Origin: Eledone cirrhosa
Lineage: Eukaryota
Length of the DNA: 64,000 nt
Direction of reading: 5' to 3'
Assembly (NCBI GenBank): GCA_964016885.1
Contig: OZ024740.1
Span: forward strand, 167,276,001-167,340,000
Positions within the stretch are counted from its first letter, which is position 1; every line of letters begins with the position of its first letter. Below the pieces are notes generated by a model. That model was not told the DNA's origin. It made no database searches and saw only the letters and a program-made list of their open reading frames with translations. The position numbers were made by a program, and so were the translations under genes. Below, piece by piece: positions 1-64,000 of this stretch.

Positions 1-1188
1 TCGATTTTATTATCCGCTTTGAGAAATATATTGAACCTGCAAGTAATACTCCATAGAGCTATTTTGAAAATAATGGATGACTCATATCAAGCAAATTAAA
101 TAACTTGAGTTTATTCGTGCAATAGTCCAATATTTCTGGTATATTTTAATATATCCTAGATAGATTTATTTACGTAAGCAATTGTCATGGTTAATGTAAC
201 CGTCATTCACGTTTATAAGAAACCACCCACCAGGCGTAATGTAACATCAATTTCCGTGAACTTAATGTTTAATTGAGCAGTAAAATTTGCCTAAAACAAG
301 CACCGTAAATGTCGTTTTTAACGAACGTTGATCCGAAATACTAACGGAGGAAAGGTGGCTGTGCAAGTAGGTTTTTAATTTTCCTTACGTAATTACTCTT
401 TTCTTTGAGTCCATTTCGACACCCACTCTTCCGTCCTTGAATGTTAATTACAATATGATCCTAAATGACATCGATAATTATTTAGAGTTCATCAAATTTA
501 TAGTTTTTATGGTTATCGTAAATATTTATTTAGAACTTTACGGTGTGCATTAGCAGAAAATAAGTGACTGAAACTAGTTTTTTTATTTCTTCTTAAATAT
601 CTAGTAGAATGATCATTTCTGAATCTAACAAAAATACATATATGGGTTCACCTTCATTGTCGACAATAATTTTGCTAGATTTTCAATCTCGTTCTGACAT
701 TAATTGTGAAGAGTAAGCTGTGGTTGATTAGGAGTACCAATAGTTCATCATATAACACAGATTTGTTTATGCTTCAGAACAATAGAAACTTTTTTAGTAT
801 CTGGGGTTATAGGTGTCATAATGATATGACTCGTATAATTCCTTTAAATATGTGTTTAACTGATGTTGAATTATTCTGATATTTTCCTCTGACATTTTGA
901 GAAATAAGTTGAACTCTGAGTAACTATTTGATTGCATACAGCTGTCTGTTTATATTCATAAAATGATTCATAAGCTCATCGATATAGAAAGAAACTGTAA
1001 TATGAAATAAAGTTTACAAAGTGCTGCAATTCTTATTGTCACTATATATACACTTTGCAAACTACAGTCCACATAAATCTGCAGCACAACCTAACGAGGG
1101 ACGGACATAGAAACAGCATCGAGTATTTCGATCAGCCTCACCGCTAGTAACTACAAGTTACCCACCTAATAGCATACATGTGTGAGTC

Positions 1189-1219
<31 letters not shown>

Positions 1220-1832
1220 AGGTGTGTGTGTAGGTATGTGTGTGTGTGAATGAGTGTGTCTGTGAGTGTGTGACAGTGCGTTTGCGTATATATATATATA
1301 TGAATAGAATTAGAATTTAGCTTCTGGCACAGCTGTCTACAGATGTGTATTGGGGTTTCGTATTTCAAAAGAAATAAGGTATATTTACAAATAAACATTT
1401 AGGAAGCAATAGTTATGCCAAAACAGCAGCGGCTAGTGCCGTCTAGCGGTGTCCAGTAGAAGCAAAAGGGGACAATAGTCGATTCATTTCAAACTGAACT
1501 GGTTGTCATTGCTCTTGCAACTGCAGCACTTGAAAACAGGCGAGAATATATACTTTTCTCGTGTATGTAAATGAGGTGATTCATCTCATTTGCATATGAA
1601 AATGTATAAGTTAGCTCACATTATAATAGAAGGGAATTAAAATTTACCTTCGAGCATAGCGGTATACAGATAGGTAGTGATAGGTAGTGATTGAACAATT
1701 CAAATCCCAGGGATATATGATATTAATGAGAATACGTTAAAACAGAAAAGTAGAATGCTTCTAATCTGTTGTAAAATTAACTTTGTTGAATAATCAACAA
1801 CCCATATAACTCATTGCTTATATATATATATA

Positions 1833-3494
1833 TTTATTTACTAAAATAACAGATTAAAGTTTAAGCAAATAATCGCTGCTTTCACCCTTAACGGGATCTT
1901 CTGAAACTAGAAAAATTAATCTGTGAACTCAGAAGTAAATATTTCGAAAAACGTTGAAACCGAAAGAAAACAGGAAGACGACACTTTGGTTCGTTGAGAC
2001 GTTTCCTGGCAATGAACGGAAAAAGCGAAAATAATACGTCATTATTTGGAGCGGTGAGAACAATTACACGCAAAGACAAAACCACATTTATGGTATAGAT
2101 GAATTCGTAGACTAATATTCTATTTACCTGGTTCGTGGAGACGTTCCCTGGCAATGAACGGAAAAAAGCGAAGAAAATACGTCATTATGTGGAGCGATGA
2201 AAACAATTACACGCAAAGACAAAACCACGTTTATGGTATAAATGAAGTCGTAGACTAATATTCTATTTAGGAAACCGAATGATTCTCGGCTTCAGAGTTA
2301 AGAATAATGTAAATAAATTACAGAGGTTATTGAAACACACACCTATCTCTTTAAAAGATATATCATACCCAAAACAGTTTTCGAAGAGATGTCAACATGA
2401 ATGGATCTGTTATTTCTATCTAGACAATTTTTCAATTCCACCTCACCCGTCCCTTCAATCTATCATATTTCTCATTCTTTCTTCTGATGAAGGACTAGCA
2501 TCCGAAATGTTAAGACACTATTCCTGCTATATCAAACGTTAACCTAATATATTCCTACCATATACTGTACCGATTGTGTTGTTATGTCTGTTTACATTTT
2601 ACATTCACACACACACACACTCACACACACTCACACACACACGCGCGCGCGCACATACACACACACACAAACAAGCATAAACACACACACACATATATAT
2701 ATATATATGTATATGGAATATGATAAAGATTTGTAAAAAGCAATATTTTTTTTTATATACATGTTATGTTTATAGAGCACAAGTAGAAAAATGTTTATTA
2801 CATCAAAAAATTATTTTTACTTTTTGTACTTACCTGTTACGAGTAGAGTAGACAACGCAACCTTATTTTTTACATCAAAAGTAACAGTCAGTCTTTGTAC
2901 TTTAGCAACGGACTCACTTGAAATAGCTTTTCAAATGTTTTGTTCATGTTCAATTTGCCAGTTATCCTTTCGTAATTTTATATATATATATATATATTTA
3001 TTAAAATAACAGATTAAAGTTTAAGCAAAGAATCGTTGCTTTCACCCTTACGAGATCTTCCGAAACTAAAAAAGTCAATCTGTGAACGCAGAAGTAAATA
3101 TTTCAAAAAACGTTGCAACCGGAGGAAGACAGGAAGACGATACATTGGTTCGTGGAAACGTTCCCTGGCAAAAAACGGAGAAAAACGAAGATAATACGTC
3201 ATTATTTGGAGCGGTGAAAAACATTTACACGCAAAGACAAAAACACCTTTATGGTATGAAAGAAGTCGTTGACTAATATTCAATTAGGTGGTTCATGGAG
3301 ACGGTCTCTGGCAATGAACGAAGAAAAACGAAGATCATACGTCATATGTTCAGCGAGGAGAACAATTGCACGCAAAGACAAAACCACGTAAATGGTATAA
3401 CTGAAGTCGTAGACTAAATTTCTAACTAGGAAACCGAATGGATGTCGGCTTCAGAGTTAAGAATAAAGTAAATAAAATACAGAGGTAATTGAAA
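1833..3494. repeat. Two ~500-bp direct repeats (1833-2335 and 2996-3494), each containing two ~142-bp tandem subunits
   Basis: Both start taaaataacagattaaagtttaagcaaa after (TA)n and end acagaggt.attgaaa. The subunit tggttcgt.gagacgtt.cctggcaa... recurs at 1987/2129 and at ~3146/3289. Confidence 0.9.
2480..2515 (+). ncRNA. Minimal type I hammerhead ribozyme motif (Penelope-type)
   Basis: tctt-CTGATGA-a-gga(ctagca)tcc-GAAA-tg-TT-aaga. Stem I is tctt/aaga and stem II is gga/tcc. Stem III is probably a CpG-decayed GAAACGT. Confidence 0.6.
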
Positions 3495-4136
3495 TTAAAT
3501 AAATACATACACGGCTTCATATACTTACAAACACAAGCATACGCGAAAACACTCGCCATAGGTGTATAAATACAAGCACGTACACAAGAAAACCCGCACG
3601 CACCTACAGAACCCACGCAACGCCTGTACCCGCACCCATACGAATGTATACACCAAATACACATACAAATATATATTTTTAAAAAAATATATATATATAT
3701 GTGTGTGTGTGCGTGTATACATATAATTAAATAAACGTATATAAATAAATACGTATATAACGCGCGCACACACATACCTACATGTAAATACACGTATGTT
3801 CGGAGACGTACGTCAACCAAAACACAAAGTACACATATACACACACCCTACATACGTACGAACCCGCATGCTCACGTAGACGCAAAACTCATGTATATAC
3901 CTAACCAAATGCACATGTACCAGTATATATAATATATACGCCATAACATATACAAGCAAAAATACGTACGAGGAAGTATACGTACCTTCACAAAACATAC
4001 AGGTAAACTATAATTACCTATACAAATAAGTAATGGTATAAACATAACATATACTTAGCTATCGCAACAATACGTATGATATCCGCGTATAGTTTGTACT
4101 ATCCGTTAGGTTATAATGTGGGGCTGTAATACAGGA

Positions 4137-4450
4137 AAATGTCGTGCCATTTATGTTTACAAGCCGAAATTTGCCTCAGATCTTTTGTTTAAGATGTGGT
4201 CTTTGGCGTAGAGTATTTCCAGGGTCTCAGCGGCGCAGAGGTCACATGGTCTTTTATTTCCGTTATACGATCTAGCCCTAGCTAGGATCTCCCAGTGTAA
4301 CTTATATTGGGTGTGATGTCTTTTAGACTCCAGATATAAGCTGAAGGTGACGTTATATTCCTTCTAAAAGAGTAACGAAAAGAATGGTTATGGATGTAAA
4401 GACGCCGCTTGAATCTATTGGCGGTTAACTCTGTGTAGGCCCTATGGGAC
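4137..4450 (-). pseudogene. Penelope-like element GIY-YIG endonuclease C-terminal remnant (probably Naiad-type)
   Basis: Minus-strand translation YTELTANRFKRRLYIHNHSFR...SAYIWSLKD / WEILARARSYNGNKRPCDLCAAETLEIL...LNKRSE / CKH, with frameshifts. Confidence 0.75.
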
Positions 4451-4625
4451 GTGGGTAAAAGCAGCTATTCTTTGCTTAAACTTTAATTCTTTGCTTAAAT
4501 TTTAATAAATATTTGCTCTACGGTTCTTATATATTTGATATATATTTATCCTTATCGAGCCCTCTTTGGATTTTAGTCTTCAAATGTATTATTATTACTA
4601 TATATATATATATATATATAAATAT

Positions 4626-4696
<71 letters not shown>

Positions 4697-5532
4697 GAGA
4701 GAGAAAGAAAGAAAGAAAGAGAGAGATAGCGGGGAAGAGAGAATTGGGAGAGATGGGGGGATAGACAGAGAGAGAGATCCATCCGCTATGTCGTTCTGTT
4801 CATTACAAAATGTCCAAAGTAGCATTAAATATGCGTATATATATTAATTATCATACACACTCGCTCGAACACTCACAATCTCACCTACAGTCACAAACAT
4901 ACACCCACAATAACAATTACAGGACATACACCTGTAATTAATATAGAGATTACCAACATATTTATTTCACCTAATTGAATTTTTCGAAAATTATTTCAAA
5001 TGGAATGTAATAGAAAGTTGCGCCCAGTGCTCAGTGACACATCAGTCACTAGACTTATCTCAGAGCACCGACGATTTATATTCGATAAAACATATATCCT
5101 GCTGAACCAAAACAATACATTATGTGGCGTTATACAGAAGTAGGTTGATATATCTAGGATTTCAAGCATCTAAATAATGGTTGTGTCAACCAATAATATT
5201 GTTAATGAAATCGATTACAAGAGGTCTCTGTCAACAAATGACTGAACAATAAACAGAAAGAAGTAGTTGATTCCATACTAGTAGTACCTAAATGTTTCAG
5301 AGAGATATTTGGAGGGCGTCAGGAGGTCCAGCTCTAATTTGTATCCAGAAAAGAGAAAAACTGAATTAAAATATGTAATTTATTTAGTGGGTTTTATTAT
5401 TGAAGAACATCCTTTCGAGTTGGAAAAAGTGTTTTTCTTCCGTTCTTTTTGTGTGTTACCAGCTAATCGGAACCCCAAGTTTCTTGCAATCAATTATTTT
5501 TTCCCGAAAAGAGAGGGGCTGGGGTTGGTCCT

Positions 5533-6126
5533 CCAGGAGTTTTCTCTGAGATTTTTTGTTTGCGTGTTATCAACGAATATGACCTCGTAACCAGTCGGAA
5601 ACGATTAGCTTTGTATAAACAAGTAAATTAAAAGGGGCGGGAAGACCAGTACAGTTTCACAAATCTACACCCCCTTTGCATTATTTGGTGATAAATAATT
5701 ATTTGTCTTAAGTATTTTTGTGTACTATCAATTCATCTGACCTAAAACTTCTTGCAATCGATTTCGTTTTAGGGATTAGGTTTTGGATTAGTGTTAGTGT
5801 TAGTGCATGAGTTAAAGGTTAAATTTAGGGGTATGGTTTAGGGTTAGGGTTAGGATGTGGGTATAGGTTTAGGGTTACGGTTTATGTTTAGGTTTAGGTT
5901 TTAGAGTTAGGTTTAGGGTTTTCTTTTTCCGGGTGAACAGATTAATTGATAGCACGCAAGGTAACCGAAGAAAAATTATTTACAACCAAAAGTTAGGTGA
6001 GTGTAGGTTTGCGAAACACCGCTGGTCTTCACACTCCATTGTTTACAAAGCCATTCATTGTCGACTGGTTTGGAGGTCATATTTGTCGATAACACCCGAA
6101 AAGAAAATATAGAGTGAACTCTTTGG
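5533..6126. mobile_element. Foldback/MITE-like element with ~200-bp diverged inverted arms around a degenerate (TTAGGG)n core
   Basis: gtgttatcaacgaatatgacctc...accagtcg...gaagaccag...aatctacac (5564-5670) is mirrored at 6000-6095. TTAGGG-like repeats occupy 5769-5920. Confidence 0.65.
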
Positions 6127-6762
6127 GAAAAAGAGTTTCCACACCTCCTCCATTGTCCTGGAAAAAATGTCGATTGCATCTTACATTCAATGGTTGGTTA
6201 CAACCGATACATACACATAAACACTGAGGCACACAGACATATATATGTATTAATTATATATATATTTATATATATTTGTATAGTAACGAGATATGATATA
6301 TGCAATCAAGGTTACTAAAGTATATTTAATATATAAGTATTTGCAGTGAATACTCATGTGGCAAAGATAAAAAATGGTGCTGATTAAGAAATTATTTATA
6401 ACCCTAACATGATTGCGGTGAAGTGGTTAGATGATGATACAAGGGAAAGCCATATAACCCCTTTAGTGCAATTGTTAACATATTTGATTCGCATGCATCA
6501 TATATGTGGTTCAACTGCCGCGAAGAGACTGTGCTCGGAAATATATCACGTTTATCATTATATATCCACTTCACCCCCATCAGATTAAGGTTATAAATAA
6601 TTTTTTAATAAGCGTCGGACATATTACTTTGGATATGCAGACCACATTATGGTCGGTCGACTGTAATGCAGATCAAATGAAATTCTCAACGATCTGTATA
6701 AATGGTACAAATCAGAGCATTATATAGTATTAACAAGATCAGAGGGAATAAGCAGTTGATTT

Positions 6763-7055
6763 AGGTTTATTTAATTTTCCACGACATATATTTCGATGAG
6801 GAATACCAATTTTGATAGCCTGAGTTCTCGAGGAGGCATCAAGGACTTACAAATATTAAAAACCTTCTTTAAAAATAATTACAAATCTTCCTCGAAAGAT
6901 TTTTCCTTTTCGTGATTCAGGGTACAGCCAAGTACTTAGTGTTGACCGTCGCCGGCGAAGAAACAACATTAACACATTCGGCTGCCTGCAGAGCTCAGGC
7001 TATCAAAATTAGTAGTCCTCATTGAAATATGTATCACGTAGATTTAAATAAACCT
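6763..7055. mobile_element. MITE-like element with ~65-bp imperfect TIRs
   Basis: aggtttatttaa...aattttgatagcctgagttct at the left pairs with agagctcaggctatcaaaatt...ttaaataaacct at the right. Confidence 0.65.
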
Positions 7056-7617
7056 TTAATAAACTATTTATAGCTTCCAATATTTTAATACTATAAAATG
7101 CTTCGGTTTATAGTTAGTCCGTGTACTGTTTGCTGTTGCCACATTTGGTCTGATGCTTCTGTTGTGCAATTTAAGAGTCTGAATAAGATCGAATGAAGAA
7201 TCGTTAACATTATGGTCCAGAGTTTTAATGTCATCCTCAGTCAACATCACATCGCTGCTGAAATGGTGCCACTTTTCACCTTTTTGAGAAATATTTTTGT
7301 GGGAATTGTTCAGATGAGTTTTCTTCTCTATTGTTGCCTATGCAGGAGTGTAAACTGTACACCAGATTTCCGGCTATATCTCATCCGTTTACCGTTGTAT
7401 GATTTAAATGCAATTGCAAATTCCATTCTAATTGTTTCTTCTCTCACCTATGGAATTCTCATCTGGCTTCGTGCTTTCCTGACACCTTAAATTTGTAAAC
7501 ATCCAATAGCAATATCAATCGTGGGTGTCTCTCTCATTATATTATATCCTATGTCTTGTCATTCTCCTTTATAAGTAATACTTTATATTTTATTTGCTTT
7601 ATCGCCTTGCTTGTCAA

Positions 7618-7735
7618 GGCACGTGGCTTAGTCGCTAGAGTGCTGGATTCTCAATCGTGTGGTTGTGAGATCAATTCCTCGGACCGTGTGATGTGCTGTC
7701 ATTGAGCAATACACTTTATTTCACGTTGTTCCTCC
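7618..7735 (+). mobile_element. Decayed tRNA-derived SINE head of a different family
   Basis: gtggcttagtcg (A-box-like), gagatcaattcc (B-box-like), then tgagcaatacactttatttcac. Confidence 0.5.
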
Positions 7736-9989
7736 AGCTAGACGTGGTGACAGGTAGATAGTGTCAGCAATTGAAAGACCAATGGAAACATTGTTTCCTT
7801 TGTCCGATTTGACGAGGTATACCCCACTCGGTAAGTGAATGAGTTCTGGGATCTTGTCGATCGATTGGAGCGAGCCTTGCTTGAGTGAACAAAAATAAAT
7901 TCTAATTTTTTACCCATTTTATGCCCCTTTATGCTACACTTAGAACCGTCCCCGTCGTTGTAGTCATGTAGTTCCACAAGCATATTTTCTATAAAAAATG
8001 CAATGAATAATCAATTATACTACATACAGCGGCCAAAGTTTATAACATGTTTGACAAAGAATAATTCTACAGCATACTTACTTTGACATGTACAACCTAG
8101 TAAGTCTCATTTCAGCTTATTTGTATCATTATGGGAATTTTGGCAGCGATTAAAATACAAGATTGACAGCAAACATCACAAAGATATAGTTCTGGGTAAT
8201 CTGAACCTTTGAAAACTATAACATTTTACTAATCAAACATCACCTCGTTGTTGTCTAAAATTATTGTAAAACTTAATTTCCAAATTTATACCATGAAAAG
8301 TAGTTTTGAAAACGTATAAGTTGATTAAGATAATTTCACGAAAATGTCATTTGGATGGTAAATGTTTGTTATACGGATGGGCGGAGTTATAGATAAAAAC
8401 TAACAACAACACCCGTAAACACAGCAAAAATAATACCAACCGCATAGTATATACAGCAAAAACGTCAGGCTTGCTTCGAGTTATTCTTCAAACAATAGAA
8501 AATAATTCAACACTATCAATAATAAATCAACGTTAATGCAGAAATAGATAAAATACGTATGTTAATAAGATGTATATCGAACAGCGCCTGATATTTTAAA
8601 AATTAATGGAACCTACATGTTTACATCATGTATGTGAACCGTATAATTTATAGTATAAAACTTTCATCCTGCATGTCAATATTTAATGCATCCTTGACAT
8701 CATTGGTAGTGTTCTAATAACAGATATTTTCCTTATTTTTATAATGATCAGGAAAGTAGACAGCAGAAACTATTGAAAGTTGTATTCCGGTGGTTATGTT
8801 GCTCTTAATGATGGAAATATTGAGATTCCCTTGAACTATTACAATTGCAGGTTCACTTCACTCGTTATTCAGGCACGAGTTATATTTTCGACATTGTCAT
8901 AAATAATAATGTTATTGATTGTGCTACCAGTGGTGCTAAGGTATTTTCAACTATTAGTGGCCTAATTCTGGCTGCGATATGGGTTAAGGCTGCTGTACGT
9001 TGCAGCTATGTTATTTGGTCCGTGATTATTGTTGCCATCTTGTTTTCGTTTTTGCTTTAATAACGCATTTGCAGCTGTTGCTGTCTTTTTTCTAATACTT
9101 GTGTAAGCTGAAAATGTTGTTGATCGCCACTTGTCATTAATTATCAACAATCTTTAGATATCTTATATTTAGTCTAGCAGAAATGTAGCATTAAATTTCC
9201 ATAAGACTGACAATTAACAAAGTAGACAATATGAAAGGACACTGTCTAAGTTTCTCGAAGCTGCGTTTAGAACTGTAATCTAATTGTTGGAAGAAACTAA
9301 TTCCTCTTGAAATGAAATAGACAGATACGGATTCTAGCATTAACTACTACAGATGCTTATTTTCATCAACATTATTTAATGTTTTATTATATTTTATATT
9401 CATGTTCACTCTTTGCGCATGGTCGAACAGAATCCGATGGTTTCATCCTTAGGCATAGCTTTACACTGCATGAGTATCAAATTTTCCCTTGATAAAATCA
9501 ATATGATTCAAAGTAAATACTCTTAAAAATCATCAATTACCATAACAAAATAAACATGGAAAAGTAAGAATCTAATAGTGCATAGTATTCTTCGCGTGAA
9601 GGTAAAATAATAGAGGGAGCACAAGAAATTCCTTTCCCGTAAATTTTAAATGTGTCTAGTCTACAATTTGAGAAAATGCGAAAATTTATTTGTTTCGTTG
9701 TTTTTGGCAATTTTTAAATATTATTTGTGATCTGATGGTTTTCATACAAACAAAACATAATGCTGTTATTGTTGCTTGTTTCCTAGAAATATGGAAGTTG
9801 ATGTGTGAATATAAAAAAATTAGTAACCATGGTGATGACATCATTTCTTTCAGGAAATCATGGTGGTATTATAATCCACTAAATGACATGAGTGAAATAA
9901 TTTTTCTTGTTATGGATAATATTATTATCATTATTATTCGTTACGCTTTTGTTTTGGTTAGATATTATATATACAGAATACCAAAAGAG

Positions 9990-10680
9990 CGTGCCATAGC
10001 CATTGGCCAAAGGGCCTTTGGGTCATTCCTACTTTTTCCAACACCCATCTTAGAACTCTTGCTGTTGCCAGTAAGGCTATATTCTGCCACAATCCCCGCC
10101 GAAGAGTAATTCCTAGCTTCTTAATCCATGCACCCAATCTTCTACTAACTGCTCCCAGTGCAACAACCTCTTCTACGTGTCTGATACTTCACAATGTCCT
10201 GATTTCTCTATTCAGCTCCTGGTATTTCTCAACTGTCTCATTCATCCAGAGGTCCCACTTTGAAGCAATATCCCCAATACATACTTTGTTGTTCTTATTT
10301 TCTACGACAAAAACGTCATGCTTTTTAGCCACGATAAAATATTCGTACTGTATGGTTATATCTCACAAGATCTTATACTGTTCATTTTCAGTCACCCTTT
10401 CCGGTTGCTGTTCATAGCATTTCGCTCTTCTGCTCATATAATACTTATGATAGAGCTTCCATTGAACCAATCTGGCAATGTTGACGTACCTTCTCTTGTA
10501 AACTTTCTGAGCAATCATCTTACACATTCATTTTCGCGGTTCCTTAGCCTGGAAACAAAACTTATAAATATTTTCAAATTGAATCCGGACCATAAGATTT
10601 TACCATATTCCTAACTTGCTCTTGGACGTCTTCCCATGAAATTCCTTCATATCTCTCCTTTTGTTCGTTAGATGACTTAT
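9990..10680 (-). mobile_element. Highly decayed 3' fragment of an RLE (R4/Dong-like) LINE
   Basis: Minus-strand translation patches EKYQELNREI, ALGAVS and QNIALLATARVLRWVL resemble the C-terminus of the 55744-59136 protein (NRYQDLKWEV, GALGTIS, QKACLLGTARTLRYVL). An ATT-rich tract lies at ~9919-9938. Confidence 0.65.
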
Positions 10681-12099
10681 ACATTCTTCTTCTTCTTCTT
10701 CTTCTTCTTGAAGACTCTTTAAAAATACATACACACTTTTCTTAAATGTAGAAGATATATACATGGGGTCTTTCTAGAATTATGCAAGAGATAATTATGT
10801 AATATGTTGCCGTACTTAAAACTGTAGGTTGGTTTTAATTGAGCTGTTGCTGCTATATGTTGTAGGCTAGCCAACAAGTTAATTGATGTTCATTGGTTCA
10901 GTATTTTAGAAATTGCTAGCCATGCTTATTTACTCATACAACATAGAGTGAGTTAGAAAAACTTCATTCATCTGCTGAGTATTTGATACTAACTCAATAC
11001 GCCCATATTTAATTAACAAACTAAAAATCAACACATGATTGAAAACCAGAATATATTTCCATCAGTAGAGAAATAATATTTACACATATCGGCGCTGAAA
11101 GGTGTTTAGCAATTTCATTTGAAACGTTAATGTAATCGGAGTTTTAGAAATATAACACATTGCAATGCACTCACAAAAAGATTGATTAAATATTGCCAAA
11201 TATTTATTTCTCTCTTTAACATCTTTACTCATATGAATAAATGTTGTTGAGTGTCTCCCCACACAAAATATGAGAAACTGATACAACTCTAGAAATTTTA
11301 ATTATTATACACGATGAAGCACGTGGGATTTATATGGAAATTGGAAATTATTAATTATAATACGAATTAGCATATCTTTAATAAAATGATAATTAAAACT
11401 TGAAACATGCTTATAATTCTATTAAGATAGAAAGTAACAAAATTCCACACCACTTTTATATCAGATTGGTATCCGAATTACCTATACAAAATTATGTATC
11501 TAATCATGTGTGATAATAACAGAATAGGTGAAATATAACTAACAATTTAGAAACCATTATTTGCCTAAAATATTATAACGAACTATATATAATTGCCTAT
11601 ATTAAAATAGTTTCTCTAAAATATTTCCGCTCGCCGAAACCTTAATTTCGCTAAATATGTGTCTGTTTATATTTTGTTCAGTCCAATGAAAATCCTACAA
11701 ACATAAATCCTACCAACATAAATCAGGAATAACCAGGGGCCAAAGGTTGCGCTAAATTAGTCTTGGAATACGATAAATTACGAATCTACATACTTGGTCA
11801 AACACGATTTACGTCCCTTGTCAAGAATTTGCGGAGAGGGGGGTTCTCGACATAATGGACAAGGATATAACCAGTTGCGGCCCTAGTTTTAACAAAAAAC
11901 AAAAAGCGACAATAACATTATAAACGGAAAAATAGTAAATTAAACATGATAAGCCTTTTGCAACGCTGTTTTAGGCGGAACCGGATGGTTACAAATATCC
12001 CAAATGTATTCTTTTTGATGTAAGAAAATCATTTTCATTGTGTACTAAATATGTGACATGTATGCCAAATAAAACACAACTAGTGAATGTTTTTCACAT

Positions 12100-12146
<47 letters not shown>

Positions 12147-12164
12147 TATTAGAGGTGCAAATTA

Positions 12165-13740
12165 ATTGCGTCTTTCGGCGGTATGCCAAGAGTCTAACCT
12201 ACCTGCAAACTGGACACTCAATGGAACGCTCGGCAGAGTTGCTTCTGCCTTCATTGCTGCAGGCGTTTAAATTTAGCTTTTTTTTTCTGTCATTTTCATA
12301 AGCTTCTGTTCTCTTGCAAAAAGCTTGTATCCATTCAGATCTCTTTGGGCCATTATTTCGCATTGTTGTTCGTCAATGTCATATTTCTGGAAAAATGTTC
12401 TCATGGTGTATTTGTAGAAAATCTTCGACAATCCTCTTACCTCTTACTCGATAGCCCTCTGTTAGTTCACTGTAGAAGTGTTGCATTGGCAGCCTGTTAT
12501 CCTTGACATCTGAGCTTCCAAAGTACTTTTACGTTTGAGACTCTGTGGTAAGATTTGATCTTTAACATACGTCTTAGGCGATAACATTGATCTAGTAAAT
12601 TGCCATTTCTACGGTAGAGGGTTGACGACTCGCATATATACCCGATGCAGTCAGTACAAATGTTCTGTACACTGAGGACGTCACCTGAAGTTTCAAGCCC
12701 CTTTCCTTCCATACATGCTTGTGGTGTCTGTAACAGGTAGCTCTTGTCTTAGCGATGCGGTTGGGTATCTCATTATCGAAACTGTCGGAAAAGGTCTGAC
12801 AGCTACCAATATATGTGATGAGTCAACATAGTTAGGGACCTATTCGTCGATCATTATTTCAGTCATATTTGCTCTTGAAGCCATCGCAGGTAGAAATATC
12901 CCTTCAGTCTCATTTATGTTTATTTTGAATCCAAAGCGCTCAGTTGCCGCAAGCATAAAATCTGTAAGTCTCCTAATGTAATTCGCTGATAGGACAACGA
13001 TAGCAGAGTCATTAGCATACAGGAGGTCACAAGAGATTTAGTGACACTTGTCTTTGACCATTGAAGATAATTCAATCTGTGCTGTATGTGATCTGGATTC
13101 CTGGATCTGAGTATTTCAAGGCAGAGATAAACATCCTTGCATAACTCCGTTAGTGACGGGGAACTCATCATCTTCACTGCCGTTGACTAATCTTGCGTTC
13201 ATGCCATCGTGAAAGAATCTGATTATTTTACCATCTTGGGAAGTATGTGCTACAGACCAGGGCGACACACTGTATCGAACGCCATAGTGAGATCGACAAA
13301 GATAGACAGGTCCATGTTCCGTTCCTTACGATTTTCTTGAATCTGCCTTGCAGCGAATATAATGTCGATCATCCCTCTCTTCTGGTGAAAACCACAGGGG
13401 CTTTCTGGTTCAGACTCATGAAGAAGATAGGTATTCAATCTGTTTAAAAAAAGCTTGGAAAGGATATTGCCTGCAGTGCTTAATAGGAAGATCCCACTAT
13501 AGTTGTCACAACTGGACTTGTCACCTTTGCTTTTGTACAGGTACACTATTCAGGCACCTTTCAAATCTTGAGGTAAACAGCCATTCTTCCAGCGCGGACA
13601 GAGGAACCCAGCAAACTTCTGTATCATTAGCTTACCACATGCTTTAAAAAGTTTAGGCGGAATGCCATCTGAGCCTGTTAACATACCACATGGTAAATCT
13701 GCTATTGCTTCTGTCATCTCACCTTCTTTTAAGCCTAGAT
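12165..13740 (-). mobile_element. Decayed 5'-truncated RTE (BovB-like) LINE
   Basis: Minus-strand fragments LYKSKGDKSSCDNYSGIFLLSTAGNILSK, PESPCGF...RGMIDIIFAARQIQE, FVDLTMAFDTV.RPGL and a YANDS (YADD-like) motif, with many stops and frameshifts. Confidence 0.85.
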
Positions 13741-14346
13741 TTCGCTTAAAGCAACAACAATCAGGGACTTAGCAGTCCGTTTCCGTTGGCAGTAACATGT
13801 ACGAACCCAGAGATCCTCCTCTGTTCCTTTCCCTGTCTGTCGGCAGAGGGACAGAGGATCGTTGTTTCGTGTTTGTCATGGTTTTGATGTGAGATATCGC
13901 TAAGTGCCATGCGCATTGGTAATTTAATGTTGTTTGCGCGGAGCATCTGCAACTCTTTCCATCAGCCACCACATGTCCGCGGCAAACCGAAGTAAGAGAG
14001 CTATTTTCAAGGGGTAACTCGCGAAGCAGTGGAGACAGATGCAGGTCGTATAGTTCACTGCCAAACTGTAGCAGAGTCTTATCTCTTATCTTTTTTTAAT
14101 ATGCATATGAAACATGTTAACATTTCAAATCTAACTATTTAAGCATATGTACACAGACTTGGATGGCCGTTGACTCTCATGAAGACCTCCGCCTTTTAAG
14201 GAGTTTTGTTTTTCATTGCGTTTAGTGTGCCAGAGTGATCCTATTCGCCAATCAAGCTTGGTGCGCTTGGCGTTTTAGCCGCCAACGCCCAGAATATATG
14301 TGGCTGGCTGTATTGGATTACATGTTACATGTAGCAATCAAGGTTA

Positions 14347-14408
<62 letters not shown>

Positions 14409-14587
14409 CACACGCGCACGCACACACACACACACACACACACACGCACGCACGCACGCACACACACACACGCAAACATACACACACACTTATATATATT
14501 TATATATATATATATTTTTATCTATTTTTATTTCATAAACATATATATATATATGTATATATATACTAATACTTACAACCCCCCCCC

Positions 14588-14632
<45 letters not shown>

Positions 14633-15143
14633 CGTAAAAGATGTATATATGAATGTATACTTTTTATATGTGTATATATGATTGGTGGTCTTCTGTGCGA
14701 ATGTACTATTACGATTATGAAAGCTGGTGTGCATGAGACATAAAAATGTTTGAATCTCTATCAGTTAATATGTGAATGTGGAAAGTTCACAAAAGAATTA
14801 TTGATTTAAATAGTTCAAAATTTAATGTTATACATAATAGTGCTTTTGTATAATTTTACTCCTGTCGTTATTCAAAGTGTACTTACATGGATCACACTGT
14901 TTATTCGCATATGCATATAATAATGTTTAATATATATATATATATATTGATATATTCGCGATGGTGTGGTATGCATGTATGTGCGTATTCATATATCTTT
15001 AAGTTAAAATCTATTAAAAATGACTATACACATACCTATACACCTGTGTTTGCCTGCAACTATCTATCTATCAACCTATATATGTATATATATATACACA
15101 CCGCACACTCACACACACACATACACACACACACATACACACG

Positions 15144-15175
<32 letters not shown>

Positions 15176-16195
15176 CATATATATACATATATACGTATCA
15201 TTCTTAAAGAGGAATTATTAACGTTCTTATACAAAAAAACTCGTGGCAAATTATAAATATTCTATATTGAAATAAATTGAACGCATAAAAATATTCACGA
15301 AATTTATTGATTCTCTAATTTAATTAAAATATTTAATTGAATTTAGACTTTTTCAAAATATGAGAAACAAATTCAGGTAAAATATATATCAAAACTTCAT
15401 ACACAGTACCATTTCAATATAATTTCAACCTTTTTGTGATATATAGAATATTGCAAATAGATTCTCAGCATCATTTCTTATGGAAAAATGTTATCTTTTT
15501 ACTGTTTTCCATATTGTTATCAATTATTTATTTGAACGGTCCTCAGTTCTCATCTCAACTTATATCGGTAGAAGTGATTGAAAGATTTTATCTGATAATT
15601 TAGCTCTTGTATGTCAATCTGTATAATTCTTTGTGTGTACTTTGTGCAGACATCTTGGGAGTCCATTCTCTCATATGGTTTCACATGCAGCTGATAAATT
15701 AAATACTAGTGATAATTAGCATTTTGTGTGACAAGAAAACACTTTGAGTCAACTGGCGAAATAGAATTCCCTACAAATTCTTCCCCCGACAACATTACTA
15801 ACTGCAGTTTGTACAAATTCTCTGAGTATGAAGTGGGGTAGTTCAAACATGGAGTACACTGGTTTTAACGAATAGTATTTATAGCACCATCTACGGCCAA
15901 ATACACCATTATAAAAATGGCCCAATGATTTTGTAATATCCACATTGAAGGGGATTAATATCATTCTTCAAGTGTTCCTATCGACGTTATTAGGGGTGGA
16001 GTGGGGTTGAATAACAAAGTCACTCGGTAGTATAAGGAGAAAAGAAGACAACAGCGTTTACACAAAGGGGTAGTATACACATCACTGATGATCTACAGTT
16101 TCCAGGTTTCTGAAACTGTGAACCAGCAGTAAATAAAGTTTACACACCAGTAACCTACACACACACTCACACGTACACACATACCCCCCCCCCAT

Positions 16196-16258
<63 letters not shown>

Positions 16259-16651
16259 GTATGTATGTATGTATATGTGTGTGTGTGTGTCTGTGTGTAT
16301 GTGTGTGTGTTAGATAATTCCGAAGGAAAAGTGAAGGAAAGACGAGTGCTCTATGTATAGAACAGAACTATCTAATTAGAAAGTGAACAACACAAAATAT
16401 AACTACTCCATTTCTAATGATATATATATATATATATATGACATACAGGCACACCTTTTTTTTAGCTGAGTGGTTTTTAACAATCTAAATTAAAATTAAT
16501 AAAGGGTCCAATGCACCATCGAGCATCCAATACAAGACTTTCAAATTTTCAGCCGAACAGCCTGGTCACTAAGCCACCCGTCTTCCTGATAGATTCCTAC
16601 ATACATAAATACCTACCTACCTACATACATTCATACATATACACATACATA

Positions 16652-16970
16652 CATGGTGGCTGCCAACTCGTTTTCGAGTACGGCCACTACTTTATATCCA
16701 TGTAGGAGAACCCCTACCGATGCGCTGAACGAGTGTGACTTTTTAGTCCAGCCAGCGACTTGAACACTCTGGTACAAACACTACACTTGTAACAATTGTT
16801 GACACATAGTGCTGGGTCCATGGTACCATGTGACGACAAGTGCAGAGAGATCTCCAGATATAAAGCAATGCCTGTGCCGTGAAGCTTTTATAGTGAGCAA
16901 AGGCACTGCACAAAGCCAGTCCCACTCTCTTAATCAATATATTTACCAAAAAGAAGAACAAGTCAACATC
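16652..16970 (-). mobile_element. 3'-terminal fragment of an RTE-like LINE/SINE with an (ATGT)n tail, copy 1
   Basis: atggtggctgccaactcgttttcg... directly follows a (TACA)n tract. Near-identical copies occur at 16991 and 18408. Confidence 0.65.
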
Positions 16971-16990
16971 ATACATACATACATACATAC

Positions 16991-17120
16991 ATGGTGGCTG
17001 CCAACTCGTTTTCGAGGACAGCCACTACTTTATATCCATGTAGGAGAACCCCTACCGATACGCTGAACAAGTGTGACATTTTAGTCCAGCCAGCGACATG
17101 AACACTCTGGTACAAACAGC
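16991..17120 (-). mobile_element. Same 3'-terminal fragment, copy 2 (shorter, tandem)
   Basis: Near-identical to 16652-16780 and preceded by (TACA)n. Confidence 0.65.
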
Positions 17121-17124
17121 TGCA

Positions 17125-17600
17125 TATGTGTGTGTATGTATGTATGCACATACATACACACACATATATTCACATACATACAAACACATATATGCACATA
17201 CATACGCACACATACATGCACATACATACGCACACATATATGCACATACATACAAACACATATATGCACATACATATAAACACGTATATGTACATATATA
17301 CAAACACACACACACATATATGCACATACATACACACACACATATATGCATACACTTACAAACATATATGCACATATATGCACATACATACGAACACATA
17401 TATGCACATACATACACATACATATGCACATACATACATACACATATATGCACATACATACAAACACATATATGCACATACATACAAACACACACACATA
17501 TATGCACATATATACACACCCATATATGCACATACATACATACACACACACATATATACACATACATTCACACATATATATGCACATACATACAAACACA
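17125..17600. repeat. Compound minisatellite with ~20-24-bp units (tatgcacatacatacaaacacata)
   Basis: Direct inspection. It explains the Y/H/T/I- and V/C/M-rich pseudo-ORFs. Confidence 0.9.
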
Positions 17601-18066
17601 TAGTTTGCAATCACAAAAATTACATTTAATTTTGTTCAATATCTACAAATAAATTTTGTTATAAACTATTTTGTGAGGGAGAGGCCGAAACTCGCGACCG
17701 GGTGGGGAACATACAGCAGGAGGATTCTTCAGAGGAAGAACTCCTATCAAGTGTTTCAGCCCTTCCTCCTAACATTGTAAAGGAGTCAGGCCCACCTAGG
17801 TCATGACCATACGATGCAGCAATGGCTTGTTTGCCTTCTACTACCCAACCAGTGCAGCTTAAAAGAGATCTCGGAGAGTTTAATAATAATTGTTTCTACT
17901 TTTGGTACAAGGCCAGCAATTATCACAGTGTATTACTGGTACTGTAATAATAATGCAAAGGACTGTGTAAAGAAATAGTAAACTGTCATATAACCACATG
18001 CTTCGAAGATACGAAAAGAAGTAGTCGGTCATGACTTCTATAAATAGAAACACATTTACCAATCTA

Positions 18067-18227
18067 AGGCGGCAAATTGTCAGAGTCGTTAGAATGTCGG
18101 ATAAAATGCCTTATGGTATTTGCTCCGGTTCTCTACTCTCTGAGTTCAAATCCCACCGAGGTCAACTTTGCCTTTCATCCTTTAGAGGTCGATCAAAAAA
18201 AGTACCATTCTAGTACTGATGTCGATT
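18067..18227 (+). mobile_element. SINE of the same family (diverged)
   Basis: gagttcaaatcccaccgaggtcaactttgcctttcatcctttagaggtcgat. Confidence 0.8.
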
Positions 18228-18407
18228 CTTCCTCTATATCTCTTTCTCATTTCCTCTCTCTGCCTTTCTATCTTTCTCTGGAAGATATCTGTTGTACTCA
18301 GGCCTGGAAAGAGATGGGCTCTGCCAGACTTTAAATGTCCAAGAAACGCTGTATTTCAATATGGTGCTCCTATGACTATCAGGAATTACGGGACCATACA
18401 TACATAC

Positions 18408-18622
18408 ATGGTGGCTGCCAACTCGTTTTCGTGTACGGCCACTACTTTATACCCATGTAGGAGAACCCCTACCGATGCGCTGAACAAGTGTGACTTTTTA
18501 GTCAGCCAGTGATTTGAAAACTCTGGTACAAACACTACACTTGTGACACTTATTGACACATAGTGCTGGGCCCATGGTACCATGTGACGACAAGTGCAGA
18601 GAGAACTCCAGATATAAAGCAA
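18408..18622 (-). mobile_element. Same 3'-terminal fragment, copy 3
   Basis: Near-identical to 16652-16869, with (CATA)n on both sides. Confidence 0.65.
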
Positions 18623-18952
18623 TATACATACATACATACATTCTCTAATTTAGTAAAATGTAGCAGTTAACCCACGCATAGCCACCAAACTGTGTCTCTA
18701 TTGCATTCAAGGCCGCTTGTCATTTTCACCTGTCAAATTCAGTAATAAGAAACTAATTCTCTCTAGCCACGTAGAACATGCAGATCAAATATAATTTGAT
18801 AATCATTTTCCCCCTAGCAGATTGGCTATTCTGTTACTGTCAAACCTACTCAAATATTACAATTATATTCCAAGGTTATGACAAACTTTTTCACCAAGTG
18901 TATGAATAAGTATAAATAAAAATGTTGACACCATCATATATTCCACGTTATA

Positions 18953-19991
18953 CAGGGTTGCTCATTTCTTTAAAAAATAAGCATGAATTTAGTAAATCAT
19001 GTAATTTGAGAAAAATTGGCATGAAGAATCTTGTGATCCTTCATGACACATCTACCATATGAATCCAACATTAACATCGTTGACTGCTTCAATACGAAGT
19101 ATGAAATGTTGATAACCGGAATTAGATAATATGTACCTATGTTAGACATGGTGCTGTTCATGGGGAACACCTGATGTTTTATAGTGTTATGGGGATGATG
19201 ATTTTACTTCCCTCCCGACTAAGCCCAATACGTAGTAGTCCAACAGATTCAGATCTGGAAATCTAGGAGGCCATTTGTTTGCGGTGATGTTATCAAGGAG
19301 ATTGTAACTCATTCATTTTTGGTCTCAAAGTTCTCAAAGTCTTCACCAACACCGTCTTTTGTCAGTAGCATCGACCCTTAAAATCTGAGAAAGCATGACA
19401 TCTCCCCCAATATCATAACTTCCAGCATTATCAAAGCTACCGGAATCTTTGTGTGCATAGAAGATAGGACTTTTTTGGAATCTGCATAGACATCTGTCAT
19501 TCCTTCATGTTACCCTTTCGTCCTAATCAAAGTTTTTCTCATAAGATTAAAACAAAAGCATTCCATGATGCATTCATGTCGTTTAACAAACTTTTTATAC
19601 CGATCAAACGGTAAACGAATACACTTGCATAACATATGACTTGGCGCTAATTGACTGGCTATCGTTCATTCTCTGCACGTTTCGTACATATGAGTTTGTA
19701 TTAGGACCGTTACCAGACTATTTTATATTTTGCTACAGCTGTAGAATACCTGTAAGCCGCTTCCAGCTCTTTTCGAACTTTCCCAGTAATCGACCGTGAA
19801 AGTTTCAGAAAGCGAGTAATCTCTCAATCACCATGCTTTGCCTTTATGTCAGTGATTACAGTATGTCATTTCCTCTGCTGAGTTAGCTTGATATCTGTCA
19901 TAATTCATCTGAAAATAAATGATAATCAGGACAATCTAGAAAACAGATAGAACTATTAAAAAGCTTGCACTCCAAGAACTGAGCAATTCTG
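18953..19991 (-). mobile_element. Decayed Tc1/mariner (maT/DD37D-like) DNA transposon
   Basis: Minus-strand WPPRFPDLNLLDYYV matches the WPxxSPDLNPxD motif. The N-terminus reads MTDIKLTQ...EITRFLKLSRS...KVRKELEA (HTH-like). Imperfect TIRs cagggttgctcatttctt and aagaactgagcaattctg are each flanked by TA. Confidence 0.8.
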
Positions 19992-20550
19992 TAGTATCAT
20001 ATAAAACATGTGGCACTCTGCACCATTTTATTTGTAGCTTGGCTATATATCTTGATGTTATAACGAAGCTAAAATTGTTTCACACATTGCAACTTGCGTT
20101 AATTAAGCATAATGCAGGAATACACGTGGTGTATCTAAGTATCTAAGTACACTAGTATAAGTAGAAGCGTTTTAGTGTTTTGGTGATTAGCTAAATTTTG
20201 AGAAAGGTATTTTAAAATGCATCTTTAGTTTAGTATAATAACATTTTTATTACTTCATCTGTACTTGAAAAATGATTAATCGTATTGATATTAGCAACCA
20301 ACTTTCCCTTCATTAGCCTTAATATTGCATTAATGTAGGAGACAGTCGCCAACTGACAGTTATCTGCAGAGCTATTAACCTAATTATTTGCTTATACAAG
20401 AGAAACCTATCTTGCTATTAACAAAGACATCGTACGATTGGGTGCTTTGTATTAAACTGGATTAATTCCAAGTGGAAAGATAAGCAGTTCAGACGTACAG
20501 GACGATATTTGGGAGTAAGTTTGACATTTTCCAACTGTAAAGATATATGA

Positions 20551-20628
<78 letters not shown>

Positions 20629-21817
20629 ATGTAACAAATGCTCTTTAATCATGTCTAGAACGAAAGGCTAGTAATTTATATAGAGTTCTAATTGATTGAA
20701 TAAATAAAATACTACGATAGAATCAGGAAAAAAAGCATCATCACGATGTAGTTAGCTGTTATTCATAGTAGCCAAGTATCCTCCTATATACATTCAAATA
20801 GCCCATTATTTAATGCTATACTGGAGTCCCATGGAAAGACAGGATTGTAGCAACTACAACGTCCGCATCGTCAAAACAATAGTAGCAATGCCGACGATGA
20901 TGATGGTCATGCTGTTGGTGCTGCTGATGATGATGAGGATGATGATGATGGTTATGATTATGATGATAACGAAGATAATTAAATCAACAACATGGGAGAT
21001 ATACTAACGACTTGAGGATTCATATTTTAGTAGATGTATTAGCGCAAGTATACCTATGTGCTTAATAAATTCGCTTCACCAGATACAGTCACGGATTCGA
21101 TCCCACAGTGCAAAACTATGGGTGTCTATTAAGAAAAACAATCCTAAAATGTAAAACTTTTTTTTGATGGATCGATTGCCCGCTTTAAAGTTTCCGTATG
21201 ACTATTTAAGAAGCTTTCCTCTCACTACTTCTATCTAAGAATAATTTCCTCCGTTATTCCTCTCAATCACAGGGGCCATTCAGATTGTCAGGGGTACTGC
21301 ACTTTTTTTCTCAATAAGCAATTGGGACGTGCATAAAAAAAAAACATTCAACATTCATATACATAAACGCAAGAGACGCGTAGACATTCACCATTCACAA
21401 ATAGACACAAACTCTGCAAAGAGACATATATTTCTACACAAACGAAGGTAACAATTATACCCAAATATACAGGAAACTGACAACTATACGCAAATTCAAA
21501 AATACAAACGTTAAAACAGCATTCGTACAGCCTCAACAATCACATATACATGCACTGACAAAACATTCATCCTCAACCTACCAAATTGTACTTCAGACAT
21601 ATAGCTATCTGAGCCACATTTTTAAAAAACTAAATTGAAAGAAATTCCCAACAACAGTTAGATAAGCGGTACAAGGCAGCATAATCACACGCCTCTCCAT
21701 CTCTTATGACTTTTGAAGATAAATATTGAACCTTGTGAAACCGGTAATCATTTAAGTGATTGTAAATAAACTTCTTAAAAACTCCAATTGCATTTTCATA
21801 TTGTTATTCCTACCCAC

Positions 21818-21855
<38 letters not shown>

Positions 21856-21861
21856 GCGCGT

Positions 21862-22200
21862 TCTCAATTAGGCGCAGAGAAAGCACGTTATGCTTCTGTT
21901 TTTATATGGCGTTGAGTCTTCAAGTACTTTCCATGTGATATCATAGGGTATTTTCTCTCCTTTTAGGTTTCAGATCTATTTTGCCACGATTGGAGTCGTT
22001 TTCATGTTAGGGTGTCTAAATGAAGAAAGATACAGTTAGATCCTTTGTTTAAAATGGTCCTGGATCATACCTATATATTTTTCGCGGGTCTTTGGATTAT
22101 TGGATATAACATTACTGTTTTGTTGTAATGGATAGTTCATCTTTGTTCCTGCAAGTGCATCCTGGATGGTCATGTTGTCTGCTCTTTGTAGTTATGTTCA
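21862..22200 (-). pseudogene. Second Penelope-like GIY-YIG remnant of the same type
   Basis: Minus-strand patches CTCRNKD, KYIGMIQDHFKQRI, SSFRHPN and NLKGEKIPYDITWKVLEDSTPYKNRSITCFLC, with stops. Confidence 0.7.
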
Positions 22201-22893
22201 TGGATAGGGCGCAGGGATGAGAAATTATCAGTAAATGACGATCAGAGATCCTATTTTATCTGTATTGATGTGTAAGGTGCTTAGGAGATTACTAGTGCCA
22301 TGAATAACTGAAATCTGGCGTTCCTACGTATATAGAAGGTTAGTTGTGACAAGATAACACCCTGAGGTAACACAACGTAACATATGTATTTTTATAAAAC
22401 AAAAAAGAACACCTACAGTAGATATTTCACATTCAAAACAAGTAAATATACTTCAATATGAATAACAATTCTGGCGTTCTCAGACGGCTACTGAGAGAGA
22501 TGTGAGAAGATCAAAGCTAAAGGTACCATTGCTAAACTTATATATGTTTAATATATATAAGCATATATAATAATATCATATACTTAAATGCTGTAAAGAA
22601 ATACTGAAAAACTTTCAAAAACTTCCTCTTTACTTTTTGCCATACGACCATTTTACAATCGTATCAAATATTAATAATTAAAAAAGCAAAAACGGGTATT
22701 AAGTCACAGATGCAATTTACTAATGTTCTTTCGGAGGGAAATTAACTTAATATTAATATAGACATATTTGGAAAAGCGCTATAATTTGTTTTGAAATTAG
22801 ATTATATTTAAATGCTGCCAGACCTGTCCAAATTCACATATAAATCTATTATAAATCTATCTTCAATTATCTTGGCGCGTATGAATATGAATA

Positions 22894-23007
<114 letters not shown>

Positions 23008-23125
23008 ATTGTATATTTTGTACTATTTGAATAGGCTCCATTCCAACTGAGAATATACTCAATCCAACTAATATATAAATACGCACACACACATTAACAA
23101 ACAAACATATACACGCATCTATATC

Positions 23126-23223
<98 letters not shown>

Positions 23224-23552
23224 GATATTCATATATACTTACCACACGCACACACACATGTATATATACATATACATATATATATATATGTATATGTATA
23301 TATTTATGATTTTCTCAATGGCTAGGAATTCAGTCCACGCTTTGTTATTTTCTATCCACTGAAATATGTTTGTATAAATTCCCAGAGTCCACGCTTTGCC
23401 TGGAAACTTAGCTGAGAATAGACTTCCCTGACGACGAAAGGACGAAAGGCTTCTCAATATTTTCTTCGGAAAGTATATTTATTCCCTTTCAGAAACTAAT
23501 TAGTTGGGAGTGAAATTTTAGTAAGTTAATTTTATAATTTTCTTATTTTACA

Positions 23553-23595
<43 letters not shown>

Positions 23596-23607
23596 CATAT
23601 GTATATA

Positions 23608-24692
23608 TCATCATCATCATCATCATCAGGTCGAGCTTGCGCGGCTTTCCACGACACGTTTCCTCCATCCATCTCTGTCTCTCATAGCGTTTACCCGTTC
23701 TTCTGCAGTGCATCCAGTATCGTCCTCAAGTTGCTTGACGTATGTCTTCTTGGGAAGACTAGCGTTTCTTGTTCCATGAGATGGACTCCATAACAACACA
23801 TCACCTGCTATTTCTTCCTTGCTGCGCCAACAGTGGCCAGCAAATCTGAGTCTCTGTCCACGTATTGTCCTGCTGATAGGTGGTATATTGCCATAGAGAT
23901 CCTTATTTGTTGGGTGTTCCCTCCAAGACACGTTTAAAGCAGCGCGGAGCATACGTGTGTATGCCCCCGTCTAGCTTTTTCTCCAATTTCGACGTTAGCG
24001 TCCAAGTGATAGAGCCATAAACAAGCACACCTGATGCAGATACCAACTTCTTTGACATGATTGCAGGAGTACTCCAAGGGGATACTCTTGCACCATATAT
24101 TTTTATCATCTGCCTCGACTATGTATTGAGAAAAAGCCCTGGACGAAAACTTAGAGCTTGGTTTCACTCTCACAAAGCGAAAGTGTAGACGCCATGCAGC
24201 TCAGAAAATCACCGATGCTGACTATGCGGATGATTTAGCGGTCCTCGCTGACTACCTTAAGGATACAACGTCACGACTTCACAGCATCGAATCAGTTGCT
24301 ATGGAAATCGGACTCTATGTCAACGCAGGCAAAACAATATATTTGCCTGAACCAAGACTCCTCAGTTGGTACGTGAAGTCTAAACGGCGATATAATCAAG
24401 CAAGTAGACGACTTCAAATACCTGGGTAGCTATATCGCCTCCACAGAACATGATGTTAACATCAGACTGGGAAAAGCCTGGGGAGCATTGAATGCAATGG
24501 AAAAGATATGGAAATCAAACCTGCCAGGCAAACTGAAAAGGAATTTCTTCAGAGCTGCTGTGGAATCTGTGCTTGTTTATGGCTCTATCACTTGGGCGCT
24601 AATGTCGACACTGGAGAAAAAGCTAGACGGGGCATACACACGTATGCTCCGCGCTGCTTTAAACGTGTCTTGGAGGGAACACCCAACAAATA
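23608..24692 (-). mobile_element. RTE-group LINE 3' fragment with a (TGA)n tail and an inverted 5' segment
   Basis: 23608-24029 (-) encodes the C-terminus (MLRAALNVSWREHPTN...RLRFAGHCWR) and ends in (TGA)7. 24030-24692 (+) encodes the RT core (GVLQGDTLAPYIFII, DYADDLA, FKYLGS). The whole is flanked by TA-rich repeats. Confidence 0.85.
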
Positions 24693-24961
24693 TATTAATA
24701 TATATATTCATATATATATATAAATGTAATATGAGTTTTCGAATATTAATAATAATATTTGATTCGGTAGCAATTATCCAAACAGCCTCTATTTTAAAGC
24801 CATGACAGTAGAATGACCCCCTAATTCTTGCTCTTGTGTTGGCATATAAACAGAACTTCAGACACTAATGTTCTGGTTATCACCCTTCATCAGCACAGTT
24901 CACTGTTCCCCTGCCAACTGACAGAACTAGTGAAAATATATGATATTTCCTAAAATTTACA

Positions 24962-25075
24962 GTGACTGATCGGCCTGATTTGCATATTAGCAGACTGGCT
25001 GATCAGTCAGTTCTACATATTAGCAGATCCACTAATGAGCCAGATTTACATATCAGCAGACTGGTCAGTCAGTTT
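24962..25075. repeat. Degenerate ~35-bp tandem repeat (catattagcagactggctgatcag...)
   Basis: catat(t/c)agcaga recurs at ~24983, ~25016 and ~25048. Confidence 0.6.
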
Positions 25076-25371
25076 CCAGTGGTAGACAGTTGCTGGTATG
25101 AGTGACTGTAAGGAAGCTGTAGTATCAACTTAACAGACGTGTCATTTATCTCTTACAATGGCTTGAAAGCTCTATTAGTGTTTTTTATTTTATTTTATTT
25201 CTGTGATATAAACACCACGGTAAACCAGTAACATATCAATAGATAGGGAAAAACTCTAACTGATGAAATCATGATAGGCAGTTATCTTATAACCACACTT
25301 GTATTTAATTGAATTGCATTTAATTGAATTAAATAATAAATTGAAGACTTGCGAATAAAACCGTCTGTCTC

Positions 25372-25410
<39 letters not shown>

Positions 25411-25463
25411 GTGAAATAAATTAACAAGGAAGATTGGTTACTCCTTCATTACGTTTATTGGTT

Positions 25464-25522
25464 GGTGACGTGCGTATCGCCAATGTTCTCACCCGACTCT
25501 GTAATCCACGGCTCGTCAGACC
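25464..25522 (-). ncRNA. Degenerate type I hammerhead motif
   Basis: Minus strand: ggt-CTGACGA-gcc...ggc-GATA-cgcacg-TC-acc. All three stems are present but GAAA is mutated to GATA. AATAAA follows downstream. Confidence 0.55.
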
Positions 25523-25562
25523 CCTTGTAATGGTATATATAATCATATATATATATATATAT

Positions 25563-26421
25563 ACGAGGATCGGAATTAAGAGTATTCCGCAGTTCACAGT
25601 AATAATAATAATATTAGCTCAAAGAAGAATAGAGAATTTTCTTCTGAGCTCAAATACAAATATATTACACAAAGAGAAGTGTGTTACACAGTGAGATGTG
25701 TGTAAAGAATTATTACAGGTGAGTTTTACCGTTACTGTACAGATAACAATATCTACAGGTTTAACAATTAAATAGAAAAAAACTAAGTCAGAATCAAATC
25801 TCTGAAGTAGAGTTTTAAATTACCAACCTTATAACTATAAGTTTGCTGATACGAATCTAGTTCGTTTCACCACAGAAATGTGCAGTTTAACAGCCCACAG
25901 GATCCTCAGTCAGCAAATGTGGATTATGTTCACAACACATCTCACCTCATGGATAGAGAGAAAGCTAATATACACGCTGTCTAGAGTAGGGCGAAATCAC
26001 GTGTTATTTGCATCAAATAACGGCTCTCATGCATTGGGGAAAATGCTAGAGAGAGAAGCCCAACCATACGAATTTATTAGCTCAACAATTTGGAGCTCGT
26101 TAAGAATGCGAGGGCGGAATTAAGAGTATTCCGCAGTTCACAGTAATAATAATAATATTAGCTCAAAGAAGAATAGAGAATTGTGGGCTGTTAAACTGCA
26201 CATTTCTGTGGTGAAACGAACTAGATTCGTATCAGCAAACTTATAGTTATAAGGTTGGTAATTTAAAACTCTACTTCAGAGATTTGATTCTGACTTAGTT
26301 TTTTCTATTTAATTGCTAAATGTGTAGATATTGTTCTCTATACAGTAACGGTAACACTCACTTGTAATAATTCTTTACACACATCTCACTGTGTAGCACA
26401 CCTCTCTTTATGTAATATATT

Positions 26422-26425
<4 letters not shown>
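25563..26425. mobile_element. Non-coding Penelope-type pseudo-LTR unit with a ~245-bp inverted repeat and a ~70-bp direct repeat
   Basis: 25655-25899 is the reverse complement of 26182-26425. cggaattaagagtattccgcag...gaatagagaatt occurs at ~25571 and ~26116. The unit contains the 25842-25917 hammerhead and is bounded by (TA)n. Confidence 0.75.
25842..25917 (-). ncRNA. Type I hammerhead ribozyme motif
   Basis: Minus strand: tttgctga-CTGAGGA-tcc...ggt-GAAA-cgaa(ctaga)ttcg-TA-tcagcaaa. Stem I is 8 bp and stem III is 5 bp. The stem II closing pair is non-canonical. Confidence 0.75.
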
Positions 26426-26476
<51 letters not shown>

Positions 26477-26482
<6 letters not shown>

Positions 26483-26793
26483 ATACTTTGGGAGAGTCAT
26501 GTTGCCAATAAGAAACACACAACACACACACAGAAACAAAATGGCGTAGGACAGAACAAAGGAGAGGCACAGAAACAAAGAAAGGAATCCCCAGTCACTG
26601 AAGAGGTCACAGAGTGTGTTACGAAAGGAATATGACTATGTATAAACAACTATCTGGTTGTGGAACCAACCAACCAACCAGAAATTTATAGATTTATAAA
26701 TTTGTAAATTTATAAATATATAATAAATTGAAGTGAAAGCAACTGGTGCGTGTGTTTCTTATTGGCAACATGACCCTCCCAAAGTATAACAAT
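26477..26793. mobile_element. ~320-bp element with ~45-bp terminal inverted repeats and an internal hammerhead
   Basis: attgttatactttgggagagtcatgttgccaataagaaacacac at the left end, with its near-perfect reverse complement at 26750-26793. Confidence 0.75.
26593..26637 (+). ncRNA. Minimal type I hammerhead motif
   Basis: agtca-CTGAAGA-ggtcacagagtgtgttac-GAAA-ggaa-TA-tgact. Stem I is agtca/tgact, stem II is bulged and stem III is 1 bp. Confidence 0.65.
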
Positions 26794-27156
26794 ATCGGTT
26801 TCAACACACGATTTCAGATAAAGAATCTTGCTAAACAAATTCAGAAACGATATATATATATAAATACTATAAAGTATGTCCATAGAATCATTTGATAATA
26901 TATATACACCATTTCCTCTCCCAATTAGCATAATTAACCACACAAAAAATCAATTAGACCAGGATATATGATTAAAAGGCACCTATGAAGAAATAGTAGA
27001 TAAATAAACGACAGCAATCTCTTCCAGGCCAACCACCATTGAATATTTACCCAACATTTCAACAGTACGTGGAAATTGATTAAATATGCCGTCAACCACA
27101 CACAATTAGGTATAAAATTAAAGTTAAAAGAAATGCATATACACATACCAGGATTA

Positions 27157-27238
27157 CATTTCTACCCTCGGGTTTCGTTCGCATTTGGAAATATCCTATT
27201 AAGGATAAAATCTCGAGCTTCGAACTCATCAGGAAACG
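27157..27238 (-). ncRNA. Type I hammerhead ribozyme with an intact core
   Basis: Minus strand: cgtttc-CTGATGA-gttcg...cgaac-GAAA-ccc(ga)ggg-TA-gaaatg. Stem I is 6 bp, stem II is 5 bp with an internal tatcct/aggata hairpin, and stem III is 4 bp. Confidence 0.85.
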
Positions 27239-27766
27239 AACTCATTTGGACAGATTATTTTGTTAAGTGATCCCTGCCAGAAACGAATTCAAAATGGCTA
27301 AGAATTGTGACGTGGCAGTGGTCAAGTCAGAAAGAATGTGATTGGTTGCTTACGGCGAGTGCGCTGGTTGGTAGAAAGCGCACCCAATATTGCCCAAATT
27401 GCATCTCAACCTTATAGGAGATTATTAAATATAAGGATTTACATATACACAAACTAGACAAAGTCACAGATATATATGTGTTTTGGCAACCATTCACGAT
27501 GTGGCTCAATGATGAATTAATAAATTAAATAATCAGAGCAATATACTATAAATATGTCCATGGAATCAACTGATAATATATATATACACCATTTCCTCTC
27601 TCAATTAACATAATTAACCACACTAAAAATCAATTAGACCAGGCTATAAGATTAAAAGGCCCCACATTTCAACAGCACGTAGAAATCGATTAAATATACC
27701 GTCAACCATACACAATTAGGAATGAAATTAAAGTTATAAGAAATGCATATACACATACCAGGAATG

Positions 27767-27839
27767 CGTTTCTACCCCCGGGTTTCGTTCGCATTTGGAA
27801 ATATCCTATTAAGGATAAAATCTCGAGCTTCGAACTCAT
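27767..27839 (-). ncRNA. Truncated second copy of the 27157-27238 hammerhead
   Basis: Nearly identical sequence, but broken by (TA)n within CTGATGA (the plus strand reads ...gaactcat|atatata). Confidence 0.75.
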
Positions 27840-27850
27840 ATATATATACA

Positions 27851-28357
27851 TAAGTATGTATACGTACATACATATATATATACAGACGTACAGTAGTATG
27901 TACATATATATATATATATGTACGTATGGGTTTACCGAACATTTATTATAATGTAAACAAACATCCCGAATTACGCCGTACAGTGTTCGGTAACCATCGT
28001 CGCCCTTTTGTTCAACACTGACACAGGAACCATGTACTAGTTTCAAGCTTATTAGCTATCGTCAGCATCGTATACCTTTCTGTCAGATGATTGAACGTCT
28101 GAAAGTATATACTTTCCTTATGCATATTAACGGCTGAGCAGCCTAATTTGCATATCGAGTGACTTAGTCGGCCAGTCATACCGAAAACGATAAATGGAAA
28201 AGAATGAAACGAAATTTCATTTCTCACTCTTAGTACGGCTGGTACCTAAATATAGGTATGTATACGTACATACATATATGTGTACAGACTCACAGTAGTA
28301 TACATACATGCACATATATATATATATGTACGTATGGGTTTACCGAACATTTATTAT
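27851..28357. repeat. ~100-bp direct repeats (27851-27949 and 28253-28357) around a ~300-bp spacer
   Basis: gtatgtatacgtacatacatatat...gtacgtatgggtttaccgaacatttattat is present twice. Confidence 0.7.
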
Positions 28358-29713
28358 GTTTATTTACTTATTTATGTTTATTTATGTTTATTTATGTTTA
28401 TTTTCTTATCAATAGTTAGTTGCTTGCTCTGTTTGTCTCTATATATATATTTGTGTGTGTGCGTGTGTATCAAATGAAAACTAGTTTTTATTGAAAAGGT
28501 ATATTTTATATTTAAAAATATTTGTTAATATATACGCATATAAATAAGTATGTGTCTATCCAACGGACAATGAATAATATATAAATATTTTTTGTGTATT
28601 TACATACAAATTCTTATTTCCCTTATCACTTGGGCCATCTCTGAGTAAATTAGTTGTGTTTTTATGTTTGGCTCGATCCTCCTTCTTTCGGAGTTATGAA
28701 TGATAAAGAAGTATTTGATAACTGTCATTAAAATAGATAGAACATTTGTTCTAGCGAAGAAGGAAAACTATAATGAGAAACATCGAGAGTGTAAAAAATA
28801 TGTAGGAGCCATTGTGATTCTATAAAGGGCATGAGAGTTGAGAACAATTACCAATAAGTAAATCATTATACGCTACAAAATCGATGTTCCTCAGAATGTT
28901 CAAATTGAGTAACCAAACATTCAAAGAAAACTATATTCGAACGATGCAAAACACATGACATTTGTAATTTCCAGTAATATTTATCAGTAAATTGACTAGT
29001 ATTACGTTTAGTCTATATTGCAATGTATTATAATTTTCTGATCTAAAAAGTCGGTGCAGGAGGCATGCAAAACATGGCTGCCAAGATATTTTTTTCATAA
29101 TATGAAATATTTTTCACATGATTTGAATAAACTGGAAAAAGAATAGTTAATATCTGCAGTGCCAAAATATACAATGTCAAACTTTTAATAAAATTATTAA
29201 AATACGCAGAGCACGTTTGCCATAGGAATAAAGACTTTCTGACTTCTCTTACTAAATATTTCTCAAAAGAGGAGGGATTTGCTTCAATCATCAGTAGTCC
29301 ACTTCCAGCCTCAGAGCAGCAACATTATCATATTAGACACATTCTATACTAGTTCTACTGATTGTATTAGAAATCGTCGGAAAGAAGAAACGACAAGGCG
29401 AGCTGTGCTAACGCAATGCTAGAGCTTCAATATTAATTTTTAATTGAAACAAAGTAAACTACGGCTCCCTATGGGTTTTATCAGCTAATATACATAAGTG
29501 AGAAATTTATAAGCTTCTAGTTTATTTCTATCTCAGCAGAAGTGAAGTGGATAAGTAACATTGACAACCACCAAAATGGGCGAAACAAGGTTGTCAATTC
29601 TCCCCCTTGCTTTTGTTGAGACTAGGATGCGTGATAGTTGCCACTGCCTTAAAGATTCATAGCGAAATGTTTTCAAAGGTGTTTCATATAAATCTCGTAT
29701 ATTATTCGATATA

Positions 29714-29797
<84 letters not shown>

Positions 29798-30089
29798 ATC
29801 TTCCAATTCTAAATCTACTGTCCGACAAAGACACTTTCCCTGCTAGTTCAAGCGTTAAACTGATATATTTCTTCATTGTACTGTGTCGTTTGTTGTATTA
29901 TGTATATATTAGAACGTGTCTACTTCTAATATAGTTACAATTCACTATCAATATAATATAGTACACTTTTGAATAATGGTCATTCTATTTTCATGCTGGT
30001 ATATATCTGTTCGATCGGATGTTAGTCGTGATAGGCATTTTTTCTCAACATCTAAAATGTTGACTGCTACTAGATGATGAGTAAAGGAC

Positions 30090-30272
30090 AGGAGGATTGG
30101 CAGCATCGGTAGAGGTCGGACGCCATGCTTTGACACATTGAGTTACGGCCCTTGCCATTCTGAGTTCAAATCCCGCCGGGGTTAACTTTTCCTTTCATCC
30201 TTACGGGGTCGATAAAATAAAGTACCAGTAATACACTGGTGTAATAGCTGGCCTTGTGCTAAAAGTAGAAAC
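30090..30272 (+). mobile_element. SINE of the same family
   Basis: gagttcaaatcccgcc...cctttcatccttacggggtcgataaaataaagtaccag...gtagaaac followed by an ATT tail. Confidence 0.85.
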
Positions 30273-31248
30273 AATTATTATTAGCTTATTAGCATCACGT
30301 GTTGTAATCTCTGTAATAGTGGCTGATGACAGTTACTAACTGTTGCGGACTGGCAGTCACTGTGGTACCGGTTCCTCGATATGGACCAGACATGGCTAGG
30401 AAAATTCAGTTACAATGAGCTTATATAATGCGTTTGAAAGACTTGTCAATGAATTTCAATCGTTCGAATGATCAGGTGATCTTATATCTTATGTTTGTTA
30501 AACTTCAAGTAATACAAATACAGGAAGTAACATGTTAAAGGAGTGGATGTGTGTGACAGCATAGGAACTGAATATTTTCTTACTAAAATCAAATATCATA
30601 AACATACGAAATACTTCCTTATTTGTGTATTAAAGAAAACAGAAAATAAAATAATATATGGAAGAGCTTTTAATAGGGAGTATATTTATCCGCACATTTG
30701 AGATATATAAAACATTTTTAATGAGAAATGGTTTAAGGTAATCCAAGGGCAATGAAGCAATTAAACATATATTTAAATTGGACATCTTACCGATAAAGTA
30801 TCAATTCTTAATCAAGACCTCTGTAATCTGAAATCAACTATAATCTGAAATCCCTTATTCGAAAATCGGTTGTTCTATTTATATATCAAGTACATCTCTT
30901 GAATTTATTTCAGCACAGGAATATGTGTGACGATTTGCGTAAAACTATCATATACAGAATGATTTTAATATCAGTTTCCTTTTCATTGTAAATCTATGAA
31001 TAATGGTATGCAGAAAAGCTTGCTGCTGGCGTAAAGAATATCGAGAAATATGACACATTATGTGAAATAAGGAAAAAACATTTATATAGAATTCGAATAA
31101 TTTACAGAAAATTTCCGAGAGCGATTTTCATGTTACTTAAATAAAGAAGTATACGGAATATATTGAGAGAAAAAGAGAAAAAAAGGGTGAAAGAAAGAGA
31201 GAGCGAAAGAGGAAGAGAGAGACATAGAATGAGAGAGAGAGAGAGGGG

Positions 31249-31341
<93 letters not shown>

Positions 31342-32240
31342 GGATGAGGGATAGAGAGGGAAAGAGCGAGAGAGAAAAAATAGGTGCTCTGATTATTGAA
31401 AGAACGAAAACATTTAAATTATATTAAGTTAAATTTTAGCAGAAATATATGTAAAAGAAAAAAATTTTTCTTTCATAATTTTTTAGCAATTTTCTGATTT
31501 CAATCTTTAGAGATTATTCGGAAAATGATTCAGCAAAGTGAAATTGCATCTACAGAAGGTAATGTATACAAAACGAGTAAAAAAAATCTCGGTTCAGCTA
31601 GAAAGGCTTTATACTATACATGGATTGAAAGAGAATAAAGTAATAGTAAACCTAGATAGTAAGACGTGAATGGAAAATAGGATGAAATGACGAGAGGAGC
31701 AGTAGATAATAGATAGATAATCAGGCAGATTAAAAGATTGACTGAATGATTATATTTCCAGAATATATATTATATCTATTATTTCGGGTCAATGTTTGTC
31801 GGAACAACATTCCACATAAATATATATGAGTAACAGACTAGTTATTCTTAAGAAATGATAAACTAGTCTGTTACTCATATATAAAATAATAAACCAAATG
31901 ATAAACCAAAGCACTTTAAAATATTTAAAATACACTTTATTAGTTTAAAATTTATATTTCAATGGCGGTTCTTACGTTTGTATTTATACAATTATTCGTT
32001 TGTATTTGTACAATTATTTGTACAATCATCATTATAATTTAATAAATCTCTGAAGTAATTGGTGCCATAAATGGATCCGACTACTTGCGTCGTTAGCCCT
32101 TGTGTGATGGTATGGTATGTTCCCCTAACACTTGCTAGGGTCGTAGAGGCGTTTCCTGGGCATTTTAAGCCTGGTGGAAACCATCTCTCTCCAAGCCTGA
32201 GTACAATATATTTCTTCTAGAAAGTGAAACAATCAACTAG

Positions 32241-32329
32241 ACTGGTACTTTTTTATCGACCTCGAAAGGATGAAAGGTAAAGTCAGCCATTCTATCCAAC
32301 GTTCTAACGACTTTTCCAATTCGCCGCCT
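32241..32329 (-). mobile_element. Internally deleted SINE of the same family
   Basis: The plus strand actggtac...tatcgacctcgaaaggatgaaaggtaaagtc is the reverse complement of the core. The head aggcggcgaattgg lies on the minus strand. Confidence 0.7.
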
Positions 32330-32850
32330 GTGTGATAGTAATAATTTATTTGTAGTTCTACAATAACTACCTACCAACTACCTGCCATCTGATCATTGGG
32401 TAACTGCAGTGGAATTCATTTAGTTGCAAAAATTCGAACCAACTCATAGATTTGAAGATAACTTCCTTTAAGCCTGACAAGATACCGAGGGAAAAATCAT
32501 GATGCTTGCTGCCATTCCCTTCCTAACTAAACGATAATTGACATCATTGTACAACACACGGAGTGACTTTTGATTGTTATACATATTCCTTTGATAGATG
32601 AACAACTTGTCAATAAGAGCCCTTTTCTAAACGGAAATGATGTATATTTTATTTATTAACTGCAACAGACGTTATGTAGAGTTACTGCCTGTCATATTAG
32701 TGATTGCAAAATGTCTTCGGTAAAAGAGATCATTTATTTGGAATATGGAAGAAGATACAATCAAATATCTTTGTATCCACGTATCTAACATAGGTATATA
32801 TCCCCCACACTTACACACATATGCATGTATATATTTATATACCTATGCTT

Positions 32851-32890
<40 letters not shown>

Positions 32891-32939
32891 GGGTGCGCGC
32901 GCGTGTGCATGTAGGTTCATGAGTGTGTATGTGGCTGTC

Positions 32940-32986
<47 letters not shown>

Positions 32987-33429
32987 CTATGTGTGTGTGT
33001 ATGTGTGTGTGTGTGTATGCCTATATATGAATATGCGTGTGTGTGTGTGAACTCCAAGGGAATATAAGTCATGATTCTGTTGTGAAATCTTTAAGTTAAT
33101 TCTTACATCCCTCCGCTTCCTATTGTTTACATGCACTTAGCAAAGGATTCGGCCCAGCCCTAAGCAATTTTCAACAACACAATTGCATGCAAAGCTACCT
33201 TCCTATTAGCCTGACAATTTCCCATCACTTGGCAAAATGTAGGATATTTAAAGAGAATTTCTCACAAACTGGCTTTTTACTTCTTTCTATTGAATGTCAT
33301 TTTTTTTATACATATTTGATTTCATTCCTTCTCATTTACTCCTTCACCACACTATTTTTTTTATTCTTACAGGCAATTTATCTTCGTTTACATGAACATT
33401 TATATATATATTTGTGTGTGTGTGTGTGT

Positions 33430-33509
<80 letters not shown>

Positions 33510-33590
33510 ATACATATGTGCTTTTGTATGTGAGCTGTTTGATTGAAATGCATACACACATATATATACATAAGTATGTATATACATGTG

Positions 33591-33690
<100 letters not shown>

Positions 33691-34104
33691 TCCCTCACTA
33701 ACCATCTTCTACTTTCATTCTTCTCAATTCCTCCTGTATTAGTTTGGTTATTGGCATGCCTCCATTGTTTGTTTGCCGTCAACTCTTCCAGATTTGGCGA
33801 GAAGCACTTAATTAAAGATTACTGCCAAGTCGCTCCTATCGTTTATGAACATTCCGGAACTTTCCATGGATACAAGGAAAAGATGCAGCTCAAGCACAAT
33901 TGCCAAGATATACAGAAGAGAGGTTCAATATAACTTCGTGTTCATTGCCTCTAGACGTCTGTTATGATTCCATGAAAAATTAATTGTTGATTTATTAAAT
34001 GCTACTATTAAATTTATACTACACCTTACCATTTAAATACGATATATATAAAAACAAGTAGTTGAAAATATTTAGATTAAGATTTATTCAAATTTACTCA
34101 CCTC

Positions 34105-34378
34105 ATATATAATCATGAGGAACAAGTCAACTGGTTATAATTCACTTCGTTTATTCATAATCACTGCTATATATATTTTGGTGATAACCTTTATGCAACA
34201 GTTATGATTTGAACTCGATTCATTGATTTGTTTTTCAGTTTTTTTTCTGTTCAATGTCTAGCTTTCAGAGGAGGATACAACTGTTGCATAATGGTTATAA
34301 ACGAAATATATATAACAGCGATTATGATAAACGAAGTGAATTATAACCTGTTAACTTGTACTTCATGATTATAAATAT
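34105..34378. repeat. ~100-bp-arm imperfect inverted repeat with a decayed hammerhead-like motif (inverted pLTR-like)
   Basis: 34105-34203 is approximately the reverse complement of 34279-34378. The right part, cagaggag...acGAAAtatataTAacagc...ataaacgaag, resembles 43583-43650. Confidence 0.65.
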
Positions 34379-34540
34379 AATCCGGAGCAACCAGACCCAC
34401 TTGCGTACTTCGTCTAGTTCTTTACGCTGCATACTAAATTGTCGGTGGTAAACTAACACTTACTCTAATTATTATATATATATATGTGTTTGTGTGTGTG
34501 TGTGTGGGGGTGTGTGGGTGGGTGTGTGGGGGGGTTTATG

Positions 34541-34627
<87 letters not shown>

Positions 34628-36163
34628 CCACCTTTGTTCAGAATACGGCCGCATTTGAAAATTGAAAATTGAATTAGAAGTGATCGACTTATTTTTTCCA
34701 CACAAAATAGTTTAGTAATATGGCATATAACCGCAAAATTGCGTTTACAATTGTTCCTATGAATACATAACGGTAAAGAATAATTCCATCAGTTACGGTA
34801 TAACTTCTTAACTTCATAAAATCATCAATTTTCAGATGATCATTCTTTTTAATCATACAAGTTACAAACTTTAACGATTCCAAATTTATTTCAGAAACTT
34901 AATATATTCAGACTGAATGCAAACCAGCTTGTTACCTATTCAATTGGATAAGGATCGTTATGGGTACCCATAAGAAAGAACGCCTTGAGTATGCTGTCAT
35001 TCCAGGTGCATTTCGCCCATTATATTCCAGTTTAACGCATTTTGAATTTTGTCCACCGAAGCCATAAACATTTGCATGACAAGCTGCGATGTTAATTTTT
35101 CTAGTAATAAATCATATTTAACATTAACATTCTTTTTTCAGCTACAGAATCTGATTAAATTCCCACATATTTTTAGAAGTCATTAAAAAAGCTATTTCGA
35201 ATCAATGTTTCATCATAGAAATGGTTCAATAGTTTCAGTTATTATGCTGCATATACTATACGTTTAATAGTAGTAATTTAATAAGGCAAATGATGTTTAA
35301 ACTTAATAGATGTCTGACAAAACGAATCGTCTGTTTCTATGAAATTAGAGCAAGTGGAAAATTCTCATGGATGTAGAGTACTCGAGAAACTGGAGCAAAT
35401 TCTGACTGAAGTTTGTTGACATTTCAATTTGTTTCTACTTTAACCATTTAACCTTTTCGCAAATAATAAAATTTGGTCAATGGAGAAACATTATTTGGGA
35501 TCAGTAGACGATTAAAAGTCCTTAACTTTTTATGAAAAAATTGTTTGTCTGTGATTCCTTTTGATATAACTTCAATTTAAAATGAATTACAAAAACAAAA
35601 AATAATATATATAGGACTTAGTTATTGCCAGTTTAACAGTGTTTACAAGAAAATAGGGCATTAATTCAATATAAATTATTCGGGTATTTTATCAAATGAA
35701 GATGATTTAATGAGAAACCTCGCCTAAGTTTAAGAAACAGTAACCTAAAATGTAACTATACGTTTAAAAATTGTTTTATATCAAATGTCGAATTTTATCC
35801 CGTTCGTCATTCCGTGCATCTGTGTATGTTCTTTTGCTTTTGTGTGTCTGTAGGGGGCGTATTAACCTTAAAATTCAAAATATATAGAGAATAGAAGCTA
35901 CTTCCATTTACATTAGAATTATTTCAACGCAGAGTATAACAACCCCGATCCTTCTCTTTTTTTTTTTCAAGTAAATACTGCTTTATGGGAAAAAAATATT
36001 TACAATATATAAGCACGAAAGAGTTTGTATTGCTTAATTCTTATGAGGATTAAAATTCAATATTTTAGTTGCTGAAAGTTTTTTCTCTTGTAATTGTTAT
36101 ATTAAAATTCATCAAAACCAATTTGCTTCTATGTTCATACTATGTTAATGATTATGCAGTATA

Positions 36164-36347
36164 GGTCGGTGAATTGGCAGTATCGGTAGCGGGTTGGACG
36201 CCATGCTTTCTAGCATAGTTATGTTCTTTACAGTGTGAGTTCAAATCCCGCCGAGGTTAACTTTGCCTTTCATCCTTACGGGGTCGATAAAATAAAGTAC
36301 CAGTAATGTACTGGATAATTGCTGGCCTTGTGCCTAAAGTAGAAACA
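36164..36347 (+). mobile_element. tRNA-derived SINE with a Nin/Deu-like central domain and a perfect 20-bp TSD
   Basis: A-box-like tggcagtatcgg, B-box gagttcaaatccc and core gcctttcatccttacggggtcgataaaataaagtaccag. gttaatgattatgcagtata is duplicated at 36144-36163 and 36348-36367. Confidence 0.88.
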
Positions 36348-36529
36348 GTTAATGATTATGCAGTATAATATTCTAATTTAATTATAGTTTTTAATATAAG
36401 GCTGTTCGGAAAATTATTTACCCAACCCTCTGGAATAGAGAACAATTATTACGTTTGACATGCATTTTCACGAGGATAAAGAGTGGCATATCGTCAGCCA
36501 CAAGAAGAAAAAAAGAAAAAAAAATCCTC

Positions 36530-37915
36530 GTTTTTGGCAAATGAAATGGTATCCTAGACGCAAGCTGGGATAATGTGAGGCTAGCAGATAAGGGTGAAGT
36601 TGTTAAAGCCCAACGAAGTTGCTCAGACATTTCCATTGTTCTGACAGATACTGACTGGATGTTCCGAATGTGCCTATATGGATATGAACCGTGTTAATTA
36701 ATTAGTTGAACGGGTGTTGACGGGGGCACTCATCAACAAATGTTGGTTTGCTTCGCATAAGGCAATCAATGTAGAATCAATAGGATTTAATAAGGAGTAA
36801 GAATAGAGAAAATTAGACTAGAGGGTGAGCAAGTTAGAAAGATAGAAGAGGCTTTTAAGAAAGGTAACGCAATTGAACAGCTTGCAGCGAGACATTGACT
36901 CTCGAACAATTCTTTAACGTAAAGCTTGAAGTCTGCGTTGTCAAAGCTAGGATGCGTGCTCATAGACAGGAATGGACGAAGCCATTCGATGAACCCAGAT
37001 TATGGTGCACCATGACGGGCGCATGTTACCCGATCCCAAGCGAGTTTGTGCGGATTTTCAACAATAATTCGCTCAATTCTTCAGGAGCAGAAGTGGAGTG
37101 GTTCACAAGATAAATGTTAGTCCTCATTTCGAAGGTGTGCACACCCTAAACAGATATATCCTTGATAATCTCCAGCTCATGCGATACATCAAAGAGAATG
37201 TGGCTCATGAACCTGGCGAATGTGGGATCCTGATCAACTTAAATCAATCGTTATCTTTCGATAGGGGTCAACCATGGCTACCCGGTGCCAGTCCCCAAGT
37301 AGCAGGTGTCGACCTAGTTTTCAGAGGTTGGATTGTTGCAATACTCAGTGACATCTCTGCTGTGGTTAGAGTGAACGGTTACATTTCGGAATCAAATAAC
37401 ATCAATTGCTCAATCTGCCGAGGTTTCCACTGCCAATCGGTAGAAACTGCACCTTGTCGTTCTATAGATGGTGAGCGGCATGTAAAAGTGACGACGTTCT
37501 TGGGGAGATTCTGTGCGTCGACGATAATTATCTAGCTAATATTTTCCGGAGAACTTTCAGGCCAGAATCCATCGTGAGATTTCCCCACCACCTTCCTTTA
37601 GCTGAGGCGGACAGGCTGTTTTCATCAACCTTCTGGCCATGGCTAAGGCGATCCTATGATGGACATGTCTACATGGGTTGAAGACAAACAGTTTCTTCTC
37701 CTGGAAAAAGAATAGCACCAGTGTACAGCCTGTTCTAAGTATGCGCCTATAGATTGAAGGAGGACAACTAGAAGGGGCATTTCCCATATTGGGGAATTTA
37801 TTTTTTCGAATATTTACGTTTTCTTTGGTTTCTTAAAACGTTTTACACGCCAAAACACAGACTCTACCGTATTATGCCGTCCCGTAACATACTGTGCCGT
37901 GCTTAATGCATTCTT
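36530..37915 (+). mobile_element. Old, multiply internally deleted relic related to the Tx1 element at 49607-55630
   Basis: Ordered patches match ORF2 and the 3' UTR. Examples: LEQFFNVKLEVCVVKARMRA vs LDQFFNAKHEGCVVRARVRA; DNLQLMRYI...LINLNQSLSFDR vs DNLHLMRYI...LINLDQSKAFDR; 37561-37690 vs 55071-55210; ttttacacgc...taccgt in the 3' UTR. Confidence 0.85.
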
Positions 37916-37927
37916 AAGGTAAGTCTT

Positions 37928-38141
37928 GCGTGGATTGGCAGTAACGGTAGAGCGTCGGACACCATACCTTTCAGCATGGAGTTACAGCCCTTTAGGGTCT
38001 GAGTTCAAATCCCGCCAAGGTTAACTTTGCCGCCTTACATCCTTGCGGGATACATAAGATAAAGTACCAGTCACGCACTGGGGTCGATTCAATTGATTTC
38101 CCTCTCGGCAAAAATTGCTAGCCTTGTCCCTAAAGTAGAAA
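37928..38141 (+). mobile_element. SINE of the same family
   Basis: Same head, B-box, core and 3' end as 36164-36347. Confidence 0.82.
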
Positions 38142-38632
38142 AAATGATTATTATTTTTATTGAAACATATAGTCAAGCAAATTGAAAATTCCCATAAGGC
38201 AAATAGAATTTATCGAATTTTATTTCCATCAATTTATGATACTAAAAGAAATAAACAATTCGGTTGAAAATTCATGATGCAATTTAGATTACGAAATAAA
38301 ATTCAGACTATATAAAATATGTTTAAATATTACAAAAGTTTAAAAAAACACAATCATACACAAGTTATCTACATTTATATTTGTAATATGCATTGAAATA
38401 TATGTGAATTATTATATGCAAATAAACATATACAACAAAATATACGGTTTAAGTATGTTTGTGTTGGTCATGCCTGTGGCGTACACTCAGTGCTTATGTA
38501 CACGCATATACATATTTATATATATGTATAAAATGTTTTCGTATGAGCACATATTTATATATCGAAACTAGCACCACATACACTCATATATACATATATG
38601 TTCGTAAGTAATCACACATACACATGCACGCG

Positions 38633-38669
<37 letters not shown>

Positions 38670-40342
38670 TTTATATATATATATATATATAAAATTATGG
38701 ATATTTACGTTGAAATAAAGTTCTTTACGGTGATTCTGGGGTGAAGATAGTTTTGTTGAAATAAGTAAGCTCCATACTCATTAAATTTCCGCATATGGAC
38801 TCAGCCTTATACAGGCTCGTATACACTTGAAATAATCCATGGTTAGATTCAATGTGAAGAAATGTGTGACAATACTTGATCTTTGAGCTACAAGTACAAT
38901 CCATCCGATCTGTAACCTTATATATTCTGACTAACCAGTAACATTCATAAGGCACACCCATAATTCAAGTCGCTAATTTGTTATTACGATGAAAGCCTGT
39001 CATCTTACATTTTATGTGCAAATAAGAAATCTTACTGTTAAACAAGACAAGCTGTGAGTTGTCAACCAAAACCTAATGACAATGATTTGATTAAAATGCC
39101 TATCATTGAATCTATTACTTACATGAATCAGAAGGGTTTTATTGACTGCAAAAAATATCCACGAACTGACTCTTCATGATACTGATCATTTTTGCTCATA
39201 CCCTCCCTTCTATATATATATATATATATACATATATATATAAGTATATACAGAGAGAGAGAGAGAGAGAGAACGAGAGAGAGAGAGAGAGAGAGAGAGA
39301 ACGATGGGAAGAGAGATACACATATATAATATGTATGAGTGTGTAAAGGCATATATATATATATATCCAAAATTAAATTAAGGGTTGTCATGTCTAAGAG
39401 ACATGCACCATATCCACTCTAGAATAAACTCAAAGATTCCAATGAATAGATCCGAGCATTACATATCAACTAGAAATAGATTGACATATATATATATAAA
39501 ATAAATATATATATATATATATATATGGGGGGGGGTGTATGCGTGCGTGTTTGAAAAGTGAAAATATAATGCATGTGTGTGTATATATATATATGAATAT
39601 TTATTAATACCCTGTTTTAAAGATTACAACAGCATTCTATATATTTTGTTAACTATTATATTCTGTATAGCAAATTGAAAATAAAATATGTTTTACAGAT
39701 AGTCAGTCTGACTTCGAAATATTGTATTGATTTTGCCTAATAGTACAATGCTGTCAACCTTCTACTCGATAGTTAATCAACTTAAATTCAAGCGAAAATG
39801 GAAAGAATTAATAGTAATTCTGTCATTGTTGCAATTGTTATTATTTATGTTCGTTTATTGCCGTTGTGGCAATGGTGGGGGTGTTGATGGTGTTGAGGGT
39901 AGTAGAAAACTGATATTGGTAGTGTTCACATATGTATGGGTTATAGAAACTTTCTTCTCCTGTCGCCAGAAAAAATAAACAGAACAGTAGGAAAAAAATG
40001 AAAAAATATCCGGAGACAAAATGGAAAAATAAATAGCTAAATGTAGAAGGAAATCGAAGAATGGCGATATATAAGAAGTATATTGGACAAATATTTATCT
40101 AATATAGAGAGAAATGGGGGTATGAGTAAGGGTAGCATTTCCTAGGAGAATGTATAAAAACTTATTTTCCGATTACTCAAAATTTTATGGACAGACAAAT
40201 ACAAACTGTTATTACATTTATTTTATTATTTCTCTGATTATTTTTGCGAAAATAATTCTCGTTTTTATTTTTCCTTTTGCATTCTTGTTGTCGGTAGGGT
40301 TGGTGTTCATAAAGTTGCGTAGACTTACGAACAACTCACCCT

Positions 40343-40415
<73 letters not shown>

Positions 40416-40959
40416 TATATATATATATATGATATACATATATATACATATATATATTCGTACATTTACTCACAAGCACGTATACACACATAAGCACACA
40501 CACGCATATATATATATATATATATATATAAAACCAAAATTAAATATGTAATCACCCCCATTACATTCTCTCTCTCTCACACACGCAGACGCATACACAT
40601 ACACACACACACACAGAGAAACACACCCACGCATACCATGAAATAAGAAAACAATTGCTCATACGCATATTTTCCAAAAGTTCCTGATTGAAAATCACCA
40701 CTGATGCTTTGGTCTGTTTTTTTTTTATTTCCCACCACAAAGGGACCAGTGATAGACAGGCTGAAGCACACACACGCGCAAACGCACGCACTTTCCACAC
40801 TCCCCCTCACACACACACATATTTTTATATATACACTCTCACACGTACACACTCACACTCTCTAAAACCATATTCCAAAAATAGAATTGCCTTTACAACC
40901 CTACTTTTTCCAATCCCATAGAATTTGTCTGTAGATTTCAATTACCCTCTTTGTCACCC

Positions 40960-41144
<185 letters not shown>

Positions 41145-42279
41145 AATATAGATTCAGCGAGAATCGCATTTCTGAGGGTAGGAAAGGCGAAACGAAACGC
41201 AATATATATATTTATATACATATATATACATATATATACCAATAATATTAGTGATACGCGTTTTGATTCTGTTGAATGGCTTAAGATCCGGTAGTAAATG
41301 AATACCTTTTGCTCGGCTAAACACAATCGTTACCGATAATGATGATACCCAGGACGATAATATTGATAGTGGTTGAGATGATGATATTCGTCACTGATGG
41401 TTATAGTTTTCTTGAATTTATATGTAGGCACTGCTACCTCGGTGGATGATGGTTGTAGAGAGTTTGGGTGACTGTTATCTTTGTTTCAGTCACAGAATTG
41501 ATAGTACATGTTTGGTTGATGACTGTTTGCATCATTTTAAAAGTAGGCTTCACTTTTCTCACTCATTTCCTTTCGTGTTTTCTTAAACCCCCCACCCCCA
41601 CCCTCACCTCTCTATTTCAATTTACCTATGTACGGGTACATATCTTTCTAACTATCTAACTATCCATTTATCTAGATCTATCAATCTATCTCTAAAAGCT
41701 CAATTGACATGGCGATAATCCTGATGCGTATTTAACGTTCAGGTACCAGAGGAGAAGTTTAATATCTGATTGTATTTAGCCCCAGTTGATTCCTGTTTGG
41801 GAAGGTTTATGGCCAAATATTTTTCCACTGTAGCTCTCCCGCATTTTCTTAAATATGGCACACGAAGAATAATAACGTTCATTACATATACACTCAGGAA
41901 TAAGACGGCCACTCTCTGCCAGGTTTGTCGTCGAGCCTGAGTGAGTGGAGACTTTCGTTGGTCTAGGCCCTCAGACCATATCTCGACTCAGTGATATCAG
42001 AGTTGTGTTGTCTACAAGCATGAGCGAGTCCCGTGAGTTGGTACGGCTGTTCCAATGCGTTCCCTCCTCGTCCTCCTGAGAAATGTCTTATTCAATCTGT
42101 CAGCACGAACCGGTCTAACCCGTAAACATGGTGAAAACATGCAACATCCTTGAAAAAAGTAAAATTACAGAAATTATTACTGGCATTGTAACCGTAAACT
42201 ACAATTGCATAGAATATTTACTCTGTACAGGATAACACCATTTTAACCGGAGATCCCATCTCAATGTATAGTAAGTTAT

Positions 42280-43680
42280 CATTTGAACGTAATTCGGCTT
42301 ATATTTCTTGAAGATCCTGTGATTATATATATCATATAGCACAAGAAAAATGAACATATAGCTTACACTTGATTATTTATATCACTATATGACCACAGAC
42401 ATCTTCATTGCATCTTCTTTAAAAAGCGGATGGACAATTATTCCTCTAGTTTCAGACATGATCTACAAACAAATTAGGTTATCATGTTGATATCGTTTGG
42501 AAAAGATAAATATTAATTTGAAATCTAATTTTAATGATTTTGTTCTCGATGTCATAAATAAAAAGAATATACCTCTAGGGAACATTAACTAACTTTGATT
42601 GGCATTTAGGACAGGCGATAGTGTTGCAAGTTTTCTTGTTAACACGGGGTTTGTAGATATCATGGTATCAATGAAAAACATTGTACCAAAGACCATCCCC
42701 AAATGATATATATAGTTGTGAATACATTGTTGTAATGTGTAGGTTTTTCATTAAAAAAAAACACGTTAACAGATGAATTTCGAAAGTTTTATGTTTCGTT
42801 TATTTACATCACTATCTATTTTCCAATGTTTAGGAAAGTCCGTAGGATTTCTGATAGAATGGTCTGTAATTTTTGTTCAGTTTCACATAGCACTGCATTT
42901 AAATCCCACTTTATCTATTACCGGGTTTTTAGATCCTGGTTCAATTTCAATCTAGGTGTCCCTTACAAAGGAAATTCCCTCGACCATAAAGAACACCGTC
43001 TAGTGAACCAGAAATTGAAGCCACAGGTCCATCATGGACAGACCGACAAACAATTGTGAACGAACTGAATTCAGAGCACGATCACTTTGTGTTATATTAG
43101 CAGGGACTCTCGGCTTCCAGTCTTCCAGCCTTCAGCCATCAAATGAAGGGAGGTAGACGTAAAAGTCAGTCTCAATATCTTCAATTCGGTATTCGTGACA
43201 ACCCTTACTTATTGTCATGCACTTTTGGTAATGACAGAAAGTATACGATCGTGTATACAAGCGACTGAAATGGGGATCTTCCATTTGGTCTTTTGAGTAA
43301 AGTTACTCGACAGAGTGAATAATTCAGAGATTAGATATTCTTTCCAGAAGAAGAAATATAGGAATTGATACGAGATTGAGTGATATTCATGCAAATTCTC
43401 ACACTTACCTTTGATAAAATTACTTCGTGACCATCGGATACTAGAAATAAGTCGCTAATCATATGATTCCAGTTCCTCAGAGAAATAACGACCCAACCAG
43501 GAGCTGGACATATCGGAGTATTGACGGAGTAAAACACTTTAACAACATGTGTACCTGTCTCTACCACGCCAATTCGGACTGCCTGAAGAGGTCACAGCCA
43601 ATGATGGCTGTCACCGAAATATATATAGCAGTACATCTTTAATAAACGAAGCCAAATTTTAAATATTTGACTTAATTATT
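42280..43680 (-). mobile_element. Possible very decayed Penelope-like element with an oppositely oriented ribozyme-bearing terminal repeat
   Basis: Only short minus-strand patches (LPKVH, FVRDT, IFKKYKPN) resemble PLE RT and C-terminal motifs. A hammerhead on + at 43578-43632 is followed by AATAAA and (TA)n. Confidence 0.4.
43578..43632 (+). ncRNA. Type I hammerhead ribozyme motif with a palindromic stem III loop
   Basis: actgc-CTGAAGA-ggtcacagcca(atga)tggctgtcacc-GAAA-tatata-TA-gcagt. Stem I is 5 bp and stem II pairs at 10 of 11 positions. Confidence 0.8.
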
Positions 43681-43799
43681 TTATTTTATATATATATATA
43701 TATATTTCTACCTGAAGTTGCGCCCGACAGATAGTATTAGCAATTAGATAGTATTAGCAATTGTTTCCTCGGTCCGATTTCACGGAAGTCGATTGACTG

Positions 43800-43845
<46 letters not shown>

Positions 43846-44647
43846 TATTCGTATCTTTATACAACCTCTTAAAAATCAATAATCATCATTAACAACCTTT
43901 AGAATAGTATCATCATCGTCGTTGCCGTCGATATCATAAACATCATCATCATCTTCGTAATCGTCTTTGTGGTCGTCATCGCTGTCGGCTTCTTCCTCGT
44001 CTCTTCTACTATCACTAACTACTATCATTATCATCATCATCATCATATTTTGTCGGACAGCAGCAGGGAAGAATAAATTAGATGCTAGGTTTTATCATAT
44101 AATATGAACTTTCATTTATTAGATATTACGAGCAAAAATTGTAGAACACATGCATTTTACTATTTACTTTGGAATAATACAAGGCTTGAAGTATGTAAAT
44201 TTGGCAAATTTTCTCTGTTGGATTCTCTCCAGAAATCTAGTGAGCAAGCTGAGATCACATTAGGATTTATTAGCTGTGGCTGCGTGCAATCACAGTTCAG
44301 ATGGGAGGGGTATTACACAATGTTTATTCTGTTTACAGGCTTTCCATTTATTTCTAAGGCACTTAACAATAAGCTCAGTATATGGGTTAAATTGGTGGTG
44401 GGGTGGTGGTATTGGTGGTGTTTGTGAATGTGAAATTTCGGGCCTTGATTTTCAAGTTTTGCTTAGCTCCGAAAATACTTTTTTTCTCTAGATCCTCCCA
44501 ACTTAATTTTATATTGTTTTTTTTTTTTAGATAATCACTGCAGGCCAGAAGTAATTGATTGTAAGCCAGCATATACCGAAAGTCAAATCCTCTTTCTCTT
44601 TTTCTTGAAATAGAAAATTGAAGAAGGAAGAGAAAGTCGGAGATAAA

Positions 44648-44752
<105 letters not shown>

Positions 44753-45900
44753 AGAGAGAGAGAAAGAGAGAGGGGGTGGAGAGGGAGAGAGTAAATGAAT
44801 ATAGATAAATGTAGTAATGCTGCACTACGTCTTAAAATAGACAGGATAATATTGATCGCAAGTAAAGAATATTGGTTAACAAATAGATGACTGGTTCGTC
44901 ATAGCAATCACAAGGAATGTTTCGAATTTTTGTATAAGAATAAGACAAATGATTGAACAGAATCTGTATGCGAAAAGAAGTTATAGAAAAAAGTGGAATA
45001 CTTCCAAATTTAATGCGTGATATTAAGTTGAGTTTCGATGTTTTTTAATGCGTTATAGGGAATATTTCGGAAATAACGCTGAAACTAAATATTGAGAAAA
45101 ATCTTTAGAAAAGTTCTTAAAAGTATGTTATTTAATACATTGAAAATGTACGAATATGAACATAAAAAATGGAATATAGTGATACAACTGAACCCCTCTG
45201 GTATTAATATGGTGTACTGTGAGAAGACGTCATCGAACTAAAGGTAATCCCTGGAATGTTAAAGTTACGAATCCCTTTTGTTTCTTAGTTCAAAATCAAA
45301 CAAATAACTTAGAGCTTCAAAGCTTTGTAAGATAAGTGTGAATCTGACAACCTCCAAACTGCAACACATGAGACGTTGTACCGTATCAAGAAACAAATCG
45401 ATATTAACAGCCACACAAGGAGCCTCAAGTTGGTCGTTGTAACTGTTAAACATGAAAACAAAATTCACCCACAAATCATTACCTACAAATGGGGCTGAGT
45501 CATATTAATCGTTTAATAACATAATTATTTTCGATTCAATATAGCGTCTCAGAAAAATCACTTGGCAGACAAATGCACCTCCGAATTATTGTTTTTTATA
45601 TCAACAATACTACATGAAATTAAAATGCATTTGTATTTGAATCTAAAACTTTCAAATATACAGACATCACCCACATTCTATTCCTGCGGCCAACGCTTCC
45701 TCAAAATATACTAATGATAACAGTTAGTATCAGGACGGCAACATTCTATGCCAGGGCTGATGAAGACAATATTCAATAGTATAATGCATTGTTTTGGTGC
45801 TTCATTGTTATATCGATGCCCATTGTTTAAAAACTATCTTGTAGAGTTAATTTGATTTGACAATGTTGGTGGAGAAAATCGCATAATCTAAGTCCAGTCC

Positions 45901-46578
45901 TAAATTGCCTGTATTCAAATTTCGATAAGATTTCAAACAGGCTTTTCTTCTCTAATGCATTTTACCAGTTGTCATGTCATGACATCATATGACAATGTAT
46001 GCTGGAAACATTTAAGAACAATGCCTATGCTCTTAGGTAGATGAAATTAGAAACTTGCTGATTTACATTTGATGACATTTCTCTCTGTTATATATATCCT
46101 TAGGAAACACATATACTTGGAAACATCGTAGTTTTACCTTTTCTAAACGTCCTCTCGTTTCCGTATATATAGGTTGATTAAAACAACAATGACAGCGGAA
46201 TACCGAACAAGAGGCATCACACTGCGTTTAAAACATGGTAATTGTTCACCGCCTTGTTAACGCAATGTGATGCATCTTGTTCGGTATTCCGCTGCCTCTG
46301 TTGTTTTAATCAACCTATATATACGGAAACGAAGGACGTTTAGAAAAGGTAAAACTACGATGTTTCCAAGTATATGTGTTTCCTAAGGATATTTATAACA
46401 GAGAGAAATGTCATCAAATGTAAATCAGCAAGTTTCTAATTTCATCTACCTAAGAGCATAGGCATTGTTCTTAAATGTTTCCAGCTGTACATCATATGAT
46501 GTCATGACAACCGGTAAGATGCATTAGAGAAGAAAAACCTGTTTGAAATCTTATCGAAATTTGAATACAGGCAATTTA
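45901..46578. repeat. Long near-perfect inverted repeat (arms 45901-46228 and 46259-46578, 30-bp spacer)
   Basis: The arms are reverse complements, from taaattgcctgtattc/gaatacaggcaattta inward to gcgtt/aacgc, with only scattered mismatches and small indels. Confidence 0.92.
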
Positions 46579-49500
46579 TTGAAAGAACAAGTACCGCTTT
46601 TTTACTGATAGATTGTTCATCTCAACATTCAGATTTAAAATTTGCCAATGCGAAATCAATATTATGAAAATGTGAAAATATTTTATTATAGTACAATTAC
46701 TTTCAATTGAATGTTATATAAATTTGCGGGAAAAGTTTACGTAGAAAATACAAAACAAAACAACTATACCAAAGAAAGTCTTTGAAAAAAATATCATTTA
46801 AATTATATCTTCGTTGCTCAGCTTCCATAAATATGTCTATGTCCTTTTTTTTTATATTTTCTCTTTTGGCATTTAGAGAGCGGTGGACTGAATTATTTTG
46901 TCTTTTTAGTTCCTGAATTTACGTTCTGAATTGACTCTATGCTCTCGACAAGCACACTGGAAAAATATCGAATAGTTCGCTAGTGTCTCTCGAAGAGATG
47001 TCAATTGATACTATACTAACAATGGGACAGGATATCTTTGTAAATGATGATCTAAAGTTGTTTGTTAGATTACATCAGGATATATGAATATATTTACATG
47101 AGATATTCATTATTGTTGATCAAACAAAGAAGGTTGTAATTAATCTAATCACAATAATTATGATTTGAAACCTATGGACAAGGTTACATATTATTTCGAA
47201 AAAAACATTTGACTAAATAATCCCATATCTTGACAATTGCTTCTTGTATTGGTCCTGGGAGGAAAATATGCAAAGTGGATCGCAGTGGAATTTGATATTA
47301 GAAAGGAATAGCAGCACCGACACTTCACGAAACATATTCTCTGTGAAATCTTATGATTGTAGCAATCTCCCTACAATAATTTTAAAAAGGTTTCTGACAT
47401 AGCCTCACGTTCACACATTCGGGACGAGTGAACTGTTTATTTTATAAATCATAATGAAAAAGATATATTCGATCTCGGCAGAACTTCAATCAAATGGGCT
47501 GTAATTAAATATTACTCAGCAAATTTTTCCGTTGCTTTGTCGGTAAAAATTCAGCTAATAGTTTTGTAGCTGTTGATTATTTCAGTATATATAGTGAATG
47601 AAAGAGATGACGAAAGCGTCATGTGTCGGACTAAATACCTCCCAATATTGAGTGATTGCAAGTCTCCCCGCTCATTTCTTTAAAATTTGTCTTGTCATTC
47701 TAGAGCTTATTAGCACCAGTAATGTACTGATATTGAGGTAAATAGCTGTAATGTAGTATCTCCTTAGAAATGAGTTCTCATAAGCAAAACATGGCTATTT
47801 GCTTAAAACTCGTGGTTTCGTGTTTGATCCTACAGCTCAGTAATATAGCATGCATTTTCTGCTATGAGACCAACTGCAAAAGCCCGCCAGATGGTCGGTA
47901 TCCGTTTTGGCGTGGAAGATATAAACTATCACCCGTTTTAGCATCATTCTCCGGCTAGTGTGAAGGTGTAGAGGACTTCACTCTATTATGTCTCTAATTA
48001 AACGATAATGCAAGAATTGTTGTTCATTCATTACATTTACCTACCAATCTCCTGGGTGACAGCACTTCTCGTCTAGGTCATAAGAAACGGAATTCAGTTA
48101 CCAATTGAAAGGAATTTCTTTTGTTTATGACTCATGCATAGAATATAATACTGATGGTGTTAGATTGAAAGAATCATTCGAGCATCAACGAAAAGTACCA
48201 GTCAAGTACTGAAGTCGATTTAATTGCACTGTCAATCTCCTTCAAAATGTAATGTGCCAGACTAGAACGCATGAACTTAAATTCACATTTTACGATGTGT
48301 TCTAAGCGACATAAGAAGTGACACGCCGTTGGAGTACGATATTATCTTATTAATATTATCGCTAAAAACATTCTTTCTTACCGCAAACAAACACATTATT
48401 ATTCAGTCACACATACATACAACACTCTTGTTTTAAATGGGCTCCAATATAAAACAAGATAACCCTAAAGAAAAATATAACTACGCTACAATTATGTTTT
48501 GTTTCTAGTAAAAAGCCTTGGTTGATTCTAACTATGCAAGCAATTAAAATTAACAACTAACTCCATTTTTTTTAATGAAGTAGCATATTCAAACTGTCGA
48601 GAAACATTATAGTTATTTATGGTCCCTGACTTATGACTGGAGTGTAAAACTGTCAATAACATCGACACACTCAATAAAGTTGCTCGCTTTATAGGAAGGG
48701 AAAATGTGGGAAAGTGTTTGACGTTTTGTTCAATGTCAATGGTATTTTTATTTTGCCCTGAACTATTTTTATATGTCTTGTGTTAAAAACAGGGAATACA
48801 TGTACAGACACCCTTTCTATCACTCACACTCTCATTCTGCCTTCATATCTATGTGTATTTCTCTATTTCATTCACTCCTCTTTATTTCTTTATTGCAATA
48901 GTTCGACAGTTGTTTCTATTTTTCTGGAATCATACTCCCTTTTTATGTTTTGTTTTCGTCTCCAATGTTTCTATAATTGCATCCTTTGTCGTATTTCTTT
49001 CTCTCTTCACACACTTAAATGTTTATACACACACAAGTAAACACGCACACATGCACATACTTAAATCAGCACAGACATTGGCGAAGCAGGCAAAAATCCA
49101 GAGTAACAATAATTACTATTTAGCCTTAATAAAATGAATATTGTATATGTGTATGGGGATGTAGGGGGAAGGCTTGCGCGTGTCTGTTCCTGTGCATGTA
49201 TGTGTGTACATGTGTGTGTGTACACATATACATAAATAGAATACATTGAGTGCACCCATGATAACTACCTACAAACAGAGTATTGATAAATATGCATATA
49301 TGAAGAACCATACACACTCAAAAATAAATATTTGTACGATATGATACGTATAAAAAAAAATATGTGTTCTTTCGTACAGAATACTATCAGTGTCTTTCTG
49401 TGTGTATCTGTGCTGGCTCGTGTTTGTACGTTTGGACGAATAAAAGTCGTAACAGGTTACCTCTGACGAATGTCTACTTACAAACTTCTAACAAGATATC

Positions 49501-49819
49501 CTGGCTAGTATTTTGTCTTTTTTCTTTAAAATCCATTTTATAATTCTGTCCAACAGCAAACATCGTTATCTTCATCATCAACATCATTATTATTATTATT
49601 ATTATTGAATGCCATGGTTGACGGAGGCTCGGCTCTGTAAGGTATAGTAATTTTTAACCGTTAAAACAATTGTAAATTGTTTAAAACTTGAACCAAATTG
49701 TTGATAAAGACACCCTCCTCCTCGTGAGAGGGGTCTTTCTGTCCGTTATTTGGCCCTTCGGGGTTAAATAACCAGTTATTGGGGTTTTGTACCCAAAATT
49801 TCATTTTAAACAAAAAAAC

Positions 49820-51913
49820 ATGGCTACCAAAAAGAAATTTCATACGTCACTCCCACTCATTCCGTCTTCTTCTTCCTCAATCATCACTACAGCAGAGAGA
49901 AGATTGTCTCTCTCCCTCCCTTCTTTAAATGTGTCTCTCTCCCTCCCTTCTCTTTCGCAAGCGACGAAAGAAAAGAAAAGTCTCGTGCAAAGCGTGCAAG
50001 GTTTCTCCACGACGACGACGACAGCGACGAAACAGGTGTGCGGGAAATACGAAAACCCAGTTCATTCGTCTGACGTCAGGAATAATAGCAGTAGCAGCCG
50101 TAATAACAACAGCAACAGTGACAATGAAAACAACAGTAGCAGCCGCAACAGCATCACCAGCAGCATAAACAACAACAGCATTATCAGCAGCAACACCAAC
50201 AACAACCACAGCAACAGCGGCGGAGGCAGTAGTCGTAGTACCTGCAGCAACAAAAGTACCAGCAGCTCTGACGACAACAACAACAGCAGAGAAAAACCAA
50301 TCTCATTTGCAGGTATTGCGAAAAACTTGGAAACAATCCTCATAACAAATGAGGAATTAGAGGAAGCGAAGAAGATGGTGACAAAGAACGGACACCGAGC
50401 AATCTGCAAGGCAGCGAAAAATTTTTTCGAAACCCAAGAGCACTGTACGGTCACGTACCGTACAGTAAGTACAAAATCCCGTAGGGTGGAAAGAGCCACA
50501 GAGGCCCAAATACAAAAAGCCTTGGGGTCTGTGTGGCAGAGGAAAACGCACATCACCCGAGGCAAAAAATACGCCACCGTAGACGTACTTTTTGCCACAC
50601 CCCAGGAGGCAAAGGCCCAATCAGTAGTGACCCTAAGGAGCGAGGAAATGGTGTTGGTGCCCTCCTACTGCGGGCAAAAAATTGTGAGGGTCAAACTGAC
50701 CCACGTCCCCCCCGGAATGACCCCTTCTTGGCTGGCCGCGTCTGTCCTCGTCGGAATCGAGGACAAAACAACTGTACTGCAAGTACAGAAAAAAGTAAGA
50801 GAAGATTGGGTCGGCTCCTCCATTGAGATGCTAATCCAAACCAACCAGGAGTGCATCGAAGCTATCCCGGATGTGATAGACTTCGATAACGGCACTCAAC
50901 TGCCCATAAGTGTTGAGGGCAAACGCCCGAAATGCTTTCGCTGTGGATCGAAGACTCACCTCAGGGCCTTCTGCAACGAGAAGACCCTGAGAAAGGAGAA
51001 AACCCCCCTCCTTCCGAATCCGGCTCCACGGCTACCAGCAACAGGACAAGCGGCAACCAGGAACGATAGGTCCGTGGCACCCATACCCACGCCACGGAAA
51101 TCAAAAACAGCAGCAGCAGTGGAAATATTAACAACAACAACAGCAATACCAAATGCAGCTGCAACAGAGACTCCAGTGCAAACATCACCAACAACAACAA
51201 GTGAAAGAGTGGAGCTGGTACCCCTCCCCGACCTCACAGAATCAGACATGGAGTGTGAGGTGGGAGAGGGATGGCAAAAGGTCGCAAGAAGGCACAAACG
51301 CAGAAGCAGCGCATCGTCGCCTTTGAAAAGGGAGGAAAGAAATGAGAAAAGGGTAAAGTCTACTGCAAAGAGACCCACAGCAGCAACAACACCAACACCA
51401 TCACCACCCACACTAGCACCACCATCACCACCGGCGACAACCCCACCGCCAACAACACCTTCAACTCCACCACCACAAGCACCAACATCGCAAACACAAC
51501 AACAAAACACACACACCCAGCAACAACGACAAGAAAATAGCAGAACCACACCCCACCCCCAGAAAAACAAATGCACGGCAATAAATACACACAACAAGAA
51601 ACTAATGACTTACATAATTGAACACACAGACATTTCACAACAGGACTACATAATACCAGCACCAATCAAAACGCCAACTAACATAAGACTGCTAAAAATA
51701 GCACAGAAACAATACACAAACATTAAAACGAAATTCCCCAACGCAGTTGGTGATTTCAGGGACCTAGGAGGAACCATCAATCGAAGAGTATACTCAGACA
51801 TTCTCTTAGAAGAGCCGACGACCAGCCGAAGGGACGATTCAACGGTCCCTTCACCAGACGATCAAGTGAAAAGGGATGTAAAAACCATCCCTCCTCTACC
51901 AAAAGTACGGTAA
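49820..51913 (+). CDS. Tx1-like ORF1 nucleic-acid-binding (gag-like) protein, ~697 aa from the first ATG
   Basis: Open frame 49787-51913, with the first ATG at 49820 (aacATGg). Contains a CX2CX4HX4C zinc knuckle (CFRCGSKTHLRAFC), Ser/Asn- and Pro/Thr-rich low-complexity segments and a basic patch (WQKVARRHKRR). Lies directly upstream of the APE-RT ORF. Confidence 0.85.
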   Translation: MATKKKFHTSLPLIPSSSSSIITTAERRLSLSLPSLNVSLSLPSLSQATKEKKSLVQSVQGFSTTTTTATKQVCGKYENPVHSSDVRNNSSSSRNNNSNSDNENNSSSRNSITSSINNNSIISSNTNNNHSNSGGGSSRSTCSNKSTSSSDDNNNSREKPISFAGIAKNLETILITNEELEEAKKMVTKNGHRAICKAAKNFFETQEHCTVTYRTVSTKSRRVERATEAQIQKALGSVWQRKTHITRGKKYATVDVLFATPQEAKAQSVVTLRSEEMVLVPSYCGQKIVRVKLTHVPPGMTPSWLAASVLVGIEDKTTVLQVQKKVREDWVGSSIEMLIQTNQECIEAIPDVIDFDNGTQLPISVEGKRPKCFRCGSKTHLRAFCNEKTLRKEKTPLLPNPAPRLPATGQAATRNDRSVAPIPTPRKSKTAAAVEILTTTTAIPNAAATETPVQTSPTTTSERVELVPLPDLTESDMECEVGEGWQKVARRHKRRSSASSPLKREERNEKRVKSTAKRPTAATTPTPSPPTLAPPSPPATTPPPTTPSTPPPQAPTSQTQQQNTHTQQQRQENSRTTPHPQKNKCTAINTHNKKLMTYIIEHTDISQQDYIIPAPIKTPTNIRLLKIAQKQYTNIKTKFPNAVGDFRDLGGTINRRVYSDILLEEPTTSRRDDSTVPSPDDQVKRDVKTIPPLPKVR

Positions 51914-51948
51914 GTGGTCTTTCCCATCTTTTCCACTCTATTTTAAAC

Positions 51949-54900
51949 ATGACCTCACTCAGAATAGGCAGCATAAATGCGCGTGGCTTGGGGTCGTCAT
52001 GGAAGCAGGGTCACCTGCTCAACGACCTCAGGTCACTAAACATAGATGTAGTGGCCATCAGCGAGACCAGAATCTCCGAAGCACGGGCCTTCGTACCGAT
52101 CTTCGGCGGCTACGATGTGTACGCATCTCCCAGCCGTCCTGGATCGGGTGGAGGAGTTGCTGTGCTTTTTCGGAGAGGTTTGGATCTCGCCATACGGGCC
52201 ATCTTCCTGGACCCAGAGGGTAAGCTGGTGGTGCTGGACGTGACCAGCGGAGACGGGCAAGCTTTCAGGCTAGTGGCCGTCTATGCCCCGACAGGAGCAG
52301 GGCGGCCTGATTTCTTCCGGCGTCTGGAGACCTTTCTTGGAACGTCCCGCTCTTTAGTGTTAGTGGGCGACTGGAACGGGATCTTAGATGCACGCTGGGA
52401 CTGTGTGGGATTAGCGGATAGGGGTGGAGGGTGCAAGAGCCTCACCAACCTGCTCAGGCGTTTTGAACTGTCTGACAGGTACCGATTGGATTTCCCGAAT
52501 GTGCCAATGTGGACTTGGACAAACCGCATAGGGTCATCCAGATCATATCTAGATAGAGTATTTTGTAGGGAAATAGATAGGTCTAGCATAGGCTGTCCAC
52601 AATTCAAGATAGTCAGCTACACGGACCACAAATTCGTGATCTGTGTGCTTGACTTAGATAGGCTTCATAGACGAGGACCCGGCTACTGGAAGCTAAACGC
52701 GTCCTTACCAGCGCGCAAGGCCTACAGAGACCGGATTAGCGAACTAGTTAAGCGGGCGTTGACGGGGGCCATCGTCAACAACAAGTGGTGGTTTGCTCTG
52801 AAAAGAGCGATTAGAATAGAATCGATTAGGTTTAGTAAGGCTTTAGCAATAGAGAAAAATAGAGCAGAGGGAGAACTAGTTAGAAAATTAGACGAGGCGC
52901 TTAGCAAAGGCATTGCGACCGACGTGCTTGCGGCGAAATTGGCCCTTGACCAATTCTTCAATGCAAAGCACGAAGGCTGCGTTGTCAGAGCTAGGGTGCG
53001 TGCTCTCAGACACGAGGGGACGAAAGCCGTTCAATGGGCCCGAGTGGCGGAGGCGCGTCGTGGCAACAAAGCCACGATCCGGTCTTTGGTGGACCACGAC
53101 GGGCGCATGCTACTCGATCCCGGGCAAATGTGTGAAGCTTTTCAGCGACACTTCGCTCAGCTGTTCGGGGGCAGCGGGGGGCCGGGTAGAGGGATGGACT
53201 TTAGTGTCTACCTCGACGGACTGCCGCGGCTCTCGGCCACTGAGGCGAAGTGTTGCGAAAAGCCGATAACAGCCGCTGAAGTAAGGGAGGCAATGACTGG
53301 CTGCACAAGGGGTAAATCGCCTGGTTTGGATGGTCTGCCCTATGAACTTTACGTACAGATGCCAGACTTGTTCGGAGGCCTCTTGGCGGACGTCTACTGC
53401 AACTGGCAACAGAACGGGAGAATTCCCAGTTCTGTGAGCCGAGGAGCGGTGGCACTGCTGAGAAAGGATCCGAACAAGGGGGATAACATAGACAATTTCC
53501 GGCCCATAACTCTGCTAAACACAGAGTTTAAGATTTTGGCCAAGGTGCTAGCAAAGAGGTTGGCGCTTGTCGTTGGTGGTCTGGTGGGAGAGGCGCAGAC
53601 ATGCGCCATTCCCGACAGATCCATCCACGACAACCTCCACCTCATGCGATACATCGTAGAGAGGGTAGCTAGGGAACCTGGCACGGGTGGGTCCTTGATC
53701 AATTTAGATCAGTCGAAAGCTTTCGATAGGGTCGACCATCGTTACCTAGCGGCAGTCCTGAGGGCGGCTGGCTTTGGGCCCGTCTTCAGAGGCTGGATCG
53801 CTGCCATGCACAGCGACATCTGCTCTGTGGTGAGAGTGAACGGTCACCTGTCGGAACCGTTCAACATCATGCGCTCGGTCCGCCAAGGATGTCCCCTCTC
53901 GTCCCTCTTGTACGTATTGACTCTCGAGCCATTACTGCACAAACTGGAGACGTTGAGGGGAGTCCCGCGCGAACTAGGATGCGGAAGATCCGTGTCAGCA
54001 TATGCGGACGATGTCACCGTAGTGGTGTCGAACGCCAAACACATCGAGGCGATCGGCACTACACTAAGAGAATACGAAGCGGTGACAGGAGCAATGATCA
54101 ACCAGGAAAAGTCAGTGGGCCTGCAGCTCGGCACCTGGAGAGGCAGGTCCATGCCGTCCAACAGCGTCGTCGGGCGCTGGACGGACGGACCGGTTAAATT
54201 GCTAGGGGTCTGGTTCGGTCCGGACCTCCAGACGGACAAAAACTGGGACGAGGTGACGAGCAGGGTGGCTTCTCTCACCCAGAAATGGGCGGAGAGGAAG
54301 CTATCCCTGAAAGGTCGAGCGGAGGTGGCTAACGCGTACATCGCGTCTGTCATCTGCTACCGCCTAACCGTCGTACCTTGTCCTAAGCCTCGCCTGACTG
54401 CGCTGGAGCGTTTGCTCTTTCGCTTTTTGTGGAAGGGACGTGCTCCGATGGTCAGGCGGTCCATCTGTTGTCAACACCCGCTACGTGGAGGGCTGGGCAT
54501 GCCGTGGCTGATGATGCGCAGGCACGCGCTCAGGCTACGACATCTCCACCTCTTCCTCGACGGTGATCAGGTGTGGTCGCCGTTTGCTAGACGCGTTTTT
54601 CCCCAGCTCGTTTCCTTGACGGAGCTGCAGTCCTGGGTCAAGCAAAGACCGAGAGGGAGCGCCTGGAGACTGGAATGTCTTCAGGCGCTCACAGCCCTCG
54701 ACCAATCGGGCAATGTGATCGGTGGAAACTCCACCTCGGCGTTCTATAGAGGATTAGTGGAGGGGAAGAGCGACGACGTACTTGGGGAAACTCTAGGCGT
54801 CGACGAAAATCAACTAGCCAATCTCTTCGGAAGAACTTTCGGGCCAGGGCCTATGGACAACTTCCAGAAATCTCTGGCCTGGCAGTGCTACCGAGGAGCC

Positions 54901-55368
54901 TTGCCAGTTCGGGATAAACTCTACAGGCATGGAGGTGCCGTCAGCCGGGCATGTCCGAGATGCGCGCAGGGCGACGAAACCGTCCTGCACGCACTCGTCC
55001 AGTGTCCGAAAATTGCTGACTTGTGGGTTTATGTCGAACACCTGCTGTCGCGTTTAGGACGGATCCAGCTATCATCTGAGTCTATCGTGAGGATTGCCCC
55101 GCCCTCCTCCTTTAGCCGGGAAGGGCAGGCAGTTTTTATCTGTCTGGTGGCCATGGCGAAAGAGATAGTATGGTGGACACGTTTGAAAGGGCTGAAGACG
55201 AGCACTTACCTCTTCGGTGATGCTCTGATTGACTTTTTCAAATTTCATTTGAAAAGGAAAATCAGAGTAGAGAAGGAAGTGCTCTCTTCCCAGCATTTTG
55301 TTGAAAGATGGGTGAGAGAAGCAAGAATGGCCCGAGTGAATGGGCCGACTCTGAGTATATATCTGTAA
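51949..55368 (+). CDS. Tx1-like ORF2: APE endonuclease, reverse transcriptase and C-terminal zinc finger (1139 aa)
   Basis: APE motifs SINARGL, ISET, VYAP, GDWN, SYLDR, TDH. RT motifs KSPGLDGL, FRPITLLNTEFKILAK, DQSKAFDRVDH, VRQGCPLS, YADDV. C-terminal CPRC...ETVLHALVQC. The frame is uninterrupted. Confidence 0.95.
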   Translation: MTSLRIGSINARGLGSSWKQGHLLNDLRSLNIDVVAISETRISEARAFVPIFGGYDVYASPSRPGSGGGVAVLFRRGLDLAIRAIFLDPEGKLVVLDVTSGDGQAFRLVAVYAPTGAGRPDFFRRLETFLGTSRSLVLVGDWNGILDARWDCVGLADRGGGCKSLTNLLRRFELSDRYRLDFPNVPMWTWTNRIGSSRSYLDRVFCREIDRSSIGCPQFKIVSYTDHKFVICVLDLDRLHRRGPGYWKLNASLPARKAYRDRISELVKRALTGAIVNNKWWFALKRAIRIESIRFSKALAIEKNRAEGELVRKLDEALSKGIATDVLAAKLALDQFFNAKHEGCVVRARVRALRHEGTKAVQWARVAEARRGNKATIRSLVDHDGRMLLDPGQMCEAFQRHFAQLFGGSGGPGRGMDFSVYLDGLPRLSATEAKCCEKPITAAEVREAMTGCTRGKSPGLDGLPYELYVQMPDLFGGLLADVYCNWQQNGRIPSSVSRGAVALLRKDPNKGDNIDNFRPITLLNTEFKILAKVLAKRLALVVGGLVGEAQTCAIPDRSIHDNLHLMRYIVERVAREPGTGGSLINLDQSKAFDRVDHRYLAAVLRAAGFGPVFRGWIAAMHSDICSVVRVNGHLSEPFNIMRSVRQGCPLSSLLYVLTLEPLLHKLETLRGVPRELGCGRSVSAYADDVTVVVSNAKHIEAIGTTLREYEAVTGAMINQEKSVGLQLGTWRGRSMPSNSVVGRWTDGPVKLLGVWFGPDLQTDKNWDEVTSRVASLTQKWAERKLSLKGRAEVANAYIASVICYRLTVVPCPKPRLTALERLLFRFLWKGRAPMVRRSICCQHPLRGGLGMPWLMMRRHALRLRHLHLFLDGDQVWSPFARRVFPQLVSLTELQSWVKQRPRGSAWRLECLQALTALDQSGNVIGGNSTSAFYRGLVEGKSDDVLGETLGVDENQLANLFGRTFGPGPMDNFQKSLAWQCYRGALPVRDKLYRHGGAVSRACPRCAQGDETVLHALVQCPKIADLWVYVEHLLSRLGRIQLSSESIVRIAPPSSFSREGQAVFICLVAMAKEIVWWTRLKGLKTSTYLFGDALIDFFKFHLKRKIRVEKEVLSSQHFVERWVREARMARVNGPTLSIYL

Positions 55369-55669
55369 ACTAAAGGTGGAAAACTGGGAGAGGGCACTTG
55401 CCTTGGTGGTCAGGGTCATTGTGGCTTTTTACTGGGCTTTCTCCACAAATGTCCCTCCGAAGTCTCCCCCCTATTGGGGAATTTTTCATTGTTATTTTCA
55501 TTGTTATTTTTGTTACATCCTCTGTTTTTGTTTTTTTACACGCAGAAATGCCCATTTGTACCGTCCTGCATTGTCCTGCACTGTCCTTAATGTCTACTTT
55601 ATGTAAACCCTTGTGGTTAATAAAGAAATCATTATTATTATTATTATTATTATTATTGTTATTGTTATT

Positions 55670-58600
55670 CCTTGAATCTCAGTCATTGATGTTGGTTAAC
55701 TGGAAAGTCCGTTGGATTGAATATCAAACCACTACCTGCAGCCTCAGATATTCAGGACGTATCGGAGGGTTCTTGCCGTTCCAAGCAAGCATGCCTTTTG
55801 AAGCGTTCCAAAAAGCGTGAAGGGGCCGATTTTCTTTAACCATCCCTGGAAACCTTTGGAGATAGTCCCCAGTGCGCCTATGACAATCGGGATCACTTTG
55901 ACTTCATGGCAGTTCCAAATCCTTTTCACCTCCCACTTTAGGTCCTGGTATCGGTTAATTTTCTCCCTCTCCTTCTCTTGCACTCTCGTGTCGAACGGGC
56001 AGGCCACATCCACAATCAGGCACGATCTTTTTTCTTTGTCCACAACCACCAGGTCAGGTCTATTGTGTTCCAGTTTTTTGTCCGTCTGTATCCTAAAATC
56101 CCACAGCACCTTCACCTGACTGTTCTCCATCACCGCCTCTGGCCTATGCTCATACCATTTCTCAGAATGTGGTAGATTGTTTACTTTGCACAGGTGCCAG
56201 TGGATCACCCTGCCCATCACATCGTGTCTCCAGCCCTTATAGTGGGTCTGGGCTAGGTGTTTACACTCGGACACAATGTGAGCCACAGTCTCCTCTCTCT
56301 CTCCACAGATCCTGCACAGTGGGCTAGCCTCCTCCTTGTAGATATGGTGCTTCAACCACTTCGTTTTGAGGGCCTGCTCCTGCGCAGCCATTAGCATTCC
56401 TTCTGTAGCCTTTTTGAGGTCTCCTCTTCTCAACCAGTTCCATGTCTGTGGATCTCTAAATTCAGTTTTCTCAAAGAAGGTACTATGAAGGGATTTTCCC
56501 TTAAGGCTGCTCTTCCTCCTTGATGTTATTTCCTCCTTGGGTATCCCCTGGCCTACTCTCCCCTCCTTCAGTACAGCTCTGAGCATTGGCTCCTTACTAT
56601 AGGTCACGTATTTGTATAGGTTGTTTTTCTCCATCTGAACACAGTCCTCTATGCTGATAAGACCTCTTCCACCCTCAGATCTCCTTAGGTAGAGTCTATC
56701 GACATCGCTCCTCTTGTGGAACATGTTGTAGATAGTCAATAGCTTCCTAGTCTTCCTATCCATTTCTTTTTGTTCAGCAACATTCCATCTCAGAATTCCC
56801 GCACTGTACCTAATAATAGACACAGCTCGGGAATTTACTGCGCTTATGGCATTTCTGCTGTTCAGATGTGACTTCAATACGCTCCTTACTCTCCGAATGT
56901 ATTCAGTTCTTAACAATTCCTTCATTTTTTTGTTCTTTATGCCATCAGCCTCCAGAACGCCCAAATACTTGTATCCTTCCTCAGAGTCAATTTCCTTTAT
57001 CATCTCACCTGTTGGTATCTGGATCCCGTTACTTCTGCTCAACCTACCCCTCCTCATCACAATGACTCCACATTTACCAATACCAAACTGCATACATATA
57101 TCACTGCTGAAAATACGGACAGTGTCAACAAGCACATCCAACTCCTTCTCACTTTTCCCGAAGAGCTTAAGATCGTCCATGAAGAGGAGGTGATTGATGG
57201 TAAGCTCTCCCCTTCCCAACTTGTATCCTGCTCTCACTTTTCGCAGCATAATGGTCAAGGGCATCAGGGCAAGGACAAACAACAGAGGGGACAGGCTATC
57301 TCCCTGGAAGATACCTCTCTTGATCTTCACGCTTCCCAAGGATACTCCAGTTGATGTCAACTCTGTCTCCCAGGACCCCATACTCCTGCCCAGCAACTCT
57401 CTGATGTTATCTGCCACCCTGAAGATCTCCAGGCTTTTGGTGATCCAGGAATGAGGCACCATGTCAAATGCCTTTCTGTAGTCTATCCATCCCATGGCAA
57501 GATCAGTGTGTCTCCTCCTGCAATTCCCCATTACCATCTTATCAATAAGCAACTGGTCCTTTGTACCACGTGACTTCTTTCGGCATCCTTTCTGTTCGTC
57601 CGGCAACAAGTTGTTTGTGTGGAGGTGATGGTAGATTTCCTCAGACACAATGCTCGTCAACAGTTTCCACATTACGGGCAGACATGTGATAGGTCTATAG
57701 TTGGTAACATCATTACCCTTGATTCGGTCTTTCATTATCAGAACTGTGGTACCTTTTGTCAACCACTCTGGCACCTCACCCGACACCAAGCAGTCATTGA
57801 ACATGGCCGTCAGCTTCGGGTGGAGGGATGTTAAATGTTTAATCCAATACCCCTGCACACCATCTGGGCCTGGTGATTTCCAGTTGGTTAGTTTTTTGGC
57901 TTGCCCCTTAAGAGTTTCAACTGTGATACTCAAATCAGTCTGTTGCTGTGCCTGCTCACCGATCTCCCTCTGTACTGTCTCAATCCACCCTGCCTGGGCA
58001 TTGTGTCTAACATCCTGCTCCCATATTCCTCTCCAGAATGTTTTAGCTTGTTCCGCCCCAGGGATCAAGTCGGTGCCTCTTTCTTTCCCCTCAAGCTGTC
58101 CAAACAGCATCTTCTGGTTGTTGTCGAACATGCGGTTCTGTTTATACTGACTGACTCTGTTCTCGTATCGCCTGATTTTGGCACTCTTTGCTACAATGCG
58201 TTGCTTCAATTCCTCTATGATAATATTTAGCTTTTTACTCCTAGTTTTGTATTTTATTTCCAGTCTATTTTTAGTGCCTATGTTTTTTAGTGTCCCATTC
58301 AGTAGTGACTCAAGCTTTCCTATGTCATTTCTCATTTCCCCGATTTGCCCACTCAGTCGCTTCTTCCACCACGGCTCTGCTCTTTCTTGTCTGTTGTTTC
58401 CTCTCGCTTTTATACCAAGTAGTTTCCTCACCGTATTTGCTGTTGCTTTGAGGATATTGTTGCACTGGTGAAGACTCCTCGCCTCAAGGTATGGGATGAC
58501 TTTGTTTACCTTAGCTGTTGTTTCTTTTAACTTTTTCCTGTCTACAAATCTTAGGTTCATAGGTCTCCCACTATCATTGTTCAACTCATCTACCACTAAA

Positions 58601-59843
58601 TTTAGGATGTCAACCGAATCTTGTCCTAGCCCGTCAGCATTCATCTCCTCAGTGGCCGTATCTCTGTTCCAGGTATTATTTATCTCAGTATTCAGATCAT
58701 TGTCCGCTTCGGGTGGTTCCTCCGCTCTCAGGACCTCCTCACCTTCATTTCCCGCCGGCTCGCTTGTCTGGCATACTACACCCGCCATCTCCAAGCCATT
58801 CTCTCTGCTCAGTTCCTCCAGTTCCAGCTCGCCTATCCACCCATTAGTTCTTATTACCCGAGCCTGCCCGGCCAATTTTTGTTCATCTAATTTAAATAAA
58901 CCAATCTCGTTCCAGATGTTATGCATCCGTCTCCTGTAGCCCCTCTCCTTGGGGTTACTTTTCAGGTAGCATTGCATAACAGTTCTATTCAATTCTTTCG
59001 TCCAGTTGGTTCTGGCCCCTTTCCTTCTTCTTCTTCCTCCAACATCAGCAGTATTTCGTTGACAGTCAGGTTCCTGCTGCTGAGCCAGGGGGCACCTGTT
59101 GGGTGAGAGTCTGTCACATGACGTTCTAGTCTCCATTTCACCGTTATTCGAACTGTTTATGTTCGATATTTAAACACTCTTATCGAGGATTGGCGAATGT
59201 ATGTTTACATAGCCATCTGTGGATCCGCCATCCCACTTGGCCCTTGTGTGGCATTATCACCACGCTGTATACGGACACACATAAACAAACAAACACACGG
59301 GCAGAAAGGGCCCCAAAAATGAATAAGCATAAGTTTCATTGTAATGTAGTATTCGAATGTCTGACTTAGTTTTTGTTTTTTAAGTTTTACTTTTTCCCCC
59401 CTCTTCTCTGTCCGTCCGCCTGCCTCTCTCTTCATTCTTATTTTCTTTACGTTTTGGGGGTTTCTTTTTTTGTTTTTGTTTTTCTCTGTTTTTCTCGTTT
59501 TTTACTGTTGTTGCTGTGCTGCTTTTGTTGTTTATTTTTTCTTTTTTCTTTTGAGTCTATCTATATATTTTGATGCCTTCCTCTTTTTTAGCAGTAGGGA
59601 TTCTATAATGTGGTGGCAGCAGCCAGCTAAAAGAAGAAGTGGGAGACTGGCGGCGGTAGCGATACTGAGACAGTGGTGGTGGTGATGTCGATACCGAGAT
59701 AGTGGTGGCGGTGATGTGACCGTATTACTGTAGCGATGGTGCTGTAGCGGTGGCAGCAGTGAAGGAGTGAAGGGGTGGTGGCGGCGGTGATGGGATAATG
59801 GTTGTAATGATGGCCGTAGTGATCGGTGGTGGTTTAGTGTACA

Positions 59844-59844
<1 letters not shown>
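55670..59844 (-). mobile_element. Full-length, apparently intact R4/Dong-type (RLE) non-LTR retrotransposon flanked by (TAA)n
   Basis: Single 1130-aa RT-RLE ORF. A ~75-bp 3' UTR runs into (TAA)n (55631-55669). The ~700-bp 5' region is homologous to the 5' region of the neighbouring copy and ends at (TAA)17 (59845-59895). Confidence 0.9.
55744..59136 (-). CDS. R4/Dong-type polyprotein: RT, CCHC zinc knuckle and PD-(D/E)xK restriction-like endonuclease
   Basis: RT motifs WKSPGPDG, YRPITCL, WIDYRKAFDMVPH, GIFQGDSLSPLLF, LFMDDLKL, YKYLG. Zinc knuckle CRICGEREETVAHIVSEC followed by RHD. RLE motif RPDLVVVD...IVDVACP...EKINRY. The frame is uninterrupted. Confidence 0.95.
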   Translation of the reverse strand: METRTSCDRLSPNRCPLAQQQEPDCQRNTADVGGRRRRKGARTNWTKELNRTVMQCYLKSNPKERGYRRRMHNIWNEIGLFKLDEQKLAGQARVIRTNGWIGELELEELSRENGLEMAGVVCQTSEPAGNEGEEVLRAEEPPEADNDLNTEINNTWNRDTATEEMNADGLGQDSVDILNLVVDELNNDSGRPMNLRFVDRKKLKETTAKVNKVIPYLEARSLHQCNNILKATANTVRKLLGIKARGNNRQERAEPWWKKRLSGQIGEMRNDIGKLESLLNGTLKNIGTKNRLEIKYKTRSKKLNIIIEELKQRIVAKSAKIRRYENRVSQYKQNRMFDNNQKMLFGQLEGKERGTDLIPGAEQAKTFWRGIWEQDVRHNAQAGWIETVQREIGEQAQQQTDLSITVETLKGQAKKLTNWKSPGPDGVQGYWIKHLTSLHPKLTAMFNDCLVSGEVPEWLTKGTTVLIMKDRIKGNDVTNYRPITCLPVMWKLLTSIVSEEIYHHLHTNNLLPDEQKGCRKKSRGTKDQLLIDKMVMGNCRRRHTDLAMGWIDYRKAFDMVPHSWITKSLEIFRVADNIRELLGRSMGSWETELTSTGVSLGSVKIKRGIFQGDSLSPLLFVLALMPLTIMLRKVRAGYKLGRGELTINHLLFMDDLKLFGKSEKELDVLVDTVRIFSSDICMQFGIGKCGVIVMRRGRLSRSNGIQIPTGEMIKEIDSEEGYKYLGVLEADGIKNKKMKELLRTEYIRRVRSVLKSHLNSRNAISAVNSRAVSIIRYSAGILRWNVAEQKEMDRKTRKLLTIYNMFHKRSDVDRLYLRRSEGGRGLISIEDCVQMEKNNLYKYVTYSKEPMLRAVLKEGRVGQGIPKEEITSRRKSSLKGKSLHSTFFEKTEFRDPQTWNWLRRGDLKKATEGMLMAAQEQALKTKWLKHHIYKEEASPLCRICGEREETVAHIVSECKHLAQTHYKGWRHDVMGRVIHWHLCKVNNLPHSEKWYEHRPEAVMENSQVKVLWDFRIQTDKKLEHNRPDLVVVDKEKRSCLIVDVACPFDTRVQEKEREKINRYQDLKWEVKRIWNCHEVKVIPIVIGALGTISKGFQGWLKKIGPFTLFGTLQKACLLGTARTLRYVLNI

Positions 59845-59895
<51 letters not shown>

Positions 59896-59896
<1 letters not shown>

Positions 59897-62800
59897 TTTG
59901 AGTCTCAGTCATTGATGTTAGTTAACTGGAATGTTTGTTGAAATTAATATCAAGCCACTACCTGCAGCCTCAGATATTCAGGACGTATCGGAGGGTTCTT
60001 GCTGTTCCCAGTAAGCATGCCTTTTGAAGCGTTCCAAAAAGCGTGAAGGGGCCAATTTTCTTTAACCATCCCTAGAAACTTTTTGAGATAGTACCTAGTG
60101 CGCCTATGACAACTTCATGGCAGTTCCAAATCCTTTTTATCTCCCACTTTAAGTCCTGGTATCGGTTAATATTCTCCCTCTCCTTCTCTTGCACTCTCGT
60201 GTCGAATGGGCAGGCCACATCTAAAATCAGGCACGATCTTTTTTCTTTGTCCAAAACCACCAGGTCAGGTCTATTGTGTCCAGTTTCTTGTCCGTCTGTA
60301 TCCTAAAATCCCACACACCTTCACCTGATCGTTTTCTATCACCGACTCTGGCTTATGCTCATACCACTTCTCAGAATGTGGTAAATTGTTTACTTTGCAT
60401 AGGTGTCAGTGGATCACCCTGCCCATCACATCATGTCTCCAGCCCTTATAGTGAGTCTGGGCTAGGTGTTTACACTCGGATACAATGTGAGCCACAGTCT
60501 CCTCTCTCTCTCCACAGATCCTGCACAGTGGGCTAGCCTCCTCCTTGTAAATATGGTGTTTCAACCACTTCGTTTTGAGGGCCTGCTCTTGCGCAGCAAT
60601 TAACATTCCTTCTGTAGCCTTGTTAAGGTCTCCACTTTTCAACCAGTTCCATGTCTATGGATCTCTGAATTCAGTTTTCTCAAAGAAGGTACTATGAAGG
60701 GATTTTTCATGAAGTTGCTCATCCTCCTTGTTGTTATTTCCCTCATCGACATCCCCTGGTCTATTGTCCTCTCCTTCAGTACATTTCTGAGCATTGGCTC
60801 CTTACTATCAGTCACGTATTTGAGTAGGTTGTTTTTCTCCATCTGAACACAGTCCTCTATGCTGATAAGATCTCTTCCACCTTCAGATCTCCTTAAGTAG
60901 AGTCTATCGACATCATTCCTCTTGTGGAACATGATGTAGATAGTCAATAGCTTCCTAGTCTTCCTATCCATTTCTTTTTGTTCAGCAACATTCCATTTCA
61001 GAATTCGCGCACTGTACTTAATAATAGACACAGCTCAGGAATTCACTGCACTTATGAGATTCCTACTATGTAGATGTGATTTTAATACGCTCCTTATTCT
61101 CCTAATGTATTCAGATCTTATCAATTCCTTCATTTTTTTGTTCTTGATGTCATCTGCCTCCAGAACATCTAAATATTTGTATCCTTCTTCAGTGTCAATT
61201 TCCTTTATCATCTCACCTCATGGTACCTGGATTCCGTTACTTCTGCTTAATTTACCCCTCTTCGTCACTAGGACTCCACACTTACTAATACCAAATTGCA
61301 TACATATATCATTAATGAAAGTACGGACAGTGTCAACAAGTACATCCATCTCCTTCTCACTCTTCCCAAAGAGTTTAAGATCGTCCATGAAGAGGAGGTG
61401 GTTGATGGTAAGTTCTCCTTTTCCCAACTTGTACCATGCTCTCACTTTTCGCAGTATAATGGTCAGGGGTATCAGGGCAAGGACAAACAACAGAGGGGAC
61501 AAACTATCTCCCTGAAAGATACCTCTCTTGATCTTTACGCCTCCCAAGGATTCTCCACCCGATGTTAACTCTGTTTGCCAGGACTTCATACTTTTGCCCA
61601 ACAACTGTCTGATGTTATCTGCTACCTTGAAAATCTCTAGACTTTTGAGAATCCAAGAATAAGGTACCATGTCGAATGCCTTTTTGTAATCTATCCATCC
61701 AATGGCAAGACCAGTGTGTCTCCTCTTGCAATTCTTCATTACCATCTTATCAATGAGTAATTGGTCTTTTGTCCTTGAGAACTTCTTTCGGCACCCTTTC
61801 TCTTCGTCCGCTAACAAGTTGTTTATGCGGAGGTGATGGTAGATTTCCACATTACGGGCAGACGTGTGATAGATTTACCGTTGGTAACATCATTACCCTT
61901 GATTCGGGCTTTTATTACCAGAACTGTGGTACCTTTTGTCAACCACTCTTGTACCTCACTCGACATCAAGCAACCATTGAACATGGTTGTCAGTTTGGGG
62001 TGAAGGGATGTTATATTTTTAATCCAATACCCCTGCACACCATCTGGGCCTGGTGATTTCCAGTTGGTTATTTTTTTGGCCTGCCCTTTAAGAGTTTCAA
62101 CTGTGATACTGAAATCAGTTTTTGGTGTGCTTGTTCACTAATCTCCTTTTGTACTATCTCAACCCACACTACCTGATCATTATGTTCAACATCCTGCTCC
62201 CATATTCCTCTCCAGAATGTCTTAGTCTGTTCCGCCTCAGGGATCAACTCGTTGCCTCTTTCTTTCCCTTCAAGCTGTCCAAACAACATCTTCTGGTTGT
62301 TGTCAAACATACGGTTCTGTCTATACCGACTGACTCTGCTCTCATACCGCCTAATCTTTGCACTCTTTGCTACAATGCGTTGCTTCAGTTCCTCTATGAT
62401 GATATTTAGCTTTTTCCTCCTAGTTTTGTACTTTATTTCCAGTCTAATTTTACTGTCTTTGTTTTGTAGTGTCCCATTCAGTAGGGACTCAAGCTTTCCA
62501 GTGTCATTTCTCATTTCCTTGATTTGACCTTTCAGTCCTTTTTCTTCCACCAAGGTTCTGATCTTTCTTGTTTGTTGTTTCCTCTCGCTTTTATGCCAAG
62601 TAATTTCCTCACCGCATTTGCTGTTGCTTTGAGGATATAGTTGCATTGAAGGTTCCTCGCCTCAAAGTATGGGATGACTTTGTTTACCTTAGCTGTTGTT
62701 TCTTTTAAGTTTTTCCTCTCTACACATCTCAGGTTCATAGGTTTCCCACTATCATTGTTCATTTCATCTACCACTAAGTTTAGGATATCAACCAAATCTT

Positions 62801-64000
62801 GTCCTAGCCCGTCAGCATTCATTTCCTCAATGGCCGTATCTTTGTTCCAGCTGTTATTTATTTCAGCATTCAGATCATTGTCTGCTTCGGATGCTTCCTC
62901 CGTTCTCTCAATCTCTTCACCATTTCCCACTGGCTCGTTTGCCTGGCATATTCCACTCTCCATTTCCAACCTAATCTCTCTGCTCAGTTCCTCCAGTTCC
63001 AACTCTCTTATCCATCCTTTAGTTCTTATTGCCCGAGCCTGCCCGGCCAATTTTTTTCATCTAATTTAAATAGACCAATATCGTTCCAGATGTTATGCAT
63101 CCGTTTCTCCTTTGGGTAACTCTTCAGGTAACATTCCATTACAGTTCTATTCAATTCTTTCGTCCATTTGGTTCTTGTCCCTTTCCTACTTCTTCTTCTT
63201 CTTCCTCCAACAGCAGCAGTATTTGGATGACAGCCATGTCCTTGCTGCTGGACTAGGGGGCGCTTGCTGGGTGAGAGTCTATCACATGACGTTCAAGTCT
63301 CCTCTTCACCGTTATTCGAACTGTTTTAGGTTCGACATTTAAACACTCATATCGAGGATTGGTGAATGTATGGTTACATAACCACCGGTGATTTTATCAC
63401 CCCAGTGATTTCATCACCCCCGGTGATTTTAGAATGGCACCATGACGCTGTAGACGAACATAAATAAACAAATAAATAGATAAAAACTTGAAAAAATAAA
63501 CATAAGTTTCATTGTAATGTTTGAATGTCTAACTTAGACTTTTTTGTTTGTTTGTTTGTTTTTTTCCTTTACGTTTTTCGTTTTTCAAGGCCAGTAACAT
63601 CGGTTACTAGTGTTGTTGTTGCTGCTGCTGCTGTCTTTGATGTTTTGTTTTTGTTGTTGGATTTGTTCTGTTCTATAATCTTTCGACTTGTTGCTTATTA
63701 TTATTATATTATAGTTTAGATTTGACATTGTTTAAACTAAACATTTTCAGAGATATACAACAACAATAATTATTTTGGTGTTGTTGTTGTTGATGTTAGC
63801 TGTTTGACCGGGTCACTAAATCAGTCTATTTATATCTTTGGATACCTTCCTCGCTTCTATTCATGTGTAGTGGCACTACTACCACCCCTCTCGTAACAGG
63901 AGGTAGTGACGGAATAGTGGTGGTAGCGTTGATGTAGTGGTGGCGGTGGTGATTGGATAGTAGTACTATAGTGATGGTGTTGCTGTAGCCGTTTGTTTGT
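59896..64000 (-). mobile_element. Degenerate second copy of the same R4/Dong family (frameshifts, stops, lost start codon), running off the window end
   Basis: Collinear nucleotide similarity to 55670-59750 along its length. The ORF is broken into fragments (62532-63050, 62068-62646, 61218-61850, 60639-61031, 60406-60642, 60072-60260). The ATG position reads GAG near 63303. It has the same 3' UTR followed by (TAA)17. Confidence 0.92.

What the first reader, a model, noticed from the sequence alone, without database searches (positions are those of the whole stretch)
49583..64000. An (ATT/TAA)n landing pad shared by two unrelated retrotransposon classes in opposite orientations
Seen: the order is (ATT)7 - Tx1(+) - (ATT)~13 - Dong1(-) - (ATT)17 - Dong2(-), so every visible junction is the same trinucleotide repeat. 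The two intact elements converge and share one ~39-bp tract as their common tail. Known: Dong-type R4 elements target (TAA)n using an RLE, and many Tx1 families are sequence-specific through their APE. Inference: two different endonucleases have converged on the same microsatellite and insert into each other's tails. This would build a growing array, with the old Dong2 first and Dong1 and Tx1 added in its tail.
Basis: partly seen in the sequence, partly recalled or inferred. Interest (0 to 1): 0.72.

Follow-up and report, generated by a model that had tools for sequence, protein, structure and literature searches.

The report
Two retrotransposons share one ATT microsatellite
Two unrelated, very young families of jumping genes sit end to end in short ATT repeats, here and at hundreds of other places in this animal genome, facing opposite ways in every junction examined, likely because each family's own cutting enzyme picks the same repeat from the opposite strand and leaves repeat on both sides as a new landing site; the ATT target appears new for one of the two kinds.

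Summary
Layout confirmed: (ATT)7 - L1/Tx1-type APE LINE(+) - 39-bp tract - Dong/R4-type RLE LINE(-) - (ATT)17 - older Dong(-). The stack runs on to six elements over 24.9 kb. Both families sit in (ATT/AAT)n genome-wide: 1,550 of 1,604 Tx1 5' ends follow (ATT)4; 29 of 29 near-complete and 13 of 14 truncated Dong copies follow (AAT)n. Tx1 splits the ATT run of an unrelated repeat that also occurs empty, and a 10-copy array carries 30-51-bp host duplications. Orientation is fixed (424 of 424 junctions); there are 513 tail-to-tail pairs and 0 same-strand Tx1-to-Dong-head joins. Corrections: Dong1 lacks about 335 nt of 5' UTR; there is no preference for each other's tails (22/75 versus 12/40 unselected tracts); the Tx1/Dong1 order is unresolved; reads did not cover this junction; only 10 of 25 truncated Tx1 copies keep upstream ATT. 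Dong-TAA, Tx1-microsatellite targeting and opposite-strand sharing (TRAS/SART) are known; an ATT-targeting L1/Tx1-type family was not found in my searches. The scan noted this pattern six times elsewhere in this genome and once in another. New variant of a known kind.

The parts
49586..49606 (+). (ATT)7 upstream of the Tx1-type element; likely the target-site duplication; preceded by single-copy host DNA
   Evidence: flank 49380-49585 has 1 match in the genome
49607..55630 (+). Full-length 6,024-bp L1/Tx1-type LINE (here TxA), member of a young family with 1,604 exact 5' ends and 3,430 exact 3' ends in the genome
   Evidence: nearest other copy differs at 18 sites
49632..49642 (+). GCTCTGTAAGG motif at +26; similar motifs lie at +24 to +40 in two other Tx1 5' types and in the Dong 5' end; possible internal promoter or splice donor (untested)
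   Evidence: pattern built after seeing the sequences
49820..51913 (+). ORF1, 697 aa, ZCCHC3-like RNA-binding domains plus a CX2CX4HX4C knuckle
   Evidence: sequence; ESM Atlas features 0.91-0.93 to CCHC/ZCCHC3 clusters; Pfam found no family at cut-off
51949..55368 (+). ORF2, 1139 aa: APE endonuclease, reverse transcriptase, C-terminal zinc finger
   Evidence: Pfam PF03372, PF00078, PF13966; best PDB hit LINE-1 ORF2p E 2e-52; endonuclease aligned to L1 EN
55631..55669 (.). Shared 39-bp tract, (ATT)9 GTTATTGTTATT; the GTT-bearing end is Dong1's family tail read on the other strand
55670..59844 (-). Dong1: R4/Dong-type RLE LINE, coding-intact, lacking about 335 nt of the family's 5' UTR (full length about 4,510 nt)
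55744..59136 (-). Dong1 ORF, 1130 aa: N-terminal Myb-like lead, reverse transcriptase, CCHC knuckle, PD-(D/E)xK restriction-like endonuclease
   Evidence: Pfam RVT_1; best PDB hit R2; AlphaFold model pLDDT 92.6 matches R2 C-terminus, TM 0.68; Myb lead 0.86 only
59845..59895 (.). (ATT)17 = (AAT)17 on the Dong strand; tail of Dong2 and 5' flank of truncated Dong1
59896..64000 (-). Dong2, older decayed copy (86.5% to Dong1, frameshifted); runs on to about 64,300, then old Tx1 fragment, Dong fragment, second Tx1 and (ATT)25 end the 24.9-kb stack at about 74,446

Best explanation
An APE-encoding L1/Tx1-type LINE and RLE-encoding Dong/R4-type LINEs occupy the same (ATT/AAT)n microsatellites in opposite orientations across this genome, likely because each enzyme independently nicks the repeat on its own strand and primes reverse transcription there. 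Shown: family-wide flanks, fixed polarity, host-sequence duplications, and filled and empty versions of one ATT-bearing host repeat. Inferred: the Tx1-type enzyme would nick the AAT strand and the Dong enzyme the ATT strand; each insertion leaves repeat on both sides (target duplication plus tail), so one site becomes two and stacks grow one element at a time. The two families meet because Dong and Tx1 ends make up a large share of all long ATT tracts, not because either recognises the other.
For: 1,550 of 1,604 Tx1 5' ends are directly preceded by (ATT)4 in phase; 114 of 119 3' ends continue ATT. Dong: (AAT)10-35 precedes 29 of 29 copies that are full-length or cut within the 5' UTR and 13 of 14 copies truncated further in. 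Empty versus filled: an unrelated repeat with an internal ATT run appears empty in 6 of 40 unselected tracts, and with Tx1 inside that run and both host flanks continuous in L118 and the L156-L187 array. A 10-copy Tx1 array has nine spacers (51 bp seven times, 36, 30) that are all suffixes of the interrupted host flank, and a last tract of 18 bp; its nine full copies fall in at least four clades with nearest relatives elsewhere, the oldest at the 3' end. Further interrupted duplications of 42 and 66 bp. Polarity: 214 of 214 Tx1 and 210 of 210 RLE junctions at 310 distinct tracts; 207 of these are 5'-side junctions, where a tail cannot force the result; 0 same-strand Tx1-tail to Dong-head joins genome-wide against 513 tail-to-tail. 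Pool: 23 of 40 unselected (ATT)7 tracts border one of these LINEs. Dong targets TAA and some Tx1 families target microsatellites (PMC3812793, PMC7998251, PMC4494074; passages).
Against: Only 10 of 25 5'-truncated Tx1 copies have ATT upstream; 7 are fused head to head to a truncated RLE element with no ATT, 3 abut other trinucleotide repeats, 5 abut other DNA (my count, after dropping full-length, chimeric, internally deleted or duplicated copies). In pure tracts the target duplication cannot be told from an element-borne ATT leader or tail. Tx1 copies look mosaic (few private sites but 12-20 differences to the nearest copy), so recombination could inflate the apparent number of independent insertions in the array. 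Left and right tract lengths show no clear asymmetry over 67 copies (median 8 and 9 units), so the nick position is not fixed by these data. No reads covered the window's own junction. No cleavage assay.
Confidence: 0.85

Rival explanations
1. The upstream ATT of full-length Tx1 copies is carried by the element's RNA (transcription starts in the donor's ATT run) and anneals to the target to finish the 5' junction, as shown for R2 elements that carry upstream 28S sequence; targeting would then rest partly on RNA/cDNA pairing, not only on the enzyme. This modifies the best explanation and does not remove the ATT target.
For: 96.6% of full-length 5' ends have ATT but only 10 of 25 truncated copies; 5' junctions are uniform (ATT|G); in the array, duplications of different length all end at the same ATT|G. 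PMC3774820 (abstract and passages) links upstream target sequence in the RNA to uniform 5' junctions in R2.
Against: The array keeps exactly (ATT)6 before all 10 copies although they come from several lineages, which a variable RNA leader would not easily give. No HDV-like ribozyme was found at the 5' ends (Rfam; own descriptor, which had no positive control).
Confidence: 0.3
2. The two families specifically recognise each other's tails or ends (mutual targeting).
For: 513 tail-to-tail pairs; 8 of 30 full-length Tx1 copies lie head to head with a Dong; in the small unselected sample 5 of 9 tracts with Tx1 on the left have an RLE tail on the right against 7 of 31 others.
Against: 22 of 75 Tx1 tails meet an RLE tail versus 12 of 40 unselected tracts (P = 1.0) or 7 of 31 tracts without Tx1 on the left (P = 0.63); 21 of 100 unselected tract ends precede a Dong end versus at most 15% of Tx1 tails. 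Tx1 also lands in SINE-like tails, its own tails and an unrelated repeat.
Confidence: 0.08
3. Neither ATT targeting nor stacking is real for Tx1: ATT is only a tail, and the joins come from recombination, selection or misassembly across microsatellites.
For: The window junction was not confirmed by reads. Deletions across junctions do occur (L127). Spacers of 21-51 bp between repeats are hard for short-read methods.
Against: In-phase 5' ATT at 1,550 sites; different tract lengths at the 100 tail-to-tail joins listed; single-copy left flank; host repeat contiguous on both sides of the insertion; array copies differ by 5-85 substitutions; no orientation exception.
Confidence: 0.05

Closest known systems
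Dong (R4 clade; Bombyx mori Dong, DongAg, DongBg, Darwinula Dong1/2)
   Same: Single ORF with RT and restriction-like endonuclease, (TAA)n target (PMC3812793, PMC7998251, passages).
   Different: Here in a current burst (11 of 20 selected copies have no private substitution over 4,175 nt) and sharing its target with an APE element. No 5' ribozyme detected, whereas Bombyx Dong has one (PMC3774820, passages).
Microsatellite-targeting Tx1-clade families: Kibi (TC)n, Koshi (TTC)n, crocodilian (TTCC)n/(TTTC)n families
   Same: Two ORFs, APE-RT-zinc finger ORF2, microsatellite target, tandem copies sandwiching a target duplication (PMC4494074 sections 14-15).
   Different: Target is (ATT)n, not a pyrimidine-only repeat; duplications reach 30-66 bp; relation to Kibi/Koshi not tested because no named reference sequences were available.
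TRAS1 and SART1 in (TTAGG)n telomeric repeats of Bombyx mori
   Same: Two non-LTR families insert in one short repeat in opposite directions (PMC7265360, passages).
   Different: Both TRAS and SART use APE enzymes and a telomeric repeat; here an APE and an RLE enzyme share a dispersed trinucleotide whose supply the elements themselves enlarge.
R1 (APE) and R2 (RLE) in 28S rDNA
   Same: Two endonuclease classes converged on one multicopy target (recalled; not checked here beyond R2 passages in PMC3774820).
   Different: R1 and R2 use separate unique sites in a gene (recalled); here the target is the same 3-bp unit on opposite strands and is regenerated by insertion.

Membership tests
L1 group (L1/Tx1) non-LTR retrotransposon | ORF2 with N-terminal APE, RT and C-terminal zinc finger | tested here: met
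   Pfam PF03372, PF00078, PF13966; catalytic N, E, Y, D-N, D and DH motifs present in the sequence and aligned to L1 EN (residue roles recalled)
L1 group (L1/Tx1) non-LTR retrotransposon | RT closer to L1 than to R2 among solved relatives | tested here: met
   L1 ORF2p E 2e-52 versus R2 E 1e-21
Tx1 clade | ORF1 with RNA-binding domains and a CCHC knuckle (feature recalled) | tested here: met
   CX2CX4HX4C in the translation; ZCCHC3-like clusters at 0.91-0.93
Tx1 clade | RT phylogeny groups with named Tx1-clade members rather than L1 clade | not testable with these tools
   43 homologues found carry no clade names; the label Tx1 is therefore provisional
Tx1 clade, target-specific families | More than 20% of flanks share one sequence type (criterion in PMC4494074) | tested here: met
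   1,550 of 1,604 5' ends
Dong / R4 clade | Single ORF with RT then CCHC and PD-(D/E)xK endonuclease, no APE | tested here: met
   model matches R2 C-terminus E 1.1e-10, TM 0.68
Dong / R4 clade | (TAA)n target | tested here: met
   29 of 29 and 13 of 14 5' flanks
Dong / R4 clade | Diverged N-terminal Myb/SANT-like domain without zinc fingers (PMC7998251) | tested here: inconclusive
   No Pfam hit; Atlas lead Myb_Rap1 0.86, below 0.9; no N-terminal C2H2 motif seen
Dong / R4 clade | RT phylogeny with named R4/Dong members (versus HERO or NeSL) | not testable with these tools
   Homologues unnamed
Dong / R4 clade | 5' HDV-like ribozyme (shown for Bombyx Dong, PMC3774820) | tested here: inconclusive
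   No ribozyme family in Rfam scan; own descriptor found none but had no positive control

The most novel reading that the evidence does not exclude
Sharing one microsatellite has turned two unrelated retrotransposon lineages into a linked system: the same GCTC-N1-3-G(T/C)AAG module heads three Tx1 5' types and the Dong 5' end because 5' regulatory sequence has been exchanged across endonuclease classes, and the ATT-free head-to-head fusions (7 of 25 truncated Tx1 copies) record both enzymes priming on opposite strands of one break and joining their cDNAs.
Probability: 0.12. Interest if true: 0.78.

Novelty: new variant of a known kind. Interest (0 to 1): 0.5.

Why it matters
It adds (ATT)n to the targets of APE-type L1/Tx1 elements, as far as my searches reach, and gives a clean natural case of an APE and an RLE enzyme reading the two strands of one trinucleotide repeat. 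Because insertion regenerates the target, it explains ordered LINE stacks and a large share of this genome's long ATT tracts (23 of 40 sampled border these LINEs). Both families have many young, coding-intact copies, so strand choice, long target duplications and the 5' joining step can be tested directly, and the pair offers two compact microsatellite-directed insertion enzymes. It also warns that ATT/TAA microsatellite markers in such genomes are often element junctions.

Tried and rejected
DNA search of the Tx1 3' end returned nothing because common words are skipped; pattern search worked. Read-based confirmation of the window junction or an empty allele: zero depth over the unique flank in 4 runs, so no verdict; the junction remains unconfirmed by reads. 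No paralogue or alternative haplotype of the left flank. Dating Tx1 against Dong1 by private substitutions: no difference. Mutual tail preference: rejected. 'Nick at the very start of the tract' from tract lengths: left shorter than right in 36, longer in 27, equal in 4 of 67 copies, so not established. 5' ribozyme: none found. Clade names from homologues, cluster members and Atlas: none. An apparent class of Tx1 copies truncated at position 2259 is a sister type with another 5' UTR and ORF1 on the same ORF2, not a truncation; it was dropped from the truncation count. Papers that gave nothing on ATT targeting: PMC9004415, PMC11203168, PMC3124438 (passages). The Tx1L endonuclease paper was not held.
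Full report
What is in the window. The plus-strand element has two open frames; ORF2 has APE, RT and zinc-finger domains and its best solved relative is LINE-1 ORF2p; ORF1 has a CCHC knuckle and resembles ZCCHC3-like clusters. The minus-strand element has one 1130-aa frame with RT; a model of its last 268 residues (pLDDT 92.6) matches the R2 zinc-knuckle and restriction-like endonuclease region (E 1.1e-10, TM 0.68). So the two enzymes are of different classes. The names Tx1 and Dong rest on domain layout and target; no named references were available for a tree. The organism was not given. Active Dong-R4 and L1-Tx1 families are reported in Octopus vulgaris (PMC13282606, passages and Table 1), which would fit, but I did not test this.

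Refinements. Dong1 is not full length: 29 of 29 other copies run on upstream, 25 of them to a start about 335 nt further. The GTT units in the shared tract are Dong1's family tail (AATAACAATAAC in 18 of 20 copies). Beyond the window Dong2 ends near 64,300 and is joined without ATT to an old truncated Tx1 (74-81%), then come a tail-to-tail Dong fragment, (ATT)10, a second full-length Tx1 (97.7%) and (ATT)25: six elements in 24.9 kb, all Tx1 plus and all Dong minus.

Is ATT a target or only a tail? Exact patterns give 1,604 Tx1 5' ends, 1,550 of them directly after (ATT)4, and 3,430 3' ends. Two more Tx1 5' types also begin after ATT runs. For Dong, (AAT)10-35 precedes all 29 copies above, and 13 of the 14 truncated copies whose 5' junction lay within 1.5 kb among the first 30 listed 3' ends. 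Host DNA gives the stronger test. An unrelated repeat with an internal, interrupted ATT run turned up empty in 6 of 40 unselected tracts; in L118 and the three-copy array L156-L187, Tx1 sits in that run with both host flanks continuous. At C1:441.08-441.14 Mb ten Tx1 copies (one cut at its 3' end) are separated by spacers of 51 bp (seven), 36 and 30 bp, each a suffix of the host flank, with 18 bp after the last. The nine full copies differ by 5-85 substitutions and fall into at least four clades; the most diverged is at the 3' end, three related ones come next, and the youngest lie 5' (chance of that order 0.0012 with classes drawn after the fact). I read this as repeated insertion with long target duplications and growth towards the 5' side. 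Against a simple reading: of 25 5'-truncated Tx1 copies (my count; full-length, sister-type, internally deleted and duplicated copies dropped), 10 have ATT upstream, 7 are fused head to head to a truncated RLE element, 3 abut CTT or ACT-type repeats and 5 abut other DNA. The likeliest cause is loss of the short upstream run when the 5' end joins without a duplication; an RNA-borne ATT leader is the main rival.

Orientation. Across 310 distinct tracts in the fetched loci, all 214 Tx1 junctions lie on the ATT strand and all 210 RLE junctions on the AAT strand; 207 are 5'-side junctions. These loci were chosen for holding an element end, which does not bias strand. Genome-wide there are 513 Tx1-tail/Dong-tail joins within 120 bp and none of Tx1 tail to Dong head on the same strand.

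Do they seek each other? Against random positions the excess is about 700-fold (513 versus 0.7). Against the pool of ATT tracts it disappears. There are 33,393 in-phase (ATT)7 ends (a lower bound on tracts) and 10,294 Dong 3' ends. 21 of the first 100 listed tract ends precede a Dong end, against at most 15% of Tx1 tails (513 over 3,430; the denominator comes from a longer pattern). With a second RLE family included, 22 of 75 Tx1 tails (75 of the first 100 listed, enriched for copies without the youngest 5' end) and 12 of 40 unselected tracts meet an RLE tail (P = 1.0). 23 of those 40 tracts border one of these LINEs. The families meet because their ends are much of the target pool. The samples come from the start of contig C1 only.

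Order at this site. Dong2 is decayed and a young Dong in an older Dong's tail is common (8 of 29). Tx1 has 4 private substitutions in 6,024 sites and Dong1 5 in 4,175 (P = 0.50), so either could be last. The left flank is single copy and reads gave no depth on it, so neither an empty allele nor the junction was seen.

Mechanism. Shown: flanks, polarity, duplications, filled and empty host repeat. From established target-primed reverse transcription: the first nick falls on the strand complementary to the RNA, so Tx1 would nick the AAT strand and Dong the ATT strand. Inferred: repeat is left on both sides, each insertion adds a site, and stacks grow stepwise. Untested: cleavage specificity, nick position, and the role of an RNA leader.

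Comparison with what is known. Dong targets TAA repeats in insects, molluscs and cnidarians (PMC3812793, PMC7998251; passages). Tx1-clade Kibi, Koshi and crocodilian families target TC, TTC, TTCC and TTTC, and tandem copies around a duplication are described (PMC4494074, passages and sections 14-15; figure and supplements not seen). TRAS1 and SART1 enter one telomeric repeat in opposite directions (PMC7265360, passages). R1 and R2 share 28S rDNA with different enzymes (recalled). I found no ATT-targeting L1/Tx1 family in nine full-text searches, but Kojima and Fujiwara 2004 was seen only as a citation and Repbase reports are outside the library, so this is a limited negative. Other papers opened: PMC4640811, PMC3774820, PMC9004415, PMC11203168, PMC3124438 (passages only). 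The scan has six earlier notes of this pattern in this genome and one in another; they agree but are not independent support.

A lead. The first 215 nt of Tx1 and Dong align better than shuffles on the same strand only (z 4.6 for TxA-Dong, 5.1 TxA-Dong2, 3.6 TxB-Dong, 7.8 TxB-Dong2, but 1.7 TxA-TxB; the best of 956 host windows scored 39 against 41 for TxA-Dong). A GCTC-N1-3-G(T/C)AAG motif sits at +24 to +40 in all four 5' types seen and not in 49 kb of host DNA (pattern made afterwards). Convergence on a host promoter or splice-donor signal is more likely than exchange.

Verdict. New variant of a known kind; interest 0.5.

Noticed in passing
window 49632-49642; L236, L143, L061 5' ends: GCTC-N1-3-G(T/C)AAG motif at +24 to +40 in three Tx1 5' types and in the Dong 5' end; weak same-strand similarity of Tx1 and Dong 5' UTRs.
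   Followed up: partly
L134, L145, L149, L152, L162, L172, L183, L082; also Dong2/old Tx1 joint about 300 bp past the window end: 5'-truncated Tx1 fused head to head to an RLE element with no ATT between: target deletion, later deletion or co-priming.
   Followed up: partly
G000:C1:441.08-441.14 Mb (L092-L097, L113): Ten-copy Tx1 array ordered by age with 30-51-bp host duplications; the 5'-most copy stops at element position 2114 yet is followed by the full 51-bp spacer.
   Followed up: yes
L135, L138, L143, L166, L177, L185 and others: Sister type TxB has its own 5' UTR and ORF1 joined to the same ORF2 from position 2259; a third type TxC (L061, L128, L182, L276) has ORF1 32% identical to TxA. 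ORF1/5' UTR swapping on one endonuclease.
   Followed up: partly
L057, L053, L112:about 9,000-12,400 of the extended stretch 82,037-85,394: A second RLE family (about 42% protein identity to Dong1) uses the same (AAT)n tracts in the Dong orientation.
   Followed up: partly
window 30174-30272, 36249-36346 and weaker copies; L244, L245, L260: SINE-like repeat ending AGTAGAAACA(ATT)n is a recurrent supplier of ATT tracts; its end resembles the Tx1 end, so Tx1 may mobilise it.
   Followed up: no
L252, L255, L258, L263, L264, L268: Abundant unidentified repeat rich in TA/TG with an internal GTCGTT(ATT)n run; 6 of 40 unselected tracts; host of the Tx1 arrays.
   Followed up: partly
window 36536-37565: Old Tx1 ORF2 fragments, 72-78% identical to the young copy, same strand.
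   Followed up: no
window 5788-5921: Degenerate TTAGGG-like interstitial repeats.
   Followed up: no
window 25576-25637 and 26120-26181: Identical flanks around two (AAT)4 runs 544 bp apart, a local duplication.
   Followed up: no
window 1987-2269 and 3146-3417: Two related tandem pairs of a 141-143-bp unit.
   Followed up: no
L226, L227, L229, L230, L234-L237, L239-L241: Eleven of 20 selected Dong1-family copies have no private substitution over 4,175 nt and 19 of 20 keep the full frame, pointing to current activity.
   Followed up: yes
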